NCBI GenBank assembly: GCA_002451155.1
Contig: DKBG01000042.1
Span: 12,133 to 76,132 of the forward strand
Reading direction: 5' to 3'
Origin: Ignavibacteria bacterium UBA6906
GTDB taxonomy: Bacteria > Bacteroidota > Ignavibacteria > UBA10030 > UBA6906
Length of the DNA: 64,000 bases
The notes beneath the pieces were generated by a model. It did no database searches, was not told the DNA's origin, and saw only the letters and a list, made by a program, of their open reading frames with translations. The position numbers were made by a program, and so were the translations under genes. Positions 1 to 64,000 of the stretch are shown here, one piece after another (positions within the stretch are counted from its first letter, which is position 1; the number at the start of each line of letters is the position of its first letter).

Positions 1-3000
1 GCTCCTCGCGAACCGCTCTGGGCCTTCTCGGCTCTCATTGCGGGATCGAGGAGGTCATCATCCCGGATCTGAGTTGGACATACGAACATTGTTTCCGGAC
101 AGTCACAACAGTCCCGCTTACCGAAACCTATGCGCTTGATGTCCCGCGGTTGATAGAGACGGTGCAGCGGAAGATTGCCGATAATCCCGCCTGGAATCTC
201 ACGGGAGCTGTTGCCCTGAACAACCCGCACAATGCGACGGGCCAGACATTTGATCAGGATGACATACGACGTTTGCTCTGCTGGCTCCTCGAGCACCGGG
301 TGACCGTTATTGACGACCTTGCGTACCAGAATGTTGCCGCGTCGCCGGATCTCAGCGGTCCATTGACGCTCCGCCAGATGGCGGACGACCTCCTTCGGAA
401 CGGTCAGATCTCGGGAGAGCAGGCAGAGTGTCTTATTACGGTTCATTCTGTCTCGAAAACAGATTCACTTGCCGGATCCCGGTTGGCCATTGCCGAGATC
501 CGAAACGAACGTCTTCTGGCCAGGTTCCGGCAGGTCACTGCGTCGATTTTGCCCAACGTGGGGGCTATCTTCCTTTCATACCTTTTCTACCGTCGCCCGG
601 TTGACGATGTCCGCCATTACTGGAAGCTTCGGAATAGTATCTTCGACACCAGAATGCACGCCCTCGAGGAGGCGGTCGAGAATATCCCCGCCGCCCGGAA
701 CCGCTACGGGATCACCATCCGCCGTCCAACCGGAAGCATGTATCCGCTCATGGTTATCTCCCGGCTTCCAGCAGGGCTTTCCCTCGACTGGCTTTCCGCC
801 GGACTGGCACGGCAGGGAATCGGATTGCTGCCACTGTCAGCCTTTGCACGCACGGAGGATGGTTTCGAAACCGGACGAAAGACTTTCCGGTTGACGCTGG
901 GAGGAAGCGACAGCGCGGATCGGCTCCTGCCGAAAACCAGGAGAGTCCTCATTGATCTCAACCGGATGATCGCCGATGAGGAGTCCAGGTACAACAGACG
1001 CGTGCCGTCAGGCCGGACCGGCCGGTCGGGTTCTCCAGCAGTGCATACGGAGGTCGCCGCACGGTGGGATGCACTGTTGCAGAAGGTAACACAGGAGTGC
1101 GCTGCCGCTGCGCGCACGCATCGGGAACGAACATTCGGGCTGACCGGCAGGGCCCCGGAGGTGAATAGTTTTCTCGATCGCTCGCTGCCGGAACGTTTAC
1201 AGACCGTGCGGCAGCGTTTTGCCGACCGTGCCGCTCATGTGGCGGATCTCCTTGCCTTCACGCGGACGGATGGCGGCAAGGAGCTCGTACGGGTCCTCGA
1301 GCGCGAATTCTACAAAGACCATCTCACATCACGGCAGCAGCGATTTCAATCAAGGCCGTACGACCGGACCGTTCACCCGACCCAGATGTACTCCCTCCGG
1401 GCGGAAATGCTCTGGGATTCTGCGATCGAATCCATCCTGGCACATTCGGATACGCCTGGAACTCTCCCAAAGCAGATCGCACGCGCCCTGTTCAGGGAAT
1501 ATGCGGGGATGGACGTGGCAATCGGCTCTGCTGATGAAGGGGACGAACTGCTGTGCGACCTGGACCGGCTTATCGCGGCGGAAGATTTTCTGTCCATCCA
1601 CGGGGAAGCCTCCTCTCCTTCGTTTCTTTCCTACTGGGGCGACTGGGATGGAAGCACCCGTCCATCCGGCCAGGGGCACAGACTGGTGGCAACGATCCTC
1701 GTCGCGAACGTTGAACGCCTGGCCCGGCTGCTCAGAATGCTCTACGATCAGAATCGCTCTCTTGCCATCGACCCCGCGCTGCTACGGGACATGGAACAGC
1801 TTCCGGTCCGTTCCTCCCGATTTCGAAAACTCCTCGATGAAATCACGATCCTGACCCATCAGCTGGAGCGGAGATATAAGGGGCTTCTCCCGTTCCATAT
1901 CACTCCGAGCCGGCTCCGGAGGGTGGGCATGCAGCTCCACCTCGCCCGCGATCCCCTGACCACACTCTGGCAGCACAACGACCGTCTCGAACGCCGGATG
2001 CTTGCGCTCCGGGAGGAGCGCAAGCGCGCGCTGCAGTATTACTTCAGTCTGAACAAACAGCTGCGGAAGGCGCTGCATTCACACCTCCCATCGCTCCGCT
2101 CCAGCCTCGGGAACCCGGACCTCGCGATTCGCGCGGCATCCTACCGGGACCTCTTGCAGCGTTTCGTGATCACTCCACGGATCCACCAGAACATGGTCAC
2201 CGCTCAGGATCCGTTCGCCATTGACACGACGGTCCACAACATCATGGAGATCAACGAGATCAGCGGGGCATCAGGAAATCCGGGAATGATCCTTGCCCTC
2301 CAAATCAGCATGTCCACCGAACCGGAGGCCCTGATCACGCTGGACCGGAAGACCAGGGCGCAGAGGGACAACGTGTTCCGCGGCCGCCCGGACCTGGAAC
2401 TGCCCGGGGTCTGGCTGATTCCGCTCTTTGAAGATCTGAACGCCGTCACCGCGATCCCCCGCTACCTGGACAAGATCTGGGAGTATGCCGTGCAGAGCCG
2501 GCGGCTAAGCCAGGAAGTCTCCGCCCGATTCAGAGAGATGGTGTGTGAGGTATTCATCGCCGGCTCTGACCTGAGCCAGCAGGTCGGGCAGACCGCCGGC
2601 GCTATGATCTTTCGAGAGGCGAAGTACCAGATTGTCCGCTGGCTCGCGGACAGAGGTCTCGTCAGTGATGTGCGGGTGAAAATGGGGTGTGGCGAACCGA
2701 TGCAGAGGCAGGGCGGATACTACGCACCCGCGTCAGGCAGGCCCGCCTTCATCCGCTCACGGGAAAACGATGCGCGACTGGCGCGCCACGTCCGGGAATC
2801 CACCCGGCGGAGCACCCGGTATGCAACAACACCCCTTATGGGTGTGTTCTCGGGAGGGGACCTACGCACATTTCAGAGCGCCGTCTCGGAGCAGCTCCGC
2901 TCGCTTCCGGTGAAGGAATATGCGGACCTTCTCTACCACGTCCGCGCCGCACAATACTTCCACTCCCACGAGCTATCACGAGCTGCCGAGCCGTTCGTCG

Positions 3001-4244
3001 AGACGCGATTGAAGTTCAGCGCGCGGGGAGAACAGGAAATTGAGCGTCTCACCATTGGGCGCCGCGATCCGCTCTTTGAGGAATTTTCCAAGAGTGCGAC
3101 AGAGAATTTCCGGACGATCGTTTACGGACGCGAAGAAGATGTTGTGGGAATACATCTGATTTCCTACTTCATCGCGCGGACTACGCCCTCACTCAGGGAC
3201 AGACCGACCTTCCGCCCCGGCAAGGGTGTAGCCGAAAGTCAGGGCCAACTGATCATCGGACGGATCGCCGAGACCATCCCCCTGGCAAAGCACGGAAGCC
3301 TCCTGCGGGCCATCGCCCACAATCAGGCACAGACGTTTCTCCTCGGCATCAACCAGCTTACCACCGGCCTGTTCCGTGCCCTCGACACGTTCGCGCAGAC
3401 GCAGTTCGTGGAGGGGAAAGGTGAATACCTGATCGCGGACCGGGTGCTTCCAAACCTTCCGGTCTACGAGATGCTCCACACGCTGCGCCTGTATCAGGAC
3501 ATGGATCTGACGTATCTGAAGCAAATGGAACGAGCCTTCCCGGCGGGGAATTCCTGTTTCACTGTCCTTCGCGAAGATCTCGATTCGCTCCGGCGCTACG
3601 TCGGACCGCTGCAGAAGGAGCTGATCCGCCGGCACGGGATCGCGGTCGCCGACTTCTTTGAGGGGGACCGGTTTATTGCCGACCTTCTGCCCACTCTCCG
3701 TCCAGACCTGGCTGTCCTGATGCAGCCGGACCTTTTTAACAGGAGCTATGACCTGCTTGAGGGACAGATCGACGGACCGGTAGACGAGAACTGGAAGGGA
3801 GAAATGTGTCGACTACTTGCGATGCCGGAGGAAGTTGCACTCTGGCGCGGCCGGGCATGGGAACTCCTTGAGCGCCCGGTATATGGACGGCTCGAAAGCT
3901 TTGTCGAGCTCGCCCTTGCCCTTTCCTCTCTCCCGGGCCGCCTGGACCAGCGGGAGAGTGAGGGCCGTGCCTCCCTGACTCGCAGACTCCGGGGACAGCC
4001 GGCCATGCAGGAGTTTCTCACGTCCACTCAAGATGACTCCATGCGCGAGTTTCTCGCTGCCGCGTTTGAGTACCTCTCCGGCCTGTCACGAAACCGCATG
4101 GAAGTACCAACGAGTGTCATTAAAGCCCTCAAAGACATCGAGAAGATCATCGGGATCGAAGAACAGGCACTTTCGACCCGCGAGCAGGACCTTCTTCGCT
4201 TCTTCCTCCTCAAGATCGCGCGACTCTGCGGCGAGAACGGTTGA
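1..4244 (+). CDS. Large multidomain protein, 5' end outside the window. The N-terminal part is a class I/II aminotransferase-like PLP domain. The C-terminal ~1000 aa is a divergent phosphoenolpyruvate-carboxylase-like domain.
   Basis: The reading frame is open from nt 1 through the listed TTG at 150 with no stop, so the gene starts upstream. Aminotransferase motifs: NNPHNATGQ (NPxNPTG-like), SVSKTDSLAGSRL (SxSK PLP-lysine motif) and a downstream FRLTLGG arginine. PEPC-like motifs in PEPC order: TVHPTQ (compare TAHPTE), IPLFEDLNAV (compare PLFETxxDL), FIAGSDLSQQVGQTAG (compare GYSDSxKDAG), KMGCGEPMQRQGGYYAP (a degenerate FHGRGGxxGRGGxP loop), SLLRAIAHNQAQTFLLGI (compare LRAIPWIFAWTQNRxxLPxWLG), and a C-terminal ...ENG (compare ...NTG). 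Ends with TGA at 4242-4244. Confidence 0.6.
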   Translation, partial: SSRTALGLLGSHCGIEEVIIPDLSWTYEHCFRTVTTVPLTETYALDVPRLIETVQRKIADNPAWNLTGAVALNNPHNATGQTFDQDDIRRLLCWLLEHRVTVIDDLAYQNVAASPDLSGPLTLRQMADDLLRNGQISGEQAECLITVHSVSKTDSLAGSRLAIAEIRNERLLARFRQVTASILPNVGAIFLSYLFYRRPVDDVRHYWKLRNSIFDTRMHALEEAVENIPAARNRYGITIRRPTGSMYPLMVISRLPAGLSLDWLSAGLARQGIGLLPLSAFARTEDGFETGRKTFRLTLGGSDSADRLLPKTRRVLIDLNRMIADEESRYNRRVPSGRTGRSGSPAVHTEVAARWDALLQKVTQECAAAARTHRERTFGLTGRAPEVNSFLDRSLPERLQTVRQRFADRAAHVADLLAFTRTDGGKELVRVLEREFYKDHLTSRQQRFQSRPYDRTVHPTQMYSLRAEMLWDSAIESILAHSDTPGTLPKQIARALFREYAGMDVAIGSADEGDELLCDLDRLIAAEDFLSIHGEASSPSFLSYWGDWDGSTRPSGQGHRLVATILVANVERLARLLRMLYDQNRSLAIDPALLRDMEQLPVRSSRFRKLLDEITILTHQLERRYKGLLPFHITPSRLRRVGMQLHLARDPLTTLWQHNDRLERRMLALREERKRALQYYFSLNKQLRKALHSHLPSLRSSLGNPDLAIRAASYRDLLQRFVITPRIHQNMVTAQDPFAIDTTVHNIMEINEISGASGNPGMILALQISMSTEPEALITLDRKTRAQRDNVFRGRPDLELPGVWLIPLFEDLNAVTAIPRYLDKIWEYAVQSRRLSQEVSARFREMVCEVFIAGSDLSQQVGQTAGAMIFREAKYQIVRWLADRGLVSDVRVKMGCGEPMQRQGGYYAPASGRPAFIRSRENDARLARHVRESTRRSTRYATTPLMGVFSGGDLRTFQSAVSEQLRSLPVKEYADLLYHVRAAQYFHSHELSRAAEPFVETRLKFSARGEQEIERLTIGRRDPLFEEFSKSATENFRTIVYGREEDVVGIHLISYFIARTTPSLRDRPTFRPGKGVAESQGQLIIGRIAETIPLAKHGSLLRAIAHNQAQTFLLGINQLTTGLFRALDTFAQTQFVEGKGEYLIADRVLPNLPVYEMLHTLRLYQDMDLTYLKQMERAFPAGNSCFTVLREDLDSLRRYVGPLQKELIRRHGIAVADFFEGDRFIADLLPTLRPDLAVLMQPDLFNRSYDLLEGQIDGPVDENWKGEMCRLLAMPEEVALWRGRAWELLERPVYGRLESFVELALALSSLPGRLDQRESEGRASLTRRLRGQPAMQEFLTSTQDDSMREFLAAAFEYLSGLSRNRMEVPTSVIKALKDIEKIIGIEEQALSTREQDLLRFFLLKIARLCGENG

Positions 4245-4294
4245 GTGGCGCTGAGGATCCTCCTCTTCTGGAGCAAATCCGATCCACTGCCGGG

Positions 4295-6625
4295 TCAGTC
4301 CACCTGAATCTCATCCAGAAAGAGCCACGCTTTCTTTCCCGCACCCGGATGCCACGGCGGGCAAACCCTGATGGCCCTGGCCGTAATCCGCACGTATCGT
4401 GCCCAGGTCGGCTCACACACTTTCGCCAACCCCTTAATAAACGGCTCTTTTGTGTCGAGCGGAGTGTCATTCGTGAATTCCGCGACGTGGAGATACGATT
4501 CTCCGTCGCTTGATACCGCAAACGACACCGCCGCGGGCAGGAATACCCAGCTGACAGAGTTCTGGAGGAAATTTACTCCGATCCGGGAGACTTCCTGCGA
4601 CCTTCCGAGATCTACGACTGCCTCAACATCGGTTCCCTCAAATCCCTGCCAGTTCCCGTCGCCGAGGTTACGTGAGCCGAAGACCCCGTTTGTAAGACCC
4701 AAGCTCCCTCCCGCCGTATATATTGCACTGTGGGGTGGTGTCAGTCGGACGGCTTTCCCCGTCGCGCGGCTGAACCGATAGTGAATCGTGGACGGGGTGC
4801 TCAGACATGATTTCCCTTCGAACGCGGCGGCGCGCAGCGTCGAGGTACTGGCAAGCCGGACCGGACCGACATACTCCGGAGATTCCGGTGTGGGTTCGGT
4901 GCCGTCGAGCGTGTATCGCAGGTTCGCCCGGAGGTATTCGCACTCGAGGTGAACATCGAGCGCCGGGATCGCGGGATCAAGCAGTGCTTTCGCGTTGACG
5001 GAAAAAAGACTCCGTGCACTGTTGATCCGGTGAGCAGCAAGCCGGGAAAAATGCGCCGGAAGCCGGGAAGCGAAATCCTCCCATGATCTCCGGTCCTCGG
5101 GAGACCAGAGGACCTCTGCAAGCGCACAGAGTCTCGGGAGTGCCATGTACTGAACGCGCTCAAAAGTCTCTATGTACTCCGTCCAGACATTTCCCTGGGC
5201 ACCGAGGATGTGCTTTTGTTCGGCAGCCGTCAGCCCTGGGGGGATCGGCTCATACGTGTAGACTTTGCGGATCGTCGTGAAGCCACCGATGGCGCGCGGC
5301 TCAAGTGCCTGGTTCCCCTGATAGTAATCAAAGTAACAGTGCGTGGAGGGCGTCATGATCGCGTCATGCCCCTGTCTCGCTGCTGCCAACCCTCCGTCGA
5401 TCCCCCTCCACGACATGACGGTCGCCTCCGGCGCAAGTCCACCTTCAAGGATTTCATCCCATCCAATCACGCGACGGCCGCGGGAATTGAGAAATTTCTC
5501 GATGCGCGTAATGAAATAACTCTGCAGTTCTGATTCATCCTTCAGGCCTTCGGCACGGATCCGCTCCTGACAGCGAGGACATTCCTTCCATCGGGTCTTC
5601 GGGACTTCGTCGCCCCCAATGTGGACGTATCTCCCCGGAAACAGGCCGCAAATTTCGGACAGGACATTCTGGAGAAACTCAAACGTCCGGTCGTTCCCCG
5701 CACAGAAGACGTCATCATAGACACCCCAGCGCGTTCCAACATCAAACGGTCCGCCTGTGCACGAAAGTCCAGGATACGCCGCCAGGGCCGCCAGCGAATG
5801 ACCGGGCATCTCGATCTCGGGGATGATCTCCACATACCGTTCCCGCGCGTACCTGACGACATCCCGGATCTCATCCTGCGTATAGAATCCACCGTAGACC
5901 GACCCGTCAGGGACTGCGCGCCACGCACCGACGGATGTCAGGAGGGGGTACGTCTTGATCTCGACCCGCCATCCCTGGTCTTCTGTGAGATGCCAGTGAA
6001 AACGGTTCATCTTGTGCATTGCCAGGATATCGATATATTTCTTCACCGAATCGACCGGGAAGAAATGCCGGCCCACATCGAGATGCATTCCCCTGTATCC
6101 GAAGCGGGGGTGGTCCTCGATGACGACACAGGGAATGCTGGTCCAGTGTTCTCGCTCCGACGCGTCCTTCTCCGGCACCCCGGCTGTAAGCAGCTGGCGG
6201 AGGGTTTGAATTCCATAGAACACACCGGGGGCACCGGAAGACGTTATGCGCACGCCCCTCGGCGTCACCGTCAGATTGTACGCCTCGGTTCGGTCTGCAG
6301 CTGAGTCCTTCTTCACCGAGAGGTGAATGTCGTGAGCCCGACCAGCGCCGATGACGACCCTCAGCGGCACGCCGGTTATTGCTCCGAGCACATTCGCCGC
6401 ATAGGAGGCCACCTGTGCGAGTTCACTGTCAGGCGAGACGACGGCAATGCGACTGTCGGGACGCACGCGAAACACACTCCCATGAACAGTCATCCTGGCC
6501 GGTATCGGAATCACCGATAGGGCCGGGGGGGGCTGGCGGTCACCGGAGGTGTTCGCGATCGCAAGACCTGCAGAGGCAACGAGCGTCAGGAGCGCTGAAC
6601 GGAAGGTGTACATCGGGCTCTCCAT
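4295..6625 (-). CDS. beta-N-acetylhexosaminidase, glycoside hydrolase family 20, with a C-terminal F5/8 type C (discoidin) domain and a signal peptide
   Basis: GH20 catalytic motif HIGGDE (RYVHIGGDEVPK) inside a TIM-barrel-like region. The N-terminal hydrophobic leader LLTLVASAGLAIA looks like a signal peptide. The C-terminal ~150 aa have a discoidin-like composition. Confidence 0.85.
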   Translation of the reverse strand: MESPMYTFRSALLTLVASAGLAIANTSGDRQPPPALSVIPIPARMTVHGSVFRVRPDSRIAVVSPDSELAQVASYAANVLGAITGVPLRVVIGAGRAHDIHLSVKKDSAADRTEAYNLTVTPRGVRITSSGAPGVFYGIQTLRQLLTAGVPEKDASEREHWTSIPCVVIEDHPRFGYRGMHLDVGRHFFPVDSVKKYIDILAMHKMNRFHWHLTEDQGWRVEIKTYPLLTSVGAWRAVPDGSVYGGFYTQDEIRDVVRYARERYVEIIPEIEMPGHSLAALAAYPGLSCTGGPFDVGTRWGVYDDVFCAGNDRTFEFLQNVLSEICGLFPGRYVHIGGDEVPKTRWKECPRCQERIRAEGLKDESELQSYFITRIEKFLNSRGRRVIGWDEILEGGLAPEATVMSWRGIDGGLAAARQGHDAIMTPSTHCYFDYYQGNQALEPRAIGGFTTIRKVYTYEPIPPGLTAAEQKHILGAQGNVWTEYIETFERVQYMALPRLCALAEVLWSPEDRRSWEDFASRLPAHFSRLAAHRINSARSLFSVNAKALLDPAIPALDVHLECEYLRANLRYTLDGTEPTPESPEYVGPVRLASTSTLRAAAFEGKSCLSTPSTIHYRFSRATGKAVRLTPPHSAIYTAGGSLGLTNGVFGSRNLGDGNWQGFEGTDVEAVVDLGRSQEVSRIGVNFLQNSVSWVFLPAAVSFAVSSDGESYLHVAEFTNDTPLDTKEPFIKGLAKVCEPTWARYVRITARAIRVCPPWHPGAGKKAWLFLDEIQVD

Positions 6626-6669
6626 GGGAACAATTCACAGAACATGAACAAATCGGTTTCATTACCAGC

Positions 6670-7770
6670 TCAATCACGCCAGAGTTTCGAATCTTGCCGA
6701 ACATGCCATCGCTGCACGTGCTTGCCAGCCAGGCGAAGAGTCACTGCAGCTTCGTATCCATCCGGAGCAGCCTGGAGCGTCACCTGACCCAGCCGATCGT
6801 CTCCGGGGGGTTGACGAAAGCGGAGATCCTTGAGACTCTCCGCCCAGGTCCCGTGCGCCGTGCGGTAGTCCCGCTGAAGCTCGTATATCTGCATCAGGAG
6901 TTCTTTCGCACCCCACGCGGAATCTGCCAGGAACAGTCCGGATGCGTCATCGGCGAACTGCACATATCCCCAGCGTTCCGGCCGATGCATGTCAACGACT
7001 CCCTGTGGTGACCAGACCCAGTTGTGCTCCGGCCGGCCCGGGATCTTCCTGTAGTGCCCATCCTCTATCCGGACATCCCATTCCACCCGGGAGAAGTTGA
7101 TTCTCCAGCTATCACCAATCTCCGGAGGCGCCGGGCAATGTGCATAGGTCAGGAGTGACTGCCAGGGAATCGCCAGCTCGACACTCCAGCCGGTATCGAC
7201 ATCGGAAGCGGCGTTGAGGGTTCCTGCCACGTGAACGGCAGTCCTGAGCCCGACAATATCCCACGAGTCAACTGGGGGTCCCCCATCGCGATACGGTTTC
7301 GGGAGGAAAAGATCCCACCCTGTGTTCAGGGCGTTCATCTCAAACTCATAGTATTCGTGGTTGTCCCCGTTCGGGTCGATGAAGACCTCGAAATCGTTAT
7401 CCTGAAAGATCACCGTATCACGTTGCCGCAGGGTCGCCCACACATGAGGCTCCTGAAGTTCCGCGGCCACGTACAGATACTCACTGTCCCAGAGCATTTT
7501 CACCCTGGTCCGGAATGTCGGAGGTGGCATTCCCTCCCCCTCAATGTCAACGAAATTGTCGGTCCACAGAGCCCGGGTCCAGGCAGACTCGGAGAGTCTG
7601 CCATCAATCGTCAGCGGCTCAGCGGCAAACAGGCATAGATACCCTTTTGGGCGGGTGGTGATCGGCTGGCCGAAGGCGGAATTCATCCCTGCAATGATGA
7701 GCAGAGAGAGGGTAGCGAGACAGAGCCGGGCAGTAGCGCTGCGGCGGCGGACGAGTCTGGATTTTCTCAT
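6670..7770 (-). CDS. CBM9-like (carbohydrate-binding family 9 / DOMON-like) secreted protein
   Basis: The ORF track extends to 7926, but a signal-peptide-like start MRKSRLVRRRSATARLCLATLSLLIIAG maps to ATG at 7768-7770. That start overlaps the upstream fucosidase stop as ATGA. The motif FQDNDFEVFIDPNGDNHEYYEFEMNALNTGWDLFL is typical of CBM9 / family-9-like binding domains. Confidence 0.65.
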   Translation of the reverse strand: MRKSRLVRRRSATARLCLATLSLLIIAGMNSAFGQPITTRPKGYLCLFAAEPLTIDGRLSESAWTRALWTDNFVDIEGEGMPPPTFRTRVKMLWDSEYLYVAAELQEPHVWATLRQRDTVIFQDNDFEVFIDPNGDNHEYYEFEMNALNTGWDLFLPKPYRDGGPPVDSWDIVGLRTAVHVAGTLNAASDVDTGWSVELAIPWQSLLTYAHCPAPPEIGDSWRINFSRVEWDVRIEDGHYRKIPGRPEHNWVWSPQGVVDMHRPERWGYVQFADDASGLFLADSAWGAKELLMQIYELQRDYRTAHGTWAESLKDLRFRQPPGDDRLGQVTLQAAPDGYEAAVTLRLAGKHVQRWHVRQDSKLWRD

Positions 7771-9329
7771 CTGTCCGGGGCCGCGATGTTGTAGACGGAG
7801 ACTGTTGAAAGAGTGGGGCAGGCGCGCGATTGGCGTATCGTGACGCGGATGCAGGATGTCCGAACCGGGGGGAAGAGGAGAATTCGCCTTGCTCCGACCG
7901 TTGTTCCCTCCGCGACGGTTGTCCATCCCCTGTTCCCACGGACATCGATCCCAAACGCTTCGATTCGCTGACCGAGGGAGATCTGTTCCCGGAGAAGGAG
8001 AGCGTTAATCTCCCGCTCGGCGCCGAGATCTATTTCCACCCATCCCGTGTGGATGGAGTCATCGGTTGCCCAGTACGTTTGGGGACGGCCATCTACTGTG
8101 CGAACGGCGGCATACTCCAGATCACCGCCGCGGGTATTCGAGGCCGTGGCGGGGCGTCCTGCTGCCAGATCCTCTCTGAATGCAAAATCGAGGTATGCGC
8201 GAAGGGCGTGCAGCTGCCGCGCATCGTTGTCGGGTATCAGTCCGCGCCGATCGACGGGGATGTTCAGCAGAAGATTCGCGTTGCGCCCCACGGAGGCGAA
8301 ATAGATTCCGACCAGCGTTTTGAGGTCTCTGACGAGCGAATCCTCGGCGGCGTGATAGTACCACCCGGGCCGAATCGATACGTCGCATTCCGCAGGGACC
8401 CAGGCATCCCCATCGGCATGTCCGCTGGGAAGTTCATGAAAACGTTCATAGCCGGGATAGACTTCATCGCGTCGCAGAAAGGACCAGTTGGTCTCGCCCG
8501 CGGCTCCCTGTTCATTGCCCACCCAGCGGACATCCGGACCGGCATCACTGAAGATGACTGCCCGCGGCTGGCATTCCCGCACCACCGTGACAAACCCTGG
8601 CCAATCGTAGACCTGTCGCTTCCCGTTTGGTCCTTCTCCGCATGCACCGTCGAACCAGACTTCGAAAACCTCTCCATATCCGGTGAGGACTTCACGCAAC
8701 TGGTTCTTGAAATGCTCGTTATACGCCGGGGAATCACCGTACCGTGGATCGTGCCGGTCCCAGGGAGAGAGGTACACTCCGAACTTCAGCCCGAATTCCC
8801 TGCATGCGTCCGAGAGTTCCCGAAGCACGTCGCCTCGCCCTGAGCGGAACGGGCTGTTCCGGACCGTGTGCTCTGTGAAGGCCGAAGGCCAGAGACAGAA
8901 TCCGTCATGGTGTTTTGCCGTCAGGACTATCCCTCTCATTCCGGCTTCTTTGCAGACACGCGCCCACTGGCGGCAATCAAGGTCGACGGGATCAAATAGG
9001 GCAGGCATTTCTGTGCCGTCACCCCATTCCCGGTCGGTGAATGTGTTCATGTTGAAATGGACGAAGGCATAGTACTCGAGGTCCTGCCAGAGAAGCTGAC
9101 GTTCCGAAGGAACGGGGCTAACGGGGCGCGGTGGGTCGATCCGTTCGCCCCCAGGTGCACCCGCCCGGATACATGGAAGCAGGAGCAGCAAACCGAAGCA
9201 GAAGCGCAGGAGATGTTTCAGCTGACTCTCATCCGCACCGAGCGATGCGTCGGATCTTCCTTCCATCGCGGAGGTTGTCCTGCTCTCGATCGTCTGAACC
9301 ATATTCTCATTCCCCGTGCCAAACGGCAT
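7767..9329 (-). CDS. alpha-L-fucosidase, glycoside hydrolase family 29, with a C-terminal F5/8 type C domain
   Basis: GH29 signature LTAKHHDGFCLWPS. The hydrophobic N-terminal segment LRFCFGLLLLLPCIRAG suggests a signal peptide, so the true start may be an internal Met near 9266. The C-terminal ~130 aa are discoidin-like. Confidence 0.85.
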   Translation of the reverse strand: MPFGTGNENMVQTIESRTTSAMEGRSDASLGADESQLKHLLRFCFGLLLLLPCIRAGAPGGERIDPPRPVSPVPSERQLLWQDLEYYAFVHFNMNTFTDREWGDGTEMPALFDPVDLDCRQWARVCKEAGMRGIVLTAKHHDGFCLWPSAFTEHTVRNSPFRSGRGDVLRELSDACREFGLKFGVYLSPWDRHDPRYGDSPAYNEHFKNQLREVLTGYGEVFEVWFDGACGEGPNGKRQVYDWPGFVTVVRECQPRAVIFSDAGPDVRWVGNEQGAAGETNWSFLRRDEVYPGYERFHELPSGHADGDAWVPAECDVSIRPGWYYHAAEDSLVRDLKTLVGIYFASVGRNANLLLNIPVDRRGLIPDNDARQLHALRAYLDFAFREDLAAGRPATASNTRGGDLEYAAVRTVDGRPQTYWATDDSIHTGWVEIDLGAEREINALLLREQISLGQRIEAFGIDVRGNRGWTTVAEGTTVGARRILLFPPVRTSCIRVTIRQSRACPTLSTVSVYNIAAPDR

Positions 9330-9458
9330 ACCGCGTCTGATAATGCATCAATATCGGAGATTGAACGCACGGACGCAATTCCTGTTTGAGAGGGCGGCCG
9401 CCTGAAACACAACGGGCTCTCCGATGGAGAGCCCGTATCCGAGTGAGGGGACCGCCGC

Positions 9459-9884
9459 CTACTTTGGTTCGCGCGGTTTCGCTTCCTGCATTTCCCGGGT
9501 CTGCGCTTCCGACCCTTGCTTTTCCCGCATCTCGTTTTCGTACCGGTCCTGGAGGAAGGTATAGAGCTTCTGCTTTGTCTTTGGATACTGAGACAGCTGA
9601 GAGGAGGTAAGAATCGATCCTACTTTTTGTCCGAATTCCATGGTCACCTGCTTGCGCATTTTGGCGACCATTTCAGGCTTTCCGAAATACTGCTGTTCAT
9701 ATTTTGCCATTTCGGAATCGGATTCCTTGAGGAACTGCCGTGCCTTCGATTGCTGGTCGGGCGACAAACGGAGATCCGTTGTCAGGAATTGAATGAGTTT
9801 GTCCTGCATGTCAGCGCGTGTCTGCGCCTGAGCCACCGCACCGGTCAGCAGGAGACCTGCCAGGAGAATCGCGGTATGTCGCAT
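9459..9884 (-). CDS. small secreted/periplasmic protein of unknown function (Lys/Gln-rich, LxxxQ-type repeats)
   Basis: Signal peptide MRHTAILLAGLLLTGAVAQAQ, followed by a charged, helical-looking sequence. A hairpin lies downstream at 9413-9434. Confidence 0.5.
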   Translation of the reverse strand: MRHTAILLAGLLLTGAVAQAQTRADMQDKLIQFLTTDLRLSPDQQSKARQFLKESDSEMAKYEQQYFGKPEMVAKMRKQVTMEFGQKVGSILTSSQLSQYPKTKQKLYTFLQDRYENEMREKQGSEAQTREMQEAKPREPK

Positions 9885-10004
9885 GATATTGTCCCCTTCC
9901 CCGAGTAAGAAACCTGTCTGATGTCAATCATCCAAGATACGGCCGGGGAGGACCAGAATCAAATGGGCAGAAAGCCATTCCCGGACACTCTCCGGCATGC
10001 GACC

Positions 10005-10874
10005 TTACGGTCGTGGACCTGTAGCAATATTCTTGAGGTATCGCTGAAGGTCTGCGATGTCATTTCGGCTGGTCAGGTCCGGCACATGTTCACGCAGGGG
10101 TATCGTCTGAACCGAAGCGGTCCCTGCCCCGAGCATCATCATCACTGCCGTCGGCAGTTCCTTCTCTTTGCGCAGCGGATGATACGGGACGGCTTCCAGG
10201 AACGGGAGTATCCGGTCGAACACAAAGCGCCAGATGTTCATGCTCACGCCAACCCTGCCGGTCGCCTCCCTTGTCTGCGCGATATGCGCGGCATCGGGCT
10301 TTTCGGTGATCGTTCGAAGCGTACCGTCAGGATTCGTCACGATGACGGCAAAGGCTTCGATCCGTTCACGGCTAAACAGAAGGCCTTCGCGATCATAGTC
10401 GATCATTGCACACTCAGCATTCGTGGTCCTGAGCAGCTCGAATGCTGCACGAGAATAGAGGTTGTCGCTGTTGCAGACCGTGAACTGCTGGCCTGCCCAA
10501 TCGGGTCTTGTGCGGAGCGCCTGCAGCAATGCATCCGCTGTGCCGGCCGGTTTTGAACGCCCGGCAGGGACTTCCTGGACGGCATAGGAAATCTCCATGC
10601 CTCGATACGGGTTGTCCCGTTCCCTCGCCCCGTAATGCGCCCGAACTGATCGGTCCTCAGGACTGACAACAATAACGGTATCAGTATATCCCGCTGCCAC
10701 CGCGTTCTCAAGAAGGTAATCCATGAGGGGACGTCCGTCGACACCGAGGCCAATCATCGCCTTTGTCTTTCTGTCGGCCTGGCCTTCCAGGTCGGCGCCC
10801 AATGTAACTGATGCGGGCACCTTCATCCGGGACGCAGCACCTCCCGCGAGGATGACAAGGTTTCCTTCGTTCAT
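10005..10874 (-). CDS. sugar-1-phosphate nucleotidyltransferase (NTP_transferase family)
   Basis: N-terminal LVILAGGAASRMK plus GLGVDGRPLMDYLLEN, the G-x-G-x-R-x-K nucleotide-binding signature of sugar-phosphate nucleotidyltransferases. Its start overlaps the upstream kinase stop by 4 nt (ATGA), indicating translational coupling. Confidence 0.75.
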   Translation of the reverse strand: MNEGNLVILAGGAASRMKVPASVTLGADLEGQADRKTKAMIGLGVDGRPLMDYLLENAVAAGYTDTVIVVSPEDRSVRAHYGARERDNPYRGMEISYAVQEVPAGRSKPAGTADALLQALRTRPDWAGQQFTVCNSDNLYSRAAFELLRTTNAECAMIDYDREGLLFSRERIEAFAVIVTNPDGTLRTITEKPDAAHIAQTREATGRVGVSMNIWRFVFDRILPFLEAVPYHPLRKEKELPTAVMMMLGAGTASVQTIPLREHVPDLTSRNDIADLQRYLKNIATGPRP

Positions 10875-11971
10875 GGCCCATTCCCCTCCTTCCTGGCACT
10901 TGTCCCCGCGTCCGGTCTGATTATGTAGGCCTGTCCACCCACATCTTCAATCGCGCGGCGGACCCTGTCGGGGTTGTCCGGAGCGTACGCGAACATGCAT
11001 CCACCGCCGCCGGAGCCGTTAATCTTTCCCCCCAGCGCTCCGGCAGAGATCGCAGCTGAGATCATCCTGTCAATCCGGGGGGTTGAGATACGGAGGACTT
11101 CACGAAGGACCGTCTGGTGTTCGGTCAGAAGTTCTCCTAGTTTTCGATGGTCAACTTCGACCCGCCCGAGCATCTTTCGCGCCTCCTCAGTCATCGAATG
11201 GTTGCGGATAGTTCCGAGCAACAATGTTTTCTCATCAGGAGTGAGGTCGGCCGCAACGCCTTCGATATCCTCAGCGGTGGAATTCTTCAGCGTGAATCCG
11301 GGATACTGAGAATTCAGCCGGGCTACAAGTGATCGCACGCCCTGTTTTACCCGGGCTAGGATTCCCTTGGTATCCTTCGGTTCCCGGGAATCCCCCAGGA
11401 CGAATGTGCCGAGGTCAGCCTTCAGGCGACGGACCTGAACGAGGGGGTCGAAATCGATCACGATCACGCCTCCATATGCCGTAGAGAAATGATCCATCAT
11501 CCCTCCGGGCTCGCCGAACTCCAGCACTTCCGCCTCATGCGCGAACCGGGCAATCGCATCCGGTCCGAGATCCGTCGACTGATCGCTCATGCGGGCAAGA
11601 AAATCGATCCACGCCACAACGAGAGCTGAGGAGCTTGAGGTGCCGGAATTTATCGGAATTTCGCCGTGCACAGTGCATTCGACGCCGCGTGAAAAAGAGA
11701 ACCCCTGGCGCAGCAGCACATTCACCGCGCTCTTGAAATAGTCCCTCTCTTTGGAATACGGAAGCCTCTCTCCCAGAACAAATGTTTCCCTGCTGCTGAC
11801 GTCAGGCAGGTCCACCACCGCGGCCCGGTCACTCCTGTGCCTTCCCTCAATAGTGATTCGCAATGAGATCGCGCAGGGGATGACCGGAAGAGCGAGGTAA
11901 TCTTGATGCTCTCCGAACAGGCAGATTCGTCCGGGGCTTGTCACATGCAGGTATTTTGAACCGGGCTTCAT
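10871..11971 (-). CDS. GHMP-family sugar 1-kinase (galactokinase/fucokinase-like)
   Basis: Galactokinase-type motif RICLFGEHQDYL (compare GRVNLIGEHTDY). GHMP phosphate-binding loop PINSGTSSSSALVVAW. C-terminal GKINGSGGGGCMFAYAP. Confidence 0.8.
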   Translation of the reverse strand: MKPGSKYLHVTSPGRICLFGEHQDYLALPVIPCAISLRITIEGRHRSDRAAVVDLPDVSSRETFVLGERLPYSKERDYFKSAVNVLLRQGFSFSRGVECTVHGEIPINSGTSSSSALVVAWIDFLARMSDQSTDLGPDAIARFAHEAEVLEFGEPGGMMDHFSTAYGGVIVIDFDPLVQVRRLKADLGTFVLGDSREPKDTKGILARVKQGVRSLVARLNSQYPGFTLKNSTAEDIEGVAADLTPDEKTLLLGTIRNHSMTEEARKMLGRVEVDHRKLGELLTEHQTVLREVLRISTPRIDRMISAAISAGALGGKINGSGGGGCMFAYAPDNPDRVRRAIEDVGGQAYIIRPDAGTSARKEGNGP

Positions 11972-12148
11972 TGAGGAGCGGGGGACTCGCGCCGTTCAAT
12001 ATCTTTGTTTTCATTCCAAGTTTCAAGGCGGACGGAGAGGAAACGCAGCAGACAGAACGAGGAGATTCGGAGAACATTCTTGGCGAGCGATGTGTTCATT
12101 CGGCGTCTGTGCGGTACTCTCCACAGGGGGACAGATGGAATTCACTCC

Positions 12149-12177
12149 TTGACATCCGCCAGCATTACTCCTATAAT
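12149..12177 (+). promoter_or_regulatory. near-perfect sigma-70-type promoter (TTGACA, 17-nt spacer, TATAAT) upstream of a lipoprotein gene
   Basis: TTGACA at 12149-12154, a 17-nt spacer, then TATAAT at 12172-12177. It sits in the divergent intergenic region, about 78 nt upstream of the ATG at 12255. Confidence 0.55.
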
Positions 12178-12254
12178 TGTTCTCCGCCCGGCCCGGCGGG
12201 GCGTTCGAGTCTTCCGGCAAGGGGTGGATCAAACCAGAACAGACAGGAATCCTT

Positions 12255-12908
12255 ATGGAAACCCGTATCTCCCTTCGATACGCTTTATTCGTCTTGCCGG
12301 TGTGTTGCCTCCTCTCCTGCAGCGGGTCCACGGAGATCACCCAGAGCTGGCGAAATCCCGACATTGAGCCGGTGGCTTTCAACAACGTGCTTGTGATCGG
12401 GATGAGTGACGACGCGATCGCCCGGGGGAATGTCGAACAGGCCGTTGTCAAAGAACTCCGCGGCGCAGGCGTCGCCGCACAGATGGGCATGGAAGTCTTT
12501 CCCCCCATGCTGTTCAAGGAGAAAATGGACAGGGAGAAAGCAAAAGTGCGGATCGCGGGAGCGGGAGCCGACGCCGTACTGCTTCTCACCCTTCTCGACA
12601 GCAGGACAACGGAGACCTACATCCCCGGTGCAATGGTCTACACTCCATCAGCGGGCTCCATGGCGATGTACGGCTACTGGTATGATTCATGGAACGTTGC
12701 GTACACGCAGGGCTATTACATGAATTCAAAGGAGATTATTGTCCAATCCAATCTCTACAGGACCTCCGATGAGGCTCTCCTCTGGGCGGGGAAGTCTAAA
12801 GCGACAGATCCCTCCTCCATGAGCAAGTTTGCGCGTCTTTATTCCAGGGTTATCGTACGGCAGATGGTTTCTGACGGAGTTTTTGCCCCCCGACCAGACG
12901 CCAAATGA
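12255..12908 (+). CDS. DUF4136-like lipoprotein
   Basis: The ORF track starts at a TTG at 12177 that overlaps the promoter -10 box. An internal ATG at 12255 gives METRISLRYALFVLPVCCLLSCSG, which carries a lipobox (LLSC). The rest resembles DUF4136 lipoproteins (SWRNPDIEPVAFNNVLVIGMSDD). Confidence 0.6.
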   Translation: METRISLRYALFVLPVCCLLSCSGSTEITQSWRNPDIEPVAFNNVLVIGMSDDAIARGNVEQAVVKELRGAGVAAQMGMEVFPPMLFKEKMDREKAKVRIAGAGADAVLLLTLLDSRTTETYIPGAMVYTPSAGSMAMYGYWYDSWNVAYTQGYYMNSKEIIVQSNLYRTSDEALLWAGKSKATDPSSMSKFARLYSRVIVRQMVSDGVFAPRPDAK

Positions 12909-12957
12909 ATCCTAGAATCATATTCAGATCACGGCAAACCTTCAATCCAGGGCGCAC

Positions 12958-13539
12958 ATGAAACCACTCTTCCTTATTCTCCTCGGCAGCATGATGTTCG
13001 TCCCACAGAACCCCCTGTTCAGCCAGCCCGGCTGGGCCCTTGACAAGGGGAGCGTCGCGGTCGGCGGAACCGCTTCCGTGAGCGTCGCAGGAGGCTTGAT
13101 CCAGGGGTTCAATGACAAGACAACGGTGGATCTGAAGCCGTTCGCCTACTGGTTCACGAGCCCGAACGTCGGCGTCGGTGGAGAGCTGTACCTGAGCAGT
13201 TCCTCCCGCAAAGACGGCGAGTCATCTACGACGATTGCCATCGGACCGAGCGTGCTCCTGGCGTTCGCCGACTCGAGCTACACCTGGTATCCATTTCTGC
13301 AGCTGGGGGGATTGTTCGCATCAGTCTCCGAAAAGTCCCCCTATGTCGAATCAGGGAACCAGAAATCAGGAACCGGGTTTGCGCTGGAGCTTGGCGGAGG
13401 CGGGACGTACATGCTGGGCCGGAGGGCGGGGATAACCGTACAGCTCTACTATCAGGCTCAGTGGATCACCATCGCGTCGGAGGCGAAGACCGGCAAGCTA
13501 TACGGGATGCGTGTTGGTGTTACAGGATTTATCTTCTGA
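12958..13539 (+). CDS. small outer-membrane beta-barrel protein (OmpW/OmpA-N-like porin-family fold)
   Basis: Signal peptide MKPLFLILLGSMMFVP, Gly/aromatic-rich alternating pattern, and a C-terminal ...GVTGFIF with a terminal Phe as in OM beta-barrels. Confidence 0.6.
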   Translation: MKPLFLILLGSMMFVPQNPLFSQPGWALDKGSVAVGGTASVSVAGGLIQGFNDKTTVDLKPFAYWFTSPNVGVGGELYLSSSSRKDGESSTTIAIGPSVLLAFADSSYTWYPFLQLGGLFASVSEKSPYVESGNQKSGTGFALELGGGGTYMLGRRAGITVQLYYQAQWITIASEAKTGKLYGMRVGVTGFIF

Positions 13540-13572
13540 GCAGCCGTCTCTCCGTATCCCCCCCAGATGAAA

Positions 13573-13602
13573 GAACCCCGCACAGAGGCGGGGTTCTTTT
13601 CT
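13573..13602. terminator. bidirectional rho-independent terminator between convergent genes
   Basis: GAACCCCGC-ACAGAG-GCGGGGTTC is followed by TTTTCT on the plus strand, and an A-run (AAAG) precedes it and serves the minus strand. Confidence 0.7.
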
Positions 13603-13636
13603 GCAATAACGAGTTGCGCATGCCGTTAGCGCACCC

Positions 13637-14290
13637 TTAGATCACGAATATCAAACCTCCGGAGAAGCTGAACTGGGCGATGGGGATCCCCGCGGTGATC
13701 GCCAGGCCGGATCCCCCTGTTCCCACGTACAGTCCCCCACCACTGAAGACAATCGGAAACAGGGCCTGAGCCTGTACACGTATCCCGATTACCTCCGAGA
13801 AGTAGAACTTCCATCCACCCCCGAAATACATCGCCACGCGCCAGGTATCTTTTGCTCCCTCAAAATCGGGCTTCGCCCACCATCCGCCCAGCCCCACGGA
13901 GAAGAAGGGCGTGTTCATTTTCAGGGGTCGCATCTCATGCGAGTATCCGACCATGAAGTACTGGAAGAGAATATTGAATTCAAAATTGTTGACAGGCTCG
14001 GTGTTCGACCTGTAGCCGGAGCGGCTCTGGTGCGCAACATAGAAAACTTCGAGCTGGCTCGCCTTTTTCAAATCGAGATTGAACGCGACGCCGAAGTCAG
14101 GACCGCTGGTGGTCGAGACGTAGCCGTCTGTTACGCGGATATCGGTGTTGACCATATACCCGGCGAACGGAGAAATCTCAAGATTCTTCGGGATCGGGCC
14201 GTAATAGACCTGGGCGGCCGCTTCGGAGAGGCCCGAACTGAGCAACAGGATGGGGACCGTGAGTAGCCGACCGATGGAATTCATACACAA
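13637..14290 (-). CDS. outer-membrane beta-barrel protein, tandem paralog A
   Basis: Signal peptide plus AAQVYYGPIPKNLEISPFAGYMVNTD..., clearly paralogous to the next gene (EAQVYYAPKERSVEITPYAGYMLNTN...). Both end ...FSGGLxFxx. Confidence 0.65.
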   Translation of the reverse strand: MCMNSIGRLLTVPILLLSSGLSEAAAQVYYGPIPKNLEISPFAGYMVNTDIRVTDGYVSTTSGPDFGVAFNLDLKKASQLEVFYVAHQSRSGYRSNTEPVNNFEFNILFQYFMVGYSHEMRPLKMNTPFFSVGLGGWWAKPDFEGAKDTWRVAMYFGGGWKFYFSEVIGIRVQAQALFPIVFSGGGLYVGTGGSGLAITAGIPIAQFSFSGGLIFVI

Positions 14291-14418
14291 ATCCCTTCTT
14301 GTCCGATCGTCACCATTTTCATCGGGGAAACGCTGGCGTCAACGTACGAAGAAAACAGGTTGATATCAACGTCGCGATGTGACAGGGCACACAGTCGGCA
14401 TCAGCTCCAAAATGAGAC

Positions 14419-14457
14419 GGCCCGGATCATGTTCCTGACGGAGAAATGATCCGGGCC
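14419..14457 (-). terminator. hairpin terminator downstream of paralog B
   Basis: GGCCCGGATCAT-(15 nt)-ATGATCCGGGCC, a 12-bp stem 17 nt past the stop at 14474, followed on the minus strand by a U-rich tract (CUCAUUUUGGA). Confidence 0.55.
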
Positions 14458-14473
14458 GCAAGAATACAGACTG

Positions 14474-15124
14474 TTATAGAGAGAAGCTCAGGCCTCCTGA
14501 AAAATTGAACTCGGCGAAGGGAATCCCTGCCGATACGCCGAGCCCGGCCCCGCCTGTCCCGACGTAGAAGCCCCCTCCGTAGAACACGAGGGGAAAGAGT
14601 ACCTGGCCCTGGAGCTTCAGAGCAATCTTCTCCGAGAGGGAAATCTTTGCTCCACCTCCCAGCTGCATGGCTGCCCGCCAAACGGACTCCAGCGACGCAT
14701 ACTTCGGCTGAGCCCAGACGGCGCCACCCCCGACGGAGACGTACGGGTTCACTTTTGCCATCGGCTTGATTTCACGTACGAAGTTCAGCATGAAATACTG
14801 CATGGTCACGTCGAACCCGAAATCATCGTACCTGCCCGATTGCGAAATGAAGTCCGAGGTCGTGCTGTGATAGAGGTACTGGAGCTCTACCTGCATCCCG
14901 CGTTGAACATCAAATGCGATCGTCCCGCCAAACGCGGGATTATCTCTCGTGTTTACATATCCGTATGCCACGGTCATGTTTGTATTGAGCATGTACCCCG
15001 CATAGGGAGTGATCTCGACCGATCGCTCCTTCGGCGCGTAATAGACCTGCGCTTCAGCTGCAAGCAGCGCGAAGTGCATGAGACACGCTGTAAGGATGAC
15101 AATTCTCTGTATGCTTTTCATCAA
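14474..15124 (-). CDS. outer-membrane beta-barrel protein, tandem paralog B
   Basis: See paralog A. Signal peptide MMKSIQRIVILTACLMHFALLAAEAQ. Confidence 0.65.
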   Translation of the reverse strand: MMKSIQRIVILTACLMHFALLAAEAQVYYAPKERSVEITPYAGYMLNTNMTVAYGYVNTRDNPAFGGTIAFDVQRGMQVELQYLYHSTTSDFISQSGRYDDFGFDVTMQYFMLNFVREIKPMAKVNPYVSVGGGAVWAQPKYASLESVWRAAMQLGGGAKISLSEKIALKLQGQVLFPLVFYGGGFYVGTGGAGLGVSAGIPFAEFNFSGGLSFSL

Positions 15125-15269
15125 GAAGCCTTTAGTGGTTGTTCCTGAGCACCTTCAGCCGCACCGCCTTTGCCGCGCGGATATTGTAGCCATTAAAGCC
15201 CTGAATGTCAACGAAGATTCTTCTGCGGGTCCCTTGAATTTCTGGATCCGGTCAGCATATCTTATCTGT

Positions 15270-16175
15270 ATGCATTTCCTCCCCAGCAGATTCCTGTCCA
15301 CCACCCGGAGGCTGCAGCTCAGACGATCCAGCCTCAGCGTTCTCAGCTTCATCCTCTGGACTACTCCTCTCCTGCGCGGACAGGGAACGGACTCACGAGA
15401 GTCCCTCCTGCCCTCGATGGAGCGATACGCGTACAGTAATCATCGCTTCACGATGGAAGGAGGGTATGGGATACTGCATCTGGGCCAGAAAGAATTCTCC
15501 GGTTCGATGCCTCAACTCGGAGCCGCGGAGGCGCGATGGGGGTTCAGCGCGGTCACCCCGCTCAAACATGATCTTGCCCAGCTGGATGAGCGGTTCGCTT
15601 TCGGCGCCTATATGCGGCCGCAGTGGGCAGCTTCAGCGGGACCGGAGAACAGCGTACAGGGAGATCTCTGGCGATTCGGCTTCGGAGCCCGCGACGGCTA
15701 CGGCTACTGGCCGGGCAACATCATCATCCTGCCCTACTTTCTCTGGACCCTTGAGTGGTCACACTGGCATCCTGACGCGGCAGGACTCCCACCGGCTGAC
15801 TCGGCCATCGTCGCCCGGTATGACAGCCGGCTTTGCTTTGGCATCACTTCCGAAAGCGGGCTCAAGGTTCAATTCGGACGGCATATCTCGATAATCGCCG
15901 GATATCAATTCGGTCTGATGTATCCCCGATTTGTCTTTCCGGAATGGGTCGCGAGCTTTGCCATCATCGCAACCGCGGAGGGAGTTACCGGTGTCTTCAC
16001 TTCGGGGATCCTCCGGGATGCCCCCTGGCTCACGCCGGTCCTCCATGCAGTGCTCAAAGGGGCCTTTGCCTACGGGTACTACCAGCTCACGCGGTCAGAC
16101 ATGAACTGGCCGCTCCATTCAGAGACCCCGCTGACCTGTTCGGGATTGAAACTGGGGATCAGCATCCGCTTTTGA
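15270..16175 (+). CDS. hypothetical aromatic/Gly-rich protein, possibly outer-membrane-associated (ends ...SIRF)
   Basis: The ORF track starts at 15078, inside the convergent gene. The first plausible ATG that does not overlap it is at 15270. The protein has a Trp/Tyr/Gly-rich composition and a C-terminal Phe. Confidence 0.4.
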   Translation: MHFLPSRFLSTTRRLQLRRSSLSVLSFILWTTPLLRGQGTDSRESLLPSMERYAYSNHRFTMEGGYGILHLGQKEFSGSMPQLGAAEARWGFSAVTPLKHDLAQLDERFAFGAYMRPQWAASAGPENSVQGDLWRFGFGARDGYGYWPGNIIILPYFLWTLEWSHWHPDAAGLPPADSAIVARYDSRLCFGITSESGLKVQFGRHISIIAGYQFGLMYPRFVFPEWVASFAIIATAEGVTGVFTSGILRDAPWLTPVLHAVLKGAFAYGYYQLTRSDMNWPLHSETPLTCSGLKLGISIRF

Positions 16176-16299
16176 ACCATCAGGCACGTCCCGTAATCGA
16201 GTCCAGACCAGACGCACAACCGGTGTGCCTCTCGCAGGAAGCACACCATCATCCCATCGTTCAGTCGTCAATCCGAATCACGAACCTGTCCTCTACAGA

Positions 16300-16920
16300 T
16301 CAGAAACGGCTCCAGACCAGGCCGACTCTGAAGACGAAATACTGCTGTGTATTGTCTTCGTTTCCATAGGCAGTCTGCCCGGAGTCAAACGCGTGCGTGT
16401 AGCTAGCCGCGACCATTCCGTCAACGTCCCCGAGAGGGATGATGACGCCCACTTCCGGCTTCAGGGTGAAATGCCAGTTATAGGTGGTCAGCGAATAGAG
16501 TCCGAGATCCCATCTCTGGTCGATGTACGTCATCCCGGCCCCCAGTCCTGCGTACGGCCGAATTTCTTGTCGATCCTTCGAGAGATAGTACTGCGCCGTT
16601 ACGAGCAGCGGCAGGGCATTCGTCCCTCGTACCTGAGTTCCGCTGATTGCCCCGTTCGGCAGTTGAAGCAGATCCGTTGATTTCACGGACTGTATATGCC
16701 ACCCGAATTCAAAGCCGATAGAAAATTGACGGTCGAGAAACCGCCGGGCTTCAAATGCCACGCCACGCCACTGGAGGCCGTCGATAAAGTCCGCGGAATT
16801 GCCGACCGGGAGAGTAACGTCATACGTCAGGCTTGTCATGTTGCTGTACTGGGCGAGCGACGAGTTGCCGGCAACCAGGACAAGGGTGAGGAATAGGATA
16901 CTCAATAAGTGTTTTGTCAT
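16300..16920 (-). CDS. outer-membrane beta-barrel protein (porin-family fold)
   Basis: Signal peptide MTKHLLSILFLTLVLVAGNSSLAQ, alternating hydrophobic pattern, and a C-terminal ...GLVWSRF. Confidence 0.6.
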   Translation of the reverse strand: MTKHLLSILFLTLVLVAGNSSLAQYSNMTSLTYDVTLPVGNSADFIDGLQWRGVAFEARRFLDRQFSIGFEFGWHIQSVKSTDLLQLPNGAISGTQVRGTNALPLLVTAQYYLSKDRQEIRPYAGLGAGMTYIDQRWDLGLYSLTTYNWHFTLKPEVGVIIPLGDVDGMVAASYTHAFDSGQTAYGNEDNTQQYFVFRVGLVWSRF

Positions 16921-16957
16921 TGCGAAGATCCTGAGTGTGGAATTCGGCTCGATTTGC

Positions 16958-17611
16958 TTAATTGGTCTTGAGATAGGGCGACTGCGCGAACGCCTGGTCG
17001 ATAGCCTCTGTAATCCTGGTTGCCGGAGAAGAGGTGGCGTTTAGAAGTCCGTTCGCCGCGGCGAACCAGACGACTGGAAACCGTCTCTGAGAGTCCCGCT
17101 GTGCCGGGTCGAGCATGTTCACGTAGAGCGTGCCGGTGGAGTACGATCCCACGCTGACAGTCGGCGGATAGTACCAGCCGCCCCATCCACCATACCCGGG
17201 ATAGTATGGATACCAATAGTTGTAATAAATGGTCGTGCTTCCTGAGGCGGCGACGATCAAGGCAACGTCCGCCGGGTTTGTCGTATCCACAGCCACCCGC
17301 TGGTATCCGAGCGCTTGCATGTGGGCGGCCACTGTAGACAGGATTGCCTGGTCATACTTGCGTGACAGCAGCTTATTGGTGCCGGTGAGAGTATCTCCAT
17401 CGAGATGGATCACCGTGTCCGGCATCATGTAGGTATCGTAGGCCCCGAAATTCGTTCCCGGAGCATACCGGGTCATCACAAGATCGTAATCCGTAGCGGA
17501 GAGATTGTAGTCCGGATAGCAGGAGCTGAACAGGAGTGCTGCCCCAACGGCTGCATAGAGCATCAATAGCTTGCCACGGTTTACCGGGCCGACAAGAAAT
17601 GATAGTCGCAT
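16958..17611 (-). CDS. DUF4136-like lipoprotein
   Basis: Lipobox ...ALLFSSCYPDYN. It resembles the 12255 gene product, with Tyr/Trp/Gly-rich C-terminal repeats (YYNYWYPYYPGYGGWGGWYYPP). Confidence 0.55.
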   Translation of the reverse strand: MRLSFLVGPVNRGKLLMLYAAVGAALLFSSCYPDYNLSATDYDLVMTRYAPGTNFGAYDTYMMPDTVIHLDGDTLTGTNKLLSRKYDQAILSTVAAHMQALGYQRVAVDTTNPADVALIVAASGSTTIYYNYWYPYYPGYGGWGGWYYPPTVSVGSYSTGTLYVNMLDPAQRDSQRRFPVVWFAAANGLLNATSSPATRITEAIDQAFAQSPYLKTN

Positions 17612-17857
17612 TCTGACTGTCCTTCTGAAGTGGTCAATTGTTAGAAATCCTGCAGGGCATTATCTCCGTTCAGGGAGCCCACGCAAGGAACAAGGCTCAC
17701 CCGACCTGGGGAGACATTCATAGAACACACTCCCGCCAAACAGGGTTCCATGTTCTCCCGCGAGGAATGCCCCCCGGCGCAACCGTACCCGGGGGACCCC
17801 CATGCAGGCCGTCCACCCCCCGAATGAGACGGGTACCCACACGCCTATCAGGGAGAG

Positions 17858-18607
17858 CTACACTTTCCCTTTTGCCTGTGCCGCCACCGCTTCCGCGGCT
17901 TTCTTCACCTTCTCGGGATCTCCCAGATAGTAGCTGCGGAGCGGGCGACAATCGGCATCGAGCTCATATACCAGAGGCATTCCGGTCGGAATATTCAGTT
18001 CAACGATGGCTTCGTCGGATACATTATCGAGATACTTCACGAGGGCCCGGAGGCTGTTTCCGTGTGCCACGATGATCACTTTCTTCCCGCTCTGGACGGC
18101 CGGCGCGATTCCGTTGTGCCATGAGGGAAGGAACCGCTCCACCGTATCCTTCAGGCATTCGGCGATGGGGAGCTGGGCCTTGGAGAGCCCTCTGTATCGC
18201 GGATCGCGGCCGGGGTAGCGTTCGTCGGTCTCCTCGAGCGCCGGGGGTCTGATATCGTAGCTGCGCCTCCAGAGCTTCACCTGTTCTTCACCGTATTTTT
18301 CCGCAGTCTGCGCTTTGTTCAGCCCCTGCAGCGCACCGTAATGCCGTTCATTCAGCCGCCAGTCCCGGCTCACCGGGATCCACATCTCGTCCATCTCGTC
18401 AAGGATAATCCAGAGAGTCCTGATCGCTCGTTTCAGGACCGAGGTATAGGCAGCATCGAACCTGAATCCTTCTTTTCGAAGAACCACACCCGCTTCTCTG
18501 GCCTCCGTCATTCCCTTTTCCGAAAGGTCAACATCGGTCCACCCGGTAAAGAGATTTTCTTTATTCCAGGTGCTTTCACCATGGCGCACAAGAACAAGTT
18601 TATACAT
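17858..18607 (-). CDS. gpmA: 2,3-bisphosphoglycerate-dependent phosphoglycerate mutase
   Basis: Canonical N-terminus [32 protein letters not shown] (catalytic RHGE motif), length 249 aa, and family-typical ...[10 protein letters not shown]. Confidence 0.92.
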
Positions 18608-18781
18608 ACAGAAGTCTCCAGGGTAAACGGTCCCGCTGCGGCACGCTTGATACTAAACATATGCTTTTCGGATCGATTAATCCACAGATGCGGAGGTCAT
18701 CCGGAGCACTCCCACGACCAGAAAGCCCCGATCGCGCAAGAATCGCGGGTCCGGGTACCCGGACAGACCAAAGGCCGTGAA

Positions 18782-19678
18782 TCAGAGAAGCGAGTAACTC
18801 AGACCGACCGAAAGCGCTTCTTTCAGCTGGGTCTTCGGTGTCACATCTGGATCACTGATGATCTGAACGTTAAAATTTACCGTGACCACCGTGTTTACTT
18901 TCATCGCAACTGTGTTGTCCCACCTCGCATAGCCGCGGCCGAGACTCGTGAACGGGAAGAAGGTCTCGACGCGGCTGATATACGCCATGTTCTCAGCAAA
19001 CGGCCACCTGAAATCCGCAATCGCTTCGAATCCTCCCCGGACCCTCGTCTTCTCGATCTCGGGTGTCGAAGGATCATCGGCGTACTGATTGAACTGGTCG
19101 GTGATGACCTCCCTCATCCCTGCCCCGAGCCGGAGCGTGAGCATGCTGGTCGGCTCGTACGCGACACCGACGCTCTGGGTCATGTAGCCCGGGTCGAAGA
19201 ATTTCGAGACCTGAACCCGCGCGGTATCGCCAGAGTACTTGTACCCCGGGGCAAACTGGGTTCGCAACGTGAAGGAGGCATACGGATTCACCGTAGTCCC
19301 CACGATATAAATCAACAGGGATTCAAAATAGATTTCGTCGTCCGTTTTCCGCGAGTCCTGGCCCTGGAGCTTGTTCTGCCCGTAGGCAAGCTTCAGGTAG
19401 TTGCTCCACTGTGTCTTCTCGGCACGATGGAGAGCGTTCCCGCCAAACCAGAGGCCCCACGCCAGAGAATTCTGACCCCCGGAAGCCCAGTTCTCGTACG
19501 CAACCTGGGACAGATTCAGCCCTGTTGTCGCAGCGAGATTCCATCCCATCACCTTGGTCGTGTCATGGCCTTTGGCAGATTCCTCCTGGAATTTCTTCTC
19601 CTTTTCGTCACCAATCTTCTGACCGAACCCCATCGGCACAAAGAGAAGGACCATCAACACTACAACCACATGCTTCAT
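18782..19678 (-). CDS. hypothetical secreted/outer-membrane protein
   Basis: The ORF track starts at 19816, but a signal-peptide start MKHVVVVLMVLLFVPMGFGQ maps to 19678. Composition is beta-rich and the C-terminus is ...LSYSLL. Confidence 0.5.
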   Translation of the reverse strand: MKHVVVVLMVLLFVPMGFGQKIGDEKEKKFQEESAKGHDTTKVMGWNLAATTGLNLSQVAYENWASGGQNSLAWGLWFGGNALHRAEKTQWSNYLKLAYGQNKLQGQDSRKTDDEIYFESLLIYIVGTTVNPYASFTLRTQFAPGYKYSGDTARVQVSKFFDPGYMTQSVGVAYEPTSMLTLRLGAGMREVITDQFNQYADDPSTPEIEKTRVRGGFEAIADFRWPFAENMAYISRVETFFPFTSLGRGYARWDNTVAMKVNTVVTVNFNVQIISDPDVTPKTQLKEALSVGLSYSLL

Positions 19679-19815
19679 CGCATACCTCCACGTTAGAATG
19701 TACGGGACACTGGTGAGCAACAGAATCTCTGAGGGACATCCTACAGCGCAGGAAAGGGATACACACGGTATCTCTTCACGCATCCCGTCCGGGTACGAGC
19801 AGTCAGCACATCCCA

Positions 19816-20424
19816 CTACTTGATGAACCCGTCCTGCCGGAGTGAGCGGGCAACGATTTTTGTAAGTGGAATGACTATATCCGTCGCCTTCTGGGGCGCC
19901 AGAGACTCCGAGACAGCACTCCAGACAAGACGTGTACTCTTTACGTCATAGAGGTTGGATTCAACATAGAAGACTTCATCCTGCCGGATGTATGACGGCT
20001 GCAGATAGTATGTGTATGTCATCGCATAGTAGCTGTACATGCCGTAATAGTCATTCGGAAGATTGTAGAACACCTTCTCCCGGCTTTCCCGGTTGATCTC
20101 CCGGCTGATCAGGACCGCATCGATCCCGAGGGGAAGGAATTTCGATTCAAACAGTTCCGGGGTCAGCTCTTCTGTCTTTTCCATGACGTCCATGCTGCGG
20201 ATCACCGTGACCTTGTCCTTCGCGAGATCTTCCTCAAGGGTCGTTTCGAACGCACCCCGCACCCATTGATCCTTCACGACGGCCATAACGAGGAGTTTCT
20301 TGAACGGCTTCCCCGCAAAGCCCTCATCCGCCCAGCTCTTTGTAACCTGGGTGCCCGGAGAGCAGGACAGGCACCAGAACGCTGGAAGGCACAGGCATAA
20401 TGATAGAATTCTCTGTCGTTTCAT
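19816..20424 (-). CDS. lipoprotein of unknown function
   Basis: MKRQRILSLCLCLPAFWCLSCSPG carries a lipobox. Confidence 0.5.
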   Translation of the reverse strand: MKRQRILSLCLCLPAFWCLSCSPGTQVTKSWADEGFAGKPFKKLLVMAVVKDQWVRGAFETTLEEDLAKDKVTVIRSMDVMEKTEELTPELFESKFLPLGIDAVLISREINRESREKVFYNLPNDYYGMYSYYAMTYTYYLQPSYIRQDEVFYVESNLYDVKSTRLVWSAVSESLAPQKATDIVIPLTKIVARSLRQDGFIK

Positions 20425-20542
20425 CTGGTTCCCGACGGTGTAAGTAGCACGATGCAGTGAACGGAATTAGCGATCCATTCTACATACTTGGCGGGGGAAT
20501 GTCAAGCAGAGACCAGGCTGACACGCGAGCCCTCCCCTTCCA

Positions 20543-21277
20543 TCAGTCCGGAATGCTGCTGACCTCGCGGGCCGCATCATCAAGATCTTCCGGCGTATCG
20601 ATTTCGATGCACCGCAGCGGTCCCACATCGACGGCCGCGATACGGTCTCCTTCCTGGATCAGCCGTTGAAAGGCCGCTTCGTAGAAGAGATTTTCCTGAC
20701 CGTCTTTCCCAACCATCCTGTCCAGCAGGCGGTAGAGTCTCGAGACTGATTCCTGGCTGAACCGTTCGATTCCGATTGATTCTCCCGCCGCCCGGGACGG
20801 GTCGACCTCTTTCCCGATTTCCCGCACCCACACGCCCGACCCGGTCAGGACCTTGATCTCCTCCGCGCCGAGCCGGCGATCCGTGCGGAGCGCGAGAGCG
20901 TTGACGTAGGGGGCGGTCAACAGCAGCGCAACGATACGCCGGTCAAACAGAATGTCACTGTCGAGCAGGAGCATCTCATCCCCCACGACTGCCGACTTCG
21001 CAAGCCAGAGGGAGTAGATGTTGTTGGTTGCCTCGAACCGCGAATTATGGACGAACGTCACACGGAGGTCCGGAAACGATCCGGCGAGAAACGTCCGCAC
21101 ATGATCAGCGAGATAGCCGGTCACGACGACGAGATCCCGTATCCCGTTCGCGATCAGGTTGTCAACCGTACGCTCAAGAATGCTCCTGTCACCCACAGGC
21201 AGGAGGCATTTCGGAGTATCATTAGTCAAGGGGCGAAGCCGCGAGGCCACCCCGGCTGCAAGGATCAGGGCGCGCAT
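20543..21277 (-). CDS. nucleotidyltransferase (cytidylyltransferase-like, NTP_transferase family); third gene of the head-group operon
   Basis: MRALILAAGVASRLRPLTNDTPKCLLPVGDRSILERTV, the G-x-G-x-R-L/P-K signature of LicC/IspD/GlmU-type transferases. Its start shares one base with the upstream stop (TAATG). Confidence 0.75.
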   Translation of the reverse strand: MRALILAAGVASRLRPLTNDTPKCLLPVGDRSILERTVDNLIANGIRDLVVVTGYLADHVRTFLAGSFPDLRVTFVHNSRFEATNNIYSLWLAKSAVVGDEMLLLDSDILFDRRIVALLLTAPYVNALALRTDRRLGAEEIKVLTGSGVWVREIGKEVDPSRAAGESIGIERFSQESVSRLYRLLDRMVGKDGQENLFYEAAFQRLIQEGDRIAAVDVGPLRCIEIDTPEDLDDAAREVSSIPD

Positions 21278-22167
21278 TACGGTTCACTCATACCGAGACG
21301 GGAGTCAATCCCGTTCTGCACCAACTTCAGCAGAATCGCGGCGACGTTGCCGATCAGCACGATCGCCCAGAGATAGAGGTCCAAGCGGTTCACCAGCGAT
21401 GCGACAATCAGAAGACTGATTTGGGTGGTCGGGCCTAGGAACGTCCAGAAAAACATGATCCGTCTGTTTGCCCGGACAAATTCCGCACGATCCGCGCGCG
21501 GGCGCCGTGCACTCAGCTGTTTCTGCGTAATGAGCAATTGTTGCAGGCCGGAATACCGAAGATAGATCCAGAGAAGTCCTCTGAGGACTGGTTTTCTATT
21601 CTCCCGGCTGAGCAGATCATACTCGCCGTGAAGGTCGTCGAGGTCTTTCTTGAGCACGCTGGCCCGGTCACGAGTGATATCGAGATACCGGTTCCGGTAA
21701 AAGTCGAGGAGCCCCGACTGGATTGCGTTGCTCAGTGCGGCTGCCACAACACATGTCCAGAGGAGAGCAGGAGTTTCGGACCGGCTGGCATAGCCGAACC
21801 CGATGCCCAAATACACTGCAATGCTTACGATGTAGTCCGAAATGCCGTCCAGGATACGTCCGAGCCGGCTTCCGTTCGCCTTCATCCGCGCAAGCATGCC
21901 GTCCGCACAATCCAGCACGTTAAAGAGCACCAGGAGCCCCGCAGCGACCATGAACGCGGTTGGGGATTCCAGTACGTAGACCGCGCCGGCGAGGATACCC
22001 AGCATTCCCGCCAGGACGGTCACCTGGTTGGGCGTGACCGGAGTGAGGGCTGCGAGTCGGACGAGGAGAAAGGCGAGGGGACGAAAGAAGACCAGGTCAA
22101 GAATTTCCTCGACCTCGACCCCCTTCAGCGTACTCTGATACTCACGCAGCAGTGAGAGAGCCGACAC
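21277..22167 (-). CDS. CDP-alcohol phosphatidyltransferase family membrane protein
   Basis: Signature D-G-x2-A-R-x8-G-x3-D-x3-D is present as LDCADGMLARMKANGSRLGRILDGISDYIV, with multiple hydrophobic helices. Confidence 0.8.
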   Translation of the reverse strand: MSALSLLREYQSTLKGVEVEEILDLVFFRPLAFLLVRLAALTPVTPNQVTVLAGMLGILAGAVYVLESPTAFMVAAGLLVLFNVLDCADGMLARMKANGSRLGRILDGISDYIVSIAVYLGIGFGYASRSETPALLWTCVVAAALSNAIQSGLLDFYRNRYLDITRDRASVLKKDLDDLHGEYDLLSRENRKPVLRGLLWIYLRYSGLQQLLITQKQLSARRPRADRAEFVRANRRIMFFWTFLGPTTQISLLIVASLVNRLDLYLWAIVLIGNVAAILLKLVQNGIDSRLGMSEP

Positions 22168-22170
22168 GGT

Positions 22171-23214
22171 CTATCCGAAGAATTCTTGTATGGCGTTAAT
22201 CACCAGCCGGTTTTGCTCTCCCGTCCCGAGGGTAATGCGAATGTGAGAGTTGAGCAGAGGTTCGTCCATAAACTTCAACACGATTCCCCGCTTCATGCAA
22301 TGGTCCTTCAAGGGACTCTTGATTGCGTTCGGGATCTCCACAAGGATGAAGTTCGCTTCGGATCGGTACACCGTACATCCGGGGAGAGACCCGAGGTCCC
22401 GATAGTAAAGTTCCTTATCGCACCGCATCTGATCCGCCACCCGTGCATAGTAGTCGGGAGAGTCGAGGGCCGCCACCGCCACTTCTTCCGAGAGCCGGTT
22501 GAAGCCGAGATACCGATGGGACATCTTTTCGAGTTTCTTCAGGCCCTCACCCACAAAGGCGAATCCGATGCGCAGGCCTGCCAGGGCATAGTATTTTGAA
22601 AAGGTCCTGACGATAAGGATGTTGGGATATTCCTCGAGAAGCCGGCGGACCTGAAGCCGCTGACTGTTGTACCAGTACGCCTCATCGAACACAACAGGGA
22701 CGTCTTTGAGGACCCGCAGAAGGTCGTCCATCTCCTCAGGCGACATTGCATTACCGGTAGGGTTATTTGGCGAACTGATGAACACCACCCTCGGTCGTTC
22801 CCGCTCATAGACCTTCATCATACCGTCAATATCGTACGAGAACGTGTCTTTTCCCTTGATCAGGGGATATTCGATATTCACTCCTCCCACTTCGCTCGCA
22901 ATTTCCTTGTAGTACCACCAGGAATAGGAAGGAATCATAAGCTTTTCACCGGCCCCCAGAAAACAGGCAACCGCCTGTTTCAAAAGATCTTCCGCTCCGT
23001 AGCCGAGAAGGATGCCTGATTCAGGGACAGCGAACTCTTTAGCCAGCCTTTCCGTGATGATGCTTTTCACTCCCCGCGTGTGCACTCGGGTATAGAAACT
23101 CATAACGGTGTGGTCCGCCCGACGAAGCGCATCAAAACATGCTGGAGCAGGGCCGTAGTTGTTTTCGTTCCGGTCAAGATAAATTGGAGACGGTGTAGGA
23201 GGAACACCACTCAC
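22171..23214 (-). CDS. HisC-family PLP enzyme (histidinol-phosphate aminotransferase / CobD-like phospho-amino-acid decarboxylase family)
   Basis: LDRNENNYGP (compare LSSNENPLGP), FISSPNNPTGN, VVRTFSKYYALAGLRIGF (PLP lysine), length 347 aa. There is a 3-nt gap to the next gene. Confidence 0.75.
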   Translation of the reverse strand: MSGVPPTPSPIYLDRNENNYGPAPACFDALRRADHTVMSFYTRVHTRGVKSIITERLAKEFAVPESGILLGYGAEDLLKQAVACFLGAGEKLMIPSYSWWYYKEIASEVGGVNIEYPLIKGKDTFSYDIDGMMKVYERERPRVVFISSPNNPTGNAMSPEEMDDLLRVLKDVPVVFDEAYWYNSQRLQVRRLLEEYPNILIVRTFSKYYALAGLRIGFAFVGEGLKKLEKMSHRYLGFNRLSEEVAVAALDSPDYYARVADQMRCDKELYYRDLGSLPGCTVYRSEANFILVEIPNAIKSPLKDHCMKRGIVLKFMDEPLLNSHIRITLGTGEQNRLVINAIQEFFG

Positions 23215-23367
23215 TGCATCCTCATAGTCGGTGCATGATTATACGGGTTTGGGGATTTCAACAGGGCAAGAACCAGGGTGAGATCTCACCCTTTGCGCAT
23301 GTTAGAGATTCAAAATCGAAAGATTTCACCGGAAAATCAAGGATTGCGAACGCAAGGCTACGGGACT

Positions 23368-24336
23368 CTATTTGTGCATCAACAGGCGCTGTTCACCGAT
23401 TTGCAGGATGACAATGCGTTCGGTGTCGAGGCCGCGGCGTGCCGTCTCAGTCCGGAGAACTTCCAACGCTTCTCCGGGATTGTCCAGCGACTCAGTGAAC
23501 GTCTCATAATGCATCGGAACCATCCACCTCGCACCGAGTTCACTCCAGGCGTTGAGAGCGTCGGAAGGGTCGAGATGGCGGATGCGAGTGTACTCGTGAG
23601 GCTTCATCGGAGCGATCGGAAGGAGCGCGAGATCGATACGGGGGAATCTCTTTCGTGTCTCAACGAAAAGTGTTGAATCATACCCCGTATCGCCTCCAAA
23701 GTACACCGTTCTGTCACGGTACTCAATCACATATCCCGTATAGCTCTCCCGCATCCAGGCCCCGTCGATTCCGTACCGCCACCCGTTGTGAAGGACTGGA
23801 ACCGCGGTAATTCGCAGGCCGTCCCGCTCCCAGGATTGCCAGGTAGAGAGCTCGCACATGGGAAAGTCAAAATTCGGCAGATAGACCAATCCCTGCGGAG
23901 GAACGAGCAGCTGACCGACCTTCGGCTCAATCATCTCGAGCGACACGGGTGAGAGGTGGTCGATATGCATATGCGAGATCAGGACCGCATCACAATCCGG
24001 CAACGAGTCAGGGGCCAGTCCGGGCTCGACCAGCCGACGTGAGAAGAAACCGACTGTCCGGGTAAAAACCGGATCGGTGAGGATGAATTTTCCGTCGATC
24101 TGAATCAAGACCGTCGCATGCCCGATCCAGAGGACAGACAGCCCCGCGTCGCCGCGCCGCGGATTGCCAATTCTTCCCGGGATTGAATCCGTGCTCCCGA
24201 AGAATGCAGCGGTGTTCCGACCGATAGCCGAGCCGGTGGACCGAACGGCGGCACAGCCCGCAATCACACCCCCGAGGGATATCAGCAGGGCCACGAGCCC
24301 CCACCAATTTGTACCCCAAAATTTCTCGCCGTTCAT
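23368..24336 (-). CDS. metallo-beta-lactamase-fold hydrolase (Lactamase_B_2 / NAPE-PLD-like) with an N-terminal membrane anchor
   Basis: HxHxDH zinc motif LISHMHIDHL and an N-terminal TM segment WWGLVALLISLGGVIAGCAA. The start is probably an internal Met (MNGEKFW), not the listed 24384. Confidence 0.7.
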   Translation of the reverse strand: MNGEKFWGTNWWGLVALLISLGGVIAGCAAVRSTGSAIGRNTAAFFGSTDSIPGRIGNPRRGDAGLSVLWIGHATVLIQIDGKFILTDPVFTRTVGFFSRRLVEPGLAPDSLPDCDAVLISHMHIDHLSPVSLEMIEPKVGQLLVPPQGLVYLPNFDFPMCELSTWQSWERDGLRITAVPVLHNGWRYGIDGAWMRESYTGYVIEYRDRTVYFGGDTGYDSTLFVETRKRFPRIDLALLPIAPMKPHEYTRIRHLDPSDALNAWSELGARWMVPMHYETFTESLDNPGEALEVLRTETARRGLDTERIVILQIGEQRLLMHK

Positions 24337-24350
24337 TTTCCCCTTCGCAG

Positions 24351-24962
24351 TCAGAAGTATCGAAGAGCCACCGTGACGCTCCATGGTGAACCAGGGAGCC
24401 CGGGGGAATGACCCACCTGAAGGCCCACAATTCCAAAAAACAGGTAGAGCCCCGCCTCATACGCAACGCTCTGCTCTGCTCCCTGCCGGGCATACGAGCA
24501 GCCGACCGACCCGGCCAGGTCCTCGCCGAACCCGCTCAACGGTATGTAGCCTCGCAGTCCAGCACGAACGAGCCAGGGACCACCTGATGTCCCGGAGGGA
24601 AAGAAAATCTCCGGATGAACGAAGAGTTCGATCGATCCATTATACCGGATCATGGGTTCGACAACCAGAACACGCCAGTGACTGAGACGCCGATTTATTC
24701 CCAGCGAATACAGAAGCGGGGTAACCTGCCATCTCAATCCGAACCTGGTCCCTTCCCCGGATCCGAAGTACCACTCAGGGCTCGGGATCAGCTGGGCGGC
24801 CGCCCATGGGAGAGTAACCTGCACGCCCGGTGGCGTAACCCTGGCGAGGGAATCTTCACTCTGTTCCCTGCCTTGCGATCTGGCTTCCGCTACAGGTCCT
24901 CCACTGCAGACAGCGCAGAGAAGAATTGCCAGAAAGACCGGAAACGAATTGCGGGGGAGCAC
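24351..24962 (-). CDS. hypothetical secreted/outer-membrane protein
   Basis: Signal peptide MLPRNSFPVFLAILLCAVCSG, a C-terminal ...VALRYF, and aromatic/Gly-rich composition. Confidence 0.45.
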   Translation of the reverse strand: MLPRNSFPVFLAILLCAVCSGGPVAEARSQGREQSEDSLARVTPPGVQVTLPWAAAQLIPSPEWYFGSGEGTRFGLRWQVTPLLYSLGINRRLSHWRVLVVEPMIRYNGSIELFVHPEIFFPSGTSGGPWLVRAGLRGYIPLSGFGEDLAGSVGCSYARQGAEQSVAYEAGLYLFFGIVGLQVGHSPGLPGSPWSVTVALRYF

Positions 24963-25134
24963 ACACGCCTCACGACGGATTCAAACACGGCCAAAAGAAG
25001 AGTTGCGTTACGATAACTTAGAAATTGAACGATTGAAAGTAAAGACAGATCACAGGCCTCGGCATCCTGATACCGCGCATTGAAACTGATGTACGGAACC
25101 CCTATTATTCATCGATTTCATCCCCTGAATCTGA

Positions 25135-28100
25135 GTGACTCCAGAACACGACAACATCACCCGGCAACCCGCACGAAGACTCCGAACCAACGTCATTCGG
25201 GCTTCAGGCAGGTTCATACGGCGGTTTCTGATAGGGACAGCGCTATTCATCCTCCTTCTTGGGATCCTGTTGCAGATCCCGCCGGTTTCCTTGCTGGTGG
25301 CCCGCTCGGTGTTGAACCTCGTCAACCCCTGGCCCGGGACCGTGGCGTCGATTGGCTCGGCCGGAGGCAGCTGGTTTTCTTCCCTCTCGCTCACGAACAT
25401 CCGAATCGCAAGTGCCTCGGATTCGCTGTTCATCTCGATTGACACCCTGCGGGCCTCGTATGACCTGAGCGCGTTGCTCGGCGGCACGCTCCATTTTCGG
25501 CAGCTCTCCATATCCCGTCCGACCGTCAGAACCCGTCTCCTTCCGGGAGGGAACCTGGTCCTCCTTCAACCGTTTGCCTCATCGGACACAGCCAGCCAGG
25601 ACACATCCGAGGGGCTCAGAGTCCGCGGCGATACTCTTCAACTGACAAACGGCGAGTGCACACTGTTGTTCCCTTCCGACACGACATTCCGACAAATCGA
25701 GGTTCATGATATTCACCTTCGGGGCGATTCCATCCTGATCGGGGGCGGCATTACAGCCTCCATAGATACTCTCCACTGCCGCGCGGCGATTGAGGGCCAG
25801 CGCGCGGGCGAATTTCGGGTCGACGCCGCAGGCACCCTTTCCGGGAGTTCACTTGATGTCCGTTCGCTCTCGATTGCGTCCGCGAGAAGCCGGATCGTCG
25901 GGAGGGGGTACGTTCCTCTGCCTTTTTCGCCGGTCCATTCCCTCCCCGGTACGAACCTCAGGCTCTCAGCCTCGCCCGTCTCGTACGCGGATCTTCACCT
26001 TCTTCTTCCCGGATTCGGACCAGAGGGAGAAGCCCGGGTCGATCTCGGAATCGCTGGAAACGGTGATTCGTCGTTCACCAACCTCACCCTCACGTTCCCC
26101 GGCGGGGGAAACATCGGGCTGACCGGGAAAGCCCGTGCGATGCCAGGCAGAATTCTTGCGCTGGACTTCACGGGTGCGAGCGAGAGGTTCAGTCCGTCAA
26201 GTCTCACCGGACCGCCGGATACCTCTGAATCGCTCCGGAGCAGGTTCAGAGTCATCGGCGCCGGGAGTTCTCCTGCTGATTTTTCCGGTTCAGCCAATGT
26301 TGAGGTGCTCCCCTCTCGTGTCGCGGACATGGGACCGGTCGAGGGGACACTGAACGCAGAGGCCCGTCAGGGCAACATCCGCGCGACAGTTCGAGGGGAC
26401 GTGGGCCCGATTCTGCTCAATGCCGACGTGCGCCTCACAACGTTCGATCCGGTTCCTGAATATGCCGTTAAGGGTACACTCACCATTCTCCATTCAGACA
26501 ATCCTGAGAATCTGCTCGAACGCCTGGGGGGGCTTGTATCAGAGTTCTCCCTTTCCGGCAGGGGATTTGACCCCGATTCAGCCCGGGCACATGCAACCCT
26601 GAAAGGGACGTGGAGTGCAAACCCCTACTGCACTTCCCTTCTGGTCCAGGGAACTTTTGTCTGCGACACCCTGCGTGCGAGCGGAGAACTTGGTACCGGA
26701 ACTGGCTTTGTGCGAACGACTGCCGAGGCAATTGTGAGAGAAGTTCCTCTCTACAGGATCCGTGTCCCCGAGTTCCGGACCATCTCGCTTGCCGTCTTTG
26801 GGAGCACGATCCCTGCTACGAGTCTAACAGGATCACTCCAGGCTGAAGTCTCGGGAGCATCGCTTGCCGAGCTGACCGGAACGGCATCACTCAGACTCGA
26901 TTCTTCACATTTCGCGAGCATTTCAGTGCAGGACCTGCGCACAGATATCACGATCGAACACGGACAGGTCCGGGCCACCGCGTCTGCCGCGAGTGACGCC
27001 GGCGCGATTTCGTTTCAGTGCGTGGCTGATCCCTTTGCAGCCTCCCCGTTTCTGACTCTCGAGGAATCAATGTTCCGGGGCATTGATCTCGGAAAGATTC
27101 TCGGAACGGACGATCTGTCAAGCGATCTGAACGGGAGCGTACAGATCCATGCTGAGGCCAGATCGATGCGTGATCTCTCCCTCGTACTGGATGGTTCGCT
27201 GCAGGACGGAGGAGGGGCAGTACAGGCCGGCGCGCGGGTATCGCTTGACAGCTCGACGGTCAACCGGCAGAAGATACGAGATGCAACGATCGCAATGACG
27301 CTTCTGGACGGAAGCCTTGAAACGTCCGTTGAAATCCGGACCCCAGATGGTGGGTTGACAGGACACGCACACGCGCGGCCTTTTGACCAGACTCCCTCAC
27401 TCTCGGTTCCGGCCTTGCATCTGAACCATCTTGATATCGGGGCCCTGACCGGCCGGAACGGCCTGCGCACCGATCTCACGGGCACACTCGCAGGGGCACT
27501 CCAGGGGGAATTGATTGAGAGCGCGACCGGGAACCTCTCGGTTGACCTCCTGAATTCGACAGTCAATGCTGCCACGCTGCAACGGGGCTCGCTTCAGGCC
27601 ACGATGGAGGGTGGGCCCCTGTCAGTTCACGGCAGAGCGGACTTCACAGAAGGCCGCGTGGCCCTTGAAGCCACCGGCCGCGTGACCCGGGGAGGCATGC
27701 GCGGGAAACTCTCCCTCGATATTTCCTCCAGCAATTTCGCGCCCCTGCTTGACGCCGACAGTCTTTTCCCATCAGCGCTCGTCGTGCGCGGTTTGCTCGA
27801 GGGAACCTGGGGGCCCCCGGCAGAAACGGATTTCAGGGCAACCCTCCTTGGACGTGGTTCATATCACGATTTCAAGGTCGACACGCTCGTCTGCGGGCTT
27901 TCGGTTCACGGGCGCACAATCGTAATCGATACGGCGCAGCTCATCACAAACGTCGGATCTCTTACGGCAGAGGGAACTCTTGTGTCCTTCGATTCGATGT
28001 CCAGTTCGTACTCGGATCTTTCGTTCTCTGCTTCCGCATCATCGTTCCAGCCACTTGAGCATATTTTGGGAATCCCCCCGACACTTTTGCGCAGCGCAAC

Positions 28101-30312
28101 CGTGTCGCTCCACGCTTCCGGGCCACCGGAGATGACGGAGATTCAGTGAGCTGCCGATCTTGACATCGCCGCAGCTGGTGACCTGGCAATAACTTCCTTG
28201 CAGGCGTCAATGGACGGGCGATTCGGGCCCTCTCTGAAACTCGAATCAGTACAAGGGAACGCGGAACTCAGCGGTTTCCAGTACGGTGCGTTCGCCCTGG
28301 AAAATGCGTCAGTCACGCTCCACACGATCGAAGGCAGGCATGAGATCGCAGCGTTGATCCGGTTCGACAGGCATTTCTCCGTAAGCCTGGGCGGGACTGC
28401 TTACACGGACCCCGACAGCGTGACGGTCCGTATCGATTCTCTTGTTGCCCGTAGTCTTGACCAGACATGGGTTCTTGAGCGGCCGGCAACGATTTCGTAT
28501 GGGGCGCGGTTTATTGTCCGGGACTTCGCTCTTCATGCCGGGTCAAGGGACCTCATAATCGATGGCATTCTCGACCCACAGGGCGAGCAGAATTTTACGG
28601 TCGTAGCGGATTCGATGAACCTGGGAAATTTTGCAAAGGTGTTCGGGCGCACGGACCTTGAGGGCTTGCTGTTTGCCAACCTACGAATCGAGGGTCCGGC
28701 TGGCGGAGCCCATGCGTCGGGCCGGATCTCGGCCCGGGTCCGGGAAGCCGGACGGCCTATAGGGGACTTCTTGGCAAACCTGGACTGGCACAGACAGGTG
28801 CTGTCCATCGATGGGAAGATCGACCAACCCGGCGGGGGAATCCTGACCATCTCCGCAATGCTGCCGGTCGAACTTTCTCTCCGTGGCGCTGCGGCGGAAG
28901 GGAACCCGGAGTCGACTCAGACAAAGGGAGACGGATCAGTCGACGTGTTGTTGACTGCGGACAGATTCAATTTCAACTTTCTCAGGCCATTTCTCTCTTC
29001 CCGATCGATCAGCTCGCTCGAGGGAATCCTTACTGCGAACATCCACGCGACGGGATCACTCGGCTCTCTTATGGCGACGGGTGGAGCATCGATTGACAGC
29101 GGCCGCATTGGCATCTCCCCTCTGGGAGTAGTGTATAGTGCCGTCCGGCTGCGATGTACCGCTCAGGGCAGAGAACTCCGTATCGAGAATGCAGAGGCCG
29201 CATCTGGGGAGGGGACTCTCCGTTGGAGCGGAACGCTGGATCTGGATGATCCTATGGACCCCAAAATGAACCTCGAGATTGCCGCGCAGCAATTCCTTGC
29301 CGCCCAGACTCCGGTCACGAAGGCAAACCTCTCGGGGTCATTACAGGTGGAAGGCACGGTGTCGGCGCCGACAATAACGGGCAGTCTGCTGATTAATGAA
29401 TCCTATTTTGTCATTCCCGAAACCATAGGGAGCAGCAGCGTGGAAGCCGTCAACCTGACTGCGGACGATTATGCAATGCTGGCAGAGCATTTCGGGTACA
29501 GACCACGCGTTGTTGCTCCCCGGCATGAGCCGTCCACGGTCGAGCCGACGCTCGACCTCACACTCGAAATTGCGCAGAACACGTGGATACGCAAGCGCAT
29601 CAATCCTACACTCGCAATCGAACTCAATGGGCGCGTCCGGGTCCTGCGAAGTCCGGGGCAGCCCATACGTCTTAGCGGCACACTGAGGCCAGTGACCGGG
29701 CGGAGTTACGTCGGACAATTCGGACGGCAGTTTGAGATTACGGGAGGCGAAATCGTCTTTGGGGGGATACCGCAGGACCTCGAATTGCACATTGATTCCG
29801 AATACAAAGTCCCTTCCAAAGGCGGATCCGGTCTTTCCGAGGTTGTGATCCGGATGAAGGTGCAGAGCAGACTTGGCCGGTTCACCTTCTCGCTGACCTC
29901 CGATCCCGCAATGGACGAGTCAGAGATCCTCTCCTATCTTACAACGGGCCAATCCCGGGCGGGCGCGCTCGCTAACACGGCAGACCAGGGTGGGCTTGCC
30001 GGAGCCATGGCACTGGAGCAGCTGGTGGGCGTTGCAGGAGGTCTCACGGAGGGCTCAGTCCCGATCGATGTGTTCCAGATCCGCCAGGATGGGGCGAGGG
30101 GAATTACAATTGTTGCCGGGAATTATGTAAATCCGAAGACGTACATGGGAATCCGTCAGCCCATTCTCATCAATCAGGGAACGCAGGAAACGTACTACGA
30201 CACGCGGACTCAGTTTGAGCTGGAATATGAAGCGCAGCCCTGGCTGTTTCTGAACTTCCAGGGCGGAAGCAGCCGACTGCTCCTGTTCCTCAAAGCCCGA
30301 CACGCGTACTGA
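25135..30312 (+). CDS. tamB: translocation and assembly module protein TamB (DUF490 C-terminus), interrupted by one in-frame TGA at 28147-28149; a possible pseudogene or recoding site
   Basis: N-terminal TM anchor (FLIGTALFILLLGILLQIP) and a long beta-rich repetitive body. The two listed ORFs, 25135-28149 and 28198-30312, are in the same frame and separated only by TGA. Translation reads straight through as ...PEMTEIQ*AADLDIAAAGDLAITSLQASMDG... The second ORF has no Shine-Dalgarno sequence and a TTG start. Confidence 0.7.
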
Positions 30313-30315
30313 GCC

Positions 30316-32526
30316 ATGCCTCCCACACCGACAGGTCGACGGACGGACAGATGCCCTGGCAGGGCAGCGGCCCGGGAATTTGGCCCGGCATGTCTGCGCA
30401 TCACGGGCTTGCTCATCGCCGCGACCCTGCTCCATGCGAGTCCCGGCCTGGGGCAGGAGACTCCGATACGGACCGATTTGATGACCCAGGTGAGTGAGAT
30501 CCGTTTTCGATTCGTCGAATCACGGAGCTTCACCGATGCCGATCTCCATTCCCGCATCGCGCTGACGGAACGCGGCCGGTTCGTGGGCCTCCGAAACTTC
30601 ATCTCCTTTCTCCCAATGATTGACCCGGTGGGGGACCATCCCTTTGACCCGATTGAGCTCCAGCGGGACGTGGTACGACTCCGTCACTTCTATCGGAACG
30701 CAGGATTTCTCTATCCTCGAATCTCCTATGACCTCCGCCTTGACCCGGAGGATAATCTCATCGACATCACCTTCGTCATTGATGAAGGACCACCGATTCT
30801 TCTCAAGGCGGTTCAGGATTCCGGGATCGGATCAGCGGGACACCCCGACCTTCCCGACGAGGTTGCCGCACAGTGGCGCCGATCGCGTTCGCGCATCGTT
30901 CCGGAGATCGGCAGTCGACTTAATCTGTATGATTTTCCAAGAGTCGAGGCTGCGAGCATCGCCTGGTTCAGAGACAACGGCTACCCGTTCGCGCGTGTCG
31001 AAACTTCACCGGCTATCGATACGGCAGCCCGTTCGTATACCCTCGTCCTGCACGTTGACACCGGTCCCAGATCCAGGATCGGCACAATCAACGTAACCGG
31101 CGAGGAATCTGTGCGGCCGCGTATAATCCTCCGGGAACTTCCGTTTTCCACAGGAGACTACTATTCTTCAGGAAAGATGCTGGAAGGACGGCGGGAAATT
31201 CTCTCGCTCGGTCTCTTTCGCCGGGCAATTGTGACGATTCCCGAGGGGACGCTCCCCGCCGACACCATTCCCCTCTCCGTTGAGGTATCCGAAGGCCCAG
31301 CGCGGGTCATTGGCGGATCGGGAGGGTTCGACTCCCGGGGCGGCCTGACTCTCCAGGCAGAATGGCTGCACCGAAACTTCACGGGAGATGCGCGGACGTT
31401 CTCCGTGTCCGGACTTGCACAGACGGGTGTCTGGGCCACCGAAAGAATCCCGGAGATCCTGTATCGCGGCGCAATAACGCTTACGCAGCCCTACGTATTC
31501 CACCGCAGACTATCCCTTGTATTCGGACCGTATATCGAATTCCGGGACGATTATCGAGACCGATCCAAGGGCCTGGGTTTCACCACGAATCTGATCTACC
31601 AGGTCGATCCCCTTCGATCTGTCGCTCTGCGTTACACAATTAGCGACCGGAAAATCGAAGAAGCGCGGTTTGGCGAATACACGTCGGGTGCGATCGATAT
31701 CCTTACACTCCTGAGCAATCTGGCAAAGGGAACCCGGGTTCTGAAAAACAGTCTGGCGGCACAGGTCTCATACGGATCACTAGACGACATCTCCGTCCCC
31801 CGGGAGGGGTATCTGCTTCGACCCAACGCGGAAGTCACGTTTCTTCCCTCCTTGAACAGCGTGGAGTACTTCCGTTTCGATCTCCCTGTCTATGCATTCT
31901 ACCCTCTGAACGATCAGTTCGGATTCGCCTCACGACTGACCGTCGGTTCCATCCTCCCGTTCGGCAAAGGACTGCCCCAAGGTGACGAAACGACTACGGA
32001 GAAGTTCCTCCAGCTACGAGATGTCGTTTTCACGGCCGGCGGTCCGGAGGACGTACGCGGATGGGGGGCACGCCTCCTTGGTCCGAAATTTCCCGACATC
32101 AGAGTGACAAGCCTGAGCCCCGACACGACGGTTGCGGTCGACGGGTATATTCCTCTTGGAGGGTTGTCGCGGATGACCTTCAGCTGCGAGTTTCGCATGC
32201 CGTTTCCCGGACTCGGCCAGGCGGGAGGGATCGCAGTCTACTTTGACGGCGCACGCGTATGGAACGCGAAACCCGAATTCAAATCGATCGGTGCGTGGGG
32301 GGATGAGGACAAATTCTTCTACGGAACGGGGCTAGGGGTACTGTACCGCCTTCCTTTTGGGACCTTTCGATTAGACCTCGGATACAAGTTGAACCCCTCC
32401 TTCCAGGATTTGAGGGAGGCATCGGATGTTGTGAAGGCCCTGGACGAGGGCACCCCACTTTCAGATATCCCGGTTTACAATTCGAAGCGGTATCATGTAC
32501 ATTTCTCGATCTCCGTAACCTTCTGA
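30316..32526 (+). CDS. Omp85-family outer-membrane protein (BamA/TamA-like, POTRA domains plus a C-terminal beta-barrel)
   Basis: 736 aa, with POTRA-like repeats N-terminally and a C-terminal barrel ending ...HFSISVTF. It starts 4 nt after tamB. Confidence 0.7.
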   Translation: MPPTPTGRRTDRCPGRAAAREFGPACLRITGLLIAATLLHASPGLGQETPIRTDLMTQVSEIRFRFVESRSFTDADLHSRIALTERGRFVGLRNFISFLPMIDPVGDHPFDPIELQRDVVRLRHFYRNAGFLYPRISYDLRLDPEDNLIDITFVIDEGPPILLKAVQDSGIGSAGHPDLPDEVAAQWRRSRSRIVPEIGSRLNLYDFPRVEAASIAWFRDNGYPFARVETSPAIDTAARSYTLVLHVDTGPRSRIGTINVTGEESVRPRIILRELPFSTGDYYSSGKMLEGRREILSLGLFRRAIVTIPEGTLPADTIPLSVEVSEGPARVIGGSGGFDSRGGLTLQAEWLHRNFTGDARTFSVSGLAQTGVWATERIPEILYRGAITLTQPYVFHRRLSLVFGPYIEFRDDYRDRSKGLGFTTNLIYQVDPLRSVALRYTISDRKIEEARFGEYTSGAIDILTLLSNLAKGTRVLKNSLAAQVSYGSLDDISVPREGYLLRPNAEVTFLPSLNSVEYFRFDLPVYAFYPLNDQFGFASRLTVGSILPFGKGLPQGDETTTEKFLQLRDVVFTAGGPEDVRGWGARLLGPKFPDIRVTSLSPDTTVAVDGYIPLGGLSRMTFSCEFRMPFPGLGQAGGIAVYFDGARVWNAKPEFKSIGAWGDEDKFFYGTGLGVLYRLPFGTFRLDLGYKLNPSFQDLREASDVVKALDEGTPLSDIPVYNSKRYHVHFSISVTF

Positions 32527-32593
32527 CACTGCCCGGCCTCCTTCCATCCGGGGGAGAACCTCCCGAATGCATTCTCCTCCCCGCAGAGTGTGC

Positions 32594-33229
32594 TCACTGG
32601 CCTCCAGCCTGCTCCGGATAGATGACCCTGTGGACGATTGCTGCAAGCGCGCCTCCGGCAAAGTTGGCCACGAGGAAGATCCAGATCGTGGACCAGATCG
32701 ATAGGCCCATGACACTCATCCCGGCAGCAACGGCCGGATTGAGAGCGGCCCCGGAGATCCCGGTGATCGCGTAGGCGGAGGCCATCAGCGTGATTCCGAT
32801 TGCCAACCCCCGGATGCAGTGCTCATCCCGTTTCATTGAGGTCACCGTGCTGAGGACGACAAACGCCAGTGCAAACGTGAACAGCAGTTCCGCCAGAAGC
32901 GCTTTTGTCGGCTCCGGGGTCAGGAGCGGCGACGTAGCACCTCCACGCATAAACACAACGAGGAGGCCGGCAAGGCAGGCGGCGACTATCTGAGCGAGAG
33001 CGTATGGAAGCAGCCGCCGGGTTGGAAGTATCCCCCGGATCCACACTGCCAGAGTTACCGCAGGATTGAAGTAGCCTCCGGACATGTCGCCAATGGCACA
33101 AATCATCACCGCATAGACCGCCCCGATCGCCAGTGGTGCAAAGGGACCCACGCTCGGTGGAACAATCGTCAAACCCACCACCAGCGCAAGGAAGAAAGTT
33201 CCGATAAACTCTGCAAGGGCGTTCTTCAT
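32594..33229 (-). CDS. aquaporin / MIP-family channel
   Basis: Two NPA boxes (GGYFNPAVTLAVW and GAALNPAVAAG) in six hydrophobic helices. The start is probably MKNALAEFIGTFF at 33229. Confidence 0.88.
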   Translation of the reverse strand: MKNALAEFIGTFFLALVVGLTIVPPSVGPFAPLAIGAVYAVMICAIGDMSGGYFNPAVTLAVWIRGILPTRRLLPYALAQIVAACLAGLLVVFMRGGATSPLLTPEPTKALLAELLFTFALAFVVLSTVTSMKRDEHCIRGLAIGITLMASAYAITGISGAALNPAVAAGMSVMGLSIWSTIWIFLVANFAGGALAAIVHRVIYPEQAGGQ

Positions 33230-33499
33230 CCAAGCCTCCAGTAGAATGTGATAGTGTCCGACCAACGACGAGAAAAGGAGTGACGCACACATCGCAATTC
33301 AGTCCCGGCCGCGACGGACGCCAGAGCATGAGTTCTTCTTGCTTCGTGAGCGGGAACCAGGGCGTTACGCAGTGACCCCAAGGAAGACCTCTGCTGGAGA
33401 CGGTGCGCATTTGGACGACGCTGACCGGACTTCAGGATCCGGACCAGGGGACTTCTTCCCGGTCTGTGGTTCCGCTTGCTAAAGCGGATGTACGCAGAC

Positions 33500-35749
33500 T
33501 CATCGGGCCCCGGGCGGAAGGTGCTCGTCGAAATACCGGCTGAAGAGTGTATAAAGATGGATGGTTGTATTTTCCCCTTCGGAGATGCCATGGGTACGGT
33601 TGGGATATGACATCATTGAAAACTGCTTCTTCTCCTTCACGAGGGCATTGATCAAACGTTCGGCGCTCTGGTAGTGGACGTTATCGTCTCCTGTGCCATG
33701 GACCAGCAGGAGGTTGCCGCGGAGCCCTCCTGCGTGGGTGATCGGTGAGCCGTCCCGGTACCCCCGTTCATTGTCGGGGAGAAGGCCCATGTATCGTTCC
33801 TGGTAGATCGCATCGTACAGCCGCTGGTCGCTCACGAACGCGACAGCGATGCCGGTCTGATACAGCTCCGGGTACCGGAACAACCCGTTCAGGGTCATTG
33901 ATCCCCCCCCGCTCCATCCCCAGACTCCGATCCTGGTCGAGTCAACGAACGGCCATCGTCGCATTGCCCGCACCGCCGCCGCCTGGTCCTCCGAGGCGAG
34001 GATACCGATCTGGCGATAGATACATTTCCTCCAGGCTCTTCCGCGCGGTGCGGGCGTCCCTCTGTTATCAACGCTAACAACGATGTATCCCCGCTGGGTC
34101 AGTAGAAGGTGCCAGAGATAGGTGTCCCCACCCCACCGATCCAGGACCGTTTGGGCTGCGGGCTCGCCGTAGACATACACGATCAGCGGGTACGTCCGGG
34201 TTGAATCGAAATCCGGGGGGAGCATTTTCCAGCCATCGAGGAGCACTCCCCCGCCAATATCGACACGAAAAAAGGAGGAGGCGCCCCTCTTCAGCCGGTC
34301 CACGGACCGTCGGGCCGCTTTGCCGGAGACCACCGTGCGGACGACCGCATGATCGGGGAGGCGTACAAGTTCCACGCTCGGGGGCGTGCCGAAGGCCGAG
34401 AATGTATGGAAGGCCCACGCGCCGTTCGGGGCGATATCGTATGTGTGCCAACCATTCTGGTCCGGGGGAGTACACCGCTCGACTGCCCCCCCACCTTTCA
34501 GGGAGACTCGATACAGCGAGCGGCGCGTTGGGTTTTCCGGCGAGGCGGACAGGTAGACCCATTGGCCTCGTGCGTCGACACGATCCACGGAGAGGACATC
34601 GAATGGTCCCGGCGTGAGATTCGCGATCATCGCTCCCGAACGGTCATGAAGGAAGAGGTGGTTCCACCCGTCCCGTTCGCTCAACCAGAGAAACGCGCGG
34701 CCGCCGTTCACCCACTTCATCGAATCCACGACTTCCACCCATGCGCTATCCGAGTCGGTCAGGATCGCACGTACCTCGCCCGTCCGTCTGTCTCCGATCA
34801 TGAGGCGGTTCCTGTTCTGCCGTCGATTGAGGTACTGAAAAGCGATCTCATTCGAATTCCCGGCCCAGTCCATCCGGGGGATGTAGTTGTCGCGGGGATC
34901 CCCCGGAACATTCATCCAGAGGGTCTGTCCACCTGCAACGCTGACCACCCCGATCCGGCAGGCGGACAACGTCTCGCCGACTTTGGGATAGGGAATCGGC
35001 GTGATGAACGGGTAGAGCGAATCCGTGTTATTGATCAGATAGAAGTCTCTTACCCCTGTCGCATCGAGATGCCAGTAGGCAATGTGCTGTCCGTCCGGGC
35101 TCCAGCGAAACCCGTCCCGAATCCCGAACTCTTCCTCGTACACCCAGTCAAATGTCCCGTTGATCGATGTCTGCGATCCGTCACCAGTCAGCGCGGTTAT
35201 CTCCCGTGTCTGGATATTCTGAACATACAGATTTCCCCCACACACATACCCAAGCTTATCACCGGCGGGGGAGAACTTTGCGAACATCAGCGTTGAGGGT
35301 TTTGCATCTCCGCCAACTTTCCAGAGTGTCCAGTCCGCCAGCCGGAGTACCCAGTAGTCTCCCCGGCTTCGCACCCGCCAGACACGTTTACTGTTGGTGT
35401 ACAGAAGCAAGAGTTTTCTATCTGGAGACCACTCGTAGTTCTCAGGATTCAATGCCGTTGAATCGCCGGCGGGGCAGAGCCGCTCGGCGGGAACAAGGAG
35501 GCTGCGCGCACCCGTTGCTGTTTCATACCTGACAATATCCCTTCCCCCTTTCACGCTGACCGAACGCTCAACGGTCGTGTAGGAATCTCCGTCGTCCAGC
35601 CACCGAACCTCCCCGACGCGGCCCGGACTGAACTCCCTGGTGCCGAATATTCTCTGAACGGTCAGTGCGGTGGAATCCGCTTCCTGCGCAAATGCGGCAG
35701 TGGGAAGAAGAACGCCAGCCCCGATCAGGAAGAACCACTTTGGATGCAT
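33500..35749 (-). CDS. S9-family serine peptidase, dipeptidyl-peptidase IV-like (N-terminal beta-propeller plus alpha/beta hydrolase)
   Basis: Nucleophile motif GVWGWSGGGSMT (GxSxGG), downstream His (HGTGDDNVH), a DPPIV_N-like propeller region and a signal peptide. Confidence 0.85.
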   Translation of the reverse strand: MHPKWFFLIGAGVLLPTAAFAQEADSTALTVQRIFGTREFSPGRVGEVRWLDDGDSYTTVERSVSVKGGRDIVRYETATGARSLLVPAERLCPAGDSTALNPENYEWSPDRKLLLLYTNSKRVWRVRSRGDYWVLRLADWTLWKVGGDAKPSTLMFAKFSPAGDKLGYVCGGNLYVQNIQTREITALTGDGSQTSINGTFDWVYEEEFGIRDGFRWSPDGQHIAYWHLDATGVRDFYLINNTDSLYPFITPIPYPKVGETLSACRIGVVSVAGGQTLWMNVPGDPRDNYIPRMDWAGNSNEIAFQYLNRRQNRNRLMIGDRRTGEVRAILTDSDSAWVEVVDSMKWVNGGRAFLWLSERDGWNHLFLHDRSGAMIANLTPGPFDVLSVDRVDARGQWVYLSASPENPTRRSLYRVSLKGGGAVERCTPPDQNGWHTYDIAPNGAWAFHTFSAFGTPPSVELVRLPDHAVVRTVVSGKAARRSVDRLKRGASSFFRVDIGGGVLLDGWKMLPPDFDSTRTYPLIVYVYGEPAAQTVLDRWGGDTYLWHLLLTQRGYIVVSVDNRGTPAPRGRAWRKCIYRQIGILASEDQAAAVRAMRRWPFVDSTRIGVWGWSGGGSMTLNGLFRYPELYQTGIAVAFVSDQRLYDAIYQERYMGLLPDNERGYRDGSPITHAGGLRGNLLLVHGTGDDNVHYQSAERLINALVKEKKQFSMMSYPNRTHGISEGENTTIHLYTLFSRYFDEHLPPGAR

Positions 35750-35773
35750 GCAGTACTCCTGTGTGTGTCTCTC

Positions 35774-36877
35774 TCACGAAATCGTAAGGAGCGGTTTCCC
35801 GAGTTGTTGTTCGTCGACACTGATGCCCAGCCCCGGTCCTGCCGGAACGGCCAGGCGTCCCTCAACCCTCCGCGGCGCATCGGGGGCAAGATGGATGTCG
35901 TTGTAGCTGTTGAAGTCCGTTGACGTGAAGAAATATCGTGGCTGCGTGCTGCCAACCAGGTGGGCGATCGTTGCGGTGGTAACATCACCACCCCAGCTAT
36001 CCTCAAGGGTCATGGCGATCCCGAGCGATTCGCAGAGATTTCTGAGCTGAGCCGCCCTGGTTAATCCGCCGACTCTTGAGATTTTGATGTTGACCAGATC
36101 CATTGCACCATCCTGATATGCCCGCACTAACGGCAGCACACCGGTGATCACCTCGTCAAGGACAAACGGCAGGTTCGTGTTCCGCCGAACTCTGAGACAT
36201 TCTTCGTATCCGGCGCACGGCGCCTCGATATAGACATCATCGTCTGCCAGCGCCCTGACAACCCGCAGTGCTTCATGGGAGAGCCAGCCGGTATTGGCAT
36301 CGGCGACAAGGACATCGCCGCTCTGCAAGACGTTTCTCACACGTTTGACCCGTTCAACATCCTGGTCCGGCTCGCCGCCAACTTTCAGCTGGAAGCGGCG
36401 GTAGCCTTCCGCCCTGAAGCGCGAGACATCCGCGGCCATCTCCGCAGGACTTTGCTGGGAGATTGCGCGATAGAGCGGGTAGCTGTCCATTGTTCGTCCC
36501 CCGAGGAGGGTGCTCACCGGGACCCCGGTTGACCGGCCCAGGATGTCCCATGCCGCAATGTCGATGGGAGATTTTGCGTAGTGATGGCCGCCGAGCGTGG
36601 CATCCATGATGCTGTTGAGCTCGCGGATCCGGGACGGATCCCGCCCGAGAATGACTTCGCCCAGTTCCTGGAATCCGGCCGGCACCCCCCGCGCGAACGC
36701 ATCCATGTATGCAGAGCCGAGCGGACAGACTTCTCCGTATCCGGCGATCCCGGTATCGGTCGAGATCTTCACGATGGTGGTAAGAAAGGTGGAGACAGCG
36801 TGCCCGCCGGACCAGGCATAGCGATGATCAAGAAGCCGGTAGGGAATCTGATACAGATCCAGGCGTGTGATTTTCAT
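35774..36877 (-). CDS. enolase-superfamily enzyme (mandelate racemase / muconate lactonizing enzyme family, e.g. a dipeptide epimerase)
   Basis: N-terminal capping domain MKITRLDLYQIPYRL..., a barrel domain with metal-ligand Asp/Glu spacing, and the typical length of 367 aa. Confidence 0.7.
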   Translation of the reverse strand: MKITRLDLYQIPYRLLDHRYAWSGGHAVSTFLTTIVKISTDTGIAGYGEVCPLGSAYMDAFARGVPAGFQELGEVILGRDPSRIRELNSIMDATLGGHHYAKSPIDIAAWDILGRSTGVPVSTLLGGRTMDSYPLYRAISQQSPAEMAADVSRFRAEGYRRFQLKVGGEPDQDVERVKRVRNVLQSGDVLVADANTGWLSHEALRVVRALADDDVYIEAPCAGYEECLRVRRNTNLPFVLDEVITGVLPLVRAYQDGAMDLVNIKISRVGGLTRAAQLRNLCESLGIAMTLEDSWGGDVTTATIAHLVGSTQPRYFFTSTDFNSYNDIHLAPDAPRRVEGRLAVPAGPGLGISVDEQQLGKPLLTIS

Positions 36878-37162
36878 TTCTCGCGGTCCGATAGTATGGG
36901 GGAGGCGCGTGTGTGACAGGGCAAAACCTCAGCGAAAATACTGATCCTTGGTCCTCGAATCAAGCTCCCATCAGACTCTGGACAGATTTCGTCCAACAGC
37001 CCTGACCTTGGATGCAGTCAGCGAAACACCCCGGGGCCGCCCCCTTGGGATTCGCCTGTCAGGTGCCCTGCACTGGGCGAATGGATTATATCCGGTTTTT
37101 TGACCACATTAGACCAGGCCCGTCGAGGCCGAATGACTCGAGACACTTTAGACGGAGGTTCT

Positions 37163-37834
37163 ATGAAACCGCTTTCCGTAAGTGTTGCTCCTGTCGCTCT
37201 CTCCGTTCTGCTGTTTAGCGTTTCGCTCGCCCAAACGACCCTCCCCCGCCAGGAAAAGCTCGTTTTCGAGAACCAGTTCGTCAAGGCGTACGAGGTAACC
37301 ATCAAGCCAGGCGAGTCCCTTCCTCCCCATGAAAGCGGAAACCGGATCATCTATTCGCTCACAAAGTACACCCTCCGGTACAAATGGGACGGCCGCACAT
37401 CAGAAGAGAAGCGGAAGGCAGGCGATGTTCATTTTCATCCTGCAGGAAGACACAACGAGGAGAACGGCGGCACAAATACGGCGAAGTTCATCCTTGTGGA
37501 ACGCCTGGAGACTCCGCTTCCGCCGGCTGAGGGGACCGGGATCGATATGGCCAAGGCAAATCCGCACAACACAACGGTGCTCTTTGACAGAGATATGGCA
37601 AAAGTCTTTGATGTCACCCTCTATCCCAAAGACGCGATCAGCATGCACTTCGGACTCGACCGCCTGATCTACAGTGTCAACGCGGGGACGCTTTCCGTGA
37701 CGAGTCCCGATGGAAAGAAAACCAATATGTCATTCAAGGCAGGCGGCTATCAATGGGAGCCGGCCGGCCTGCACGCGGCTGAAAACGGGGGAAAAAACGC
37801 TGTCAAGCTGGTCGTCTTCAGCTTCAAAAAGTAG
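37163..37834 (+). CDS. secreted protein with two tandem cupin-like repeats, function unknown
   Basis: A GGAGG Shine-Dalgarno sequence lies 4 nt before the ATG at 37163. Signal peptide MKPLSVSVAPVALSVLLFSVSLAQT. Internal duplication: ...VKAYEVTIKPGESLPPHESGNRIIYSL...HFHPAGRHNEENGGTN...LVERLE is repeated as ...AKVFDVTLYPKDAISMHFGLDRLIYSV...WEPAGLHAAENGGKNA...VVFSFKK. Confidence 0.6.
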   Translation: MKPLSVSVAPVALSVLLFSVSLAQTTLPRQEKLVFENQFVKAYEVTIKPGESLPPHESGNRIIYSLTKYTLRYKWDGRTSEEKRKAGDVHFHPAGRHNEENGGTNTAKFILVERLETPLPPAEGTGIDMAKANPHNTTVLFDRDMAKVFDVTLYPKDAISMHFGLDRLIYSVNAGTLSVTSPDGKKTNMSFKAGGYQWEPAGLHAAENGGKNAVKLVVFSFKK

Positions 37835-37897
37835 CTCCGGGGCACCCCGCGGGCGTGGACCGCTCCACGCCCGCCTGGGAACCCCTTCGGGGTGCCC

Positions 37898-40417
37898 TCA
37901 CTCAACACGGTACTCCCCGCGCAGGCGGATATCCCGCGACGAACTTCCAACCAGAATATCAAACTTCCCAGGCTCCACCGTCCAGCGTGTTGTTGTGGGA
38001 TTGAAGAACGAGAGCGCTTCACGCGGAAGGTCGAACGTGAGATCAGTCTTCTGTCCTGGCCGCAGGATGATCTTGCTGAACCCCTTCAGTTCTTTCACGG
38101 GACGGGGAACCGAACATTCCGGATCGCTGACATAGAGCTGGACCACCTCTGCACCCACGCGCCGGGACGTATTCTCAACCTGCAGTGAGACGCGTACAGC
38201 CAGGCCCGAAGCCGTTGACGCAGGAACGATTCGCAGATTGCGATACTCGAACGTCGAATAGGAGAGCCCGAATCCAAACGGAAAAGCCACATCCAGGTTT
38301 TTCGCGTCGAATCCCCTGTACCCCACCATCACTCCCTCTTTATAGTTCACCGTTCCCGCGTTGCCCGGATAATTGCCATGTGCGGGTGACTCCTCCCACC
38401 GTTTCGGAAACGTCACGGGGAGCTTGCCGGAAGGATTTGCCATTCCCGTGAGCAGATCAACCAGGCTTTCCGCCCCTTCCTGGCCGGGATACCAGGCGAG
38501 GAGGAGTGCCGGCACCCGATTTAGCCACCGTGTCATGAGTACCGGCGCTCCGGCATTGAGGATCACTACCGTCCTCTTGTTGACGCGGAGCACGGCTTCG
38601 ATGAGATCGTTCTGGGCTTGCGGAAGCTCAAGGGATTCCCGGTCGAATCCTTCGCATTCCAATTCGTCATTGAGGCCGGCAAAAACAAACGCGATGTCCG
38701 CGTCCCGCGCAGCCTGCACCGCTTCCGCAAGCGGCTTGTCCGCGTCGCTGCGCCAAGCGAGCCGGGCAGTCGCCCTGCCGCCGGCATCAAAGTACTCCAT
38801 TTTCAGCGGGTAGGGACGGCCCCCGCGAAGCGTCAGCGTCACCGACTGAGTTTTCGGTCCACGGCTGTGCCAGTCATCGATGAGCAGCCTGTTTTCAAGC
38901 GCGAGGCGTACACCGTCGTCGGTCCGCACGCTGAGTTCATACCGCCCGTCCGCCGGGGGGACCAGAACGCCAGTCCACCGGACCGAGAACCCATCGTTCG
39001 GGAGCGTGGGTGCCGGCGCGTCCTGATTCCAGGTGAAGTCGATTTTTGGGTCGACACGTACAAGGACGGGGGTTCCTTTGCAGTCCGGGTTTGCGAAATA
39101 TTCTCCGAGTACGCCGATTCCGCTGTTTCCGGGGCGAAGCGACGCAGACTCCACGGTCATAAAATCCTCATCAGAGAAGAGGCCGCGGGCATAGGTCACA
39201 CGAAAGGAACCGCCCGCGCGACGCACAAATACCTCCAGAGGTGAGAGAGCGCCAGTCGGTTCGACCCGGGCGCTCCCGCCTCCTCCGACCACTGCCACAG
39301 ATGCGTTCGGCCCGAGGACTGCGATGGACCGCACCGAGCGAAGGTCAAGCGGGAGCAGGTTCGCATCGTTCTTGAGCAGCACCATTCCTTCGCGGGCAAC
39401 CTCCCGCGCCGCGGTGCGCTGCTGTCCACCCGACACTGCCTCCTCACGGGGCATCACCGGTTCATCACACATGCCGGTCCAGAGCATCGCCTTCAGTATG
39501 CGAGTCACCTTTTCGTTGATCACCGATTCATCCACCTGCCCCTGCCGGACGGCATCAAGCAAGGAGGCGGTGAAGTATTTCCCATCAGGCATTTCCAGAT
39601 CCAGCCCAGCCTGGGCGGCCTGAATGGTCGAATGCGTCGCACCCCAGTCAGAGACGACGAACCCCTGAAACCCCCATTCTTTCTTCAATATCCCATCGAG
39701 CAGCCATGAGTTCTCTGTACAGTAGAGACCATTCAGCTTATTGTAGGCTGCCATCACCGACCATGCTCCCCCATCCTGGATGCCAGCCTTGAAGGCGGGA
39801 AAATAGATCTCACGCAGCGTCCGTTCGTCAACGTTCGCACTGACGGTGAACCTGTCGGTCTCCTGGTTGTTTGCGGCGAAGTGTTTCACGCACGCGATGA
39901 CCTTTTCCGACTGGACCCCGCGCACGAATGCCACAGTCATCACGCTCGCAAGATAGGGATCCTCGCCGAAGCTCTCGAAGCTCCGCCCGCCCATCGGGAC
40001 ACGGACAATATTGACGCAGGGGGCCAGTACCATCTGGCGTCCCTTCGCTTTCGCGTCCAGTGCGATAGCAACAGCCGCCCTCTGAATAAGGTCGGGATTC
40101 CACGTAGCCGCCATACACGCACCTGCCGGGAACGCGGTCGCCTTTCCCCAACGCACCCCCTGAGGTCCGTCAGTCATCCGGAGGGGGGGAATTCCCAGCC
40201 GGGTGACCGGCTTCGTTTCGAACCCGACGCCGGCCAACATGTCAATCTTTTCCTGGAGCGTCATCCGCTCCAGCAGGCCTTTTGCGCGCTGGCTGATGGC
40301 ATCGCGATCGTCGCTCCCCGGCGGTGGTTGCCCGCCCCGGGCTACGCTCCCCACACCGACAATCAGGAGAACTGTCAGGGATACCAATTTGGTGCCCATA
40401 GTTGCTGCTCCTTCCAT
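37898..40417 (-). CDS. glycoside hydrolase family 3 beta-glucosidase with an inserted PA14 domain and a C-terminal Fn3-like domain
   Basis: GH3 nucleophile region GFVVSDWGATHS (SDW), 839 aa, a signal peptide, and a PA14-like insert (...FSVRWTGVLVPPADGRYELSVRTDDGVRL...). Confidence 0.85.
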   Translation of the reverse strand: MEGAATMGTKLVSLTVLLIVGVGSVARGGQPPPGSDDRDAISQRAKGLLERMTLQEKIDMLAGVGFETKPVTRLGIPPLRMTDGPQGVRWGKATAFPAGACMAATWNPDLIQRAAVAIALDAKAKGRQMVLAPCVNIVRVPMGGRSFESFGEDPYLASVMTVAFVRGVQSEKVIACVKHFAANNQETDRFTVSANVDERTLREIYFPAFKAGIQDGGAWSVMAAYNKLNGLYCTENSWLLDGILKKEWGFQGFVVSDWGATHSTIQAAQAGLDLEMPDGKYFTASLLDAVRQGQVDESVINEKVTRILKAMLWTGMCDEPVMPREEAVSGGQQRTAAREVAREGMVLLKNDANLLPLDLRSVRSIAVLGPNASVAVVGGGGSARVEPTGALSPLEVFVRRAGGSFRVTYARGLFSDEDFMTVESASLRPGNSGIGVLGEYFANPDCKGTPVLVRVDPKIDFTWNQDAPAPTLPNDGFSVRWTGVLVPPADGRYELSVRTDDGVRLALENRLLIDDWHSRGPKTQSVTLTLRGGRPYPLKMEYFDAGGRATARLAWRSDADKPLAEAVQAARDADIAFVFAGLNDELECEGFDRESLELPQAQNDLIEAVLRVNKRTVVILNAGAPVLMTRWLNRVPALLLAWYPGQEGAESLVDLLTGMANPSGKLPVTFPKRWEESPAHGNYPGNAGTVNYKEGVMVGYRGFDAKNLDVAFPFGFGLSYSTFEYRNLRIVPASTASGLAVRVSLQVENTSRRVGAEVVQLYVSDPECSVPRPVKELKGFSKIILRPGQKTDLTFDLPREALSFFNPTTTRWTVEPGKFDILVGSSSRDIRLRGEYRVE

Positions 40418-40466
40418 CCGGACAGGATCAGTTCCTCCGCTGTGATTCAGCGGGGGAGCGTCCTCA

Positions 40467-41471
40467 TTACCGCATTCGTTTTTGAAACAGCACCGCAGCG
40501 ATGATGATAATCCCCGTCAGCATCAACCGGCTCTCCTCCCCAACGGCATTGATGCTGAGAACCTTTTCAAGGTACCCAATGGTGAGAATCCCCAGCGCCG
40601 TCATCCAGATACTCCCGCGTCCGCCGCGCAGACTTATTCCCCCGATTACCACAATTGCGATGGCACTCAATTCATACGTGCTTCCCGCTTCCGGATCGCC
40701 CTGAAGCTCCTGCGCCGCCTGACAGATTCCTGCGACGCCGCAAAACAGACCACTCAGCGCGTAGGCCAGCAGTTTGACGGCCGAAACCGGAACTCCTGCC
40801 AGCCAGGACGAATCCTCGTTTCCCCCGACCGCGTACGTGTACCGCCCCCAGCGAAGTCGATCCAGAAAGATCCAGGAGAGCAGGACGCAGAACATCAGCA
40901 CCAGCGTCACGACAGCAATATTGTCGTCAAGAAGCCTGGAGCCGATGGTGTTGAAGATCTGCGGGACATCCACGTATTGGTAGGATCCATCGGGTAGCTG
41001 GACAGCAGTCGAGATCTTCTGCCCGCCAGAGACGAGTTTCGCAAGTCCCCGGGCGAACACCATCATTGCCAGCGTCGCGATAAACGGCTGGATCCGGAAT
41101 CGCGCGATGAGCCCCCCGGAGATGGCACCACAAAATGCGGCAGCAGCGATCGTCACCGCGATGGCGGGTATGACCGACCAGCCCCAGTGTATCGAAAAGA
41201 GCGAGAACAGGACCGCGGCGAGGCCCAGGATGCTCCCCACCGCAAGATCGATCCCTCCGGAAATAATAACGACCGTCATCCCGCACGCCAGGATACCATA
41301 GACAGACACCTGCCGGAGCATATCACGGTGAGTATCCCAGCTGAAAAACGCTCCGTCCGCGTTAAAGAGGAGTCCAAGCAAGAACACCAGCAACAGCGAC
41401 ACGATCCCTCTGGCTGTCGGGGAGAGAATCATCGTCCGGAGTCGGGGTATCAGCGAAGTCCTGTCAGGCAT
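40467..41471 (-). CDS. ABC transporter permease (monosaccharide RbsC/XylH/branched-type family)
   Basis: Multiple TM helices, and the motif pattern of binding-protein-dependent sugar permease family 2. The probable start MPDRTSLIP at 41471 lies 2 nt after the ATPase stop. Confidence 0.75.
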   Translation of the reverse strand: MPDRTSLIPRLRTMILSPTARGIVSLLLVFLLGLLFNADGAFFSWDTHRDMLRQVSVYGILACGMTVVIISGGIDLAVGSILGLAAVLFSLFSIHWGWSVIPAIAVTIAAAAFCGAISGGLIARFRIQPFIATLAMMVFARGLAKLVSGGQKISTAVQLPDGSYQYVDVPQIFNTIGSRLLDDNIAVVTLVLMFCVLLSWIFLDRLRWGRYTYAVGGNEDSSWLAGVPVSAVKLLAYALSGLFCGVAGICQAAQELQGDPEAGSTYELSAIAIVVIGGISLRGGRGSIWMTALGILTIGYLEKVLSINAVGEESRLMLTGIIIIAAVLFQKRMR

Positions 41472-43017
41472 GGGCACCCGCCGCATCAAGAAGGGCTGCG
41501 CGCAGTATTTCATCCTGAATCGCCTCGCCGCGAGCGAACTCCCGCACCACTTCCCCTTTCCGCATCACAAGAATTCTGTCGCTCAGTGCAAGCAACTCCG
41601 GCAATTCGGACGACACGAGCAGAATCCCGCAGCCCTTCCCTTTCAGCTGCATGAGAAGTTCATAGATTTCCTGTTTCGCCCCGACGTCAATCCCGCGAGT
41701 CGGATCATCAAGAAGGAGTATACGCGGATCTGTTTCCAGCCATTTTGCAAAAACCACCTTTTGCTGGTTCCCTCCGGAGAGATACTCAACACTGTCAGAC
41801 AGTGAGGCCGCCCGAATCCTGAGTCGTTGCGCCTGGCCCGCGGACGCCCGCCGCTCCCTGGAATGACTGAGCCATCCTCCCGGTGAATATCGTGCGAGAG
41901 AGGCAAGGGTGATATTGCCGGTGATACTCATCCCCATCACAAGCCCGTTGACCTTCCGGTCGTTTGTCTGAAGCACCATCCCCTGGCTGATCATGGAACG
42001 GGGTGTTCTCCTCGCCGTCCTCCGGCCAGGGAGGGTAATTGTACCATGTACTCTCCCCCGGGCATCGCCGAACAGTGCGTGGAGAATTTCGCTGGTTCCG
42101 CTCCCCTGTACCCCCGCGAGCCCGACAATCTCCCCCTCGAACACACTGAAGGACACCTCATGTACATCAGGGCGGTCACCGCTCCCACTCCCGGCTACGG
42201 TCAGGTGATTAACCGCAAGCACTTCACGCCCGCGTTCGGTTCTCGTGTAGGGAAAGTGATCTGTAATTTGTCTTCCCACCATCTTCCGGATCAGCTCATC
42301 ACGGGTCAGGTCAGACGCCCACGACGTCCCCACCGTTCCCCCGTCACGGAGGACGGTGATCCGATCTGCGATCCGGTCGATCTCCTCCAGCTTGTGCGAG
42401 ATATAGATCACGCCGCATCCACGCCCGGTAACCGCGCGGATCGCCGCGAACAACCGGTCCACCTCCTGAGCGTTGAGCGTGCTGGTTGGTTCATCCATGA
42501 TGAGAATATCCGCGTTCAGCGAAAGCGCACGCGCAATTTCAACGAGCTGCCGAACCGAGATCGGGAATTCCTCGACCGGCCTGTCAGGATCGATATTCAG
42601 ATGCATTTCTTTGAGGAGGAGATCGGCTGCCTTCCGCGAGGCGTTTCTGTCGAACCAGACCGACCCGACGCGTTGCCGGGCAAGGAGGAGGTTTTCCGCC
42701 ACGCTCATCGGCTCGACCAGGGAAAGTTCCTGGTAGATGATCGCGATTCCGTTTGCCCGGGCCTCGTGGGGGGAAGAAAAACGGACACGTCGGCCCTTCA
42801 GGAAGATCTCGCCGTCATGATCGCGGTAGACACCCGCGAGAATCTTCATGAGGGTGCTCTTCCCGGCACCGTTTTCACCGGCCAGCACATGGACTTCTCC
42901 CGCGCAAAGATCAAAGTCGATACCTTTAAGGACTTCGACCCCGGAGAAGGATTTGCGGATCGCCTTCATGCGGAGCAGTTCCCTGCCACCGGACCGATGT
43001 GCTGTTTCAGACTGCAC
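41464..43017 (-). CDS. ABC transporter ATP-binding protein with duplicated ATPase domains (RbsA/MglA/XylG type)
   Basis: Two Walker A motifs (GENGAGKST and GVQGSGTSE) and two signature motifs (LSGGNQQKV). Confidence 0.85.
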   Translation of the reverse strand: MQSETAHRSGGRELLRMKAIRKSFSGVEVLKGIDFDLCAGEVHVLAGENGAGKSTLMKILAGVYRDHDGEIFLKGRRVRFSSPHEARANGIAIIYQELSLVEPMSVAENLLLARQRVGSVWFDRNASRKAADLLLKEMHLNIDPDRPVEEFPISVRQLVEIARALSLNADILIMDEPTSTLNAQEVDRLFAAIRAVTGRGCGVIYISHKLEEIDRIADRITVLRDGGTVGTSWASDLTRDELIRKMVGRQITDHFPYTRTERGREVLAVNHLTVAGSGSGDRPDVHEVSFSVFEGEIVGLAGVQGSGTSEILHALFGDARGRVHGTITLPGRRTARRTPRSMISQGMVLQTNDRKVNGLVMGMSITGNITLASLARYSPGGWLSHSRERRASAGQAQRLRIRAASLSDSVEYLSGGNQQKVVFAKWLETDPRILLLDDPTRGIDVGAKQEIYELLMQLKGKGCGILLVSSELPELLALSDRILVMRKGEVVREFARGEAIQDEILRAALLDAAGAHA

Positions 43018-43029
43018 TGCGCCCTCGTC

Positions 43030-45318
43030 CTAGTCTCCGCTGACCTCGAACCGACCGGTCAGCACATCGCGTGAATTGCCCCCTACCTGGACCAGAAAGG
43101 CCCCTGGTTCCACAACGCGCTTCATCGCGGGATTGAGCATTGACAGACTCGCCGGCGTAAGGATGAAATTCACCGTCCGCGCTTCGCCCGGACGGAGCGA
43201 GATTTTGACAAACCCTCGAAGTTCTTTCACCGGCCGGGTGACGCTTCCGGCGAGGTCACGAATGTACAGCTGCACCACTTCTTCCCCCTGCCTGTCACCT
43301 GCATTCAGTACCTCCACGCTCACCTTCAGATGTTCGCCCGGCGAGATTCGTAATTTCTCGAGCGTGAGAGACCGGTATACAAAACGGGTATAACTCAGCC
43401 CGTACCCGAACGGGTAGAGGGGAATGGATGGCGAGTCGATGTACTTTGAGTTCCACTTCACTGAGTCAACGGGCGGTCTTCCGGTGTTTTTGTGGTTGTA
43501 GTAGAGGGGGATCTGCCCGACAGAGTAGGGAAATGTGGCCGGTAATTTCCCCGAGGGGTTCACGTCGCCGAAAAGCACGTCCGCCACGGCGTTCCCCCCC
43601 TCGACTCCGGCAAACCAGGTTTCAAGGACTGCCGTTGCGCGTTCATGGATCCCGGGAATCGCGAGCGGGCGTCCGTTCATCAGGACAACCGCAACCGGTT
43701 TCTTCGCCTTCAGGATCTCATCCAGCAACTGCTCCTGGACTCCGGGGAGGCCAAGGGTGGCCCGGCTCGCCGCCTCCCCGCTCATGGATGAAGCCTCCCC
43801 GAGGACCGCGATCACGACATCTGCTTTTCGCGCGGCATCCAGAGCTTCCGCAAATCCTCCGGTTGAGTTCCCGTCGATTTCACATCCTTTCGCGTAGAGA
43901 ATCCGTTTCCCCGCCCTCGCACGAAGACCGCGGAGCACAGAGATCGCATCTTGGGCACGGCCGGCAGCATGCCAGGGACCAAGGATACTCTCGCTGTCGT
44001 CGGCAAGCGGCCCGACAACAGCAATCAATCCCGTTCCTTCCCTGACCGGCAGAAGGCCCGCGTCGTTCTTGAGAAGAACCAGCGATCTCCGCGCGACGTC
44101 TCGTGCCAGCTGGCGGTGCGAGGGGGAGAGGATTGTCTTCTGTTCACGGTCCGAACTTGCGGAGCGGTATGGGTTTTCAAAGAGTCCCAGCATGAATTTT
44201 ACACGCAGCACACGTCGCACGGCCTTATCGAGAACTTCCACAGACAATTTTCCTGACTGAACAAGTTCCATGCAATAGTCGTGATAGGCATTTCCCTCCA
44301 TGTCCATATCCACGCCTGCAGTCAGAGCAAGAAGCGCTGCATCCTCATGAGTCGCGGCGATCCCGTGCTCCTGTAGCTCCGCAACAGACCCCCAGTCGCT
44401 GACGACAAATCCCTGGAATCCCCATTCACCGCGGAGGATGTCGGTCAGGAGGTGGGAGTTGGCAGTGCTCGGCACACCCCCGATCTCATTGAACGAACAC
44501 ATAATGGTTGCGGCTCCCGCCTTGACTGCAGCCTCGAAGGGAGGAAGGTACACTTCACGCAGGGTGCGCTCAGAGATATCAACGGTGTTGTAGTCCCTTC
44601 CTCCTTCCGCTCCGCCATAGGCAGCAAAATGTTTCGGGCAGGCAACCAGGGAAGTTTGATCCCCCACGTCTTCACCTTGAAAGCCCATCACTCTAGAGGC
44701 TGCCATGAGTGATCCAAGGAACGGATCTTCGCCAGATCCTTCAGCGATTCTTCCCCATCGCGGATCTCGCGCAATGTCGACCATGGGAGCAAATGTCCAG
44801 TGCAGGCCGGAGGCTGCCGCCTCCACGGCCGCGACCCGTGCCGACTGACGCACAAGATCCGGTTCCCAGGTGCTGGCCTCCGCCAGGGGGATCGGGAACA
44901 CGGTCCGGAATCCGTGGATTACATCGAACCCGAACAGAAGAGGTATCCCCAGCCGGGAATCTTCCACGGCAACTCTCTGGATCCGATGTGTCAGGTCTGC
45001 GCCCACAGCATTCAGCAGGCTGCCTATTTTCCCCGCCTGGACCTCGGCTTCCAGTGCGGGGGAAAGGGCGGTAGAGTCTACCGCTGATTTCGATCGAAAG
45101 GTCATCAGAACGAGCTGCCCCACTTTTTCTTCTATCGTCATTCGTGAGAGCAGGGAGTCAATCCGGAGATCGAGGGCTGTTCCGGGTTTGTCCTCCCTCG
45201 CAAACACTGCCAGGTGTGCAGACACAAGAAGGAGAAGAAGAACTTTGTGAGGATGGCGCATTGAGTTCCCCAGGTCGTGTGTGTTCCGGCGAGCAGTGTG
45301 GCTCGGTGATTTCCTCAT
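43030..45318 (-). CDS. glycoside hydrolase family 3 beta-glucosidase (BglX-like)
   Basis: GFVVSDWGSVAE nucleophile motif, 762 aa, and a signal peptide (MRHPHKVLLLLLVSAHLAVFA). Confidence 0.85.
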   Translation of the reverse strand: MRKSPSHTARRNTHDLGNSMRHPHKVLLLLLVSAHLAVFAREDKPGTALDLRIDSLLSRMTIEEKVGQLVLMTFRSKSAVDSTALSPALEAEVQAGKIGSLLNAVGADLTHRIQRVAVEDSRLGIPLLFGFDVIHGFRTVFPIPLAEASTWEPDLVRQSARVAAVEAAASGLHWTFAPMVDIARDPRWGRIAEGSGEDPFLGSLMAASRVMGFQGEDVGDQTSLVACPKHFAAYGGAEGGRDYNTVDISERTLREVYLPPFEAAVKAGAATIMCSFNEIGGVPSTANSHLLTDILRGEWGFQGFVVSDWGSVAELQEHGIAATHEDAALLALTAGVDMDMEGNAYHDYCMELVQSGKLSVEVLDKAVRRVLRVKFMLGLFENPYRSASSDREQKTILSPSHRQLARDVARRSLVLLKNDAGLLPVREGTGLIAVVGPLADDSESILGPWHAAGRAQDAISVLRGLRARAGKRILYAKGCEIDGNSTGGFAEALDAARKADVVIAVLGEASSMSGEAASRATLGLPGVQEQLLDEILKAKKPVAVVLMNGRPLAIPGIHERATAVLETWFAGVEGGNAVADVLFGDVNPSGKLPATFPYSVGQIPLYYNHKNTGRPPVDSVKWNSKYIDSPSIPLYPFGYGLSYTRFVYRSLTLEKLRISPGEHLKVSVEVLNAGDRQGEEVVQLYIRDLAGSVTRPVKELRGFVKISLRPGEARTVNFILTPASLSMLNPAMKRVVEPGAFLVQVGGNSRDVLTGRFEVSGD

Positions 45319-45357
45319 GATCCCACGGTCTCGGCCGGGCCGATCGCGGGCACGCTG

Positions 45358-46332
45358 TTAGCGGGAGTGCGATTTCTCCAGCTCGGTCCAGGCCAGGGCG
45401 GCCGCTCCCAGAACCCCCGCACCTCGTTCCTTGAGCCCGCTCGGCAAGAGTTTCACCTTGCCCTTGAAGATATTGAGCAGATGTCGTTCGAGATGAAGTG
45501 CCGTCGGCTCGAAGATCAGCGTGCCGGCGGCGGTCAAACCACCAGACAGAATGATTGCGGCAGGGCTGGTGTGAACGACAGAATCCGCAAGCTTCGTTCC
45601 GAGTATTTCACCGGTCACCGCGAATGCTTCACGCGCAATCGTGTCTCCTCGTTCTGCGGCGTCGGAGATCATTTTCGCCGTGAGATCGTTGAATGCTATC
45701 CCGCGGAGTTCGCTTTCTGCTCTGCGGTCGGCGAGCAGTTCGTACACCGTACGGCATATTCCTGTCGCTGAGCAGTACGTCTCGAGGCAGCCCCGGCGGC
45801 CGCACCCGCACTCCCTCCCACCCGGGCGGGCGGTCATGTGCCCAAGCTCTCCCGCAAACCCGTCGTGCCCATAGACCAGTTCGCCGTTGACTATCAGGCC
45901 GCTCCCCAGTCCTGTCCCCAGAGTGATGACGATAAAGTCCTTGAGGCCCTTTCCCGCACCGAAAAGCAACTCTCCGATCGCCGCCGCATTCGCATCGTTG
46001 GTGATCACGACCGGCACCTCGCTGTATCGCCGGAACAGGCCAACGACATCTGTGACCCCTTTCCAGCTAAGGTTGGGAGGGGATTCGACTGTTCCGCGAT
46101 AGTAATTCGCGTTCGGCGCACCGATGCCTATCCCCTTCATGCGTGCCGCGGGACGCCGGGCGAGCAGTCCCCGGATGGACTCATCGAGCCTGGCGATCAA
46201 TCGGGGCGCCGCCTCATCCGCGCGTGTCGGGACTGTAGCGTCATCATGCAGGTGGCCATTCCGATCCACCAGACCGACTGTCGTATTGGTCCCGCCAATG
46301 TCGACACCGATCACGAGCTCCTCTGTAGTCAT
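45358..46332 (-). CDS. ROK-family sugar kinase (glucokinase / N-acetylglucosamine-kinase-like)
   Basis: N-terminal ELVIGVDIGGTNT and the ROK zinc motif CGCGRRGCLETYCS. Confidence 0.8.
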   Translation of the reverse strand: MTTEELVIGVDIGGTNTTVGLVDRNGHLHDDATVPTRADEAAPRLIARLDESIRGLLARRPAARMKGIGIGAPNANYYRGTVESPPNLSWKGVTDVVGLFRRYSEVPVVITNDANAAAIGELLFGAGKGLKDFIVITLGTGLGSGLIVNGELVYGHDGFAGELGHMTARPGGRECGCGRRGCLETYCSATGICRTVYELLADRRAESELRGIAFNDLTAKMISDAAERGDTIAREAFAVTGEILGTKLADSVVHTSPAAIILSGGLTAAGTLIFEPTALHLERHLLNIFKGKVKLLPSGLKERGAGVLGAAALAWTELEKSHSR

Positions 46333-46988
46333 GGCATCCTTTGGTACGCAGTGATCAGAGAACACGGGAGCAGAAGATCCCACCGGGACGCGTCTGCTGC
46401 ACCTTTCGGGAATTTGCAGAAAAGAAGAAAACCTCTGCGGCGTAGTGCTCTAAAATAGGGGGAACTTGCATCTTTCGCAATCCATCGACCGCTGAGAATG
46501 CACTTCGGGGCCGGACCATTCCATACCCTCGGCCTGCGTGTTCGAGTCCGGCCGAACGCCCCCCTCAACAGGCTGCGGACACACCTGCCACCCTCGGAGC
46601 GGTGCTGATCCCGGCTTACGTCGACATCGAAGGCCAGGCCTATCAGCCGCGTATCGCAGGACGCTTTCCTGCGAACCGGTCGGGCACGGAGTGTCACGGA
46701 TGAATCGTTCCTTATCCGCTACACGGCGACCACAGAGCACCTCCTGTGCGTGACAGGCTCGTTCGGCGGAAGATCCCGGCAACGGGTACGGTTTCCGGAG
46801 AGGAAAGCCCGGAGAGATCAGGCAGTTCAAGGTCAGCGTCTCGCTCCTCGACTTTTGCTGACACATCTCCGGCAGGGGCCGGAGCACCCATCACGGCAAC
46901 ATGATGAGAATCCCCGTTTGCGAACCTGCCGCACCGCCACCGCCCTCCTCGGCGCTTCCGCGGCAACGGTATCGGCCAGGCGGCCGCG

Positions 46989-48557
46989 CTAGAATGGAAA
47001 TTCCTGAATTTCTCCCTGCTCGATCGTATCAGGCTTTTTCAGCTCTGGCGGCTTGGCTTGCTGATGGGCGATATGGGCTTCCACGTAGATTGCTTTTTTC
47101 GGCTTGGTAGGACAGGAATGCTCACAGGCACCGCAACCGACACAGATCTCGTTTTTCAACTCCGGCAGCGTCAGCTTTCCCTCATAGGGGACCATTTTCA
47201 CGGCTTTTGTTGGACAGTGTTCCGAGCAGGCCCCGCATTCCGTTTTCTTGGTGATGACAATGCAGTCTTCTTTCACGAACACGGCTTTGCCGAGCTGAAC
47301 GAGCTTCTTCTCCGGGAGGGGCAGCGGAAGAATCGCGCCGCTGGGACAGATCTCCCCGCAGATGGTGCAATCATAGTTGCAGTAGCTTACCCAGTAGTCC
47401 AGTTTCGGCTGAAAGAGGCCTCCCATGCCATACTCAAACAGCGACGGAACAAGCACCTGCGTTGGACAGGTGCTGATACAGAGATGACAGGCCGTACAGA
47501 GCCCGGAAAAGTGTTCGATGCCGCGGGAACCCGGCGGCGTTACCGGATGCAGCTGTCTCGGCTCGTCGCTCTTGACCGTCGCGCTGTCCTTCGGCAGACC
47601 CGCGAGCAGGACCCCCGGCCCGACCAACGTCTTGAGGACTGCACGCCTGCTGCTATCTGGCGGGGACGCGGATCTCTTTTCCCACGGCCAGTTCCATCCC
47701 GAGTACGTGACACCGACCGTCGGGCAGGACTCGATGCAATTGAAGCAGCTCACACATGCGGCAAAATCAACAGTCTTCTTCTCTGCGTCAACACAGTAGG
47801 CCTTGCACACTTTTTCGCAGAGACCGCAATCTTCGCAGGTGTTCTTGTCGATCACGATTTTGAACAGCGCGAATCGTGAGACCAGACCGAGCACCGCGCC
47901 GGCGGGACAGAGCGTGTTGCAGAAAAGCCGGCCGTGGGTATACGAGAGGTAGAAGAGCAGGAGAACAAAGAGAAGGGGGGCCGCCACCATGGCGACCCCG
48001 AATCCTTTCAGCGGAATATGAACAACGCTGTATGAACCGAGCGCGGAGAGGGAATAGGCAACGACGTTATTCACGGCCAGGAGGATCGGGCGCGCCAGAG
48101 CCTGAACGATTCTGCCGAAATTGCTGAAGGGTTCCGTGAGGTTCAGGAGCGTCATACTCCCGAGAAGCGCCAGCAGAACGGTCACTGCGAGCAGAGTGTA
48201 GTGCAGACGATAGTGGGGTCTTCTGTACTCAAACCACTTCCGTCGCCGCCGGACGCGCCGGTCACGTATCCGCCGGAAGCGAATAATGAAGTCCTGGAGT
48301 GTCCCGAGCGGACAGATGGAAGAACAGTAGACCCGTCCGAACACCAGCGTCAGGACAAGAATGCAGGCGGCTCCCACCGTCCAGAGCCCGATCCCCACTA
48401 CTGTCTTCGTCACTGCCGGAACGAACTGGAATGCTACGAGCATACTCATCGTGTCCGGCGGGATCCACCTGCCGATGTCAAGGAAGAGAATACCGGTCAG
48501 GAGAAAGAAGAGAAGCGATACGACGATCCGAACGATCTTCAGATGCTCGAGCTTCAT
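46989..48557 (-). CDS. membrane-anchored polyferredoxin (multiple 4Fe-4S clusters, NapH/MauN-like)
   Basis: N-terminal TM helices followed by at least four CxxCxxCxxxCP-type motifs (CEDCGLCEKVCK, CVSCFNCIESCP, CTACHLCISTCP, CGACSEHCP, CVGCGACEHSCP). Confidence 0.75.
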   Translation of the reverse strand: MKLEHLKIVRIVVSLLFFLLTGILFLDIGRWIPPDTMSMLVAFQFVPAVTKTVVGIGLWTVGAACILVLTLVFGRVYCSSICPLGTLQDFIIRFRRIRDRRVRRRRKWFEYRRPHYRLHYTLLAVTVLLALLGSMTLLNLTEPFSNFGRIVQALARPILLAVNNVVAYSLSALGSYSVVHIPLKGFGVAMVAAPLLFVLLLFYLSYTHGRLFCNTLCPAGAVLGLVSRFALFKIVIDKNTCEDCGLCEKVCKAYCVDAEKKTVDFAACVSCFNCIESCPTVGVTYSGWNWPWEKRSASPPDSSRRAVLKTLVGPGVLLAGLPKDSATVKSDEPRQLHPVTPPGSRGIEHFSGLCTACHLCISTCPTQVLVPSLFEYGMGGLFQPKLDYWVSYCNYDCTICGEICPSGAILPLPLPEKKLVQLGKAVFVKEDCIVITKKTECGACSEHCPTKAVKMVPYEGKLTLPELKNEICVGCGACEHSCPTKPKKAIYVEAHIAHQQAKPPELKKPDTIEQGEIQEFPF

Positions 48558-48560
48558 GCG

Positions 48561-49487
48561 CTACAGGGCGATCCGTTTGATATTCAGATTTTCCAGGTCC
48601 TTGCGCCCAACCCCCCGCTCCGCCGCCAGCGCAATATACCGCACGTTGTCCGGATCCAATCCAAAGAGCTTGGCGGCCGCCGCATCCGCCGCCACCATAT
48701 CTGTCGCAATCAACTGGGCTTTCATGATGACCACATCCTCGACCGACACCCCGCGCGGACCGTTTCTTTTCATCACCGCGTACGCATCGACGATCGTGAG
48801 CGTCGGCTTTCGAAACGCGGCATATTCCGCAATGCAGAGATGAAGATCATTGGAGTGCCAGAATCCCCGGTCCCATACATTGCCCATCAGGTTTTTCATT
48901 GCCACGGTTATCCGCGTCGAGCTATGGCTTTTCAGGACCGGCACATTTATGAACACGTCGCTTTCAAGAACCAGCTCATGTTCCTTCGTTGTCTTGAGAA
49001 CTGAGGCCCCGGGAATGCTGACTTCCTGAAAGTACCCCTCGCTATTTCCGGGGGCCATCGTGGCTCCCGCCGCCTTGACGGTCTCTTCAATCCCGCTCGT
49101 CCGATAGCACCGCTGCCAGTTGTCGCAGGTATGATCGAACACGTACACTTCTTTCGCCCCCGCGTCCAGACAGTGCCGGATGATCCGCGCAATCAATGCA
49201 GGGTTTGTGTTCCCTGCGCGTTCCGGCGCAACATCCCATCCAACGTTCGGCTTGATCACTACCTTCTGACCCTTCCGCACGAACGCCTTCATACCGCCGA
49301 GCGCTTCGATCCCCCGATCAAACATCATATCCGGCATCCCTCCCCGGATCGCCACCAGGTCAATCGGGGCTGGCGCGCGTTCAACGCGAGGCATCGCCAT
49401 CAGCGAGCGGGGCGTTCCCAGCGCAAAGTAGCTTCCCGCAAGGGCGCTCATGCCGAGCGTACGTCTGAAAAATGTTCGTCGATCCAT
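48561..49487 (-). CDS. DUF362-domain protein with a Tat signal peptide
   Basis: Twin-arginine motif MDRRTFFRRTLGMSALAGS. It lies 4 nt upstream of the polyferredoxin gene and matches DUF362 composition. Confidence 0.6.
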   Translation of the reverse strand: MDRRTFFRRTLGMSALAGSYFALGTPRSLMAMPRVERAPAPIDLVAIRGGMPDMMFDRGIEALGGMKAFVRKGQKVVIKPNVGWDVAPERAGNTNPALIARIIRHCLDAGAKEVYVFDHTCDNWQRCYRTSGIEETVKAAGATMAPGNSEGYFQEVSIPGASVLKTTKEHELVLESDVFINVPVLKSHSSTRITVAMKNLMGNVWDRGFWHSNDLHLCIAEYAAFRKPTLTIVDAYAVMKRNGPRGVSVEDVVIMKAQLIATDMVAADAAAAKLFGLDPDNVRYIALAAERGVGRKDLENLNIKRIAL

Positions 49488-49597
49488 GATATCCTCCCTC
49501 ATTGTCTCCCCCTCAGGGGGCGTGATATCCGGGGTATACGTGTGTCCGTCTGGGAGTCCGGCGAAATCCTGCAGGACTGTTCACACCAATCACCGTG

Positions 49598-51832
49598 CTA
49601 GAGGTTTCGCTTCCAGAACTCAAGCATCGTCGTGTACAGATGAATCCGTGCGGGGCGATCCGCAATACCGTGCATCCTCATCGGGTAAAGCATCAACTCG
49701 AACTGCTTGTTCGCCCGGATTAACTCATCGATAAAGGCCCAGGTGTTCTGAATGTGCACGTTGTCGTCGTAGGTCCCATGGACGATCAACAGTCTTCCGT
49801 TCAGATCCTTCGCGTAGCGCAGGAGGGAAGTTTCCTCCAACCCCTGAAGGTTGTCCGTCTCGGTCTTCATGGCCGATTCCCCGAACTTCGTATCGTAGAA
49901 GCGGAAGTCGGTCACTCCCGCGACGGCGATGCCGGCTTTGAACTCTTTCGACCGGGTCATTGCAAGCAGAGTATAACTCCCGCCACCGCTCCACCCCCAT
50001 ATTCCGACCCGCGTGGAATCGACGAACGGCTGGGTCTTCAACCAGCGAACCGCGTCTACCAGGTCGTGAAGTTCAGTCTCGGCCATGAAACGCCGCGTTA
50101 CCAGGTTCTCAAGGGTCTTGCTGGCCGCCGTTGCAGTGCGGGGATCGACGCGGGCAACAAGGAAGCCCTGTGCCAGCAGGAGATTGTCCCAGAGGATGTC
50201 TCGTTCCCACTGATTCAGGACCTGTGGCGCGGACGGTCCACCGTACACATAGAGTATCAACGGATACGTGCGCGTCGGATCAAAATCTGCCGGTTTCAGG
50301 ATCTGTGCCGGAAGGAGAAATCCGTCGCGCGCCGGAATAGAGAGGAGGGATGGGGTCTGGAGATGAAATTCCGTCAGACGGGCCTGAGTGTCACCGGCCA
50401 TTGTCGTGATCACTGAGCCGTCCCCCCGACAGAGCCGCAGCGACGGCATGACCGATGCGCTGGAATACTTGTCGAAATAATACGTGCCAGCGGTGTTCGA
50501 CGTGATCGTGTGAACGCCAGGCTCCTGTGAGACCCTCATAAACCCGGTCCCGTCAGGCCGGACCCTGTACAGGTGACGTTCCAGGGGGGACTTCTCCGTA
50601 GCCGTGAAGTAGATCCAGCCGTTCTCCTCGTCAACGGCGGTCACTGACTGGTCCAGCCAGAAGACACCGCCGGAACTCCGGAGGGACCAGGGACCATGTG
50701 TCACGCGGTTTACAAGTTTCCCTTCGAGCGTATACCGGTAGAGGTGTTTATAGCCATCCCGCTCAGAGGCCCAGAGAAAATGTTGTCCGTCCTTCATGAA
50801 GTGGAGATCATCGACGATGTTGACCCAGCCGCTGTCCTTTTCAGTGAGAATAAGCGATCCCCTGCCTGTCATCCTGTCCGCGAAGAAGAGATTGAGTTCC
50901 GTTTGCTGCCTATTCATCGTCTGGACGGCAAGCCTGCGTCCGTCGGGGAGCCATTTCACGCGGACGCAATATTCATACGGGTGGGTTCCCGGCACAACCC
51001 AGCGAATCTCCCCGGAGGCAACCTCGATGATTCCGGCGCGAACGACAGGATTCTTCTGTCCGATCTTCGGATACCTCTGGCGTATGACCCTCGGTGTCCA
51101 GGGCTTGAAATCCACGTAATATTGGACGCTGACCCCCGATTCATCCGTTTGAAGGAAGGCGATGGCTGACCCGTCATCGGACCACCAATACGCGCCATCC
51201 TTCCTCCCAAAGACTTCCTCCCAGTAGACCCATGAGAGTGTCCCGTTCAGGAGGCTGTCCGTTCCGTCACGGGTAAGCGGGCGTTCCCGTCTCGACAGAA
51301 GATCGTACAGGTACAGATTGTTCTGCCGGACGTACGCGATCTTTCCTCCGTCCGGGGAAAAGGAGAGGCATGTTTCCGCCTCACGGGTTTCAGTGATGCG
51401 AACGAAATCGGCCGTCTGGAAGCGGAGGAGATAGATATCCCCCCCAAACAGATACAGGCCGTTCCGGCCCGACCCATCAATCTCGAGCGGATTCGGAAGG
51501 GTTTCGGGGGCGAGGGAATCCCCGAGGAGCGATCTCATCGCCGCTAGAGCCCGGCCGGGGTCCACCAGCTGGGTCCGTCTCCCTGACGCCTGATTCAGAA
51601 TCTCCGGCGCCCGCTCACGCGCCGGACGACCGCGGTCATACACCAGAGCGCCGCCCGACGAGAGCCAGCGTACAGAGGGAAGGGACAGGACGTCGGCCGC
51701 TTCGGGACCGTAGATCCACTCAACGCTGAGTGTCTTTCCGGAGTCGGGCACCTGGCCCAACGCCGGATATTGTACGCATAACAGGTAGACAGACAGGGCA
51801 ATGCCGATAGCGCGATTCCGAGGCATTCGCAC
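49598..51832 (-). CDS. S9-family serine peptidase, DPP-IV-like, paralog of 33500-35749
   Basis: GIWGWSGGGSYT nucleophile motif and HGTYDDNVH. Same architecture and length (744 aa versus 749 aa) as the gene at 33500-35749. Confidence 0.85.
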   Translation of the reverse strand: MRMPRNRAIGIALSVYLLCVQYPALGQVPDSGKTLSVEWIYGPEAADVLSLPSVRWLSSGGALVYDRGRPARERAPEILNQASGRRTQLVDPGRALAAMRSLLGDSLAPETLPNPLEIDGSGRNGLYLFGGDIYLLRFQTADFVRITETREAETCLSFSPDGGKIAYVRQNNLYLYDLLSRRERPLTRDGTDSLLNGTLSWVYWEEVFGRKDGAYWWSDDGSAIAFLQTDESGVSVQYYVDFKPWTPRVIRQRYPKIGQKNPVVRAGIIEVASGEIRWVVPGTHPYEYCVRVKWLPDGRRLAVQTMNRQQTELNLFFADRMTGRGSLILTEKDSGWVNIVDDLHFMKDGQHFLWASERDGYKHLYRYTLEGKLVNRVTHGPWSLRSSGGVFWLDQSVTAVDEENGWIYFTATEKSPLERHLYRVRPDGTGFMRVSQEPGVHTITSNTAGTYYFDKYSSASVMPSLRLCRGDGSVITTMAGDTQARLTEFHLQTPSLLSIPARDGFLLPAQILKPADFDPTRTYPLILYVYGGPSAPQVLNQWERDILWDNLLLAQGFLVARVDPRTATAASKTLENLVTRRFMAETELHDLVDAVRWLKTQPFVDSTRVGIWGWSGGGSYTLLAMTRSKEFKAGIAVAGVTDFRFYDTKFGESAMKTETDNLQGLEETSLLRYAKDLNGRLLIVHGTYDDNVHIQNTWAFIDELIRANKQFELMLYPMRMHGIADRPARIHLYTTMLEFWKRNL

Positions 51833-51923
51833 GTGTTCCTCACAGTACAGACGGTTAGATACGGATGGACATCAGGGAAAGAACGACCGGACGAGCACGG
51901 CACCGGACTTAACGTCCGGAGCG

Positions 51924-53315
51924 TCACACCGTCCGGGAAAAAATAGGTTTGGTCTTCAGCATCGCATCGAGGTATGCGTCGAAGCACATCGCGATATTCC
52001 TAAGCAGGAGTCTCCCCGAGCCCACGATCTGGATCCGGCGTCCGGTGGTTTCCACCAGACCGTCCTCCTCGAATGCCCGAAGCATGCCGAGAGAATCCGC
52101 AAACGTCTCTTCGAAGTTGATCCCGAAACGCTCTTCTACTGACGCCACATCCAGCTCCAGATCGCACATCAGGCGCATGATCACGTGCTTGCGGATGAGG
52201 TCGTCGTTGGTCATGCGGTACCCCACGCGCGTCGCCAGCCGCCCCGCATCAAGATCGGCGTAGTACTCGGGGAGATGTTTCGTATTCTGCGCGTACACGG
52301 TCTGAAAATGACTGATTGCTGACATGCCGAACCCGTAGAGGTCCGCCTCCGCTTTCGTCGAATACCCCTGGAAATTTCTGTACAGGGTTTTTTCCTTCTG
52401 TGCGAGGGCGAGCTCATCCGTGGTTTTCGCAAAATGATCCATCCCGATATACTCATACCCGTTGGAGCAGAAGTATTCAATTGACATTTTCAGGAGCGCG
52501 AGTTTCAGGTCTGGAGCGGGCAGGTCCTCCTGTCGGATCAGCTTCTGATGCGGCTTCAACCATGGGACGTGCGCATAATTGAACAGGGCAATCCGATCCG
52601 GGCTGTATTCAACAATTTTCCGGAGCGTGCGTTCGAATCCCTGGAGGGTCTGGAACGGCAACCCGTAGATCAAATCCATGTTCACGCTGCCGAAGCCGAG
52701 TTCGCGCGCCCACATGTACACCTTTGTCGTCATTGACTCGGGCTGAATTCTGTTGACTGCCCGCTGGACCTGTTCGTCGAGGTCCTGGACCCCCATGCTC
52801 ATCCGGTTAAACCCGGAGTCCCGCAGCGCCTGCAGATGGTCCCGGGTCAACTCGCGCGGGTCGACCTCAACACTGATTTCCGCCTCCGGCGCGACCCGGA
52901 AGGCAGAGTGGATAGCGAGCCCGACATCACGGATCTGATCGGGGGAACAGTGCGTCGGGGTCCCGCCCCCCCAGTGCAGTTGCACGACGCGTCTCAGGGG
53001 GGAGAGGAGGGGGGCGATTGCCGCGATTTCACGTTTGAGATAGCGATTATATTCTTCGATCCTATTCCGGTCACGCGTGACCAGCATGGTGCATCCACAA
53101 AAATAGCAGAGGGTATCGCAGAAGGGAAAATGAAAATACAGAGAGAGGTCGGTCGTGACAGCCGGACTGTTGGTGTTGAGAATTTCCTGATGGTAATCGC
53201 CCGCACTGAAGGAAGAGCTGAACAGCGGCGCTGTGGGGTAACTCGTGTAGCGGGGGCCCGGGCGATCATACTTCCGGAGCAGATCAAGGTCAACCTGAGA
53301 GAACAGCCTTCCCAT
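51924..53315 (-). CDS. hemN: oxygen-independent coproporphyrinogen III oxidase (radical SAM, HemN)
   Basis: Radical SAM cluster motif FPFCDTLCYFCGC, N-terminal LLRKYDRPGPRYTSYPTA typical of HemN, and the HemN_C region. Confidence 0.85.
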   Translation of the reverse strand: MGRLFSQVDLDLLRKYDRPGPRYTSYPTAPLFSSSFSAGDYHQEILNTNSPAVTTDLSLYFHFPFCDTLCYFCGCTMLVTRDRNRIEEYNRYLKREIAAIAPLLSPLRRVVQLHWGGGTPTHCSPDQIRDVGLAIHSAFRVAPEAEISVEVDPRELTRDHLQALRDSGFNRMSMGVQDLDEQVQRAVNRIQPESMTTKVYMWARELGFGSVNMDLIYGLPFQTLQGFERTLRKIVEYSPDRIALFNYAHVPWLKPHQKLIRQEDLPAPDLKLALLKMSIEYFCSNGYEYIGMDHFAKTTDELALAQKEKTLYRNFQGYSTKAEADLYGFGMSAISHFQTVYAQNTKHLPEYYADLDAGRLATRVGYRMTNDDLIRKHVIMRLMCDLELDVASVEERFGINFEETFADSLGMLRAFEEDGLVETTGRRIQIVGSGRLLLRNIAMCFDAYLDAMLKTKPIFSRTV

Positions 53316-53392
53316 CAACACCTCCAACCGGCGAATGCGGAGAACATAATTACAGAATACTGAGTTTTCGTCGGAATATCAAGGCTGCCCGC

Positions 53393-53854
53393 TCACTGGA
53401 CCATGATCGTCGGATTCACTTCGACGATTGAATCGATAGAATTTGTCACAAGACAGTGCTTCTGGGCTCCCTCCAACACGGTGAGGACGTCGTCCTCCTT
53501 CGCTCCTCGAGTGACAACGATAGTTGGAAAGATCACAATCCGGGTAAACCGGTACTGGCCGTCGATGAATTCGAGAACCCCGTTTGCGTGGCTTCGATAC
53601 GAATGGATCGGGAGGTCCGCCTTTTCAGCGAACGCCAGAAACGTCGACATGTGACAGATCTCAACCGAGGCGACAAACATCTCCTCCGGTGTCCACGATT
53701 CTTTCTCCCCGCCGAACTCAGGAGGGCTTGAGATTGTAATGGACGGCTTGCCCTCGGATGAGAGCCTTCCCCTTCTTCCTGAAACCCACTCGGTGCTGGT
53801 GCGGTAGGTAAAGATCCTGTGTTTCAATCCTGAGGGATCACCTGTTTTCATCAT
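53393..53854 (-). CDS. OsmC/Ohr-family peroxiredoxin-like protein
   Basis: 153 aa with two conserved Cys in OsmC-like spacing (..VEICHMSTFLAFA.. and ..AQKHCLVTNSI..). Confidence 0.6.
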   Translation of the reverse strand: MMKTGDPSGLKHRIFTYRTSTEWVSGRRGRLSSEGKPSITISSPPEFGGEKESWTPEEMFVASVEICHMSTFLAFAEKADLPIHSYRSHANGVLEFIDGQYRFTRIVIFPTIVVTRGAKEDDVLTVLEGAQKHCLVTNSIDSIVEVNPTIMVQ

Positions 53855-54359
53855 GCGTCTGTCGTCCGAAGAGTTTTGAGGAGTCGTTGCCGGGTATAGG
53901 AAATCAATCCGCCGGCATCCAGAATCGCCTGGCGGGCTTTCGGCAGCGGGAGGACCGCAAACCGTCCTCCGCTTGTTCGATTACGGATGACTTCCCCAAC
54001 GATTTCCACGGTATCACCTTCCGCCGCCTCAAAGCCGGGAGCGGTGATGAGGTTCAGCCCGAGGTTGATTGCATTCTGCATAAATATTCGGGCGAAGCTT
54101 CCCGCAACAACAGTCAGTTCATACCCTTTGAGGGTGGAGACAGCCTGTTCACGCGACGAGCCGCACCCGAAGTTCTTCCCGGCGGCGATCACGCTCCCCG
54201 GGGGGATCTCACCTGACTTCAGCCGGGTGTTGAAGCCGGCAAGGTCGGCAAATGCGAACTGGGGGGTTTCCGACGGAAGCACGGTCGCCATGTACCGGCC
54301 AGGGTAGATCACGTCTGTCGAGATGTCATCACCAAGAGTGAGCACAACTGCAGGCATTA
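53851..54359 (-). CDS. leuD: 3-isopropylmalate/homoaconitate dehydratase small subunit (LeuD type 2)
   Basis: MPAVVLTLGDDISTDVIYPGRYM... and ...AAGKNFGCGSSREQA. The listed ORF is extended at its 5' end. The internal Met gives a 169-aa LeuD-like protein that abuts the LeuC stop. Confidence 0.8.
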
Positions 54360-55652
54360 CGCACGCGCTCCTTTCCGCGGATCCGTTATGACCCCCGTGA
54401 TGGCAGACGCCGCAGCCACCGCGGGCGAACAGAGATAGACCTCCGAATTGGGATTTCCCATTCTTCCCTTGAAATTGCGATTGGTCGTTGACAGGGCAGT
54501 CTCGCCGTCCCCGAGTGCACCCTCGTGGACTCCAAGGCACGGCCCGCACCCGGGATTCATCACCAGAGCTCCGGCCTGCACGAGGTCCGCCACCATCCCC
54601 TGCTCAAGGGCCTGCGAGTAGATTCGTCCGGAGGCCGGAAATACCAGCATCCGCGTATTCGACGCCACTTTCCTCCCGCGCAGGATCCCCGCAGCCATGG
54701 CGAGATCATCAAGACGGCCATTCGTACATGATCCAATGACGATCTGATCGACCGGTTTTCCCTCCACTGCGTCAATCGATTTGACATTGTCCACGGTATG
54801 GGGACAGGCGATCTGTGGCGTCAGCTCCGACACATCGATCGAAAGGTGCTGATCGTACACCGCATCGGGATCCGGCAGCACACGGTGCACGATATCCCGA
54901 ACGCCCGCCTCGTCTCTCAGATACCGCACCGTCTCATCGTCACACGGAACGATCCCGGCTGTCGCGCCGGCTTCCACAGCCATATTACAGATAACGAGTC
55001 GTCCCGAGGTAGACATCGACGTGACCGTGCTACCGTGATATTCAATGACTCGAAAGTTCGCACCCTGCGCCGTCAGCATTCCAATCAGATGAAGCACCAG
55101 ATCCTTCGGACCGACAAACGGAGGGAATGTCCCGCTGACGTTGACATTGATGGTCGCAGGCACTTCGACGTTCACCGCAATGCCCAGCGCCCAGACACTT
55201 GCCATTTCCGTTGCCCCGATGCCGAAGGCAAACGCCCCCAGGGCCCCATGGCTTGTGGTGTGAGAATCGGTGCCCACCACCACGAATCCCGGCCGCACGT
55301 AGCCACTTTCGGGGAGAATCTGGTGGCAAATCCCTCCGACATCTCCTCTGATGTCGTGGAACTTCCGGATCGCGTGCTTTGCTACGAATGCGCGGATCTT
55401 CTTCTGATTTGTCGCCGTCTTGGGCGATTCCGCGGGAACCCGGTGATCGAAAATGATTGCCACTCTTGCTGGATCCCAGACTGCCGGGTCGAGACCGGTT
55501 TCTTTGTACACCTCGAGAAATTGGTTGATTACGAGGGCCGCGTTCTCATGCGACATGGCCAGATCCACAGCCGGTTCCACGACTTCGCCAGCGGTCACCA
55601 CCTGCCGGCCGGTGGCGCGAGCCAAAATCTTTTCAACGATTGTCATGCCCAT
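54357..55652 (-). CDS. leuC: 3-isopropylmalate/homoaconitate dehydratase large subunit (archaeal/type-2 LeuC, aconitase family)
   Basis: MGMTIVEKILARATG... N-terminus and aconitase-family cluster ligands (GSCTNGR, NPGCGPCLG) in 431 aa. Confidence 0.85.
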   Translation of the reverse strand: MGMTIVEKILARATGRQVVTAGEVVEPAVDLAMSHENAALVINQFLEVYKETGLDPAVWDPARVAIIFDHRVPAESPKTATNQKKIRAFVAKHAIRKFHDIRGDVGGICHQILPESGYVRPGFVVVGTDSHTTSHGALGAFAFGIGATEMASVWALGIAVNVEVPATINVNVSGTFPPFVGPKDLVLHLIGMLTAQGANFRVIEYHGSTVTSMSTSGRLVICNMAVEAGATAGIVPCDDETVRYLRDEAGVRDIVHRVLPDPDAVYDQHLSIDVSELTPQIACPHTVDNVKSIDAVEGKPVDQIVIGSCTNGRLDDLAMAAGILRGRKVASNTRMLVFPASGRIYSQALEQGMVADLVQAGALVMNPGCGPCLGVHEGALGDGETALSTTNRNFKGRMGNPNSEVYLCSPAVAAASAITGVITDPRKGARA

Positions 55653-55707
55653 ACAGGGTATCCATTTTCCGGTATACTGGGTTGTAGTACGGATCGCCGG
55701 CGAGAGA

Positions 55708-56931
55708 TCAGATCACCCGTCTCTCCCGAAGTGATTCTATCTCCCGATCATCGTATCCGAGATCCTTCAATACTTCATCGGTATGCTCTCCCAGACGGGG
55801 AGGAGGTGACTCCACCAGTCCGGGCGTCTTTTCAAACTTCGCGGTAAGATTGAAGAGACTGACCTCTCCAATTCCGTCGACGGTTACAGATGAAAACGCT
55901 TCCCGATGGCCGATCTGCTCCTGCTTCAGCGCTTCTTCAAGAGACAGAATCTCCCCCGAGGGGACATCGCGATCATTGAGTTCCCGCACCCAGTATTCTG
56001 TCTCTCGTTCAGCCAGCCGGGCTTCAAGGAGTGGTGTCAAGTCTTTTCTATTCTTCTTTCTCGTATCTCGCTCCTGGAACCTCGGGTCTGTTTTGAGCTC
56101 AGCGAGACCAAGGACATCCGCAACGGCTTCCCACTGCTCCTGCTTATTTGCGGCGATGTTGATGTAGCCATCCCGGGTTTTAAAGGTCCCCGAGGGGGCG
56201 GCGGTGAAATTGTCATTCCCCATAAGAACCGGTTGCTGGCCCCCGATCATGAGGTTCGCCACCACCCAGCCCATCAATGGCATGATGGAATCGAGGAGCG
56301 CCACGTCAATATGCTGACCTTCGCCCGTGCGGTCCCTGTGCAGGAGCGCTGCCATCACGGCAAACGCGGCGTTCAGCCCACCCACCGTATCGCAGACGGG
56401 AAAGCCCGCACGGAGAGGAGAGCAACGCTCATCGCCGTTGACCGCCATTTCACCGCTGAGCCCCTGGATGATCTGGTCGTAGGCGGGCTTCAAGGAGTCC
56501 GGGCCGGTTTGCCCGAACCCGGAAATCGCGCAATAGACAAGTCGCGTATTGAGTTGACGCAGCGTCTCATATCCGAGACCGAGTCTTTTCATGACGTCCG
56601 GCCGGAAGTTCTCCACCAGAACGTCGGCGGATTTGACCAGCTTCTTGAGGATTTCTTTTCCCTCACCCGCCTTCAGATTAAGGGTGAGCGACTTCTTGTT
56701 TGCGTTCTGCGCGAGGAAACTTGTCCCCATGAGCATTGCATTGTAGCGAGGAACACACCCAAGAGTTCTCGCAAGGTCTCCCCCGGTAGGGTTTTCAATC
56801 TTGATGACCTCTGCTCCCAGGAGGGCGAGATGGAGTGTGGCAAACGGACCCGAGAGCACATTCGTCAGATCCAAGACCCTGATCCCCTCGAGTAGTCTTC
56901 TTCTTCCGTTCATACCCTTTCCCAAAGACAT
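55708..56931 (-). CDS. family III CoA-transferase (CaiB/BaiF family)
   Basis: LEGIRVLDLTNVLSGPFATLHLALLGAEVIKIE N-terminal signature. The internal start MSLGKGM lies about 22 nt below the HMGL-like gene stop. Confidence 0.8.
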   Translation of the reverse strand: MSLGKGMNGRRRLLEGIRVLDLTNVLSGPFATLHLALLGAEVIKIENPTGGDLARTLGCVPRYNAMLMGTSFLAQNANKKSLTLNLKAGEGKEILKKLVKSADVLVENFRPDVMKRLGLGYETLRQLNTRLVYCAISGFGQTGPDSLKPAYDQIIQGLSGEMAVNGDERCSPLRAGFPVCDTVGGLNAAFAVMAALLHRDRTGEGQHIDVALLDSIMPLMGWVVANLMIGGQQPVLMGNDNFTAAPSGTFKTRDGYINIAANKQEQWEAVADVLGLAELKTDPRFQERDTRKKNRKDLTPLLEARLAERETEYWVRELNDRDVPSGEILSLEEALKQEQIGHREAFSSVTVDGIGEVSLFNLTAKFEKTPGLVESPPPRLGEHTDEVLKDLGYDDREIESLRERRVI

Positions 56932-56953
56932 CGCATTCCGGTGAGTTGCACGT

Positions 56954-57871
56954 TCAGGCGCCCGGAGTCTCCGGGATCGCGCCAGTCTTGTAGACGGTAC
57001 CAGGCAGATCCCGGCCGAAGAACTCTGCCACATCTTCGGCGAGGTGGAGAAGCGCGGGCAGGTCTACCTCCGTCCGGAGACCCATTCTGTGCAGCATATG
57101 GACCAGATCCTCTGTCGCCACATTTCCGCCCGCAATTCTTGTAAACGGGCAACCACCCAACCCCCCGATCGACGATTCGAATGATCGCACACCCACCCGC
57201 AGCGCGGCATAGCAGTTTGCCAGCGCCAGCCCATACGTGTTATGAAAATGGCATGCGAGGTCCACTGTTTCATCGATTTTGAGAATTCGCCCGTAGAGCC
57301 GTTCGACCTGATCGGGCGAGGCGTGCCCGGCCGTATCGGCCAGACTGATGTTCTGGAGTCCGGCATTCAGGTATCGTTCCACGATGGCGAGGACCCGTTC
57401 CGGCGGAACAACTCCCTCATAGCCGCAGCCAAAAGCGGATTGGACCGACACTTGTACTTTTGATCCGGCACGTTCCGCCTCACCAGCAATGGCGACGATT
57501 CTGTCTGTCGCTTCGGTGACGGACATTCCTGTATTTTTTTTGCTGTGGGTTTCGCTTGCAGAGACGCCCATGCAGAACAGTTCCACTCCGCAGGCCAGGC
57601 CTCGTTCCAACCCCTTTTCGTTCAGGACAAGCGCGGATAAGGTCGGGCCTTTCGGCTTGGACCTTTCCGAATCCAGCTCGGTGAAGAGCCGGTCGGTATC
57701 CGCCATTTGCGGGACTTTGCCTGGGTGGACAAACGACCCGACCTGAACCAGATCCACTCCTGTACCGGCCACTCGACGGATCCATTCAAGCTTTGTCTCC
57801 AGTGGGACGACCCGCTCCTCCATCTGGAGTCCATCTCTCAGCCCCACTTCATGGACAACGATACGATGCAT
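56954..57871 (-). CDS. HMG-CoA-lyase-like (HMGL-family TIM-barrel acyl-CoA lyase)
   Basis: MHRIVVHEVGLRDGLQ, the RDGLQ signature of HMG-CoA lyase-type enzymes (not the RDGEQ of LeuA/CimA), and 305 aa. Confidence 0.75.
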   Translation of the reverse strand: MHRIVVHEVGLRDGLQMEERVVPLETKLEWIRRVAGTGVDLVQVGSFVHPGKVPQMADTDRLFTELDSERSKPKGPTLSALVLNEKGLERGLACGVELFCMGVSASETHSKKNTGMSVTEATDRIVAIAGEAERAGSKVQVSVQSAFGCGYEGVVPPERVLAIVERYLNAGLQNISLADTAGHASPDQVERLYGRILKIDETVDLACHFHNTYGLALANCYAALRVGVRSFESSIGGLGGCPFTRIAGGNVATEDLVHMLHRMGLRTEVDLPALLHLAEDVAEFFGRDLPGTVYKTGAIPETPGA

Positions 57872-57880
57872 AGAGCACTC

Positions 57881-58999
57881 TCACAGGTGTGCCGCGATGG
57901 CCTCTGCCATCTCGAGCGTGCTGTTCCTTCCCCCCATGTCGTACGTCCTCACCTTGCCTTCCCGGATAACATCGGCAGTTGCCTGCTCAAGCCGGTTCCC
58001 TTTCTCGGTTTCGCCCAGCCAATCGAGCATCATCTTGGCGGCAAGTATCGTAGCGATCGGGTTCACTCTGGACTGACCGGCATACTTGGGGGCAGACCCG
58101 TGAGAAGGCTCAAAAACCGCGAGGGATTTTCCAATATTCCCGGAGCAGCCGAATCCGAGCCCCCCGACCATCTGTGCGGCAAGGTCTGAGATAATGTCGC
58201 CATACAGATTAGGGGCGACCAGCACGTCGTAGCTGCTCGGGTTCTTCAGGAGCCACATGCAAATCGCGTCTACGTTCGCGTCATCGACGTGGATCCCGGG
58301 ATACTCCCGCGACACTCGCTTCGCCTCCTCGAGGAAGAGGCCGTCGGTGGCCCGGACCACGTTCGCTTTGTGAACAATCGTGACCTTTCGCCGATTCTGC
58401 GTCCTCGCAAACTCGAATGCCGAGCGGACAATCCGTTCCGACCCCCTTTTCGTGTTGATCTTACAGGAGACAGCATACTGATCTCCCGGCAGATTCTTAA
58501 ATCCGTGGAACGGCCGGGATAGTCTGCCGAGCACGTCCGCGAGTTCCTGCGGGACGGGAGAGAATTCGACCCCGGCATACAGATCCTCCGTGTTTTCCCG
58601 GAACACCACGAGGTCAACTTTTTCCTGGTAGTTGAGGGGATTCCCCGGATACGCCTTGCATGGACGGAGGCAGACATAAAGGTCGAACATCTGTCTCATT
58701 CGCACAATTGGCGAGCGGTACATGAGTCCTTTGCCTCTCAGCTCCGGCACGAGTTCGGCCTCGGCGGTTTTTGCCGGTTTCGAGGTAATCGCTCCGAACA
58801 TGGCCGCATTGACGCTCTTCAGGAGCGCAATTGTCCTCTCCGGGAACGCATCCCCCTCCGTGCGCCAGTATTCCCAGCCGATGTCACCGTGGAGATACTC
58901 AGCATCGAGAGCTATCCGGTCCAGGACTATCCTGGCCGCGTCCATGACATCATTTCCGATCCCGTCGCCGGGAAGCCACGCAATTTTGTATTTGCTCAT
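57881..58999 (-). CDS. isopropylmalate/isocitrate/homoisocitrate dehydrogenase-family enzyme (LeuB-like)
   Basis: MSKYKIAWLPGDGIGNDV N-terminus, decarboxylating dehydrogenase fold, 372 aa. Confidence 0.8.
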   Translation of the reverse strand: MSKYKIAWLPGDGIGNDVMDAARIVLDRIALDAEYLHGDIGWEYWRTEGDAFPERTIALLKSVNAAMFGAITSKPAKTAEAELVPELRGKGLMYRSPIVRMRQMFDLYVCLRPCKAYPGNPLNYQEKVDLVVFRENTEDLYAGVEFSPVPQELADVLGRLSRPFHGFKNLPGDQYAVSCKINTKRGSERIVRSAFEFARTQNRRKVTIVHKANVVRATDGLFLEEAKRVSREYPGIHVDDANVDAICMWLLKNPSSYDVLVAPNLYGDIISDLAAQMVGGLGFGCSGNIGKSLAVFEPSHGSAPKYAGQSRVNPIATILAAKMMLDWLGETEKGNRLEQATADVIREGKVRTYDMGGRNSTLEMAEAIAAHL

Positions 59000-59095
59000 A
59001 CAGGTTCCGTTTGTTCATGGTCACTCCGGCGGGGACCCTGCCTTCCATTCCATGATAGAGGATCCTTTGCCTGCCGGCTATCACCTATTGATGCC

Positions 59096-59668
59096 TTACA
59101 CCGTTTCCTTCTTCGCCACAGGGTGCTCAACGGACGCCGTGAACGCCTCTCCCGCCTGGACACCCAGACCAAGGCCGAGGCCGAGGAGCAACCCATCCAG
59201 AAAATTGTCACGGAACAGCGTTGCGGGAAGTCCTCCACCGCCCGCGAACAGATCCGACAGAAGAGTCAGCATGACGAACATGGCACCGTAGGTCAGGCTG
59301 ACTACGGCGAACTTCATCCGCCGGTGCGTTGCGAGCTTCCGTTCAAACAGGAAGGCCAGCGCAATCACCGGCACATTCAGCCCGAAGGAGAAGAGGATGG
59401 ATCGCATCATCGTCACGTAGGCCGACCCGACAGTAAACTGTGCGGCGCTGATGACGACAGCGGCGGTAATCGCCTCGGAGAGCCCTCTGACATGGTAGAA
59501 GGCGAAGATCAGCGCCCCGCTGAAGCCGAACGACACAAATGCGAACCCGGCGCTTGTAGGGCTGAACACCATGGTCCCGTACGATAACAGGCCAACCACA
59601 ACTGCTCCTGCGACTCCGGCGATGGTGATGACGATGATGGTCACGATGTGCGCGAGTGATGGTTTCAT
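59096..59668 (-). CDS. integral membrane protein of unknown function (5-6 TM helices)
   Basis: Strongly hydrophobic throughout. The probable start is MKPSLAHIVTIIV. Confidence 0.5.
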   Translation of the reverse strand: MKPSLAHIVTIIVITIAGVAGAVVVGLLSYGTMVFSPTSAGFAFVSFGFSGALIFAFYHVRGLSEAITAAVVISAAQFTVGSAYVTMMRSILFSFGLNVPVIALAFLFERKLATHRRMKFAVVSLTYGAMFVMLTLLSDLFAGGGGLPATLFRDNFLDGLLLGLGLGLGVQAGEAFTASVEHPVAKKETV

Positions 59669-59746
59669 GGTTTCTCCTTTCGCAATAGGAAACAGGGATG
59701 CCACTCCATCGGTGCGAAACGCCAGCTGGCCCTCATCCACCCCTCG

Positions 59747-59998
59747 TCAGTCCGCCATCCCGGCCTCCAGATCACGCTGGAGCTGCAATTCCACCAGCTC
59801 CCTGCGAAGCGTTTCCGCGTGGTCTTGCTCCATCTCTGCAAGTCCGAGCAGGACACGGCGCGTATGGGCATTCCCCGTCCGTTCCGCGGCCTTTCGGTAG
59901 TACTCCCGCGCTTCCTCCTCATCAGCGATGGCGAGCTCGAGGATGTCCTGGATTGACATCTCGCTCCAATTGAGCATATCATGAGGCGGATGAGACAT
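59747..59998 (-). CDS. small ferritin-like / rubrerythrin-like protein
   Basis: ExxH-type half-site EMEQDH with upstream acidic helices. Translationally coupled (TGAtATG) to the upstream small gene. Confidence 0.4.
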   Translation of the reverse strand: MSHPPHDMLNWSEMSIQDILELAIADEEEAREYYRKAAERTGNAHTRRVLLGLAEMEQDHAETLRRELVELQLQRDLEAGMAD

Positions 59999-59999
59999 A

Positions 60000-60248
60000 T
60001 CAGGAAAAGCTTTCGTTGATTTTATCGAGAGTGCTGAATTTCACAGTCAGTATTTCCCGTTTTTCCCGCAACAGGGCAAGCATCTTCTCCCGTTCCCGCG
60101 CGAGGGTTTCAAGGAGTTCACGAACATCGGGATAGTCACACACGGCCGCGTAGTCCCGGTACTCTCTGGCCGCCTGTGCCTCGCGCTGCTCAGCCACCTC
60201 GAGTGCGTTACACAGCCCCTTGCACGAATGCACGCAATCCTGTTTCAT
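60000..60248 (-). CDS. small hypothetical protein (Cys-containing N-terminus CVHSCKGLC followed by helices)
   Basis: The probable start MKQDCV is chosen because it avoids overlap with the POR gamma gene. It is coupled to the downstream ferritin-like gene. Confidence 0.35.
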   Translation of the reverse strand: MKQDCVHSCKGLCNALEVAEQREAQAAREYRDYAAVCDYPDVRELLETLAREREKMLALLREKREILTVKFSTLDKINESFS

Positions 60249-60285
60249 CGCCGCCTCCTTCCTTTCACCTGATGAGTCCGGCATC

Positions 60286-60837
60286 TCAGGCCGGCTGTGC
60301 CACGGACGCCAGCTCTCCGCCACGCCGGAGTGCCTGCTCATTCAGCGGGAGGAGATGGTGATACCGCTCCGGCAACACTTTCCGGAGCGCCCGGGTTACG
60401 CTTTCCCCCGCCACGACGTGCGTGCGGTCAAGAATTGCCCCCAGGAGGATCATATTCATGATTTTCGTGTTCTTGAGTTTCACTGCCTCTTCGCTTGCCG
60501 GGACGGACAGGATCTGGATATCCGCGCGCGTGGGGGGGGTGATGACATTCGTGGAATCGTATACCAGCAGCCCGCCCGGTTTGACGGCCCGCTCAAATTT
60601 CTCCACAGACGGCTGATTCAGCGCCACCACGATATCGAATGAGCTGATGATGGGCGAGCTAATTTTTCCGTCGGAAATAATCACAATGCAATTCGCCGTT
60701 CCCCCGCGCATCTCGGGACCGTACGACGGCATCCAGCTGATTTCCTTCCCTTCGATCATCCCTGCATAAGAGAGCGTCATGCCCATTGAAAGCACCCCCT
60801 GGCCTCCGAACCCGGCGAACAACAGTTCATGCGTCAT
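60286..60837 (-). CDS. 2-oxoacid:ferredoxin oxidoreductase gamma subunit
   Basis: MTHELLFAGFGGQGVLSMG...SYGPEMRGGTANC is the classic POR/VOR gamma motif. Confidence 0.85.
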   Translation of the reverse strand: MTHELLFAGFGGQGVLSMGMTLSYAGMIEGKEISWMPSYGPEMRGGTANCIVIISDGKISSPIISSFDIVVALNQPSVEKFERAVKPGGLLVYDSTNVITPPTRADIQILSVPASEEAVKLKNTKIMNMILLGAILDRTHVVAGESVTRALRKVLPERYHHLLPLNEQALRRGGELASVAQPA

Positions 60838-60850
60838 GGTTTGATCCTTC

Positions 60851-61624
60851 CTATTTCGGCGCTTTAATATCCCCGGGAGGGTAGAGTGGAAACATGTTCT
60901 CCACCAGCCATGCATTGGACTGGACAGGTGTCATCTTCCATCCGGACGGGCAGTTGGAGACCACCTCGATGAAGCAGGTTCCTTTTCGCTCCTTCTGGTA
61001 CTGAAAAGATTTCGTGATCGCCTTTTTCAACTGACGAACGGCATTTGGTGTATGCACGGACTGACGAGTCACATAGTAAGTCCCCGGCAGCATGGCCACC
61101 ATTTCAGTGATCTTCAGGGGGAAACCCGCCGTTTCGACCGTGCGACCTGCAGGTGATGTAGACGTTTTCATGCCGAGGAGCGTCGTTGGCGCCATTTGAC
61201 CACCGGTCATCCCGTATATTGCGTTATTGACAAACACCATGAGGATGTTTTCGCCCCGGTTACATGTGTGAATGGTCTCCGCCGTCCCAATCGCCGCAAG
61301 GTCGCCGTCCCCCTGATAGGAGAAGACAAACCTGTCGGGGAGAACCCGTTTGATGCCCGTCGCAACGGCCGACGCCCGTCCGTGGGCAGCCTCCTGCATA
61401 TCGACATCCATGTAATTGTAGGCAAACACTGAACATCCCACCGGCGCGACCCCGATCGTTTGCTCGCGGATTCCCGCTTCCTGAACAACCTCCATGATCA
61501 CGCGGTGGACGACACTGTGCCCGCATCCCGGGCAGTAGTGAAAGCGCGTATCGGTCAGCGTGTCCGGTCTGGCATACACGCACTCCATCTGCTCAAGGGC
61601 GGCATCGACCACGTCTTGTCCCAT
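60851..61624 (-). CDS. 2-oxoacid:ferredoxin oxidoreductase beta subunit (TPP-binding)
   Basis: CPGCGH motif and GDG TPP-binding region. Confidence 0.85.
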   Translation of the reverse strand: MGQDVVDAALEQMECVYARPDTLTDTRFHYCPGCGHSVVHRVIMEVVQEAGIREQTIGVAPVGCSVFAYNYMDVDMQEAAHGRASAVATGIKRVLPDRFVFSYQGDGDLAAIGTAETIHTCNRGENILMVFVNNAIYGMTGGQMAPTTLLGMKTSTSPAGRTVETAGFPLKITEMVAMLPGTYYVTRQSVHTPNAVRQLKKAITKSFQYQKERKGTCFIEVVSNCPSGWKMTPVQSNAWLVENMFPLYPPGDIKAPK

Positions 61625-61625
61625 A

Positions 61626-62717
61626 TCAGTACGTCTCCGCTGGTTGTGCATGGGGGTGGGCAGCCGCGAGGGTCTTCAATTCACGCACGATCTCTTCAGG
61701 CGCCGGTATGACACCCCCCATCCTTCCATAGAATGACACGGGGGCTTTTCCGTTCACGGCCAGCCGAACATCTTCCACCATTTGACCCGCGTTCATTTCC
61801 ACTGTCAGCACTCCGGCAACCTTCTTCGCGATGCTCCGGATCGGTCCGGAGGGAAAAGGATAGAGGGTGATAGGGCGAATGAGGCCAACCCGGATTCCTT
61901 CCGCGCGTGCGACCTCGACCGCTTTGTGCGCAATGCGCGCGACAAGCCCGTACGCAACGATAAGATATTCCGCGTCATCCGTGTGAATGGCCTCGTAGCG
62001 GACCTCTCGGGATTCGATCACCCTGTATTTCTCCTGCAGCCTCAGATTGATCTGCTCCATCTTCTCGGGTTGAATATGCAGCGAGGTGATGATATTCGCC
62101 GGCCGCTCGGGGGGTTTTCCGACGGTCGCCCAGGGTTTCGGCGGAACATGATCCTCCACCCGGTATTCGGGAAATTCCACCTTCTCCATCATCTGACCGA
62201 GCGCTCCGTCAGCGAGAATCATCACCGGGTTGCGGTACCGGTCGGCCAGATCAAAACCGTCATAGACGAATTCAGCCATTTCCTGTACACTCGAGGGGGC
62301 AAGCACAATCAAGTGGTAGTCACCGTGCCCGCCGCCCTTCGTAGCCTGGAAGTAATCTCCCTGGGCGGGCTGGATAGTCCCGAGGCCCGGCCCACCCCTG
62401 TTCACATTGACGACGAGGCAGGGAAGTTCCGCCGACGCGATGTACGAGAGCCCTTCCTGCATTAGGCTGATCCCCGGACTGGATGAAGACGTCATCACTC
62501 GCGCTCCCGCACCCGCCGCGCCGTAGATCATGTTGATAGCGGCGACTTCGCTTTCCGCCTGGAGCACGATCATCCCACGCCGTCGTCCTTCGTCTGTCAG
62601 GTATTCGAGAATCTCCGACTGGGGAGTGATGGGATATCCGAAGTATGCCCTGCAGCCCGCGCTGATAGCAGCCTCCGCCAGGGCTTCATTCCCTTTCATT
62701 AGCCTGAAGTCGTTCAC
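61626..62717 (-). CDS. 2-oxoacid:ferredoxin oxidoreductase alpha subunit
   Basis: 363 aa with typical PorA/VorA/KorA composition. Its position between the delta and beta genes and the 1-nt gap to the beta start support the call. Confidence 0.8.
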   Translation of the reverse strand: MNDFRLMKGNEALAEAAISAGCRAYFGYPITPQSEILEYLTDEGRRRGMIVLQAESEVAAINMIYGAAGAGARVMTSSSSPGISLMQEGLSYIASAELPCLVVNVNRGGPGLGTIQPAQGDYFQATKGGGHGDYHLIVLAPSSVQEMAEFVYDGFDLADRYRNPVMILADGALGQMMEKVEFPEYRVEDHVPPKPWATVGKPPERPANIITSLHIQPEKMEQINLRLQEKYRVIESREVRYEAIHTDDAEYLIVAYGLVARIAHKAVEVARAEGIRVGLIRPITLYPFPSGPIRSIAKKVAGVLTVEMNAGQMVEDVRLAVNGKAPVSFYGRMGGVIPAPEEIVRELKTLAAAHPHAQPAETY

Positions 62718-63010
62718 GAGGGTTTCCCTTCCTCGTCTATTGTAACGGTGATGTTCTGCGTCACGCCTGAGATACGTGCGACTGGCACCCGCGTTTTCTT
62801 CTTCTCGCGGTAGACGGTAATCACGGCATCAGGGCAGACAAGCGCGCAATTTGTGCAGCCGGTACAATTATCCTTGACCAGCACAACGTAATGGTATCCC
62901 TGCGCGTTGATTCTGGGAGAGAGTTCCAGGCTGTCCTGCGGACACGCCTCGATGCAGAGTTCACACCCCTTGCAGTTTTCGATATCAAATACCACTGTCC
63001 CTTTGGCCAT
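62714..63010 (-). CDS. 2-oxoacid:ferredoxin oxidoreductase delta subunit (2x[4Fe-4S] ferredoxin)
   Basis: CKGCELCIEACP and CTGCTNCALVCP motifs. The gene overlaps the alpha start by 4 nt. Confidence 0.85.
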   Translation of the reverse strand: MAKGTVVFDIENCKGCELCIEACPQDSLELSPRINAQGYHYVVLVKDNCTGCTNCALVCPDAVITVYREKKKTRVPVARISGVTQNITVTIDEEGKPS

Positions 63011-63049
63011 CGGTCTCTTCCTTTTGTTACACTGCCAGCCGGTCCGATC

Positions 63050-64000
63050 TCACCTGACATATTCCAGCGACGCCCGAAGGTCTCCGGTAATGTCCTCCGG
63101 TTTTTCCAGACCGATCGAAAGACGCACGCCGCCGGGATCGAGACCTTTCGCGATCTGGTCTTCCGCAGGAATGGCTGAGTGTGTCATTGACCCGGGATGT
63201 TCGATAAGGGTCCGGATATTTCCGAGACTCACAGCAAGCGTGATACAGTAGGCGTGGCTGGCGACATGGTTGATGAATCGTTCGGCCCGGTTCAGGGAAT
63301 CGCGAGGGGACTCGCCCTGAAACACGAAATAAATCATTCCGCCCGGTGCGAACTGTCCGTCATAGTCCCGCATCTGCCGTCTGGCAAGCTCGGCTTGTGG
63401 AAAGGATGGCAGTCCGGGATAGAACACGCCGGAAACCTCCGGGCGTGAGGAAAGAAACTCGGCGACCTTCAGTGCTGTCCCCTGCATCTGGCGCATCCGT
63501 ACCGCAAGCGTCGGTAGACCCTGAACGAGCACCGGCCATGCTGATTTCGCGGAGAGAATCCCGCCGAAATCCTTCCGATAGAGCATCAGCATGTCATAGC
63601 TCCATTTCGGTCCCACGACCACACCTCCCACATCTGTGCCAAACCCTCCTATCCCTTTTGTGAGGGAATGGATGGTGAAGTCAATCCCGAGGGCAATCGG
63701 CCTCTGGCAAAACGGCGTCGCAAAGGTGCTGTCAACGACGGTAAACAGCCGCTCGTCGTTGCTCCTGGTGGCGTTGACACGACGTGCGATGGCGGCAACC
63801 GCAGCCAGATCGACGAGGCGCATGGTCGGATTGACGGGCGATTCCATATAGAGGACCCTGGTATCTTTGGTGATGGCCCGTTCGACCGCCGCAAGGTCGG
63901 TAAAATCGACAAACGTCGTTGTGATCCTCTGCCGCGGGTACCAGTTGGTGAGAAGGGAATAGGTGCATCCGTACAGCGTTTTGTGCGCAACGATCTCGCT
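63050..64000 (-). CDS. Cys/Met-metabolism PLP-dependent enzyme (cystathionine gamma-synthase / O-acetylhomoserine sulfhydrylase / methionine gamma-lyase family), 5' end beyond the window
   Basis: PLP-lysine motif FTIHSLTKGIGGFGTDVGG. I checked that the frame is open from 63847 to 64000 and reads ...AHKTLYGCTYSLLTNWYPRQRITTTFVDFTDLAAVERAITKDTRVLYMESPVNPTMRLVDL, a typical segment of this family. Confidence 0.8.
   Translation of the reverse strand, partial: SEIVAHKTLYGCTYSLLTNWYPRQRITTTFVDFTDLAAVERAITKDTRVLYMESPVNPTMRLVDLAAVAAIARRVNATRSNDERLFTVVDSTFATPFCQRPIALGIDFTIHSLTKGIGGFGTDVGGVVVGPKWSYDMLMLYRKDFGGILSAKSAWPVLVQGLPTLAVRMRQMQGTALKVAEFLSSRPEVSGVFYPGLPSFPQAELARRQMRDYDGQFAPGGMIYFVFQGESPRDSLNRAERFINHVASHAYCITLAVSLGNIRTLIEHPGSMTHSAIPAEDQIAKGLDPGGVRLSIGLEKPEDITGDLRASLEYVR

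Follow-up and report, generated by a model that had tools for sequence, protein, structure and literature searches.

A long reading frame at the beginning of the window, the 64,000-nucleotide stretch of Ignavibacteria DNA analysed in the present study, raises the question of whether a bacterial protein combines an aminotransferase with a divergent relative of PEP carboxylase (PEPC), which fixes CO2, and what such a protein might do. In the translation of the window, frame 3 of the + strand runs uninterrupted from nt 3 until a stop codon at 4242-4244, and the 1,413 residues encoded by this 3' part of the gene (3..4244, including the stop codon) match residues 456-1868 of a database protein of 1,868 aa (P0001) with 100% identity. 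Therefore, the gene starts upstream of the window, as an earlier note on this DNA had claimed, with 455 codons lying outside; the missing N-terminal residues were recovered through P0001. The sole database name of the protein is "aminotransferase", and its PEPC-like part has so far been unannotated. Three modules (residues 1-330, about 430-790, and 800-1868) are present in one conserved, single-copy, cytoplasmic protein, and we consider this architecture together with the homology to PEPC to be nearly certain. In other words, a divergent PEPC relative is joined to a working-looking aminotransferase in a conserved bacterial protein, supporting the earlier proposal that one polypeptide contains a class I aminotransferase domain and a large, divergent PEPC-like domain whose Gly-rich loop is degenerate.

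The continuous frame might represent an artefact, either an assembly chimera or the read-through of adjacent aminotransferase and PEPC-like genes, and one divergent relative (P0156; 994 aa, L094:412-3396) does look like a stand-alone PEPC-like gene, starting 400 nt from a contig end with unrelated sequence upstream. However, the closest relatives of P0156 (P0151 and P0154) are fused, more than 100 independent protein clusters, drawn from NCBI, JGI, ENA, and Logan assemblies, share the architecture of approximately 1,860-1,890 aa, and the fused form occurs in 80 genome loci, including those of the cultured Rosettibacter primus, Stygiobacter electus, and Melioribacter sp. OK-6-Me, whose full-length protein is WP_437345519.1. 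The junction (…TRRVLIDLNR.IAEE..YNR…) is also conserved, without stops. At least 779 homologues of 1,860-1,890 aa were observed, and relatives of the PEPC-like domain are encoded by 259 species genomes, which belong to Ignavibacteriota, Bryobacterales, and other groups; all relatives seen whole have the fused form of approximately 1,700-1,950 aa, and the representatives longer than 1,690 aa carry the domain from approximately residue 700-860 to the end, with the exception of one that is C-terminally cut off. Because the same architecture recurs in hundreds of independent assemblies, a chimera is refuted at this locus, and an artefactual origin of any kind is extremely improbable.

The second module, a class I/II aminotransferase catalytic domain with a short linker (3..1034, + strand; P0001 about 430-790, with the first ~25 residues outside the window), contains the PLP aminotransferase core that had been noted from NPxNxTG-like and SxSK motifs. 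Pfam PF00155 matches window residues 17-303 above its cut-off (E 2e-14; score 53.8 vs 19.7) and P0001 435-758 at E 1e-15, and a profile search of PDB sequences with this domain returned class I aminotransferases only; among the named NCBIfam aminotransferase families, every match fell far below its own cut-off. The AF2 model of residues 1-797 (pLDDT 92.3) matches ACC synthase and AspAT in Foldseek at E 4e-15 to 1e-13, and class I aminotransferases as a whole at E 4e-15 to 1e-12, with a TM of about 0.65-0.69 of the target. Several motifs were examined in 76 sequences. First, NNPHNATG (219..242, +; P0001 528-535) is the counterpart of NPxNPTG, with N528, P530, N532, and G535 invariant, and the Asn of this motif presumably binds PLP O3', as in class I aminotransferases generally. 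Second, IDDLAYQ (309..329, +; P0001 558-564) provides the O3'-binding Tyr as well as the Asp that pairs with the pyridine N, and D559, D560, and Y563 are invariant. Third, HSVSKTDSLAGSR (444..482, +; P0001 603-615), beginning with HSVSK at nt 444-458, includes both the Schiff-base lysine of the SxSK motif (K607) and the Arg that binds phosphate (Arg615), and S606, K607, D609, A612, G613, and R615 are invariant. In TFRLTLGG (882..905, +; P0001 749-756), F750, R751, G755, and G756 are likewise invariant, and the motif position suggests that Arg751 is the counterpart of the Arg binding the substrate alpha-carboxylate. Thus, module 2 is a complete class I aminotransferase domain, in which all PLP-binding motifs are invariant. 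It is preceded by module 1 (from residue 1; ~330-430 aa), an alpha/beta PLP-fold-like domain encoded upstream of the window, from which the Schiff-base lysine motif is absent; judging from the model, module 1 may stand in for the second subunit of the usual homodimer.

The third module (1035..4241, + strand; P0001 800-1868, 1,069 aa) is predicted as an eight-stranded barrel with a large helical shell (AF2 pLDDT 82.6, pTM 0.84). The top 28 Foldseek matches of this model are all PEPCs, with nothing else comparable, so the expected fold was recovered by structure prediction. At the level of sequence models, the PEPcase assignment held only in part: the last 1,069 aa have no match to Pfam (PF00311, PF14010), NCBIfam, or PDB sequences, even at E up to 10, and a profile search of 1.84 billion representatives gave only 245 matches, all inside the family, with no PEPC reached. 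However, a profile-profile comparison of the family with 11 annotated PEPCs using hhalign was marginally significant (E 0.0015) over the block of ISM, PLFE, SD, and GxG..R.GG, and each of six PEPC motif PSSMs had its best match at the collinear position (z 4.7-5.5). The same barrel and shell, with a family-invariant motif at every strand end, show that module 3 is a remote homologue of PEPC. Compared with the 883 aa of E. coli Ppc, the region is ~186 aa longer overall, of which about 140 extra residues follow LRAI, correcting the earlier estimate of about 250 aa for the C-terminal region.

The five or more PEPC-like motifs that had been listed in this region, together with a C-terminal ENG, were all found on the + strand in the expected order: HPTQ (nt 1374-1385), PLFED (2421-2435), GSDLSQQVG (2562-2588), KMGCGEPMQRQGG (2679-2717), LRAIAHNQ (3303-3326), and the terminal ENG (4233-4241). 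Further collinear motifs, absent from the earlier list, are WGDWDG (PEPC W.GGDRDG), ISMS (ISMA), GGDLRTFQS (GGLRVTEQG), and LRDRPTFR (GSRPAKR). In 60-76 relatives sharing 32-71% identity, the PEPC-like motifs show no or almost no variation, a conservation far beyond chance; residue equivalences outside the hhalign block are derived from motif order and predicted strands, not from superposition. RTVHPTQ (1365..1385; P0001 910-916), invariant at R, T, V, H, P, T, and Q, ends strand 1 and is aligned by MAFFT with its counterpart TAHPTE (PSSM z 4.8), placing His913 at E. coli His138. On strand 2 (AF2 198-203), the family-invariant YWGDWDGSTRPSGQGH (1632..1679; P0001 999-1014; best PSSM match, z 5.3) is the counterpart of SWMGGDRDGNP, retaining Trp248, Asp252, and Asp254, with Trp in place of Arg253. 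ITPRIHQ on strand 3 (2169..2189; P0001 1178-1184; AF2 377-384; T, P, R, I, H, and Q invariant) is tentatively regarded as the probable counterpart of RIDIRQ from strand order rather than superposition, with His1183 at the place of Arg396. LQISMS on strand 4 (2298..2315; P0001 1221-1226; Q, S, and M invariant) is the hhalign counterpart of VISMA (Ser475), and IPLFED on strand 5 (2418..2435; P0001 1261-1266; hhalign; PSSM z 5.5; P, L, and E invariant) is that of PLFET, with Glu1265 corresponding to the metal ligand Glu506. Strand 6 carries FIAGSDLSQQVGQ (2553..2591; P0001 1306-1318; hhalign; PSSM z 5.0; A, G, S, D, L, S, and Q invariant), the counterpart of MIGYSDSAKDAG, in which the metal ligand Asp543 is matched by Asp1311 and Lys546 gives way to Gln1314. 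Strand 7 and the Gly-rich loop are formed by VRVKMGCGEPMQRQGGYY (2670..2723; P0001 1345-1362; hhalign; PSSM z 4.7), the counterpart of LFHGRGGSIGRGGAP, with Met1349 for His579, Cys1351 (Ser in most relatives) for Arg581, and Arg1357 at Arg587; G551 and G553 (domain numbering) and E, P, M, Q, R, Q, and G are invariant, and AF2 confidence is low at domain residues 553-559, as expected of a mobile loop. The earlier description of this catalytic loop as degenerate is borne out by the replacements at His579 and Arg581. GGDLRTFQS (2853..2879; P0001 1406-1414; AF2 strand 610-613; T612 and Q614 in domain numbering invariant) on strand 8 is the probable counterpart of GGLRVTEQG in an uncertain exact register. 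LRDRPTFRPG (3192..3221; P0001 1519-1528; PSSM z 5.0; L, R, D, R, P, and R727 invariant), whose RP motif is aligned by MAFFT with GSRPAKR, places Arg1522 at Arg699 and Arg1526 at Arg703, and is followed by a low-confidence loop (AF2 pLDDT < 50 at domain residues 722-757). LLRAIAHNQAQT (3300..3335; P0001 1555-1566; L, R, A, I, H, N, Q, and Q766 invariant) is the counterpart of LRAIPWIFAWTQNR, with LRAI aligned by MAFFT, Arg1557 at Arg713, and the Trp-rich continuation replaced. At the C-terminus (CGENG, 4227..4241), the final residues are always GE(N/S)G, and G1066, E1067, N1068, and G1069 (domain numbering) are terminal and invariant or nearly so in all full-length relatives; PEPCs end in (R/Q)NTG, with G883 invariant and terminal in 11/11.

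In PEPC, Mg2+ is held by one Glu and one Asp, and a conserved His deprotonates carboxyphosphate (PMC10176493). The PEPC-like domain keeps His913 (E. coli His138), Glu1265 (Glu506), Asp1311 (Asp543), Arg1357 (Arg587), Arg1522 (Arg699), and Arg1557 (Arg713), as well as the hydrophobic W1000 and L1263 and the buried C-terminal Gly. His579, Arg581, Lys546, and Arg253 are replaced by the family-invariant Met, Ser/Cys, Gln, and Trp, and Arg396 possibly by His. Among the residues invariant in 11 PEPCs, R144, R253, K546, D547, H579, R581, G583, W717, W721, and R725 are changed, and the classical carboxylation of PEP may therefore have been lost or modified. Herein, we propose that a PEPC-like enzyme module and an aminotransferase module on one polypeptide are the best overall explanation, with a probability of roughly 0.5. 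Since the metal ligands, catalytic His, Arg residues, and terminal Gly are kept, module 3 is rather likely, from its sequence and model, to be catalytic; it would be divalent-metal-dependent and would form or use an enolpyruvate-type intermediate as PEPC does, with the bicarbonate/phosphate side of the pocket putatively rebuilt with other invariant residues. In the simplest mechanism, module 3 would convert PEP to a 2-oxo acid, which module 2 would then transaminate on the same polypeptide. If the oxo acid were oxaloacetate, PEP and HCO3- would yield oxaloacetate and then aspartate; this specific route is doubtful, and no aspartate or central carbon metabolism genes are among the conserved neighbours in the gene-neighbourhood comparison of loci.

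Given the rebuilt pocket, module 3 could conceivably use a different co-substrate or catalyse something other than carboxylation. The retained metal/enolate site might decarboxylate or tautomerise oxaloacetate, catalyse hydrolysis or transfer on an analogue of PEP, or link enolpyruvate to a different electrophile through a C-C bond, with the fused aminotransferase supplying the substrate or removing the product. The family-invariant nature of the residues replacing H579, R581, K546, and R253, the invariant motifs without PEPC counterparts (THQLE.RY, HNDRLER, GNPGM, NQLTTG.FR, FPAGNS, and RPDLAVL.QP..FN), the additional length, and the isolation of the family from all PEPCs at the HMMER level are consistent with such a reaction. 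However, the reported PEPC essentials (His138, Arg587, and the Glu/Asp metal ligands) are kept together with Arg699, Arg713, and the terminal Gly, and gene neighbours point to no alternative substrate; catalysis without PEP carboxylation is possible but unlikely. The conserved neighbour is an SPFH/Band-7 membrane-protein gene, which lies directly upstream in 72/75 loci, forming a conserved two-gene operon, and its product is likely to anchor the enzyme to the membrane or organise it there. This scaffolding-type partner would also fit a structural role, in which module 3 is a non-catalytic pseudoenzyme, e.g. an aspartate/malate/PEP sensor or an oligomerisation platform, that controls the aminotransferase or docks it to the SPFH assembly; the loss of about ten PEPC-invariant residues, including half of the Gly-rich loop, and the lack of Pfam or NCBIfam recognition point in the same direction. 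Pseudoenzymes usually lose metal ligands and the catalytic base, whereas Glu1265, Asp1311, His913, and Arg1357 do not vary among 60-76 sequences that span several phyla and reach down to 32% identity. Moreover, the invariant residues cluster at the barrel strand ends, and the strongest conservation lies exactly at the eight ends that make up the PEPC active site; the mean identity of the domain across phyla (56%) is near that of the aminotransferase domain (61%). This conservation pattern favours a catalytic domain, and a regulatory or scaffolding module is improbable.

Among known systems, archaeal-type PEPC (atPEPC/PepcA; PDB 3ODM; PF14010) is a stand-alone protein of 55-60 kDa (PMC8100219), whereas the PEPC-like domain here is placed behind two PLP-fold domains, lacks a Pfam match, and differs at several catalytic-loop residues. 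Compared with bacterial/plant-type PEPC (Ppc; PDB 1JQN, 1FIY, 3ZGE; PF00311), the domain falls below every sequence-model threshold, carries ten replaced residues (R144 to R725), is longer, is fused to an aminotransferase, and is encoded in an operon with an SPFH gene. In a review of PEPC types, four types are described, none of them fused (PMC8100219), and a review of aminotransferase diversity does not mention a PEPC-like partner (PMC9309667). With class I (fold-type I) aminotransferases, such as Thermotoga/Thermus AspAT, kynurenine aminotransferase Bna3, and ACC synthase (PF00155), module 2 shares NPxNxTG, DDxxY, SxSK..G.R, and the C-terminal FRL Arg, all invariant here, but it is preceded by a PLP-fold-like domain and followed by the PEPC-like sequence. 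The plant/fungal BIO3-BIO1 protein (dethiobiotin synthetase-DAPA aminotransferase) has a different fusion partner, but it also couples an aminotransferase, within a single polypeptide, to the enzyme of a neighbouring step in metabolism (PMC9309667).

The open frame in frame 3 of the forward strand runs without a stop from nt 3 until the stop codon at 4242-4244, and the 1,413 residues encoded in the window are a 100% match to residues 456-1868 of P0001, a database protein of 1,868 aa. From this identity, 455 codons precede the window, and thus the gene start lies upstream of it, as the earlier note had supposed. The same note had described the gene as a class I aminotransferase joined to a large, divergent domain resembling phosphoenolpyruvate carboxylase (PEPC) with a degenerate Gly-rich loop, and this description was borne out in the present study. 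An assembly chimera, named there as the alternative to a genuine fusion, is excluded, because the fused form is recurrent across independent assemblies. At least 779 relatives were returned by a word-indexed search, and nearly all of the best 120 of these are 1,850-1,900 aa in length, with 53-72% identity across the entire query. The assemblies of the relatives originate from NCBI, JGI, ENA and Logan, and the taxa include Ignavibacteriota, Bryobacterales and other Acidobacteriota, and metagenome-assembled genomes (MAGs) labelled Bacteroidota. In a pattern scan that took a single genome for each species, 259 species genomes, spanning at least three phyla, proved to encode a relative of the PEPC-like domain, among them those of the cultured Rosettibacter primus, Stygiobacter electus and Melioribacter sp. 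OK-6-Me. Compared with P0001, the relatives average 44% identity over residues 1-430, 61% over the aminotransferase domain and 56% over the C-terminal 1,069 aa, and the junction between the aminotransferase and the PEPC-like domain is conserved and stop-free in the relatives. When 1.84 billion representatives were searched exhaustively with a profile, 245 matches were obtained, all of them members of this family (the relatives of the PEPC-like domain of P0001) or fragments, with no intermediate bridging the family to PEPC. All representatives longer than 1,690 aa carry the PEPC-like domain from approximately residue 700-860 to the end, with one exception that is cut off C-terminally. A separate observation concerns P0156, a relative of 994 aa (L094:412-3396, JGI 3300005077) showing 39% identity to P0001 857-1868, in which every family motif is kept and the aminotransferase part is absent; its nearest relatives are fused, and the 400 nt between this gene and the contig end code for something unrelated. 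Either P0156 is a stand-alone PEPC-like gene of a rare kind, or its contig has been rearranged or misassembled.

The only Pfam domain of the protein is PF00155 (Aminotran_1_2), detected at residues 17-303 of the window frame (E 2e-14) and at 435-758 of P0001 (E 1e-15), and the scores of 53.8-57.9 bits against a curated cut-off of 19.7 place this part among the class I/II aminotransferases. The motifs of the pyridoxal phosphate (PLP) site, NNPHNATG, IDDLAYQ, HSVSK607TDSLAGSR and TFR751LTLGG, are invariant in 76 sequences, as are the residues N528/N532, D559/D560, Y563, S606, K607, R615 and R751, whose cofactor-site roles were assigned by motif position and not from a cofactor-bound structure. 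None of the substrate-defined subfamilies, such as AspAT, DapC or HisC, could be named from NCBIfam, in which the best score was at most 29 bits against cut-offs of 276-675. Searches of PDB sequences with HMMER, using either the single sequence or the full-length profile, returned aminotransferases as the only matches. The AlphaFold2 model of P0001 1-797 (pLDDT 92.3, pTM 0.90) comprises two alpha/beta domains of seven strands each (1-330 and 430-790), bridged by a long helix (353-398), and Foldseek matched this model to class I aminotransferases, including ACC synthase (4e-15) and the Thermotoga AspAT (3e-14), with a TM of approximately 0.67 of the target. The N-terminal domain, encoded upstream of the window, has no SxSK lysine motif and contains NFHIGNP and an invariant Y103-x-P-R-G-G, the latter resembling the Tyr that is lent to the active site of class I aminotransferases by the partner subunit. 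In the model, this domain without the lysine is packed against the catalytic domain as a single compact unit, which suggests that it may stand in for the other subunit of an aminotransferase dimer, as part of an intramolecular pseudo-dimer. A duplication of the aminotransferase domain as the origin of the N-terminal domain was not adopted, since hhalign aligned the two with an E of 0.19 and the resemblance is suggestive in topology only.

For the C-terminal part, the last 1,069-1,100 residues have no match in Pfam, NCBIfam or the PDB sequence set. PF00311, the PEPC model against which the earlier note had suggested a check, gave no match at E <=1 with the window protein or with any of four full-length relatives, and none at E <=10 with 10 C-terminal domains, so that the threshold of the family model was not reached. 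Similarly, nothing relevant was found for the C-terminal domain in NCBIfam, a HMMER profile of this domain had no match at E <=10 among PDB sequences, and PADLOC returned nothing relevant for the C-terminal 1,069 aa and 10 relatives; weak matches to ANG-1, DyP_N and RNA_binding were rejected as noise (E >0.01, under the cut-offs). PEPC homology was revealed by structure and by profile comparison. First, the AlphaFold2 model of P0001 800-1868, built from a 60-sequence input (pLDDT 82.6, pTM 0.84), shows the eight-stranded beta-barrel and the PEPC-specific all-helical shell and has the fold of the archaeal-type PEPC (PF14010) as well, and the search of this model against the whole PDB with Foldseek gave 28 matches at E <=1.5e-6, all of them PEPC, with the next best at E >0.1. 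Second, the profile-profile alignment (hhalign) of the family with an alignment of 11 annotated PEPCs, comprising ppc of E. coli and ten further, diverse ppc genes located on chromids and megaplasmids, gave an E of 0.0015 across 138 columns, in which ISMS was aligned with ISMA of PEPC, PLFED with PLFET, AGSDLSQQVG with GYSDSxKDxG, and KMGSGEPMQRQGG with FHGRGGxxGRGG. A useful hhalign result was obtained only with this 11-sequence profile; the E against E. coli Ppc alone was 0.096, and the alternative alignments under -alt and -norealign were fragmentary and uninformative. Third, in an ungapped scan with position-specific matrices for 11 PEPC motifs, six had their best match at the collinear site (HPT, GD.DG, PLFE, SD, the Gly loop and RP..R; z 4.7-5.5), and the other five (IDIRQES, ISM, RVTEQGE, LRAIPW and the C-terminus) were placed elsewhere. 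As strict collinearity failed, the equivalences of strands 3 and 8 are tentative. LRAI and the C-terminal Gly are aligned with PEPC by MAFFT too. Each of the eight predicted strands (TVH, LSYWGD, FVITPRIH, LQISM, WLIPLF, EVFI, RVKM and LRTF in the AlphaFold2 model) ends in a family-invariant motif, in the order of the eight strand-end motifs of PEPC. Taken together, these data identify the C-terminal part as distantly homologous to PEPC.

The residues that are invariant in the 11 PEPCs were used as the reference for what has been kept and what has been changed (E. coli Ppc numbering). His138, Trp248, Asp252, Asp254, Ser475, Pro503, Leu504, Glu506, Ser542 and Asp543 are kept, together with Gly580, Gly582, Arg587, Arg699, Pro700, Arg703, Leu712, Arg713, Ala714, Ile715 and the terminal Gly883. 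Thus, an invariant RTVHPTQ is aligned with TAHPTE, which contains the catalytic His138; the metal ligands Glu506 and Asp543 are found in invariant PLFE(D/E) and AGSDLS, as aligned by hhalign; and Arg699, Arg703 and Arg713 are found in LRDRPT.R and LLRAI, both invariant and aligned. In PEPC, Mg2+ is bound by one Glu and one Asp, and carboxyphosphate is deprotonated by a conserved His (PMC10176493), and all three residues are kept in the family. The changes are Arg144 to Ser, Arg253 to Trp, Lys546 to Gln, Asp547 to Gln, His579 to Met, Arg581 to Ser (Cys in the window) and Gly583 to Glu, of which the Gln at Lys546 was placed by hhalign and the Trp at Arg253, in WGDWDG, by motif alignment. In place of FHGRGGxxGRGG, the Gly-rich loop of the family reads K-M-G-(S/C)-G-E-P-M-Q-R-Q-G-G, in which only Gly580, Gly582 and Arg587 are kept. 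By mutagenesis, His138 and Arg587 are essential to PEPC, and His579 is not known to be. The Trp-rich stretch after LRAI (W717, W721, R725) is not conserved. As judged from strand order only, His1183 is the probable counterpart of Arg396, and Arg1181 lies two positions before it. The C-terminus is always GE(N/S)G in the family versus NTG in PEPC; the last Gly is present in all 11 PEPCs as well, and the residues before it differ. The replacement residues are themselves invariant family-wide, including a subclade at 32-39% identity. A PEPC-like domain reduced to a pseudoenzyme is less likely than a catalytic one, because the metal ligands and the catalytic His are invariant. Two of the low-confidence loops in the otherwise confident AlphaFold2 model are located at 2694-2714 of the window (domain residues 553-559, after the Gly-rich motif) and at 3201-3308 (722-757, after RP..R). 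PEPC has mobile catalytic loops after these two motifs, and the predicted loop positions would fit a functional active site.

The upstream side of the gene was similar among relatives. In three independent genomes, the giant gene is preceded on its own strand, at a distance of 9-62 nt, by a gene of approximately 325 aa (L002:9015-9992 and L003:8977-9966 in two fetched loci, outside the window), whose product has a membrane helix at the N-terminus, an SPFH/Band-7 domain (PF01145, E 2e-9) and a long coiled-coil region. Among the loci L002-L083, an SPFH gene is directly upstream in 72 of the 75 with visible upstream DNA, and the three without it (L058, L078, L079) are MAGs of Bryobacteraceae and Solibacteraceae. 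The adjoining position on the same strand implies a two-gene operon. The pairing of an SPFH protein with a giant protein as a defence system was considered and rejected, since PADLOC gave no matches in this context, the gene is single-copy and the neighbourhood is housekeeping-like.

In the most novel view, held at a rough probability of 0.3, the family might represent a third, so far unrecognised lineage of the PEPC fold with a rebuilt site for chemistry other than classical PEP carboxylation; this site would be mechanistically coupled to an aminotransferase pseudo-dimer with PLP in the same chain, and a dedicated SPFH/Band-7 scaffold would organise the whole at the membrane. As the best-supported view, the C-terminal domain would be catalytically active and metal-dependent with enolpyruvate-type chemistry, and this chemistry would be coupled with transamination on the same chain. 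The simplest reading, in which PEP and HCO3- would be converted to oxaloacetate and then to aspartate, is tentative, with a fairly low probability. An altered reaction instead of PEP carboxylation is about equally likely. PEPC is among the best-studied carbon-fixing and anaplerotic enzymes, and the PEPC fold with half of its catalytic residues is observed here inside a protein of approximately 1,870 aa. The four PEPC types that have been reviewed, comprising bacterial and plant types and the archaeal type, include none that is fused (PMC8100219), and the archaeal type is a stand-alone protein of approximately 55-60 kDa (PMC8100219), whereas the domain of the present family has 1,069 aa, is fused and has no Pfam match. 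A PEPC-like fusion partner is not mentioned in a review of aminotransferase diversity (PMC9309667), and our literature searches gave nothing relevant on aminotransferase-PEPC fusions, SPFH-aminotransferase operons or PEPC in Melioribacter. In the source databases, the proteins are named "aminotransferase class I/II-fold PLP-dependent enzyme", "aspartate/methionine/tyrosine aminotransferase" or "hypothetical protein". We class the C-terminal domain as a third lineage of the PEPC fold, and the architecture and the operon as new. If the domain is active, the protein would be either a direct PEP-to-amino-acid channelling enzyme or a PEPC scaffold retuned to new chemistry, and the latter, if true, bears on carboxylase evolution and enzyme engineering. 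A third lineage with another reaction and SPFH organisation, if confirmed, would mean that Ignavibacteriota and Acidobacteriota possess a new metabolic module, and the tight operon would supply a rare defined soluble client of a bacterial SPFH protein. With cultured hosts in Melioribacter, Stygiobacter and Rosettibacter, the question is directly testable.

The genes downstream of the giant gene are not conserved among loci. In the window, three minus-strand genes follow it at 4295-9329. The first encodes a GH20 beta-hexosaminidase that ends in an F5/8 type C domain, and the others encode a CBM9-domain protein and an alpha-L-fucosidase, the latter again with an F5/8 type C domain. An NTP-transferase and GHMP-kinase pair lies further on, at 10005-11971. 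The contig of the closest relative (P0002) is without the three glycan-degradation genes, and there the NTP-transferase and GHMP-kinase pair follows almost directly, which suggests a local insertion. The GC content is even across the window (54-61%, 1-64000), and the composition does not shift at the giant gene; no tRNA genes were found in the 64 kb, and no Rfam family matched at the gathering score. Further along, at 25135-32526 (+), a 1,004-aa ORF without a Pfam match lies directly upstream of a 704-aa TamB-domain ORF and an Omp85/POTRA (TamA-like) gene, and this may represent a TamB translocation-and-assembly module that is split or very long. Two paralogous genes for DPP-IV/prolyl oligopeptidases of family S9 are located at 33500-35749 and 49598-51832 (-), separated by genes for two GH3 glycosidases, an ABC ATPase and a poly-ferredoxin-like protein, and a HemN-type radical SAM gene is next (51924-53327). 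The gene content of this S9/GH3 region is ordinary for a polymer-degrading heterotroph.

Follow-up and report, generated by a model that had tools for sequence, protein, structure and literature searches.

The kinase and nucleotidyltransferase genes described here form a translationally coupled two-gene unit that recurs across the Bacteroidota/Ignavibacteriota group within loci for the use of amino sugars. Its general logic, with an anomeric sugar kinase acting first and a sugar-1-phosphate nucleotidyltransferase second, is strongly supported. The pair would constitute a two-step, Leloir-like cassette for the entry or salvage of amino sugars, most likely N-acetylhexosamines (HexNAc), a reading to which we give a probability of about one half. 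The window, i.e., the whole stretch of 64,000 nucleotides that was analysed, contains six co-oriented genes on the minus strand, in the order GHMP kinase, NTP-transferase, 141-aa secreted protein, GH29, CBM9-like protein and GH20 (Table 1). Domain calls and direct reading confirmed all the genes named in the initial annotation and both ATGA overlaps, all of them on the minus strand. That annotation had placed the pair immediately after the glycosidases; by transcription the pair comes first, and the 141-aa ORF lies between it and GH29.

Table 1. Features of the kinase/transferase pair and the neighboring glycosidase block (positions counted from the first nucleotide of the window).
Feature	Position	Strand	Description or basis
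Candidate sigma-70-like promoter TTGAAA-17-GATATT, 27 nt 5' of the kinase ATG	11998..12026	-	Consensus scan, 9/12 matches; weak evidence
GHMP-family galactokinase-like sugar kinase	10871..11971	-	366 aa, cytoplasmic; GalKase_gal_bdg, GHMP_kinases_N, GHMP_kinases_C (Pfam)
AGGAGG motif, 10 nt 5' of the NTP-transferase ATG	10885-10890	-	Direct sequence reading
Kinase/transferase ATGA stop/start overlap	10871..10874	-	Direct sequence reading
Sugar-1-phosphate nucleotidyltransferase, uncharacterised subfamily	10005..10874	-	289 aa; PF00483 E=1.4e-13
141-aa ORF with N-terminal signal peptide, between the pair and GH29	9459..9884	-	ORF list
Terminator-like hairpin 3' of the 141-aa ORF	9412..9436	-	Scan: 11-bp stem, 8 GC pairs, then TGTGTTT
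GH29 alpha-L-fucosidase, secreted	7767..9329	-	Alpha_L_fucos E=5e-36; C-terminal F5_F8_type_C E=1.6e-11
CBM9-like/GH29 ATGA overlap (CBM9-like ATG on the GH29 stop)	7767-7770	-	Direct sequence reading
CBM9-like protein (secreted; 366 aa, start Met at 7770)	6670..7770	-	CBM9_1 E=3e-14
GH20 beta-N-acetylhexosaminidase, secreted	4295..6625	-	Glyco_hydro_20 E=2.7e-123; GH20b, CHB_HEX_C, F5/8 type C domains

The transferase gene was found directly downstream of the kinase gene in 108 of 130 related loci. The distance between the kinase stop and the transferase start was measured in 59 related loci; 31 of these had a value of -4 or -1, and 45 fell in the range from -8 to +6. The same overlap class is also kept in loci L081-L084. 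Taken alone, a 4-nt overlap means little, as many genes of bacterial operons have one; it is the conservation of the kinase/transferase overlap across loci that goes beyond chance.

The kinase belongs to a family with more than 5000 homologues, ~60% identical across the FCB phyla. By Pfam it has GHMP domains only, with neither an APH (PF01636) nor a Fucokinase domain, and its galactose-binding signature (PF10509) scored 38.8 bits against a cut-off of 23.1. The AF2 model (pLDDT 90) had human GALK1 and P. furiosus GalK as best Foldseek matches (TM 0.8-0.87), and the top matches were all galactokinases bound to galactose. In the alignment, R15, E21, H22, D24, G157 and D160 correspond to GALK1 R37, E43, H44, D46, G183 and D186, R15 and D160 being the equivalents of the catalytic Arg/Asp pair R37 and D186. 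At the level of sequence scores the picture is less sharp. The protein falls below every NCBIfam equivalog cut-off, with 108.8 bits for the galactokinase model TIGR00131 (cut-off 226.65), 126 and 128 bits for the mevalonate kinase models TIGR00549 (163) and NF003036 (403), and 62 bits for the HddA model NF049969 (600). Human GalNAc kinase GALK2 scored lower than GALK1 in the profile search (85 and 101 bits).

It could be argued from these scores that this is a non-sugar GHMP kinase of the mevalonate kinase kind, working with a transferase on some non-carbohydrate phosphate ester, since its top sequence matches are archaeal mevalonate kinases (including 4hac at 5e-24). However, both mevalonate kinase model matches are split into two separate stretches and stay under their cut-offs, the motifs are the PGR and GEHxDY of galactokinases and not the PGK and GEHAV of mevalonate kinases, the full-length structural neighbours are galactokinases, and the annotated neighbourhoods of the pair hold glycosidases and sugar transporters and no isoprenoid genes. 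We regard this alternative as extremely improbable. The expectation of the initial annotation that the kinase is not a non-sugar GHMP enzyme is thus partly sustained: structure and motifs favour a sugar kinase rather than a mevalonate kinase type, whereas by sequence score archaeal mevalonate kinases and galactokinases tie.

The transferase is a member of PF00483 (51.4 bits against a cut-off of 21.2), with LAGGxxSRM and EKP invariant across its family. Its AF2 model (pLDDT 86) resembles RmlA, GalU and the N-terminal domain of GlmU (best Foldseek matches, TM 0.65-0.72). Among the named equivalogs of NCBIfam (GalU, RmlA, GlmU, GlgC, ManC) the best reached 47 bits, against cut-offs of at least 292, and the nearest PDB sequence was an uncharacterised protein of P. 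gingivalis (3pnn). The best profile matches include ADP-glucose pyrophosphorylases; the nucleotide used would probably be UTP.

The three proteins encoded beyond the pair all scored above Pfam gathering thresholds (GH20 412 bits, GH29 125 bits, CBM9_1 53.7 bits). The GH20 translation shows the catalytic motif GGDE, that of GH29 has a hydrophobic signal-like N-terminus, and in the CBM9-like protein a signal peptide follows the initial Met; the latter gave weak PDB matches to the CBM9 module of a T. maritima xylanase (1i82). The 141-aa ORF had no match in Pfam, NCBIfam or PHROG and no homologue in 164 related loci. Gaps of 120 and 129 nt separate it from the genes on either side, and because of the hairpin that follows it the kinase/transferase pair may be a transcription unit apart from the glycosidase block.

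This raises the question of whether the two are functionally linked at all, or whether the pair, perhaps together with the 141-aa ORF, and GH29-CBM9-GH20 are independent units that happen to be juxtaposed, the substrate of the pair coming from elsewhere. Besides the hairpin and the gaps, such an explanation is favoured by the closest relative with flanking DNA (L082, 64-67% identity), in which the whole GH29/CBM9/GH20 block is absent, and by the fact that neither GH29 nor CBM9 recurs beside the pair among the related loci, where weakly similar short CBM9-like ORFs were found downstream of it in four (L029, L084, L119, L131). However, the hairpin is weak (-26.2 kcal/mol, z = -1.76, with a poor U-tract), and GH20 homologues adjoin the pair in at least eight other loci (L009, L021, L026, L048, L069, L078, L079, L147). 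Most of these are 48-60% identical to the GH20 of the window (33-37% in L009 and L078). Because GH20 recurs beside the pair in shuffled orders, we favour a functional coupling of this enzyme to the pair, and consider mere juxtaposition a possible but less than even alternative.

The same data bear on the proposal of the initial annotation that the pair is a split and reversed version of Fkp, in which fucose released by GH29 would be converted by the kinase to fucose-1-phosphate and by the transferase to GDP-fucose for surface glycans. The two-step logic is common to Fkp, and in this window GH29 is located 0.7 kb downstream of the pair on the same strand. However, of 160 loci only two had a GH29 homologue in the vicinity of the pair, at 27-29% identity and 6-9 kb away, and in the window the terminator-like hairpin stands between them. 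In addition, the kinase lacks the Fucokinase domain, and FKP or GDP-sugar pyrophosphorylase chains were absent from the PDB sequence and profile matches of both proteins (searched for at E<=1e-3 for the kinase and E<=1e-2 for the transferase). The Glu-His pair of galactokinase, which contacts the O6 hydroxyl of galactose, is kept in the kinase, and fucose has no such hydroxyl. A fucose route is accordingly highly improbable. Rather than fucose, we take an N-acetylhexosamine, for instance GalNAc, to be the most likely sugar. The more general claim of a sugar-1-kinase/sugar-1-phosphate nucleotidyltransferase unit tied to glycan scavenging is upheld by the galactokinase signature and residues, the fold and the conserved pairing.

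The substrate is indicated by the genes that recur around the pair, which were counted over the 93 loci with a length of 10 kb or more. The glycosidases were GH109 (21 loci), a GH36 homologue (14), DUF4874/DUF4832 (12) and GH20 (5). An A-antigen alpha-galactosaminidase of solved structure, 9awt, was matched by the GH36 homologue (E=5e-86), and a DUF4832 protein hydrolyses Pel, the alpha-1,4-GalNAc/GalN polymer (PMC12345266). A NagC-like ROK regulator was present in 21 loci, a GalE/TviC-like epimerase in 14 and a GNAT protein in 11; AgaS-family SIS (355 bits) and NagB-like/PIG-L proteins were further neighbours, and in many loci an SSS symporter gene is directly upstream of the kinase. In this window, GH109, the GH36-like gene, DUF4832, the epimerase and the SSS transporter are not adjacent to the pair. 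The annotated neighbourhoods are glycosidase/transporter loci, with heptose-pathway and MurNAc genes not noted among the annotated neighbours, in agreement with the earlier expectation that the pair would not be found in heptose/capsule loci. None of the annotated neighbour clusters was GalT-like. As a whole, these neighbours make the GalNAc/Gal option, which the initial annotation had offered as a fallback, a better reading than fucose. Some sister loci contain instead GH92/GH38 mannosidases or a DegT aminotransferase, so the kinase family may not have one single substrate.

Plain galactose has to be considered here as well. In an Isselbacher type of Leloir pathway without GalT, a divergent galactokinase would supply galactose-1-phosphate to a transferase that uses UTP to form UDP-galactose, which the GalE-like epimerase would convert to UDP-glucose. 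The Melibiase/GH36-like hydrolases and the epimerase would fit such a route too; the conserved galactose-binding signature and galactokinase residue set, the galactose-bound structural matches and the JGI label of the kinase family ('galactokinase', in otherwise generic source annotations of both families) point the same way. However, the kinase is far below the galactokinase equivalog cut-off (109 vs. 227 bits), and the galactose-contact set is incomplete, the position of GALK1 Tyr236 being occupied by K209/Q210, with K209 invariant in the family (as judged by sequence alignment only). The specific neighbours, moreover, are amino-sugar genes (GH109, the galactosaminidase homologue, GH20, GNAT, NagC-like ROK, AgaS and NagB-like). 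We therefore think that a plain galactose pathway is unlikely.

For the amino-sugar cassette we infer the following route, including its 1-phosphorylation, sugar, nucleotide, transporter and co-regulation with the glycosidase block. The secreted GH29, CBM9-like and GH20 proteins would trim glycans outside the cytoplasm, GH20 being the plausible supplier of substrate among the three. The kinase, with its galactokinase-type GHMP fold, would phosphorylate the anomeric hydroxyl of the imported monosaccharide, most likely an amino sugar of galacto configuration (GalNAc, and perhaps GlcNAc or GalN too), and the transferase would join the sugar-1-phosphate and an NTP, probably UTP, into an NDP-sugar. 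The product, UDP-GalNAc or another UDP-HexNAc, could go directly into envelope glycans. Alternatively, the GalE-like 4-epimerase and the NagB/AgaS-type enzymes of many sister loci may lead it into central metabolism, and it is because of this route that we describe the cassette as Leloir-like.

By itself the window is an ordinary glycan-scavenging neighbourhood, and what makes it worthwhile is the uncharacterised cassette. If the assignment holds, it would provide a function for a very large family, spread over several FCB phyla, whose members at present carry only the labels 'GHMP kinase' or 'sugar phosphate nucleotidyltransferase'. The assignment would further explain how abundant soil and sediment Bacteroidota/Ignavibacteriota obtain food from amino-sugar polymers, for instance biofilm Pel or fungal GAG. 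For chemoenzymatic glycan synthesis, the cassette would offer a short route to UDP-HexNAc analogues with two enzymes, for which NahK plus GlmU or AGX1 are used today.

Several known systems resemble the pair in part. As we read it, the cassette would be functionally akin to NahK-LnpCD and to human GALK2-AGX1, although its protein families are uncharacterised ones. In B. thetaiotaomicron, growth on GalNAc requires the anomeric GalNAc kinase BT4240, whose gene lies next to that of a GH109 alpha-GalNAc-ase (PMC11992087). GH109 also ranks among the glycosidases most often found beside the present kinase family; BT4240, however, is of the APH type, with no coupled nucleotidyltransferase mentioned (PMC11992087). 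Like the pair, the L-fucokinase/GDP-fucose pyrophosphorylase Fkp of Bacteroides combines GHMP kinase and NTP-transferase activities to salvage a sugar, but it is one polypeptide with the pyrophosphorylase at the N-terminus and the GHMP kinase, which has a Fucokinase domain, at the C-terminus, and it uses fucose and GTP; here the two functions are on separate genes, that of the kinase leading. In AmgK/MurU (MurNAc recycling) and HddA/HddC (GDP-heptose), an anomeric kinase and a nucleotidyltransferase likewise make up a two-gene pair; AmgK is an APH-type kinase and HddA a GHMP kinase. In human GalNAc salvage by GALK2 and AGX1, too, a GHMP-fold anomeric kinase acts before an NTP-dependent pyrophosphorylase, and homology between GALK2 (2a2c) and the kinase can be detected (63-85 bits). 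However, GALK2 does not come nearer to the kinase than GALK1 or mevalonate kinases do, AGX1 is a member of the UDPGP family and not of PF00483, and the human genes are not an operon.

In the bifidobacterial GNB/LNB pathway (NahK/LnpB HexNAc 1-kinase, LnpC uridylyltransferase and LnpD epimerase), salvaged GalNAc or GlcNAc receives a phosphate at C1 and is then turned into the UDP-sugar, which is epimerised and passed to a NagA/NagB-type route, and the genes cluster with others for glycan release and uptake, as proposed here. The enzymes themselves differ: NahK has an APH/protein-kinase-like fold and the present kinase a GHMP fold, LnpC is a GalT-type enzyme that uses UDP-glucose whereas our transferase would be an NTP-using pyrophosphorylase, and no sequence relationship was found between NahK or LnpC and either protein, any kinship of the kinase to NahK being by analogy of function. 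We can tentatively suggest, as a possibility with the odds against it, that the family represents the first bacterial GHMP-fold GalNAc/GalN 1-kinase, which with its dedicated, hitherto unclassified pyrophosphorylase would be a non-homologous replacement of NahK-LnpC and the cytoplasmic entry module of a widespread Bacteroidota/Ignavibacteriota pathway consuming alpha-linked GalN/GalNAc polymers of the Pel and fungal galactosaminogalactan types, together with HexNAc from other glycans.

The segment 4295-11971 holds six co-oriented minus-strand genes, transcribed in the order GHMP kinase, NTP-transferase, 141-aa ORF, GH29, CBM9-like protein and GH20. The initial annotation had described five of these genes and two ATGA overlaps, between kinase and transferase and between the GH29 and CBM9-like genes, all of which we could read in the sequence, but it had missed the 141-aa ORF and a hairpin and had placed the kinase and transferase after the glycosidases, when the transcription order puts them upstream. 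At the kinase/transferase junction an AGGAGG motif lies 10 nt 5' of the transferase ATG. Given the 141-aa ORF and the hairpin, this pair precedes the glycosidases and is perhaps transcribed apart from them. Signal peptides were absent from kinase and transferase and present on the other four proteins, and no sugar transporter adjoins the pair within the window. The 141-aa ORF had no match in Pfam, NCBIfam or PHROG and no homologue among 164 loci.

Features of the kinase-transferase pair and of the genes downstream of it
Feature	Position	Strand	Evidence or remark
GHMP kinase, 366 aa	10871-11971	-	Pfam, ~1e-14 for each GHMP half, plus galactokinase galactose-binding signature
NTP-transferase, 289 aa	10005-10874	-	Pfam NTP_transferase, E=1.4e-13
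141-aa ORF with signal peptide	9459-9884	-	third in transcription order
GC-rich hairpin, 11 bp	9412-9436		directly after the 141-aa ORF
GH29 alpha-L-fucosidase with F5/8-C domain	7767-9329	-	Pfam, E=5e-36
CBM9-like secreted protein	6670-7770	-	CBM9_1, E=3e-14; true start is an internal Met, followed by the signal peptide
GH20 beta-N-acetylhexosaminidase with CHB_HEX_C and F5/8-C	4295-6625	-	Pfam, E=2.7e-123

Homologues of the kinase number more than 5000; among the best 120 of those listed, two share 99% and 82% identity with it and the rest 58-67%. Genome and metagenome matches were mostly labelled Ignavibacteriota or Bacteroidota, with a few assigned to Balneolales, KSB1, Kryptoniota, Caldithrix or Krumholzibacteriia. 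Complete genomes with the pair include CP053447.1 and OY970334.1. Protein database matches reached 99%, 82% and 66-67% identity (P0001-P0004), and the genome and metagenome scans gave no relative above 64%. The 99% match (L081) comes from the same organism, on a contig that stops just past the pair; the contigs of the others measured only 2.6-3.1 kb and were left out of the locus comparison, which covered 80 loci from GTDB species genomes and 80 from metagenomes. Among the 130 loci that extend 1 kb or more downstream, 108 have the transferase directly 3' of the kinase and in the same orientation, and the spacing from kinase stop to transferase start was -4 or -1 in 31/59 (-8 to +6 in 45/59). 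That the translational coupling is conserved favours successive reactions linked by a sugar-1-phosphate intermediate. Two 'Cytophagia' MAG loci carry an alpha/beta-hydrolase (BD-FAE/esterase-like, 292 aa) between kinase and transferase (L036, 6213-7091; L056, 6707-7582), which may add a deacetylase or esterase step.

The kinase family was placed by curated HMM scores and by PDB sequence and profile searches. By the HMMs it falls outside every named equivalog (mevalonate kinase 126-128 bits, galactokinase 109, HddA 62, all under the equivalog cut-offs), and in the PDB searches archaeal mevalonate kinases and galactokinases match it equally well, with GALK2 scoring lower and no FKP chain detected. 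The PF10509 signature is present, and residues R15/E21/H22/D24/G157/D160 align with R37/E43/H44/D46/G183/D186 of human GALK1, its galactose-contacting and catalytic residues. In addition, the AlphaFold model (pLDDT 90) had nothing but galactokinases as its 50 best Foldseek matches (TM 0.78-0.87). Signature, aligned residues and model together put the enzyme on the sugar-kinase side; the mevalonate-kinase reading was rejected, motifs, fold and context all being contrary to it. The position of GALK1 Tyr236 is taken by K209/Q210, K209, like E154, being invariant across the family; at the level of sequence this replacement points to a pocket that differs from that of canonical GalK.

The transferase has a PF00483 domain with family-invariant LAGGxxSRM, GTADA and EKP motifs, and its model (pLDDT 86) aligns structurally with RmlA, GalU and the GlmU N-domain (TM 0.65-0.72). 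The nearest sequence is an uncharacterised P. gingivalis protein (3pnn), GlgC and GlmU being weak matches; by fold its neighbours are dTDP/UDP enzymes, and ADP-glucose pyrophosphorylases are among those by profile. Elsewhere in the window, a group at 20543-23214 (minus strand) consists of a second, unrelated NTP-transferase (244 aa) abutting a CDP-alcohol phosphatidyltransferase (296 aa), with a class I/II aminotransferase after them. This group, arranged alike in L081, has the appearance of a cassette for CDP-alcohol head groups.

The link between the pair and the glycosidases of the window is weakened by the hairpin and by L082, the nearest relative with flanking DNA, in which the GH29-CBM9-GH20 block is absent. 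It leans mainly on the recurrent association with GH20, homologues of which (mostly 48-60% identical to that of the window) flanked the pair in eight loci or more, with order and orientation varying. GH29 was near the pair in 2 of 160 loci, at a distance of 6-9 kb and with 27-29% identity, and this, with the lack of FKP similarity in curated HMMs and PDB searches, speaks against the split Fkp that had been proposed. Short CBM9-like ORFs just 3' of the pair in four loci (L029, 11084-11872; L084, 13183-13851; L119, 2156-2944; L131, 5256-6065) echo the CBM9-like gene of the window. A separate glycan block at 37898-46383 (minus strand) holds a GH3 with a PA14 insert, an ABC permease, an ABC ATPase, a second GH3 and a ROK glucokinase-like gene; GH3 homologues (cluster c23) lie near the pair in L026, L053 and L074.

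On the far side of the GH20 gene, and converging on it, a very long plus-strand ORF (1-4244) runs in from the left end of the window; the ~254 aa at its start correspond to the C-terminal two-thirds of a class I/II aminotransferase, and the following ~1100 aa had no Pfam or NCBIfam match. Divergent from the kinase gene is a perfect sigma-70 consensus (12149-12177, plus strand, TTGACA-17-TATAAT, 12/12). This would be unusual if the organism belongs to the classical Bacteroidota, which have other promoters. Upstream of the kinase are three small outer-membrane beta-barrel-like proteins (12958-13539, plus; 14474-15124 and 16300-16920, minus) whose matches to OMP_b-brl or OmpW are weak and for the most part below threshold, and an OMP beside the kinase is common to L081 and L082. 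An envelope-biogenesis trio (25135-32526, plus strand) comprises YhdP/DUF748-like (1004 aa), TamB-domain (704 aa) and Omp85/POTRA (736 aa) proteins.

An indication of the substrate came from clustering the flanking ORFs of all loci and annotating the recurrent clusters. A recurrent operon has the order (secreted protein with T9SS tail)-GH36-like-DUF4874/DUF4832 or GH109 in its 5' part, (APC permease-GNAT)-884-aa melibiase-like protein-SSS symporter in the middle and kinase-transferase-ROK regulator-epimerase/AgaS/NagB-like at the 3' end. In L003, L011, L019, L028, L084 and other related loci it is conserved with DUF4874/4832 following the GH36-like gene, some copies of the DUF4874/4832 protein bearing a T9SS tail. 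GH109 is the alpha-N-acetylgalactosaminidase family; in Dyadobacter psychrotolerans AR-3-6 (L077) a GH109 gene adjoins the kinase. The GH36-like cluster matches a solved "A type blood alpha-D-galactosamine galactosaminidase" (9awt, E=5e-86). The ROK protein scored best against NagC and the epimerase against GalE and TviC; the SIS protein is of the AgaS family (355 bits), and six loci have a NagB-like protein with a weak, sub-threshold PIG-L match. Neither the melibiase-like protein, the commonest neighbour, nor the DUF4874/4832 protein had a PDB sequence match. Among DUF4832 proteins, one from Streptococcus intermedius hydrolyses Pel (PMC12345266), an alpha-1,4 GalNAc/GalN polymer (PMC9135694). 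The operon has the look of a locus, so far undescribed, for using alpha-GalN/GalNAc polymers of the Pel or galactosaminogalactan kind.

Of the 93 loci that are 10 kb or longer, 40 had one or more of GH109, GalNase-like, DUF4832 or GH20. Mannosidases (GH92/GH38) or a DegT aminotransferase occurred in a few loci. The common denominator is HexNAc, not any single glycan, and from genomic context the best-supported substrate is an amino sugar (GalNAc, GalN or another HexNAc). Of the two options suggested initially for recycling, GalNAc/Gal fits better than fucose. A heptose/capsule locus was rejected, such genes not having been noted among the annotated neighbours.

The salvage logic of a sugar-1-kinase plus a pyrophosphorylase is well supported for the pair; its assignment to fucose is not, and the analogy with Fkp fails on every testable criterion. 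A literature search, with few subscription-journal papers within reach, found neither a description of the kinase/transferase family nor a bacterial GHMP-type HexNAc 1-kinase. To our knowledge, and in the literature found, bacterial HexNAc kinases are of the APH type. Functionally, the cassette resembles the bifidobacterial NahK-LnpC-LnpD route, human GALK2-AGX1, AmgK-MurU and the GalNAc kinase BT4240 of B. thetaiotaomicron, which is encoded beside a GH109 and is indispensable for using GalNAc (PMC11992087). A GHMP-type enzyme paired with a PF00483 pyrophosphorylase of its own would make a non-homologous variant.

Follow-up and report, generated by a model that had tools for sequence, protein, structure and literature searches.

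The textbook route to bacterial aminophospholipids passes through CDP-diacylglycerol (PssA/Psd), and the only bacterial routes through CDP-alcohols that we know of are those for choline, inositol and aminoethylphosphonate. Treponema denticola uses LicCA together with a cholinephosphotransferase as a CDP-choline route. LicD and TagF-like phosphotransferases use CDP-alcohol donors, and to our knowledge it is enzymes of these types, not PF01066 enzymes, that decorate glycans with CDP-alcohols. DIPPS, a relative of the archaeal protein AF2299, uses a soluble acceptor. The IPCT/DIPPS, BEPIS and putative Bacteroides vulgatus-type clusters all pair an NTP-transferase with a CDP-alcohol phosphotransferase that takes a soluble CDP-alcohol donor; the last of these is a putative inositol cluster of an NTP-transferase, a CDP-alcohol phosphatidyltransferase and a HAD protein (PMC9246714). 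In the Pnt pathway, an AEP transaminase supplies an aminoalkyl phosphonate and PntC, a LicC-like NTP-transferase, couples it to CTP so that it can be passed to an acceptor on the cell surface or to a lipid; Tde1415 is a PntC-AEPT fusion (PMC6697681). Two PLP enzymes of Campylobacter jejuni make phospho-amino alcohols: the transaminase Cj1437 converts DHAP to (S)-serinol phosphate, and the decarboxylase Cj1436 converts L-serine phosphate to ethanolamine phosphate (PMC11800397). In the eukaryotic Kennedy pathway (ethanolamine kinase, ECT and EPT/CEPT1), the CDP-activated head group is transferred to diacylglycerol by a PF01066 enzyme.

The locus described here, in Ignavibacteria bacterium UBA6906 (GCA_002451155.1, contig DKBG01000042.1), consists of three minus-strand genes encoding a HisC-like PLP enzyme, a CDP-alcohol phosphotransferase (below, the transferase) and a LicC/PntC-like NTP-transferase (Table 1); "the window" denotes the whole 64,000-nt stretch of this contig that was analysed. 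The open reading frames and their Pfam domains agree with the positions given for the three genes in an earlier note on this DNA, and both junctions that it described can be read directly in the sequence: the PLP and transferase genes are separated by 3 nt (TAG, acc, GTG), and the stop of the transferase gene shares one base with the start of the NTP-transferase gene (TAATG). The same note knew of no canonical operon with exactly this trio, in agreement with our literature searches, in which no published account of the trio or of such a head-group route in bacteria was found.

Table 1. Features of the trio (20543-23214) and its borders in the window
Feature	Coordinates	Strand	Remarks
HisC-like PLP enzyme	22171..23214	(-)	347 aa, GTG start; proposed phospho-amino alcohol maker
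CDP-alcohol phosphotransferase	21277..22167	(-)	296 aa, GTG start; predicted integral membrane enzyme
LicC/PntC-like NTP-transferase	20543..21277	(-)	244 aa; proposed CTP:phospho-aminoalcohol cytidylyltransferase
MBL-fold, NAPE-PLD-like hydrolase gene	23368-24384		5' of the PLP gene on the minus strand
Spacer between MBL and PLP genes	23215..23367	(-)	153 nt; likely 5' boundary and putative promoter region
Promoter-like site TTGACA-17-TAGAAT	20477..20505	(-)	11/12 consensus positions; consensus match only

The trio resembles the Pnt pathway in having a PLP enzyme that would make an aminoalkyl phosph(on)ate and a LicC-like NTP-transferase proposed to activate it with CTP, but it includes neither PEP mutase nor phosphonopyruvate decarboxylase, its PLP enzyme is HisC-like (class I/II) rather than class V, and its last step would fall to a PF01066 membrane enzyme and not to one of LicD type. 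The logic of the Lic route, in which a CDP-amino alcohol is passed to a phosphotransferase, is the same, and among solved structures LicC comes closest to the NTP-transferase; the trio, however, has no kinase or uptake step, would make its head group de novo through the PLP enzyme, and probably acts on a primary amine, not choline. Compared with the inositol clusters, the trio has an aminotransferase-fold enzyme in place of inositol-phosphate synthase and no HAD hydrolase, and its matches to the IPCT/DIPPS model NF041135 are weak (39.7 bits for the transferase and 60.8 for the NTP-transferase, against a cut-off of 580). Judged by their reported reactions, Cj1437 and Cj1436 make exactly the two phospho-amino alcohols that are candidates for the trio, but their products go to an ATP-dependent amidoligase acting on a capsule sugar, with no CTP activation (PMC11800397). 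The chemistry proposed for the trio is that of the Kennedy pathway, and CEPT1 and CHPT1 are detectable, distant relatives of the transferase, which is closer to AF2299 than to EPT/CPT; the cytidylyltransferase of the trio falls in PF00483/PF12804, whereas the Kennedy enzyme belongs to PF01467, and the head group of the trio would come from a PLP enzyme rather than a kinase.

The arrangement is far beyond chance adjacency, since 69 of the 81 related loci that were fetched (70 of 82 with the window included) have the three genes in identical order, across several phyla and with variable flanks; the loci are labelled Ignavibacteriota, Bacteroidota, Aminicenantes, Calditrichota and Chlorobiota. 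At both boundaries the commonest junction is a 4-nt overlap, and in about 70 genomes from several phyla the PLP gene is joined to the transferase gene by such an overlap or by a 3-nt gap. Orthologues of the PLP enzyme (48-62% identity) adjoin the transferase in 75 of the same 81 loci, and those of the NTP-transferase (46-61% identity) lie downstream of it in about 70. A species-genome collection (~186,000 genomes) contains at least 550 relatives of the transferase. Neighbour genes were clustered, mostly without annotation, except in L001, a related locus with precomputed Pfam calls. Among the neighbour clusters no glycosyltransferase gene is conserved beside the trio, and no his-gene families were found among the window proteins scanned or in L001. 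Beside the trio, 45 of the 81 related loci carry a gene for a LysE-family membrane protein (a LysE-type translocator), which the window's own clade lacks.

The surroundings of the trio in the window are envelope-related (TamA/TamB, outer-membrane proteins and lipoproteins). The earlier note had put an MBL-fold, NAPE-PLD-like hydrolase immediately downstream; this gene is a real neighbour but lies upstream, on the PLP-gene side, and is syntenic in just 1 of the 81 related loci. The intervening spacer likely forms the 5' boundary of the trio and may contain its promoter. A 16-nt palindrome (GGGTGAGATCTCACCC, 23291-23276) and a TATAAT hexamer (23243-23238) can be read directly in it; it has no Rfam match, it folds no better than shuffled sequences (z = 0.27), and a consensus scan calls no sigma-70 promoter within it. 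At the other end, the promoter-like site between the NTP-transferase stop and the next gene, for a DUF4136-like lipoprotein, probably marks the 3' boundary of the unit.

The PLP enzyme belongs to Pfam Aminotran_1_2 (136.5 bits, 1.7e-39) and, in sequence, resembles histidinol-phosphate aminotransferases more closely than CobD-type decarboxylases. It scores 224.4 bits against the hisC model TIGR01141 (equivalog cut-off, 276.55) and 126.8 bits, 97 fewer, against the CobD model TIGR01140 (cut-off, 290.55). Sequence matches in the PDB rank likewise, with HisC-type enzymes at 132-95 bits, SMUL_1544 at 90 bits and CobD at 45. The AF2 model (pLDDT 84.9) finds HISN6 (8bj3, TM 0.84) as its best Foldseek match, and 33 chains of histidinol-phosphate or closely related aminotransferases precede the decarboxylases 6oux and 1lkc at ranks 34-36. 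The premise of the earlier note that this is a CobD-like decarboxylase is therefore weak. The PLP-binding and catalytic residues Y55, N157, D184, Y187, S213, K214, R222 and R335 of E. coli HisC are all kept, as Y41, N151, D177, Y180, S206, K207 (the Schiff-base lysine), R215 and R326, and none of them varies among 73 family sequences. The enzyme starts only 10 residues before its NEN motif and has no counterpart of the N-terminal arm of HisC, whose Tyr20 binds the substrate phosphate. An invariant Lys stands at the position of HisC R322, and the pocket differs from the imidazole pocket of E. coli HisC in carrying SWWYYK (residues 98-103), a segment that is invariant and family-specific.

HisC-like enzymes have their scaffold and phosphate-binding residues in common with CobD-like ones, and SMUL_1544, a serine/threonine-phosphate decarboxylase (6oux, 1.3e-24; CobD 1lc5, 5e-11), scores nearly level with E. 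coli HisC at 95 bits, so phosphoserine decarboxylation is still a candidate reaction. Transamination appears at least as likely: the hisC and CobD scores, the order of the PDB sequence matches, the Foldseek ranking, the retained catalytic residues, the class V transaminase-type enzymes of the variant clusters described below and the precedent of Cj1437 all point to it. Cj1437 and Cj1436 are both, we assume, members of the HisC family. Because the PLP enzyme is more HisC-like than CobD-like, the reaction that we favour is a transamination that turns dihydroxyacetone phosphate into serinol phosphate, and the product may be something other than ethanolamine phosphate.

The NTP-transferase matches Pfam NTP_transferase (PF00483, 47.1 bits) and NTP_transf_3 (PF12804, 46.7 bits). 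Its best PDB matches are LicC (1jyk, 2.3e-15) and then the PntC-AEPT fusion 6pd1 (1.4e-12), with sugar-1-phosphate enzymes at 3.7e-08 or worse; the cytidylyltransferase-like identity suggested earlier is supported by relatives that act on CTP with phosphocholine and with aminoethylphosphonate. The nucleotide-binding motif LAAGVASRLRPLT (G-x-G-x-R-L type) is present, NNIYSLWLA and LLLDSD align with motifs of LicC and PntC, and D106 is aligned with Glu104 of PntC, which contacts the substrate amine (PMC6697681). We propose from these similarities that the protein is a CTP:phospho-aminoalcohol cytidylyltransferase.

The transferase is a PF01066 protein (CDP-OH_P_transf, 51.8 bits; cut-off, 22). 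The CDP-alcohol phosphatidyltransferase motif noted earlier, D86-x2-D89-G90-x2-A93-R94-x8-G103-x3-D107-x3-D111, is complete, and none of its named residues changes among 20 homologues; the AF2 model (pLDDT 88.4) consists of helices throughout. Among solved structures, AF2299 of Archaeoglobus fulgidus (4o6m; profile E-value 8.9e-17, Foldseek TM 0.57) is closest to the transferase, and no physiological substrates are assigned to it. The two share the TPNQ(I/L/V)T and DxxDGxxAR motifs, but identity is just 17-18%; members of the transferase family have no equivalent of the cytosolic N-terminal domain found in AF2299 and carry an inserted charged helical segment around residues 171-212. E67 of the window's transferase, a point against the reading preferred below, stands where the family has a nearly invariant Gly, and a 99.7%-identical metagenome contig has that Gly.

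Against models of CDP-diacylglycerol-using synthases, the scores for PIPSynth (45.1, cut-off 170), pgsA (24.3, cut-off 109.1), pssA (22.8, cut-off 107) and ClsA (25.1, cut-off 240) are all far below the NCBIfam equivalog cut-off. The transferase stands apart from PgsA and PssA, consistent with the earlier suggestion of a route distinct from PssA/Psd.

Variant clusters bear on the donor. In L065 and L066 (the isolate Puteibacter caeruleilacunae), transferases of the same clade, nested beside a trio-type locus in an NJ tree, lie inside complete aminoethylphosphonate clusters. Besides a LysE-like protein, these clusters encode phosphonopyruvate decarboxylase (TIGR03297, 463 bits) and two cytidylyltransferase fusions, one with PEP mutase (TIGR02320, 421 bits) and one that is AepZ-like; this placement points to a CMP/CDP-activated aminoalkyl phosph(on)ate as donor. 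In these phosphonate variants and in L080 the amine-forming enzyme is of the class V transaminase type (AepZ/PhnW-like), and in L076 the supply genes are replaced by those for a TagD-like cytidylyltransferase and an SDR. HisC-like domains related to the PLP enzyme, with sub-threshold hisC scores (222-227 bits) and a SWxYYK pocket motif common to both groups, also occur fused to NTP-transferases. In the three contexts examined, such fusions directly follow LicD or TagF-like phosphotransferases; those of Treponema and Lachnospiraceae sit in glycan clusters with these enzymes. The phosphonate-cluster relatives and the fusion contexts together lend indirect support to a CDP-aminoalcohol-type donor for the transferase.

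The reading that we prefer, and hold tentatively, is that the trio is a self-contained, translationally coupled head-group module of Kennedy type. The HisC-like enzyme would convert dihydroxyacetone phosphate and glutamate to serinol phosphate, the favoured substrate and product; the NTP-transferase, by homology, would couple the phospho-amino alcohol to CTP to give a CDP-aminoalcohol; and the membrane transferase would load the phospho-amino alcohol onto a hydroxyl acceptor in the membrane, with release of CMP. The acceptor is presumed to be diacylglycerol, the most likely candidate, in which case an aminophospholipid would result; in many relatives the LysE-family protein may be an accessory fourth component. 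The Kennedy-type logic had been put forward in the earlier note, and its sequence of PLP-based supply, CTP activation and transfer is supported by homology and comparative genomics, namely the LicC/PntC-like relatives, the same-clade transferases in aminoethylphosphonate clusters and the fusions beside LicD/TagF-like enzymes; its weaker part is the decarboxylase premise. A more specific version, which we consider possible though doubtful, has a DHAP aminotransferase leading to CDP-serinol and a phosphoserinol (2-amino-1,3-propanediol phosphate) membrane lipid, widespread in Ignavibacteriota, environmental Bacteroidota, Aminicenantes and Calditrichota; the PLP and cytidylyltransferase pair, fused in Treponema and Lachnospiraceae, would then be a general way for bacteria to make a CDP-aminoalcohol, used for glycans too through LicD/TagF-like enzymes. 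We know of no report of a serinol-phosphate lipid.

If the PLP enzyme instead decarboxylated phosphoserine or threonine phosphate, it would yield ethanolamine or aminopropanol phosphate, and transfer from CDP-ethanolamine to diacylglycerol would be a bacterial route to phosphatidylethanolamine. The second and third steps would rest on the same evidence as in the transamination model, phosphoserine is a central metabolite from which one enzyme suffices, and ethanolamine phosphate is the closest phosphate isostere of 2-aminoethylphosphonate, the donor implied for the Puteibacter transferase; the SMUL_1544 match fits as well, and Cj1436 is such a decarboxylase (PMC11800397). Set against this are the CobD model and 1lc5 scores, the structural ranking of the decarboxylases and the transaminase-type enzymes that form the amine in variant clusters; moreover, a second phosphatidylethanolamine route would be redundant in a host with pssA and psd. 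We regard decarboxylation as a real but minority prospect. The acceptor, too, could differ, the CDP-aminoalcohol being made as proposed but used, in place of a bulk glycerolipid, on a soluble alcohol (giving a phosphodiester solute as with DIPPS, perhaps exported by the LysE-like protein), a ceramide or ether lipid, or an envelope glycoconjugate. DIPPS is among the closest characterised relatives, a LysE-type translocator is often adjacent, the related fusions feed glycan-cluster enzymes, and the neighbourhood is envelope-related; but PF01066 enzymes are not known to decorate glycans with CDP-alcohols, no glycosyltransferase gene is conserved beside the trio, and the window's own clade has no LysE-like gene, so that we judge such acceptors rather unlikely.

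It is very improbable that the product is a phosphonolipid, with the PLP enzyme acting as a 2-aminoethylphosphonate transaminase and the genes for PEP mutase and phosphonopyruvate decarboxylase at some other place in the genome. The phosphonate clusters of L065 and L066 and the closeness of PntC to the NTP-transferase speak for it, but with L066 proteins as tblastn queries neither Ppm nor Ppd has a match in the 64-kb window, none of the 70 trio loci has a homologue of either enzyme closer than 6 kb, and Ppd matches among the fetched loci are confined to L065 and L066; known AEP transaminases, furthermore, are class V enzymes (PMC6697681). Scarcely any credence attaches to a plain histidinol-phosphate aminotransferase that is a neighbour by chance while the other two proteins make an inositol- or glycerol-type head group. 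That hisC is the best family match, with all catalytic residues kept, would suit it, and PLP-free pairs of NTP-transferase and CDP-alcohol transferase do exist in IPCT/DIPPS and the putative Bacteroides vulgatus inositol cluster (PMC9246714). Yet the score does not reach the equivalog cut-off for hisC, there is no Tyr20 arm, the SWWYYK pocket is specific to the family, related domains are fused to NTP-transferases, and the tight coupling to the transferase recurs across phyla with no his genes in L001 or the scanned window proteins.

If the preferred reading is true, a self-sufficient module with no kinase or uptake step would be a new entry point to bacterial membrane-lipid biosynthesis and could account for some of the "unidentified aminophospholipids" of Bacteroidota-like bacteria. 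It would also give a function to many genes annotated as "histidinol-phosphate aminotransferase family" or "CDP-alcohol phosphatidyltransferase family" and would connect the synthesis of lipid head groups with the modules that decorate glycans in spirochaetes and clostridia.

The order of the three minus-strand genes encoding a HisC-like PLP enzyme, a CDP-alcohol phosphotransferase (the transferase) and a LicC/PntC-like NTP-transferase is found by tblastn and ORF clustering in 70 of 82 loci, the window counted. To collect the related loci, a pattern scan was run over genomes representing one species each. It returned at least 550 transferase relatives, of which the 80 best, nearly all from metagenome-assembled genomes, were fetched. 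Their labels include Ignavibacteriota/Melioribacteraceae, Bacteroidota (Bacteroidales, Saprospiraceae, Flavobacteriaceae and Rhodothermaceae), Aminicenantes, Calditrichota, Chlorobiota and Kapabacteria. In the fetched loci, tblastn identities to the window proteins are 48 to 62% for the PLP enzyme, 38 to 52% for the transferase and 46 to 61% for the NTP-transferase, and a 4-nt overlap is the commonest junction at both boundaries. The genes flanking the trio vary between loci.

In the window, the three ORFs lie exactly where the earlier note had placed them, and reading the sequence bore out both of its junctions: TAG, three bases and GTG between the PLP enzyme and the transferase, and TAATG, with stop and start sharing one base, between the transferase and the NTP-transferase. 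The promoter-like site 3' of the NTP-transferase stop suggests that the trio is a separate three-gene unit. The MBL-fold gene, described earlier as downstream, is actually upstream, 5' of the PLP gene, across a 153-nt spacer that contains the palindrome GGGTGAGATCTCACCC. Ahead of the PLP gene the promoter scan called no sigma-70 promoter, and an isolated TATAAT is the sole promoter element seen there. A regulatory RNA upstream of the trio was rejected on the basis of Rfam, which gave no match at E <= 1 within 19500-25500 and none at the gathering score across the whole window, and of the 5' spacer, which folds no better than its shuffles.

Coordinates of features in the window and in related loci (L numbers)
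Feature	Position	Strand	Length	Evidence or remark
PLP enzyme	22171-23214	-	347 aa	Pfam Aminotran_1_2, 1.7e-39
Transferase	21277-22167	-	296 aa	Pfam CDP-OH_P_transf, 51.8 bits (gathering score 22)
Transferase codon 67	21967-21969	-
NTP-transferase	20543-21277	-	244 aa	Pfam NTP_transferase / NTP_transf_3
Promoter-like site TTGACA-17-TAGAAT	20505..20477			Near-consensus, promoter scan; between NTP-transferase stop and next gene
MBL-fold gene	23368-24384	-
Two tandem paralogous outer-membrane-like proteins and several DUF4136-like lipoprotein paralogues	13637-15124 (-), 12177-12908, 16958-17611, 19816-20424		216-217 aa (tandem pair)	Around the trio
TamB/TamA genes	25135-32526			Divergent
TamB-like gene	25135-30312	+
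In-frame TGA of TamB-like gene	28147-28149
Kinase and second NTP-transferase	10005-11971	-
Alpha-L-fucosidase and GH20 hexosaminidase	4295-9329
ORF with partial Aminotran_1_2 match	150-4244	+	1364 aa
L066 cluster	1417-6894
L065/L066, before transferase: LysE-like gene
L065/L066, before transferase: cytidylyltransferase-PEP mutase fusion				TIGR02320, 421 bits, above cut-off
L065/L066, before transferase: phosphonopyruvate decarboxylase				TIGR03297, 463 bits, above cut-off
L065/L066, before transferase: cytidylyltransferase fused to PhnW/AepZ-like transaminase
L076 cluster	4810-8528
L057 methyltransferase	7418-8287
L085 fusion gene	7001-8971		635-673 aa (three fusions)
L086 fusion gene	7001-9022
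L087 fusion gene	7001-8908

The closest solved relatives of the NTP-transferase are LicC (1jyk, 2.3e-15) and the Treponema denticola PntC-AEP transaminase fusion (6pd1, 1.4e-12); matches to sugar-1-phosphate nucleotidyltransferases start after these, at 3.7e-08. LicC and PntC use CTP to activate phosphocholine and 2-aminoethylphosphonate, respectively (PMC6697681). The CDP-alcohol phosphatidyltransferase motif recognized in the earlier note is complete (D86xxD89G90xxA93R94...G103xxxD107xxxD111) and invariant in 20 homologues of 41 to 51% identity. Placement against PgsA and PssA had been proposed as a check, and the transferase scores below the NCBIfam equivalogs for both, as well as for PIP synthase and cardiolipin synthase. 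AF2299 is its nearest solved relative in both the profile search (8.9e-17) and the structure comparison (TM 0.57); PIP synthases, DIPPS and CEPT1/CHPT1 follow. An analogy with the cobamide nucleotide loop (CobD, CobY and CobS) was rejected, as the transferase belongs to PF01066 and is not a CobS, and no cob genes lie nearby.

Across variant clusters the head-group supply is exchanged while the transferase, and often a LysE-like gene too, stays constant. In L065 and L066, the latter from the isolate Puteibacter caeruleilacunae JC036, the transferase is preceded by the four genes listed in the table, and each cluster is predicted to be a complete phosphonolipid cluster. Their transferases fall beside that of a trio-type locus, L018, in a neighbor-joining tree, and together with the phosphonate genes this position suggests that transferases of the trio's kind accept a CMP-activated aminoalkylphosphonate. 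At L080 a class V aminotransferase substitutes for the HisC-like enzyme. L076 combines a TagD-like cytidylyltransferase (148 aa), a short-chain dehydrogenase, the transferase, a LysE-like gene and an NAD-binding protein, and in 8 further loci the trio likewise has a similar dehydrogenase nearby.

A second line of evidence comes from HisC-like domains fused behind NTP-transferase domains (e.g., P0302, P0318 and P0342), found in a search of 1.8 billion representatives. Their HisC-like part scores 222 to 227 bits against hisC, below threshold like the trio enzyme, with which it shares an N-terminal NEN...PxPxC motif and SWxYYK. Searching with P0342 gave over 1000 proteins. The 120 listed range in length from 626 to 695 aa, and almost every one has both domains; the few named sources among the matches are Treponema, including Treponema succinifaciens, other Spirochaetia and Lachnospiraceae. 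In all three contexts examined (L085, L086 and L087), each a glycan cluster, the gene immediately 5' of the fusion gene encodes either a LicD phosphotransferase or a TagF-like glycerophosphotransferase. LicD and TagF-like enzymes use CDP-alcohol donors. For the LicD phosphotransferase, a CDP-alcohol donor is described (PMC6697681). This fusion family appears to be uncharacterized. An Fe-ADH/HisC fusion, P0370, was set aside as a different group because its HisC domain, at 322 bits, clears the cut-off for true hisC, and P0282, a distant HisC-like relative, gave a single weak match in the metagenome scan. Taken together, the variant clusters and the fusions suggest that the product of the PLP enzyme would be the substrate of the NTP-transferase, and that the nucleotide conjugate would pass to the phosphotransferase encoded alongside, in the trio the PF01066 membrane enzyme.

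The PLP enzyme retains all PLP and catalytic residues of Escherichia coli HisC, is without the N-terminal arm bearing Tyr20, replaces Arg322 by an invariant Lys, and carries the family-specific SWWYYK where HisC has its substrate pocket. It scores 224 bits against the hisC equivalog, short of the cut-off of 276.55, and 127 bits against CobD. The HisC-like part of its earlier assignment as a HisC/CobD-family enzyme stands; the CobD-like decarboxylase part is weak, since sequence and structure both place the enzyme nearer the aminotransferases. Sequence scores are 132 to 95 bits for histidinol-phosphate aminotransferases, 90 for the serine/threonine-phosphate decarboxylase SMUL_1544 and 45 for CobD, and in the structure search 33 chains of histidinol-phosphate or closely related aminotransferases rank before the first decarboxylase.

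No PEP mutase or phosphonopyruvate decarboxylase is encoded near any trio locus or, by tblastn, in the 64-kb window, and therefore the head-group precursor should be a central metabolite. We favor a transaminase because the PLP enzyme is consistently nearer the aminotransferases, because the variant clusters form their amine by a transaminase-type enzyme, and because the natural substrate of HisC is an acetol phosphate, of which dihydroxyacetone phosphate is the simplest abundant analogue. There are two precedents: Cj1437, which converts dihydroxyacetone phosphate to (S)-serinol phosphate by transamination, and Cj1436, which decarboxylates L-serine phosphate to ethanolamine phosphate (PMC11800397). 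It is quite possible that the trio enzyme instead catalyzes the latter reaction, since both chemistries share one scaffold, SMUL_1544 scores nearly the same as E. coli HisC against it, and ethanolamine phosphate is the direct analogue of aminoethylphosphonate.

By analogy with Kennedy-type enzymes, diacylglycerol would be the default acceptor; the alternatives are ceramide, ether lipids or, on the pattern of DIPPS, a soluble alcohol. The outer-membrane-like and DUF4136-like paralogues and the TamB/TamA genes constitute an envelope-biogenesis neighborhood, and this setting of TamA/TamB, several outer-membrane-like proteins and lipoproteins is a weak pointer to the acceptor. Of the 81 related loci, 45 have an adjacent gene for a LysE-type translocator homologue of about 250 to 280 aa (e.g., L001, L009, L018, L039, L043, L066, L076 and L080), placed on one side of the cluster or the other. 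This homologue accompanies the transferase with trio, phosphonate, SDR and class V types of head-group supply alike and may act as a flippase, exporter or importer. The window's own clade has no such gene, and tblastn found neither it nor a second HisC-like gene in the window.

The MBL-fold protein is NAPE-PLD-like, as had been proposed: its best solved relative is human NAPE-PLD (4qn9), whose 1.9e-25 stands well ahead of the next match at 1.6e-07. Its N-terminus is lipoprotein-like (…VIAGC…). A putative N-acyl aminophospholipid phospholipase D beside an aminophospholipid module is suggestive. We discarded the gene as a module member, because both it and the 203-aa gene upstream of it are syntenic in a single related locus, L050.

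Methyltransferases occur at two loci, a UbiE/PmtA-like SAM methyltransferase following the transferase at the usual place of the NTP-transferase (L057, Bacteroidales) and another following the fusion gene of L087; N-methylation of the amino head group is a possibility.

The window is 99.72% identical over 17.7 kb to an ENA metagenome contig (ERR688355), with 25 synonymous, 11 nonsynonymous and 13 intergenic differences that look like natural strain variation. Those in the trio, relative to the near-identical contig, are G67E in the transferase and T122A in the NTP-transferase. Gly at position 67 is nearly invariant in the family and present in contig L083, and Glu67 could impair the transferase in the window's strain. 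The TamB-like gene is split by an in-frame TGA into ORFs of 1004 and 704 aa; in L083 (metagenome, 99.7% identical) the codon is TGC and the 1725-aa gene is intact. The TGA reflects a nonsense polymorphism or else an error of assembly. Elsewhere, a GHMP/galactokinase-like kinase coupled to a second NTP-transferase, adjoined by alpha-L-fucosidase and GH20 hexosaminidase genes, looks like a sugar-salvage pair unconnected with the trio. A long ORF whose sole Pfam match, to the C-terminal two-thirds of Aminotran_1_2, lies at its extreme N-terminus has no similarity to the trio PLP enzyme by tblastn and may represent an aminotransferase, truncated or frameshifted, that runs on into a long spurious ORF of high GC content.

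The earlier note knew of no canonical operon with this trio, and in the full-text literature searched, mostly outside the subscription journals, no description of the trio or of the fusion was found either. The nearest case is a putative inositol cluster of Bacteroides vulgatus with an NTP-transferase, a CDP-alcohol transferase and a HAD protein (PMC9246714). In its logic the trio resembles the Lic and Pnt pathways, IPCT/DIPPS and the eukaryotic Kennedy pathway. It differs from all of these in that a HisC-like PLP enzyme would supply its head group de novo, its transferase belongs to an uncharacterized AF2299-like clade, and its three-gene architecture is fixed and phylogenetically broad.

Follow-up and report, generated by a model that had tools for sequence, protein, structure and literature searches.

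The in-frame TGA that interrupts tamB in the window (the whole 64-kb stretch of DNA analysed here) is a non-programmed and evolutionarily very recent single-base change, from the TGC of Cys1005 to TGA, and most likely a real allele of one strain or sub-population. It belongs to the most ordinary class of interruption, the one-base nonsense change in a metagenome-assembled contig. The first-pass annotation of this DNA had weighed three readings, namely a nonsense mutation or sequencing error, readthrough or recoding stimulated by a hairpin at the stop, and a genuinely split TamB. The features concerned, all on the forward strand, are these:

25135..28149, + strand: 5' part of tamB, 1004 sense codons from a GTG start, closed by the premature TGA
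28147..28149, + strand: premature TGA at codon 1005; TGC (Cys) in conspecific strains, TGC or TGT in orthologues
28149, + strand: causal single-nucleotide difference, A in the window and C in L001, L002, L003, L004 and L011
28149..28176, + strand: local hairpin with 6-bp and 4-bp stems, a CC bulge and the 6-nt loop CTTGAC
28150..30312, + strand: 3' remainder of tamB, 720 codons plus the natural TGA stop, fully open, with the TamB/DUF490 C-terminal domain
28198..28212, + strand: candidate re-start codons of the distal piece, TTG at 28198-28200 and ATG at 28210-28212
30316..32526, + strand: Omp85/POTRA gene (TamA-like partner), PF01103 and PF07244 (Pfam)

A single in-frame UGA in tamB separating two same-frame ORFs of 1004 and 704 codons, as first described, is confirmed by the list of open reading frames and by translation. 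The distal ORF (28198..30312, 704 aa, TTG start) lies in exactly the frame of the proximal one (25135..28149), and translation of 25135-30312 gives 1725 codons whose sole internal stop is the TGA at codon 1005, the junction reading ...GPPEMTEIQ*AADLDIAAAGDL... Apart from this interruption, the gene is a bona fide member of the TamB family. Its distal 720 aa match PF04357 (TamB) in Pfam with E = 4.2e-40 over residues 349-697, corresponding to profile positions 4-357 of 381, and its N-terminus gives weak Pfam matches to YhdP/DUF748 and carries a signal-anchor with a 19-residue Kyte-Doolittle maximum of 2.48 starting at residue 37 (FILLLGILLQIPPVSLLVA). This membrane anchor is encoded by the 5' part, together with the first ~58% of the beta-sheet body. 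The start codon is that of the gene calls on L001 and L003, two of the near-identical assemblies described below, and the Omp85/POTRA gene begins 3 nt past the tamB stop and in frame with tamB, a gene order also present in L001, L003 and the orthologous loci L006-L008. The window gene is thus like TamB (AsmA-like; PF04357/DUF490) in its N-terminal anchor, its beta-strand-rich body of ~1700 aa, its C-terminal TamB domain and the Omp85/POTRA gene immediately downstream, and differs in the nonsense codon that ends its ORF at codon 1005. E. coli TamB is about 1260 aa long; the window protein is longer, and its host belongs to an uncultured Bacteroidota-like lineage.

Near-identical strains carry a sense codon at this position without exception. 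Five assemblies from four other metagenome runs, ERR688350 (two assemblers, giving L001 and L002), ERR688355 (L003), ERR688351 (L004) and SRR5324705 (L011), share 99.77-99.94% DNA identity with the window over 10-25 kb (99.77-99.90% over 20-25 kb for L001-L004). Codon 1005 is TGC (Cys) in all five, and the window's TGA differs from it only by C>A at 28149. Three of them, from ERR688350 and ERR688355, cover tamB from end to end, and each encodes an intact TamB of 1725 aa. A protein search with the joined sequence as query retrieved P0001 (1725 aa, 100% coverage), which reads ...EIQCAADLD... and whose 90% cluster has five members. Two of these are full-length proteins from ENA/Logan, and the cluster also holds a 726-aa contig-end fragment with Cys at the position of codon 1005, as well as the window's own pieces, P0048 (1004 aa) and P0050 (700 aa), from one 127,641-nt NCBI contig. 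P0048 is identical to the window's 1004-aa product, and P0050 starts at ATG 28210-28212. Exactly one record carries the TGA allele, with no second assembly in the protein collection. Over tamB there are 6 differences between the window and L001/L002, and 12 between the window and L003. A sense codon here is the observation that the first-pass annotation had named as speaking against both recoding and a split gene, and the TGC in the assemblies of four other runs is in effect that observation. Together with the cysteine of the orthologues, it supports the reading as a nonsense mutation or sequencing error.

Comparison with orthologous tamB genes, which had been proposed as a check, gave a uniform picture. 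Eight orthologues at 50-55% identity are all single ORFs of 1704-1725 aa, none of them split, with an invariant Cys in the column of codon 1005, and in the four orthologue loci whose DNA was compared the codon is TGC or TGT. Cys (TGC/TGT) occupies the codon in L001-L008 and L011, and Cys is found also in P0001-P0008; in this column the residue is G, F, L, T, A or V among the more distant TamB homologues, and their alignment contains no CxxC-type motif at it. Public genome contigs gave no match when searched with a single TamB protein and yielded L005 only ('uncultured Bacteroidetes bacterium') when searched with the 8-sequence alignment; an exact-pattern scan of JGI metagenomes around codon 1005, with N at the variable base, found no match. 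P0013, a 983-aa protein matching the N-terminal part only, was considered as a second split TamB and rejected: at its locus (L018) tamB is fragmented by frameshifts at other positions, the Omp85 gene is broken too, and codon 1005 remains Cys. A single unbroken polypeptide running from the anchor to the C-terminal domain is absent in the window and present in the conspecific strains and the eight orthologues.

The stem-loop reported to start at the UGA, with AGCUGC/GCAGCU enclosing CGAU/AUCG, is indeed there. Its outer stem pairs AGCTGC (28149-28154) with GCAGCT (28171-28176) and its inner stem CGAT (28155-28158) with ATCG (28165-28168), and the RNAfold minimum-free-energy fold of 28141-28200 is exactly this hairpin. 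Were it a stimulator of programmed readthrough, it would promote decoding of the UGA by a near-cognate tRNA, and a regulated share of the TamB made would be full-length. Of the stop codons UGA leaks most, the reading frame continues open beyond it, and the compact 32-nt hairpin that begins at the stop reaches -11.6 kcal/mol, a value matched or beaten by only about 5% of the 32-nt segments sampled across tamB and the Omp85 gene (roughly 40 of 815 or so). The stability of the surrounding 60-nt stretch is, however, indistinguishable from that of shuffled sequence (-13.9 kcal/mol versus -12.9 +/- 2.8 for dinucleotide shuffles, z = -0.36, with 68 of 200 shuffles folding as well), and 63% of 60-nt segments across the same two genes are at least as stable. 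Nor did the hairpin arise with the stop, because it is already present around the TGC codon in conspecific strains, with one pair fewer (-12.2 versus -13.9 kcal/mol for the 60-nt stretch). It is also not conserved, the orthologues L006-L008 folding differently, while the stop itself occurs in no conspecific strain and no orthologue, and Rfam reports 0 families across the whole window. Known programmed readthrough sites share with this one a UGA followed by secondary structure and an open frame, but here neither stop nor structure is conserved and the stability is at chance level. The hairpin is an incidental mRNA structure and not a recoding signal, and hairpin-stimulated readthrough, the second of the original readings, has become very improbable.

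Decoding of the UGA as selenocysteine, in a Sec/Cys pair with Cys homologues, has some formal resemblance in its favour. As in bacterial selenoprotein genes such as fdhF, the in-frame TGA aligns exactly with a conserved Cys, invariant in the eight closest orthologues, and a hairpin follows directly downstream. A TGA opposite a conserved Cys is the classic first screen for selenoproteins, although in the Sargasso Sea selenoproteome screen singleton TGA sequences were regarded as candidates merely, sequencing error being possible (PMC1088965). The present TGA is found in one sequence only, no second sequence with UGA having been recovered, and strains 99.8% identical have Cys. In the bSECIS model, a stem no shorter than 4 bp carries a loop of 3-9 nt with a G at its first or second position, the loop lies 16-37 nt from the UGA, and the minimum free energy is at most -7.5 kcal/mol (PMC13188914). 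The loop CUUGAC begins 9 nt past the UGA, and its first two positions are C and U, so that the hairpin fails both the spacing and the loop-G rules; no alternative downstream hairpin passes either, the best reaching -5.2 kcal/mol in a scan of contiguous stems only. About 7% of the codons of tamB and the Omp85 gene pass by chance, and codon 1005 does not. The varied residues of the distant homologues and the missing CxxC-type motif likewise speak against a selenoprotein, as does the nature of TamB, a structural lipid and protein conduit and not a redox enzyme. Within the 64-kb window, no tRNA-Sec, selA, selB or selD was found (ARAGORN 0 tRNAs, Rfam 0, Pfam over ~45 ORFs). Selenocysteine at this position is accordingly an exceedingly remote prospect. 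A combined case, in which the TGA allele is real and is rescued, whether through readthrough by near-cognate tRNA-Cys or tRNA-Trp with help from the hairpin or through Sec insertion, making it a recoding site at birth, is likewise highly unlikely.

Reassignment of UGA to a sense codon (genetic code 4 or 25) has nothing in its favour except the in-frame TGA itself, and the stop codons used in the window refute it. Of 53 long ORFs, 30 end in TGA, more than in any other terminator, and among these are tamB (30310-30312), the Omp85 gene and ORF 150..4244; homologous gene calls in other assemblies stop at the same TGA codons, and among 18 genes checked there is one internal TGA. The earlier judgement that a genome-wide reassignment of UGA is unlikely therefore stands.

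The third reading, that TamB is genuinely split and that both products are made and functional, the distal one being started at TTG 28198 or ATG 28210, draws on the two proteins of the source annotation, P0048 (1004 aa) and P0050 (700 aa), and on the fact that both halves stay open reading frames. The eight orthologues and the gene-spanning conspecific strains are nevertheless all single ORFs, no relative is split at this point, and the sole relative with a fragmented gene (L018) is broken elsewhere by frameshifts and keeps the Cys. The distal piece lacks a signal peptide or membrane anchor, the maximum hydropathy over the first 100 residues past the stop being 0.9, versus 2.48 at the N-terminus, and therefore, if made on its own, this piece would have no way into the periplasm. 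Moreover, the break lies inside a beta-strand and not between domains. An AlphaFold2 model of residues 820-1220 (mean pLDDT 81.9) predicts 26 consecutive beta-strands, unbroken, and places residue 1005 within a strand, E182-192 in fragment numbering, that belongs to a block of pLDDT about 90. TamB forms a continuous groove leading from the inner-membrane anchor to the C-terminal domain that engages the TamA POTRA domain (PMC11014939), and the predicted series of strands fits this groove. The specific 'taco' shape is unconfirmed against a solved TamB fragment, because a PDB fold search with the fragment model gave no significant match (best, the ApoB100 beta-belt, E = 9e-3). The remark that the distal piece has no Shine-Dalgarno sequence is borne out, no SD-like motif preceding either TTG 28198 or ATG 28210, but it tells little: such a motif precedes no more than 12 of 28 well-supported genes of the window, and it is missing also at the start of tamB itself. 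With single ORFs in the relatives, no export signal and a break within a strand, a functional split TamB is hardly to be expected.

There remains the matter of whether the nonsense codon exists in the organism or in the assembly alone. A base-call, consensus or assembly error at 28149, with the organism truly TGC and its tamB intact, is the less probable explanation. Only one record has the allele, C being the base in the five other assemblies from this species-level population, and the distal 720 codons are free of any private change (0 private substitutions in the 2163 nt downstream of the stop). C>A is, besides, a substitution typical of oxidative damage in short-read libraries. In SRR5324705, the Logan contig L011 (28149-37859) begins exactly at 28149, and together with L017 (24334-26910) it has three of its four contig ends one base from known strain SNPs (24333, 26911, 37860). 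A left-flank contig ending at the SNP was not recovered from SRR5324705, only L017, which ends at 26910, being found. Contig ends beside strain SNPs indicate that SRR5324705 is a strain mixture in which codon 1005 or a neighbour is a branch point, and assembly of the locus from such a mixture would make path choice and consensus error-prone. The assembly-graph break at 28149 in this run could equally point to an assembly problem.

Against an error stands the natural appearance of the window's other differences. Over about 22 kb, the window has 8 private SNPs relative to L001-L003, 3 synonymous and 5 non-synonymous (including 28149). Its private transitions and transversions, counted against L001 and L003 alone, stand at 7:5, compared with 14:8 and 21:16 for the other strains. 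In the 25 kb compared, none of the 17 other genes is broken by a frameshift or otherwise, and no sequence motif is common to the eight private SNPs. Because of the intact genes, the similar ratios and the missing motif, the assembly does not appear to be generally error-ridden and its strain differences look natural, also in their synonymous share, which favours a real allele. A methylation-linked miscall was considered, as the C lies in a GCGC site, and rejected, since the 107 GCGC sites now present in 15135-37013 are unchanged and the private SNPs have no motif in common. Real SNPs would be expected to exceed plausible consensus errors by more than tenfold, a ratio that is itself an estimate. 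Two further groups of apparent broken genes in the window dissolved on inspection: same-frame ORF pairs elsewhere are separate genes with different domains, and the small ORFs seen near 54-58 kb turn out to belong to intact genes. We infer that the allele is real and not an error, a strain allele being somewhat more likely than an assembly error.

Strain differences within tamB comprise 5 non-synonymous and 10 synonymous changes. This ratio, taken with the missing private change downstream of the stop, suggests that tamB is constrained in the population and that the lesion is young. Judged by these substitution patterns, the gene appears to be an otherwise normal single 1725-codon ORF under purifying selection, and the lesion either very young or artefactual. 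The case is thus like an ordinary nonsense pseudogene, or an unfixed loss-of-function allele, in a metagenome-assembled genome, in being a single-base stop private to one assembly, with the wild-type codon in co-occurring strains and no downstream decay, and nothing distinguishes it from that class.

If the allele is real, translation would stop at codon 1004, and the product would be an inner-membrane-anchored N-terminal fragment missing its last 720 residues. Among the lost residues would be the C-terminal TamB/DUF490 domain, in characterised TamB the binding partner of the TamA POTRA domain, and the periplasm-spanning groove would be interrupted. With the C-terminal domain lost and the groove broken, this copy of TamB would probably be null or severely hypomorphic. 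Re-initiation at TTG 28198 or ATG 28210 would yield a distal fragment that, for want of an export signal, would remain cytoplasmic, and full-length protein would arise in traces at most, through background near-cognate readthrough of the UGA.

The main value of the finding is as a quality flag: the 1004-aa and 700-aa 'genes' of the source annotation are one tamB with an internal stop. The annotation should be corrected to a pseudogene or probable error, and the locus should not be taken as evidence for recoding, for a selenoprotein or for a split TamB. Should the allele be real, an uncultured Bacteroidota-like population would contain a segregating variant in which a gene of envelope biogenesis has lost its function. 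E. coli TamB, YhdP and YdbH are described as redundant (PMC8593681), so that loss of TamB alone can be tolerated, and segregation of such a variant would be consistent with the redundancy of AsmA-like proteins described there.

The ends of two Logan contigs from run SRR5324705, representing the same organism, fall at sites that vary between strains:

window 28149-37859: L011, Logan contig, run SRR5324705
window 24334-26910: L017, Logan contig, run SRR5324705

Three of these four ends lie one base short of known SNPs (24333, 26911 and 37860), while the remaining one, the start of L011, is the variable base 28149 itself (C in this contig) rather than 28150, an off-by-one at codon 1005 relative to the other three. 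Since the contig breaks coincide with strain-variable sites, run SRR5324705 must include a mixture of strains of this organism. Differences between strains are grouped in short, mainly intergenic stretches, each with several SNPs and 1-2-nt indels packed into 10-50 nt, and outside these clusters they are scattered single SNPs:

window 17791-17829: clustered strain differences
window 18689-18698: clustered strain differences
window 33431-33447: clustered strain differences
window 37025-37071: clustered strain differences
window 37860-37892: clustered strain differences

Across eight TamB orthologues (50-55% identity) the sole invariant cysteine is Cys1005 (protein column 1005, window 28147-28149), a position occupied in remoter TamB proteins by G, F, L, T, A or V. 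Neither a partner cysteine nor a CxxC motif was found for this residue, and its role is probably structural.

At window 30310-30318, 3 nt separate the tamB stop codon (TGA) from the ATG of its Omp85 partner, and the two genes share a frame. This spacing is retained in three orthologous loci:

L006: tamB stop 8169, Omp85 start 8173
L007: tamB stop 5336, Omp85 start 5340
L008: tamB stop 8166, Omp85 start 8170

Its conservation at 50-55% identity suggests that the two genes are tightly coupled in translation. A relative with 44% identity carries a broken version of the locus:

L018 6001-13152: fragmented tamB and Omp85 locus, contig_65577 of ERZ25039503

Here tamB is split into two or more pieces in differing frames, the first lacking the N-terminal ~80 residues, and the Omp85 gene is likewise divided in two, a pattern that looks like either a locus in decay or errors of assembly of the indel type.

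Elsewhere in the window lie a large open reading frame and many enzymes degrading glycans and peptides:

window 3-4244, + strand: large ORF, >1414 codons, extending beyond the window start
window 4295-9329 and 33500-51832: GH20 hexosaminidase, alpha-L-fucosidase, two GH3 enzymes (one with a PA14 insert)
window 4295-9329 and 33500-51832: two DPP-IV/S9 peptidases, ROK kinase, ABC sugar transporter

The family match of the large ORF is confined to its first ~250 residues (aminotransferase class I/II, PF00155, profile positions 132-351) and the ~1100 residues that follow have no Pfam match. The ORF may be a fusion of an unusual kind or a large domain not yet characterised. The richness of this gene neighbourhood in glycan- and peptide-degrading enzymes suggests that the organism has a polymer-degrading lifestyle.
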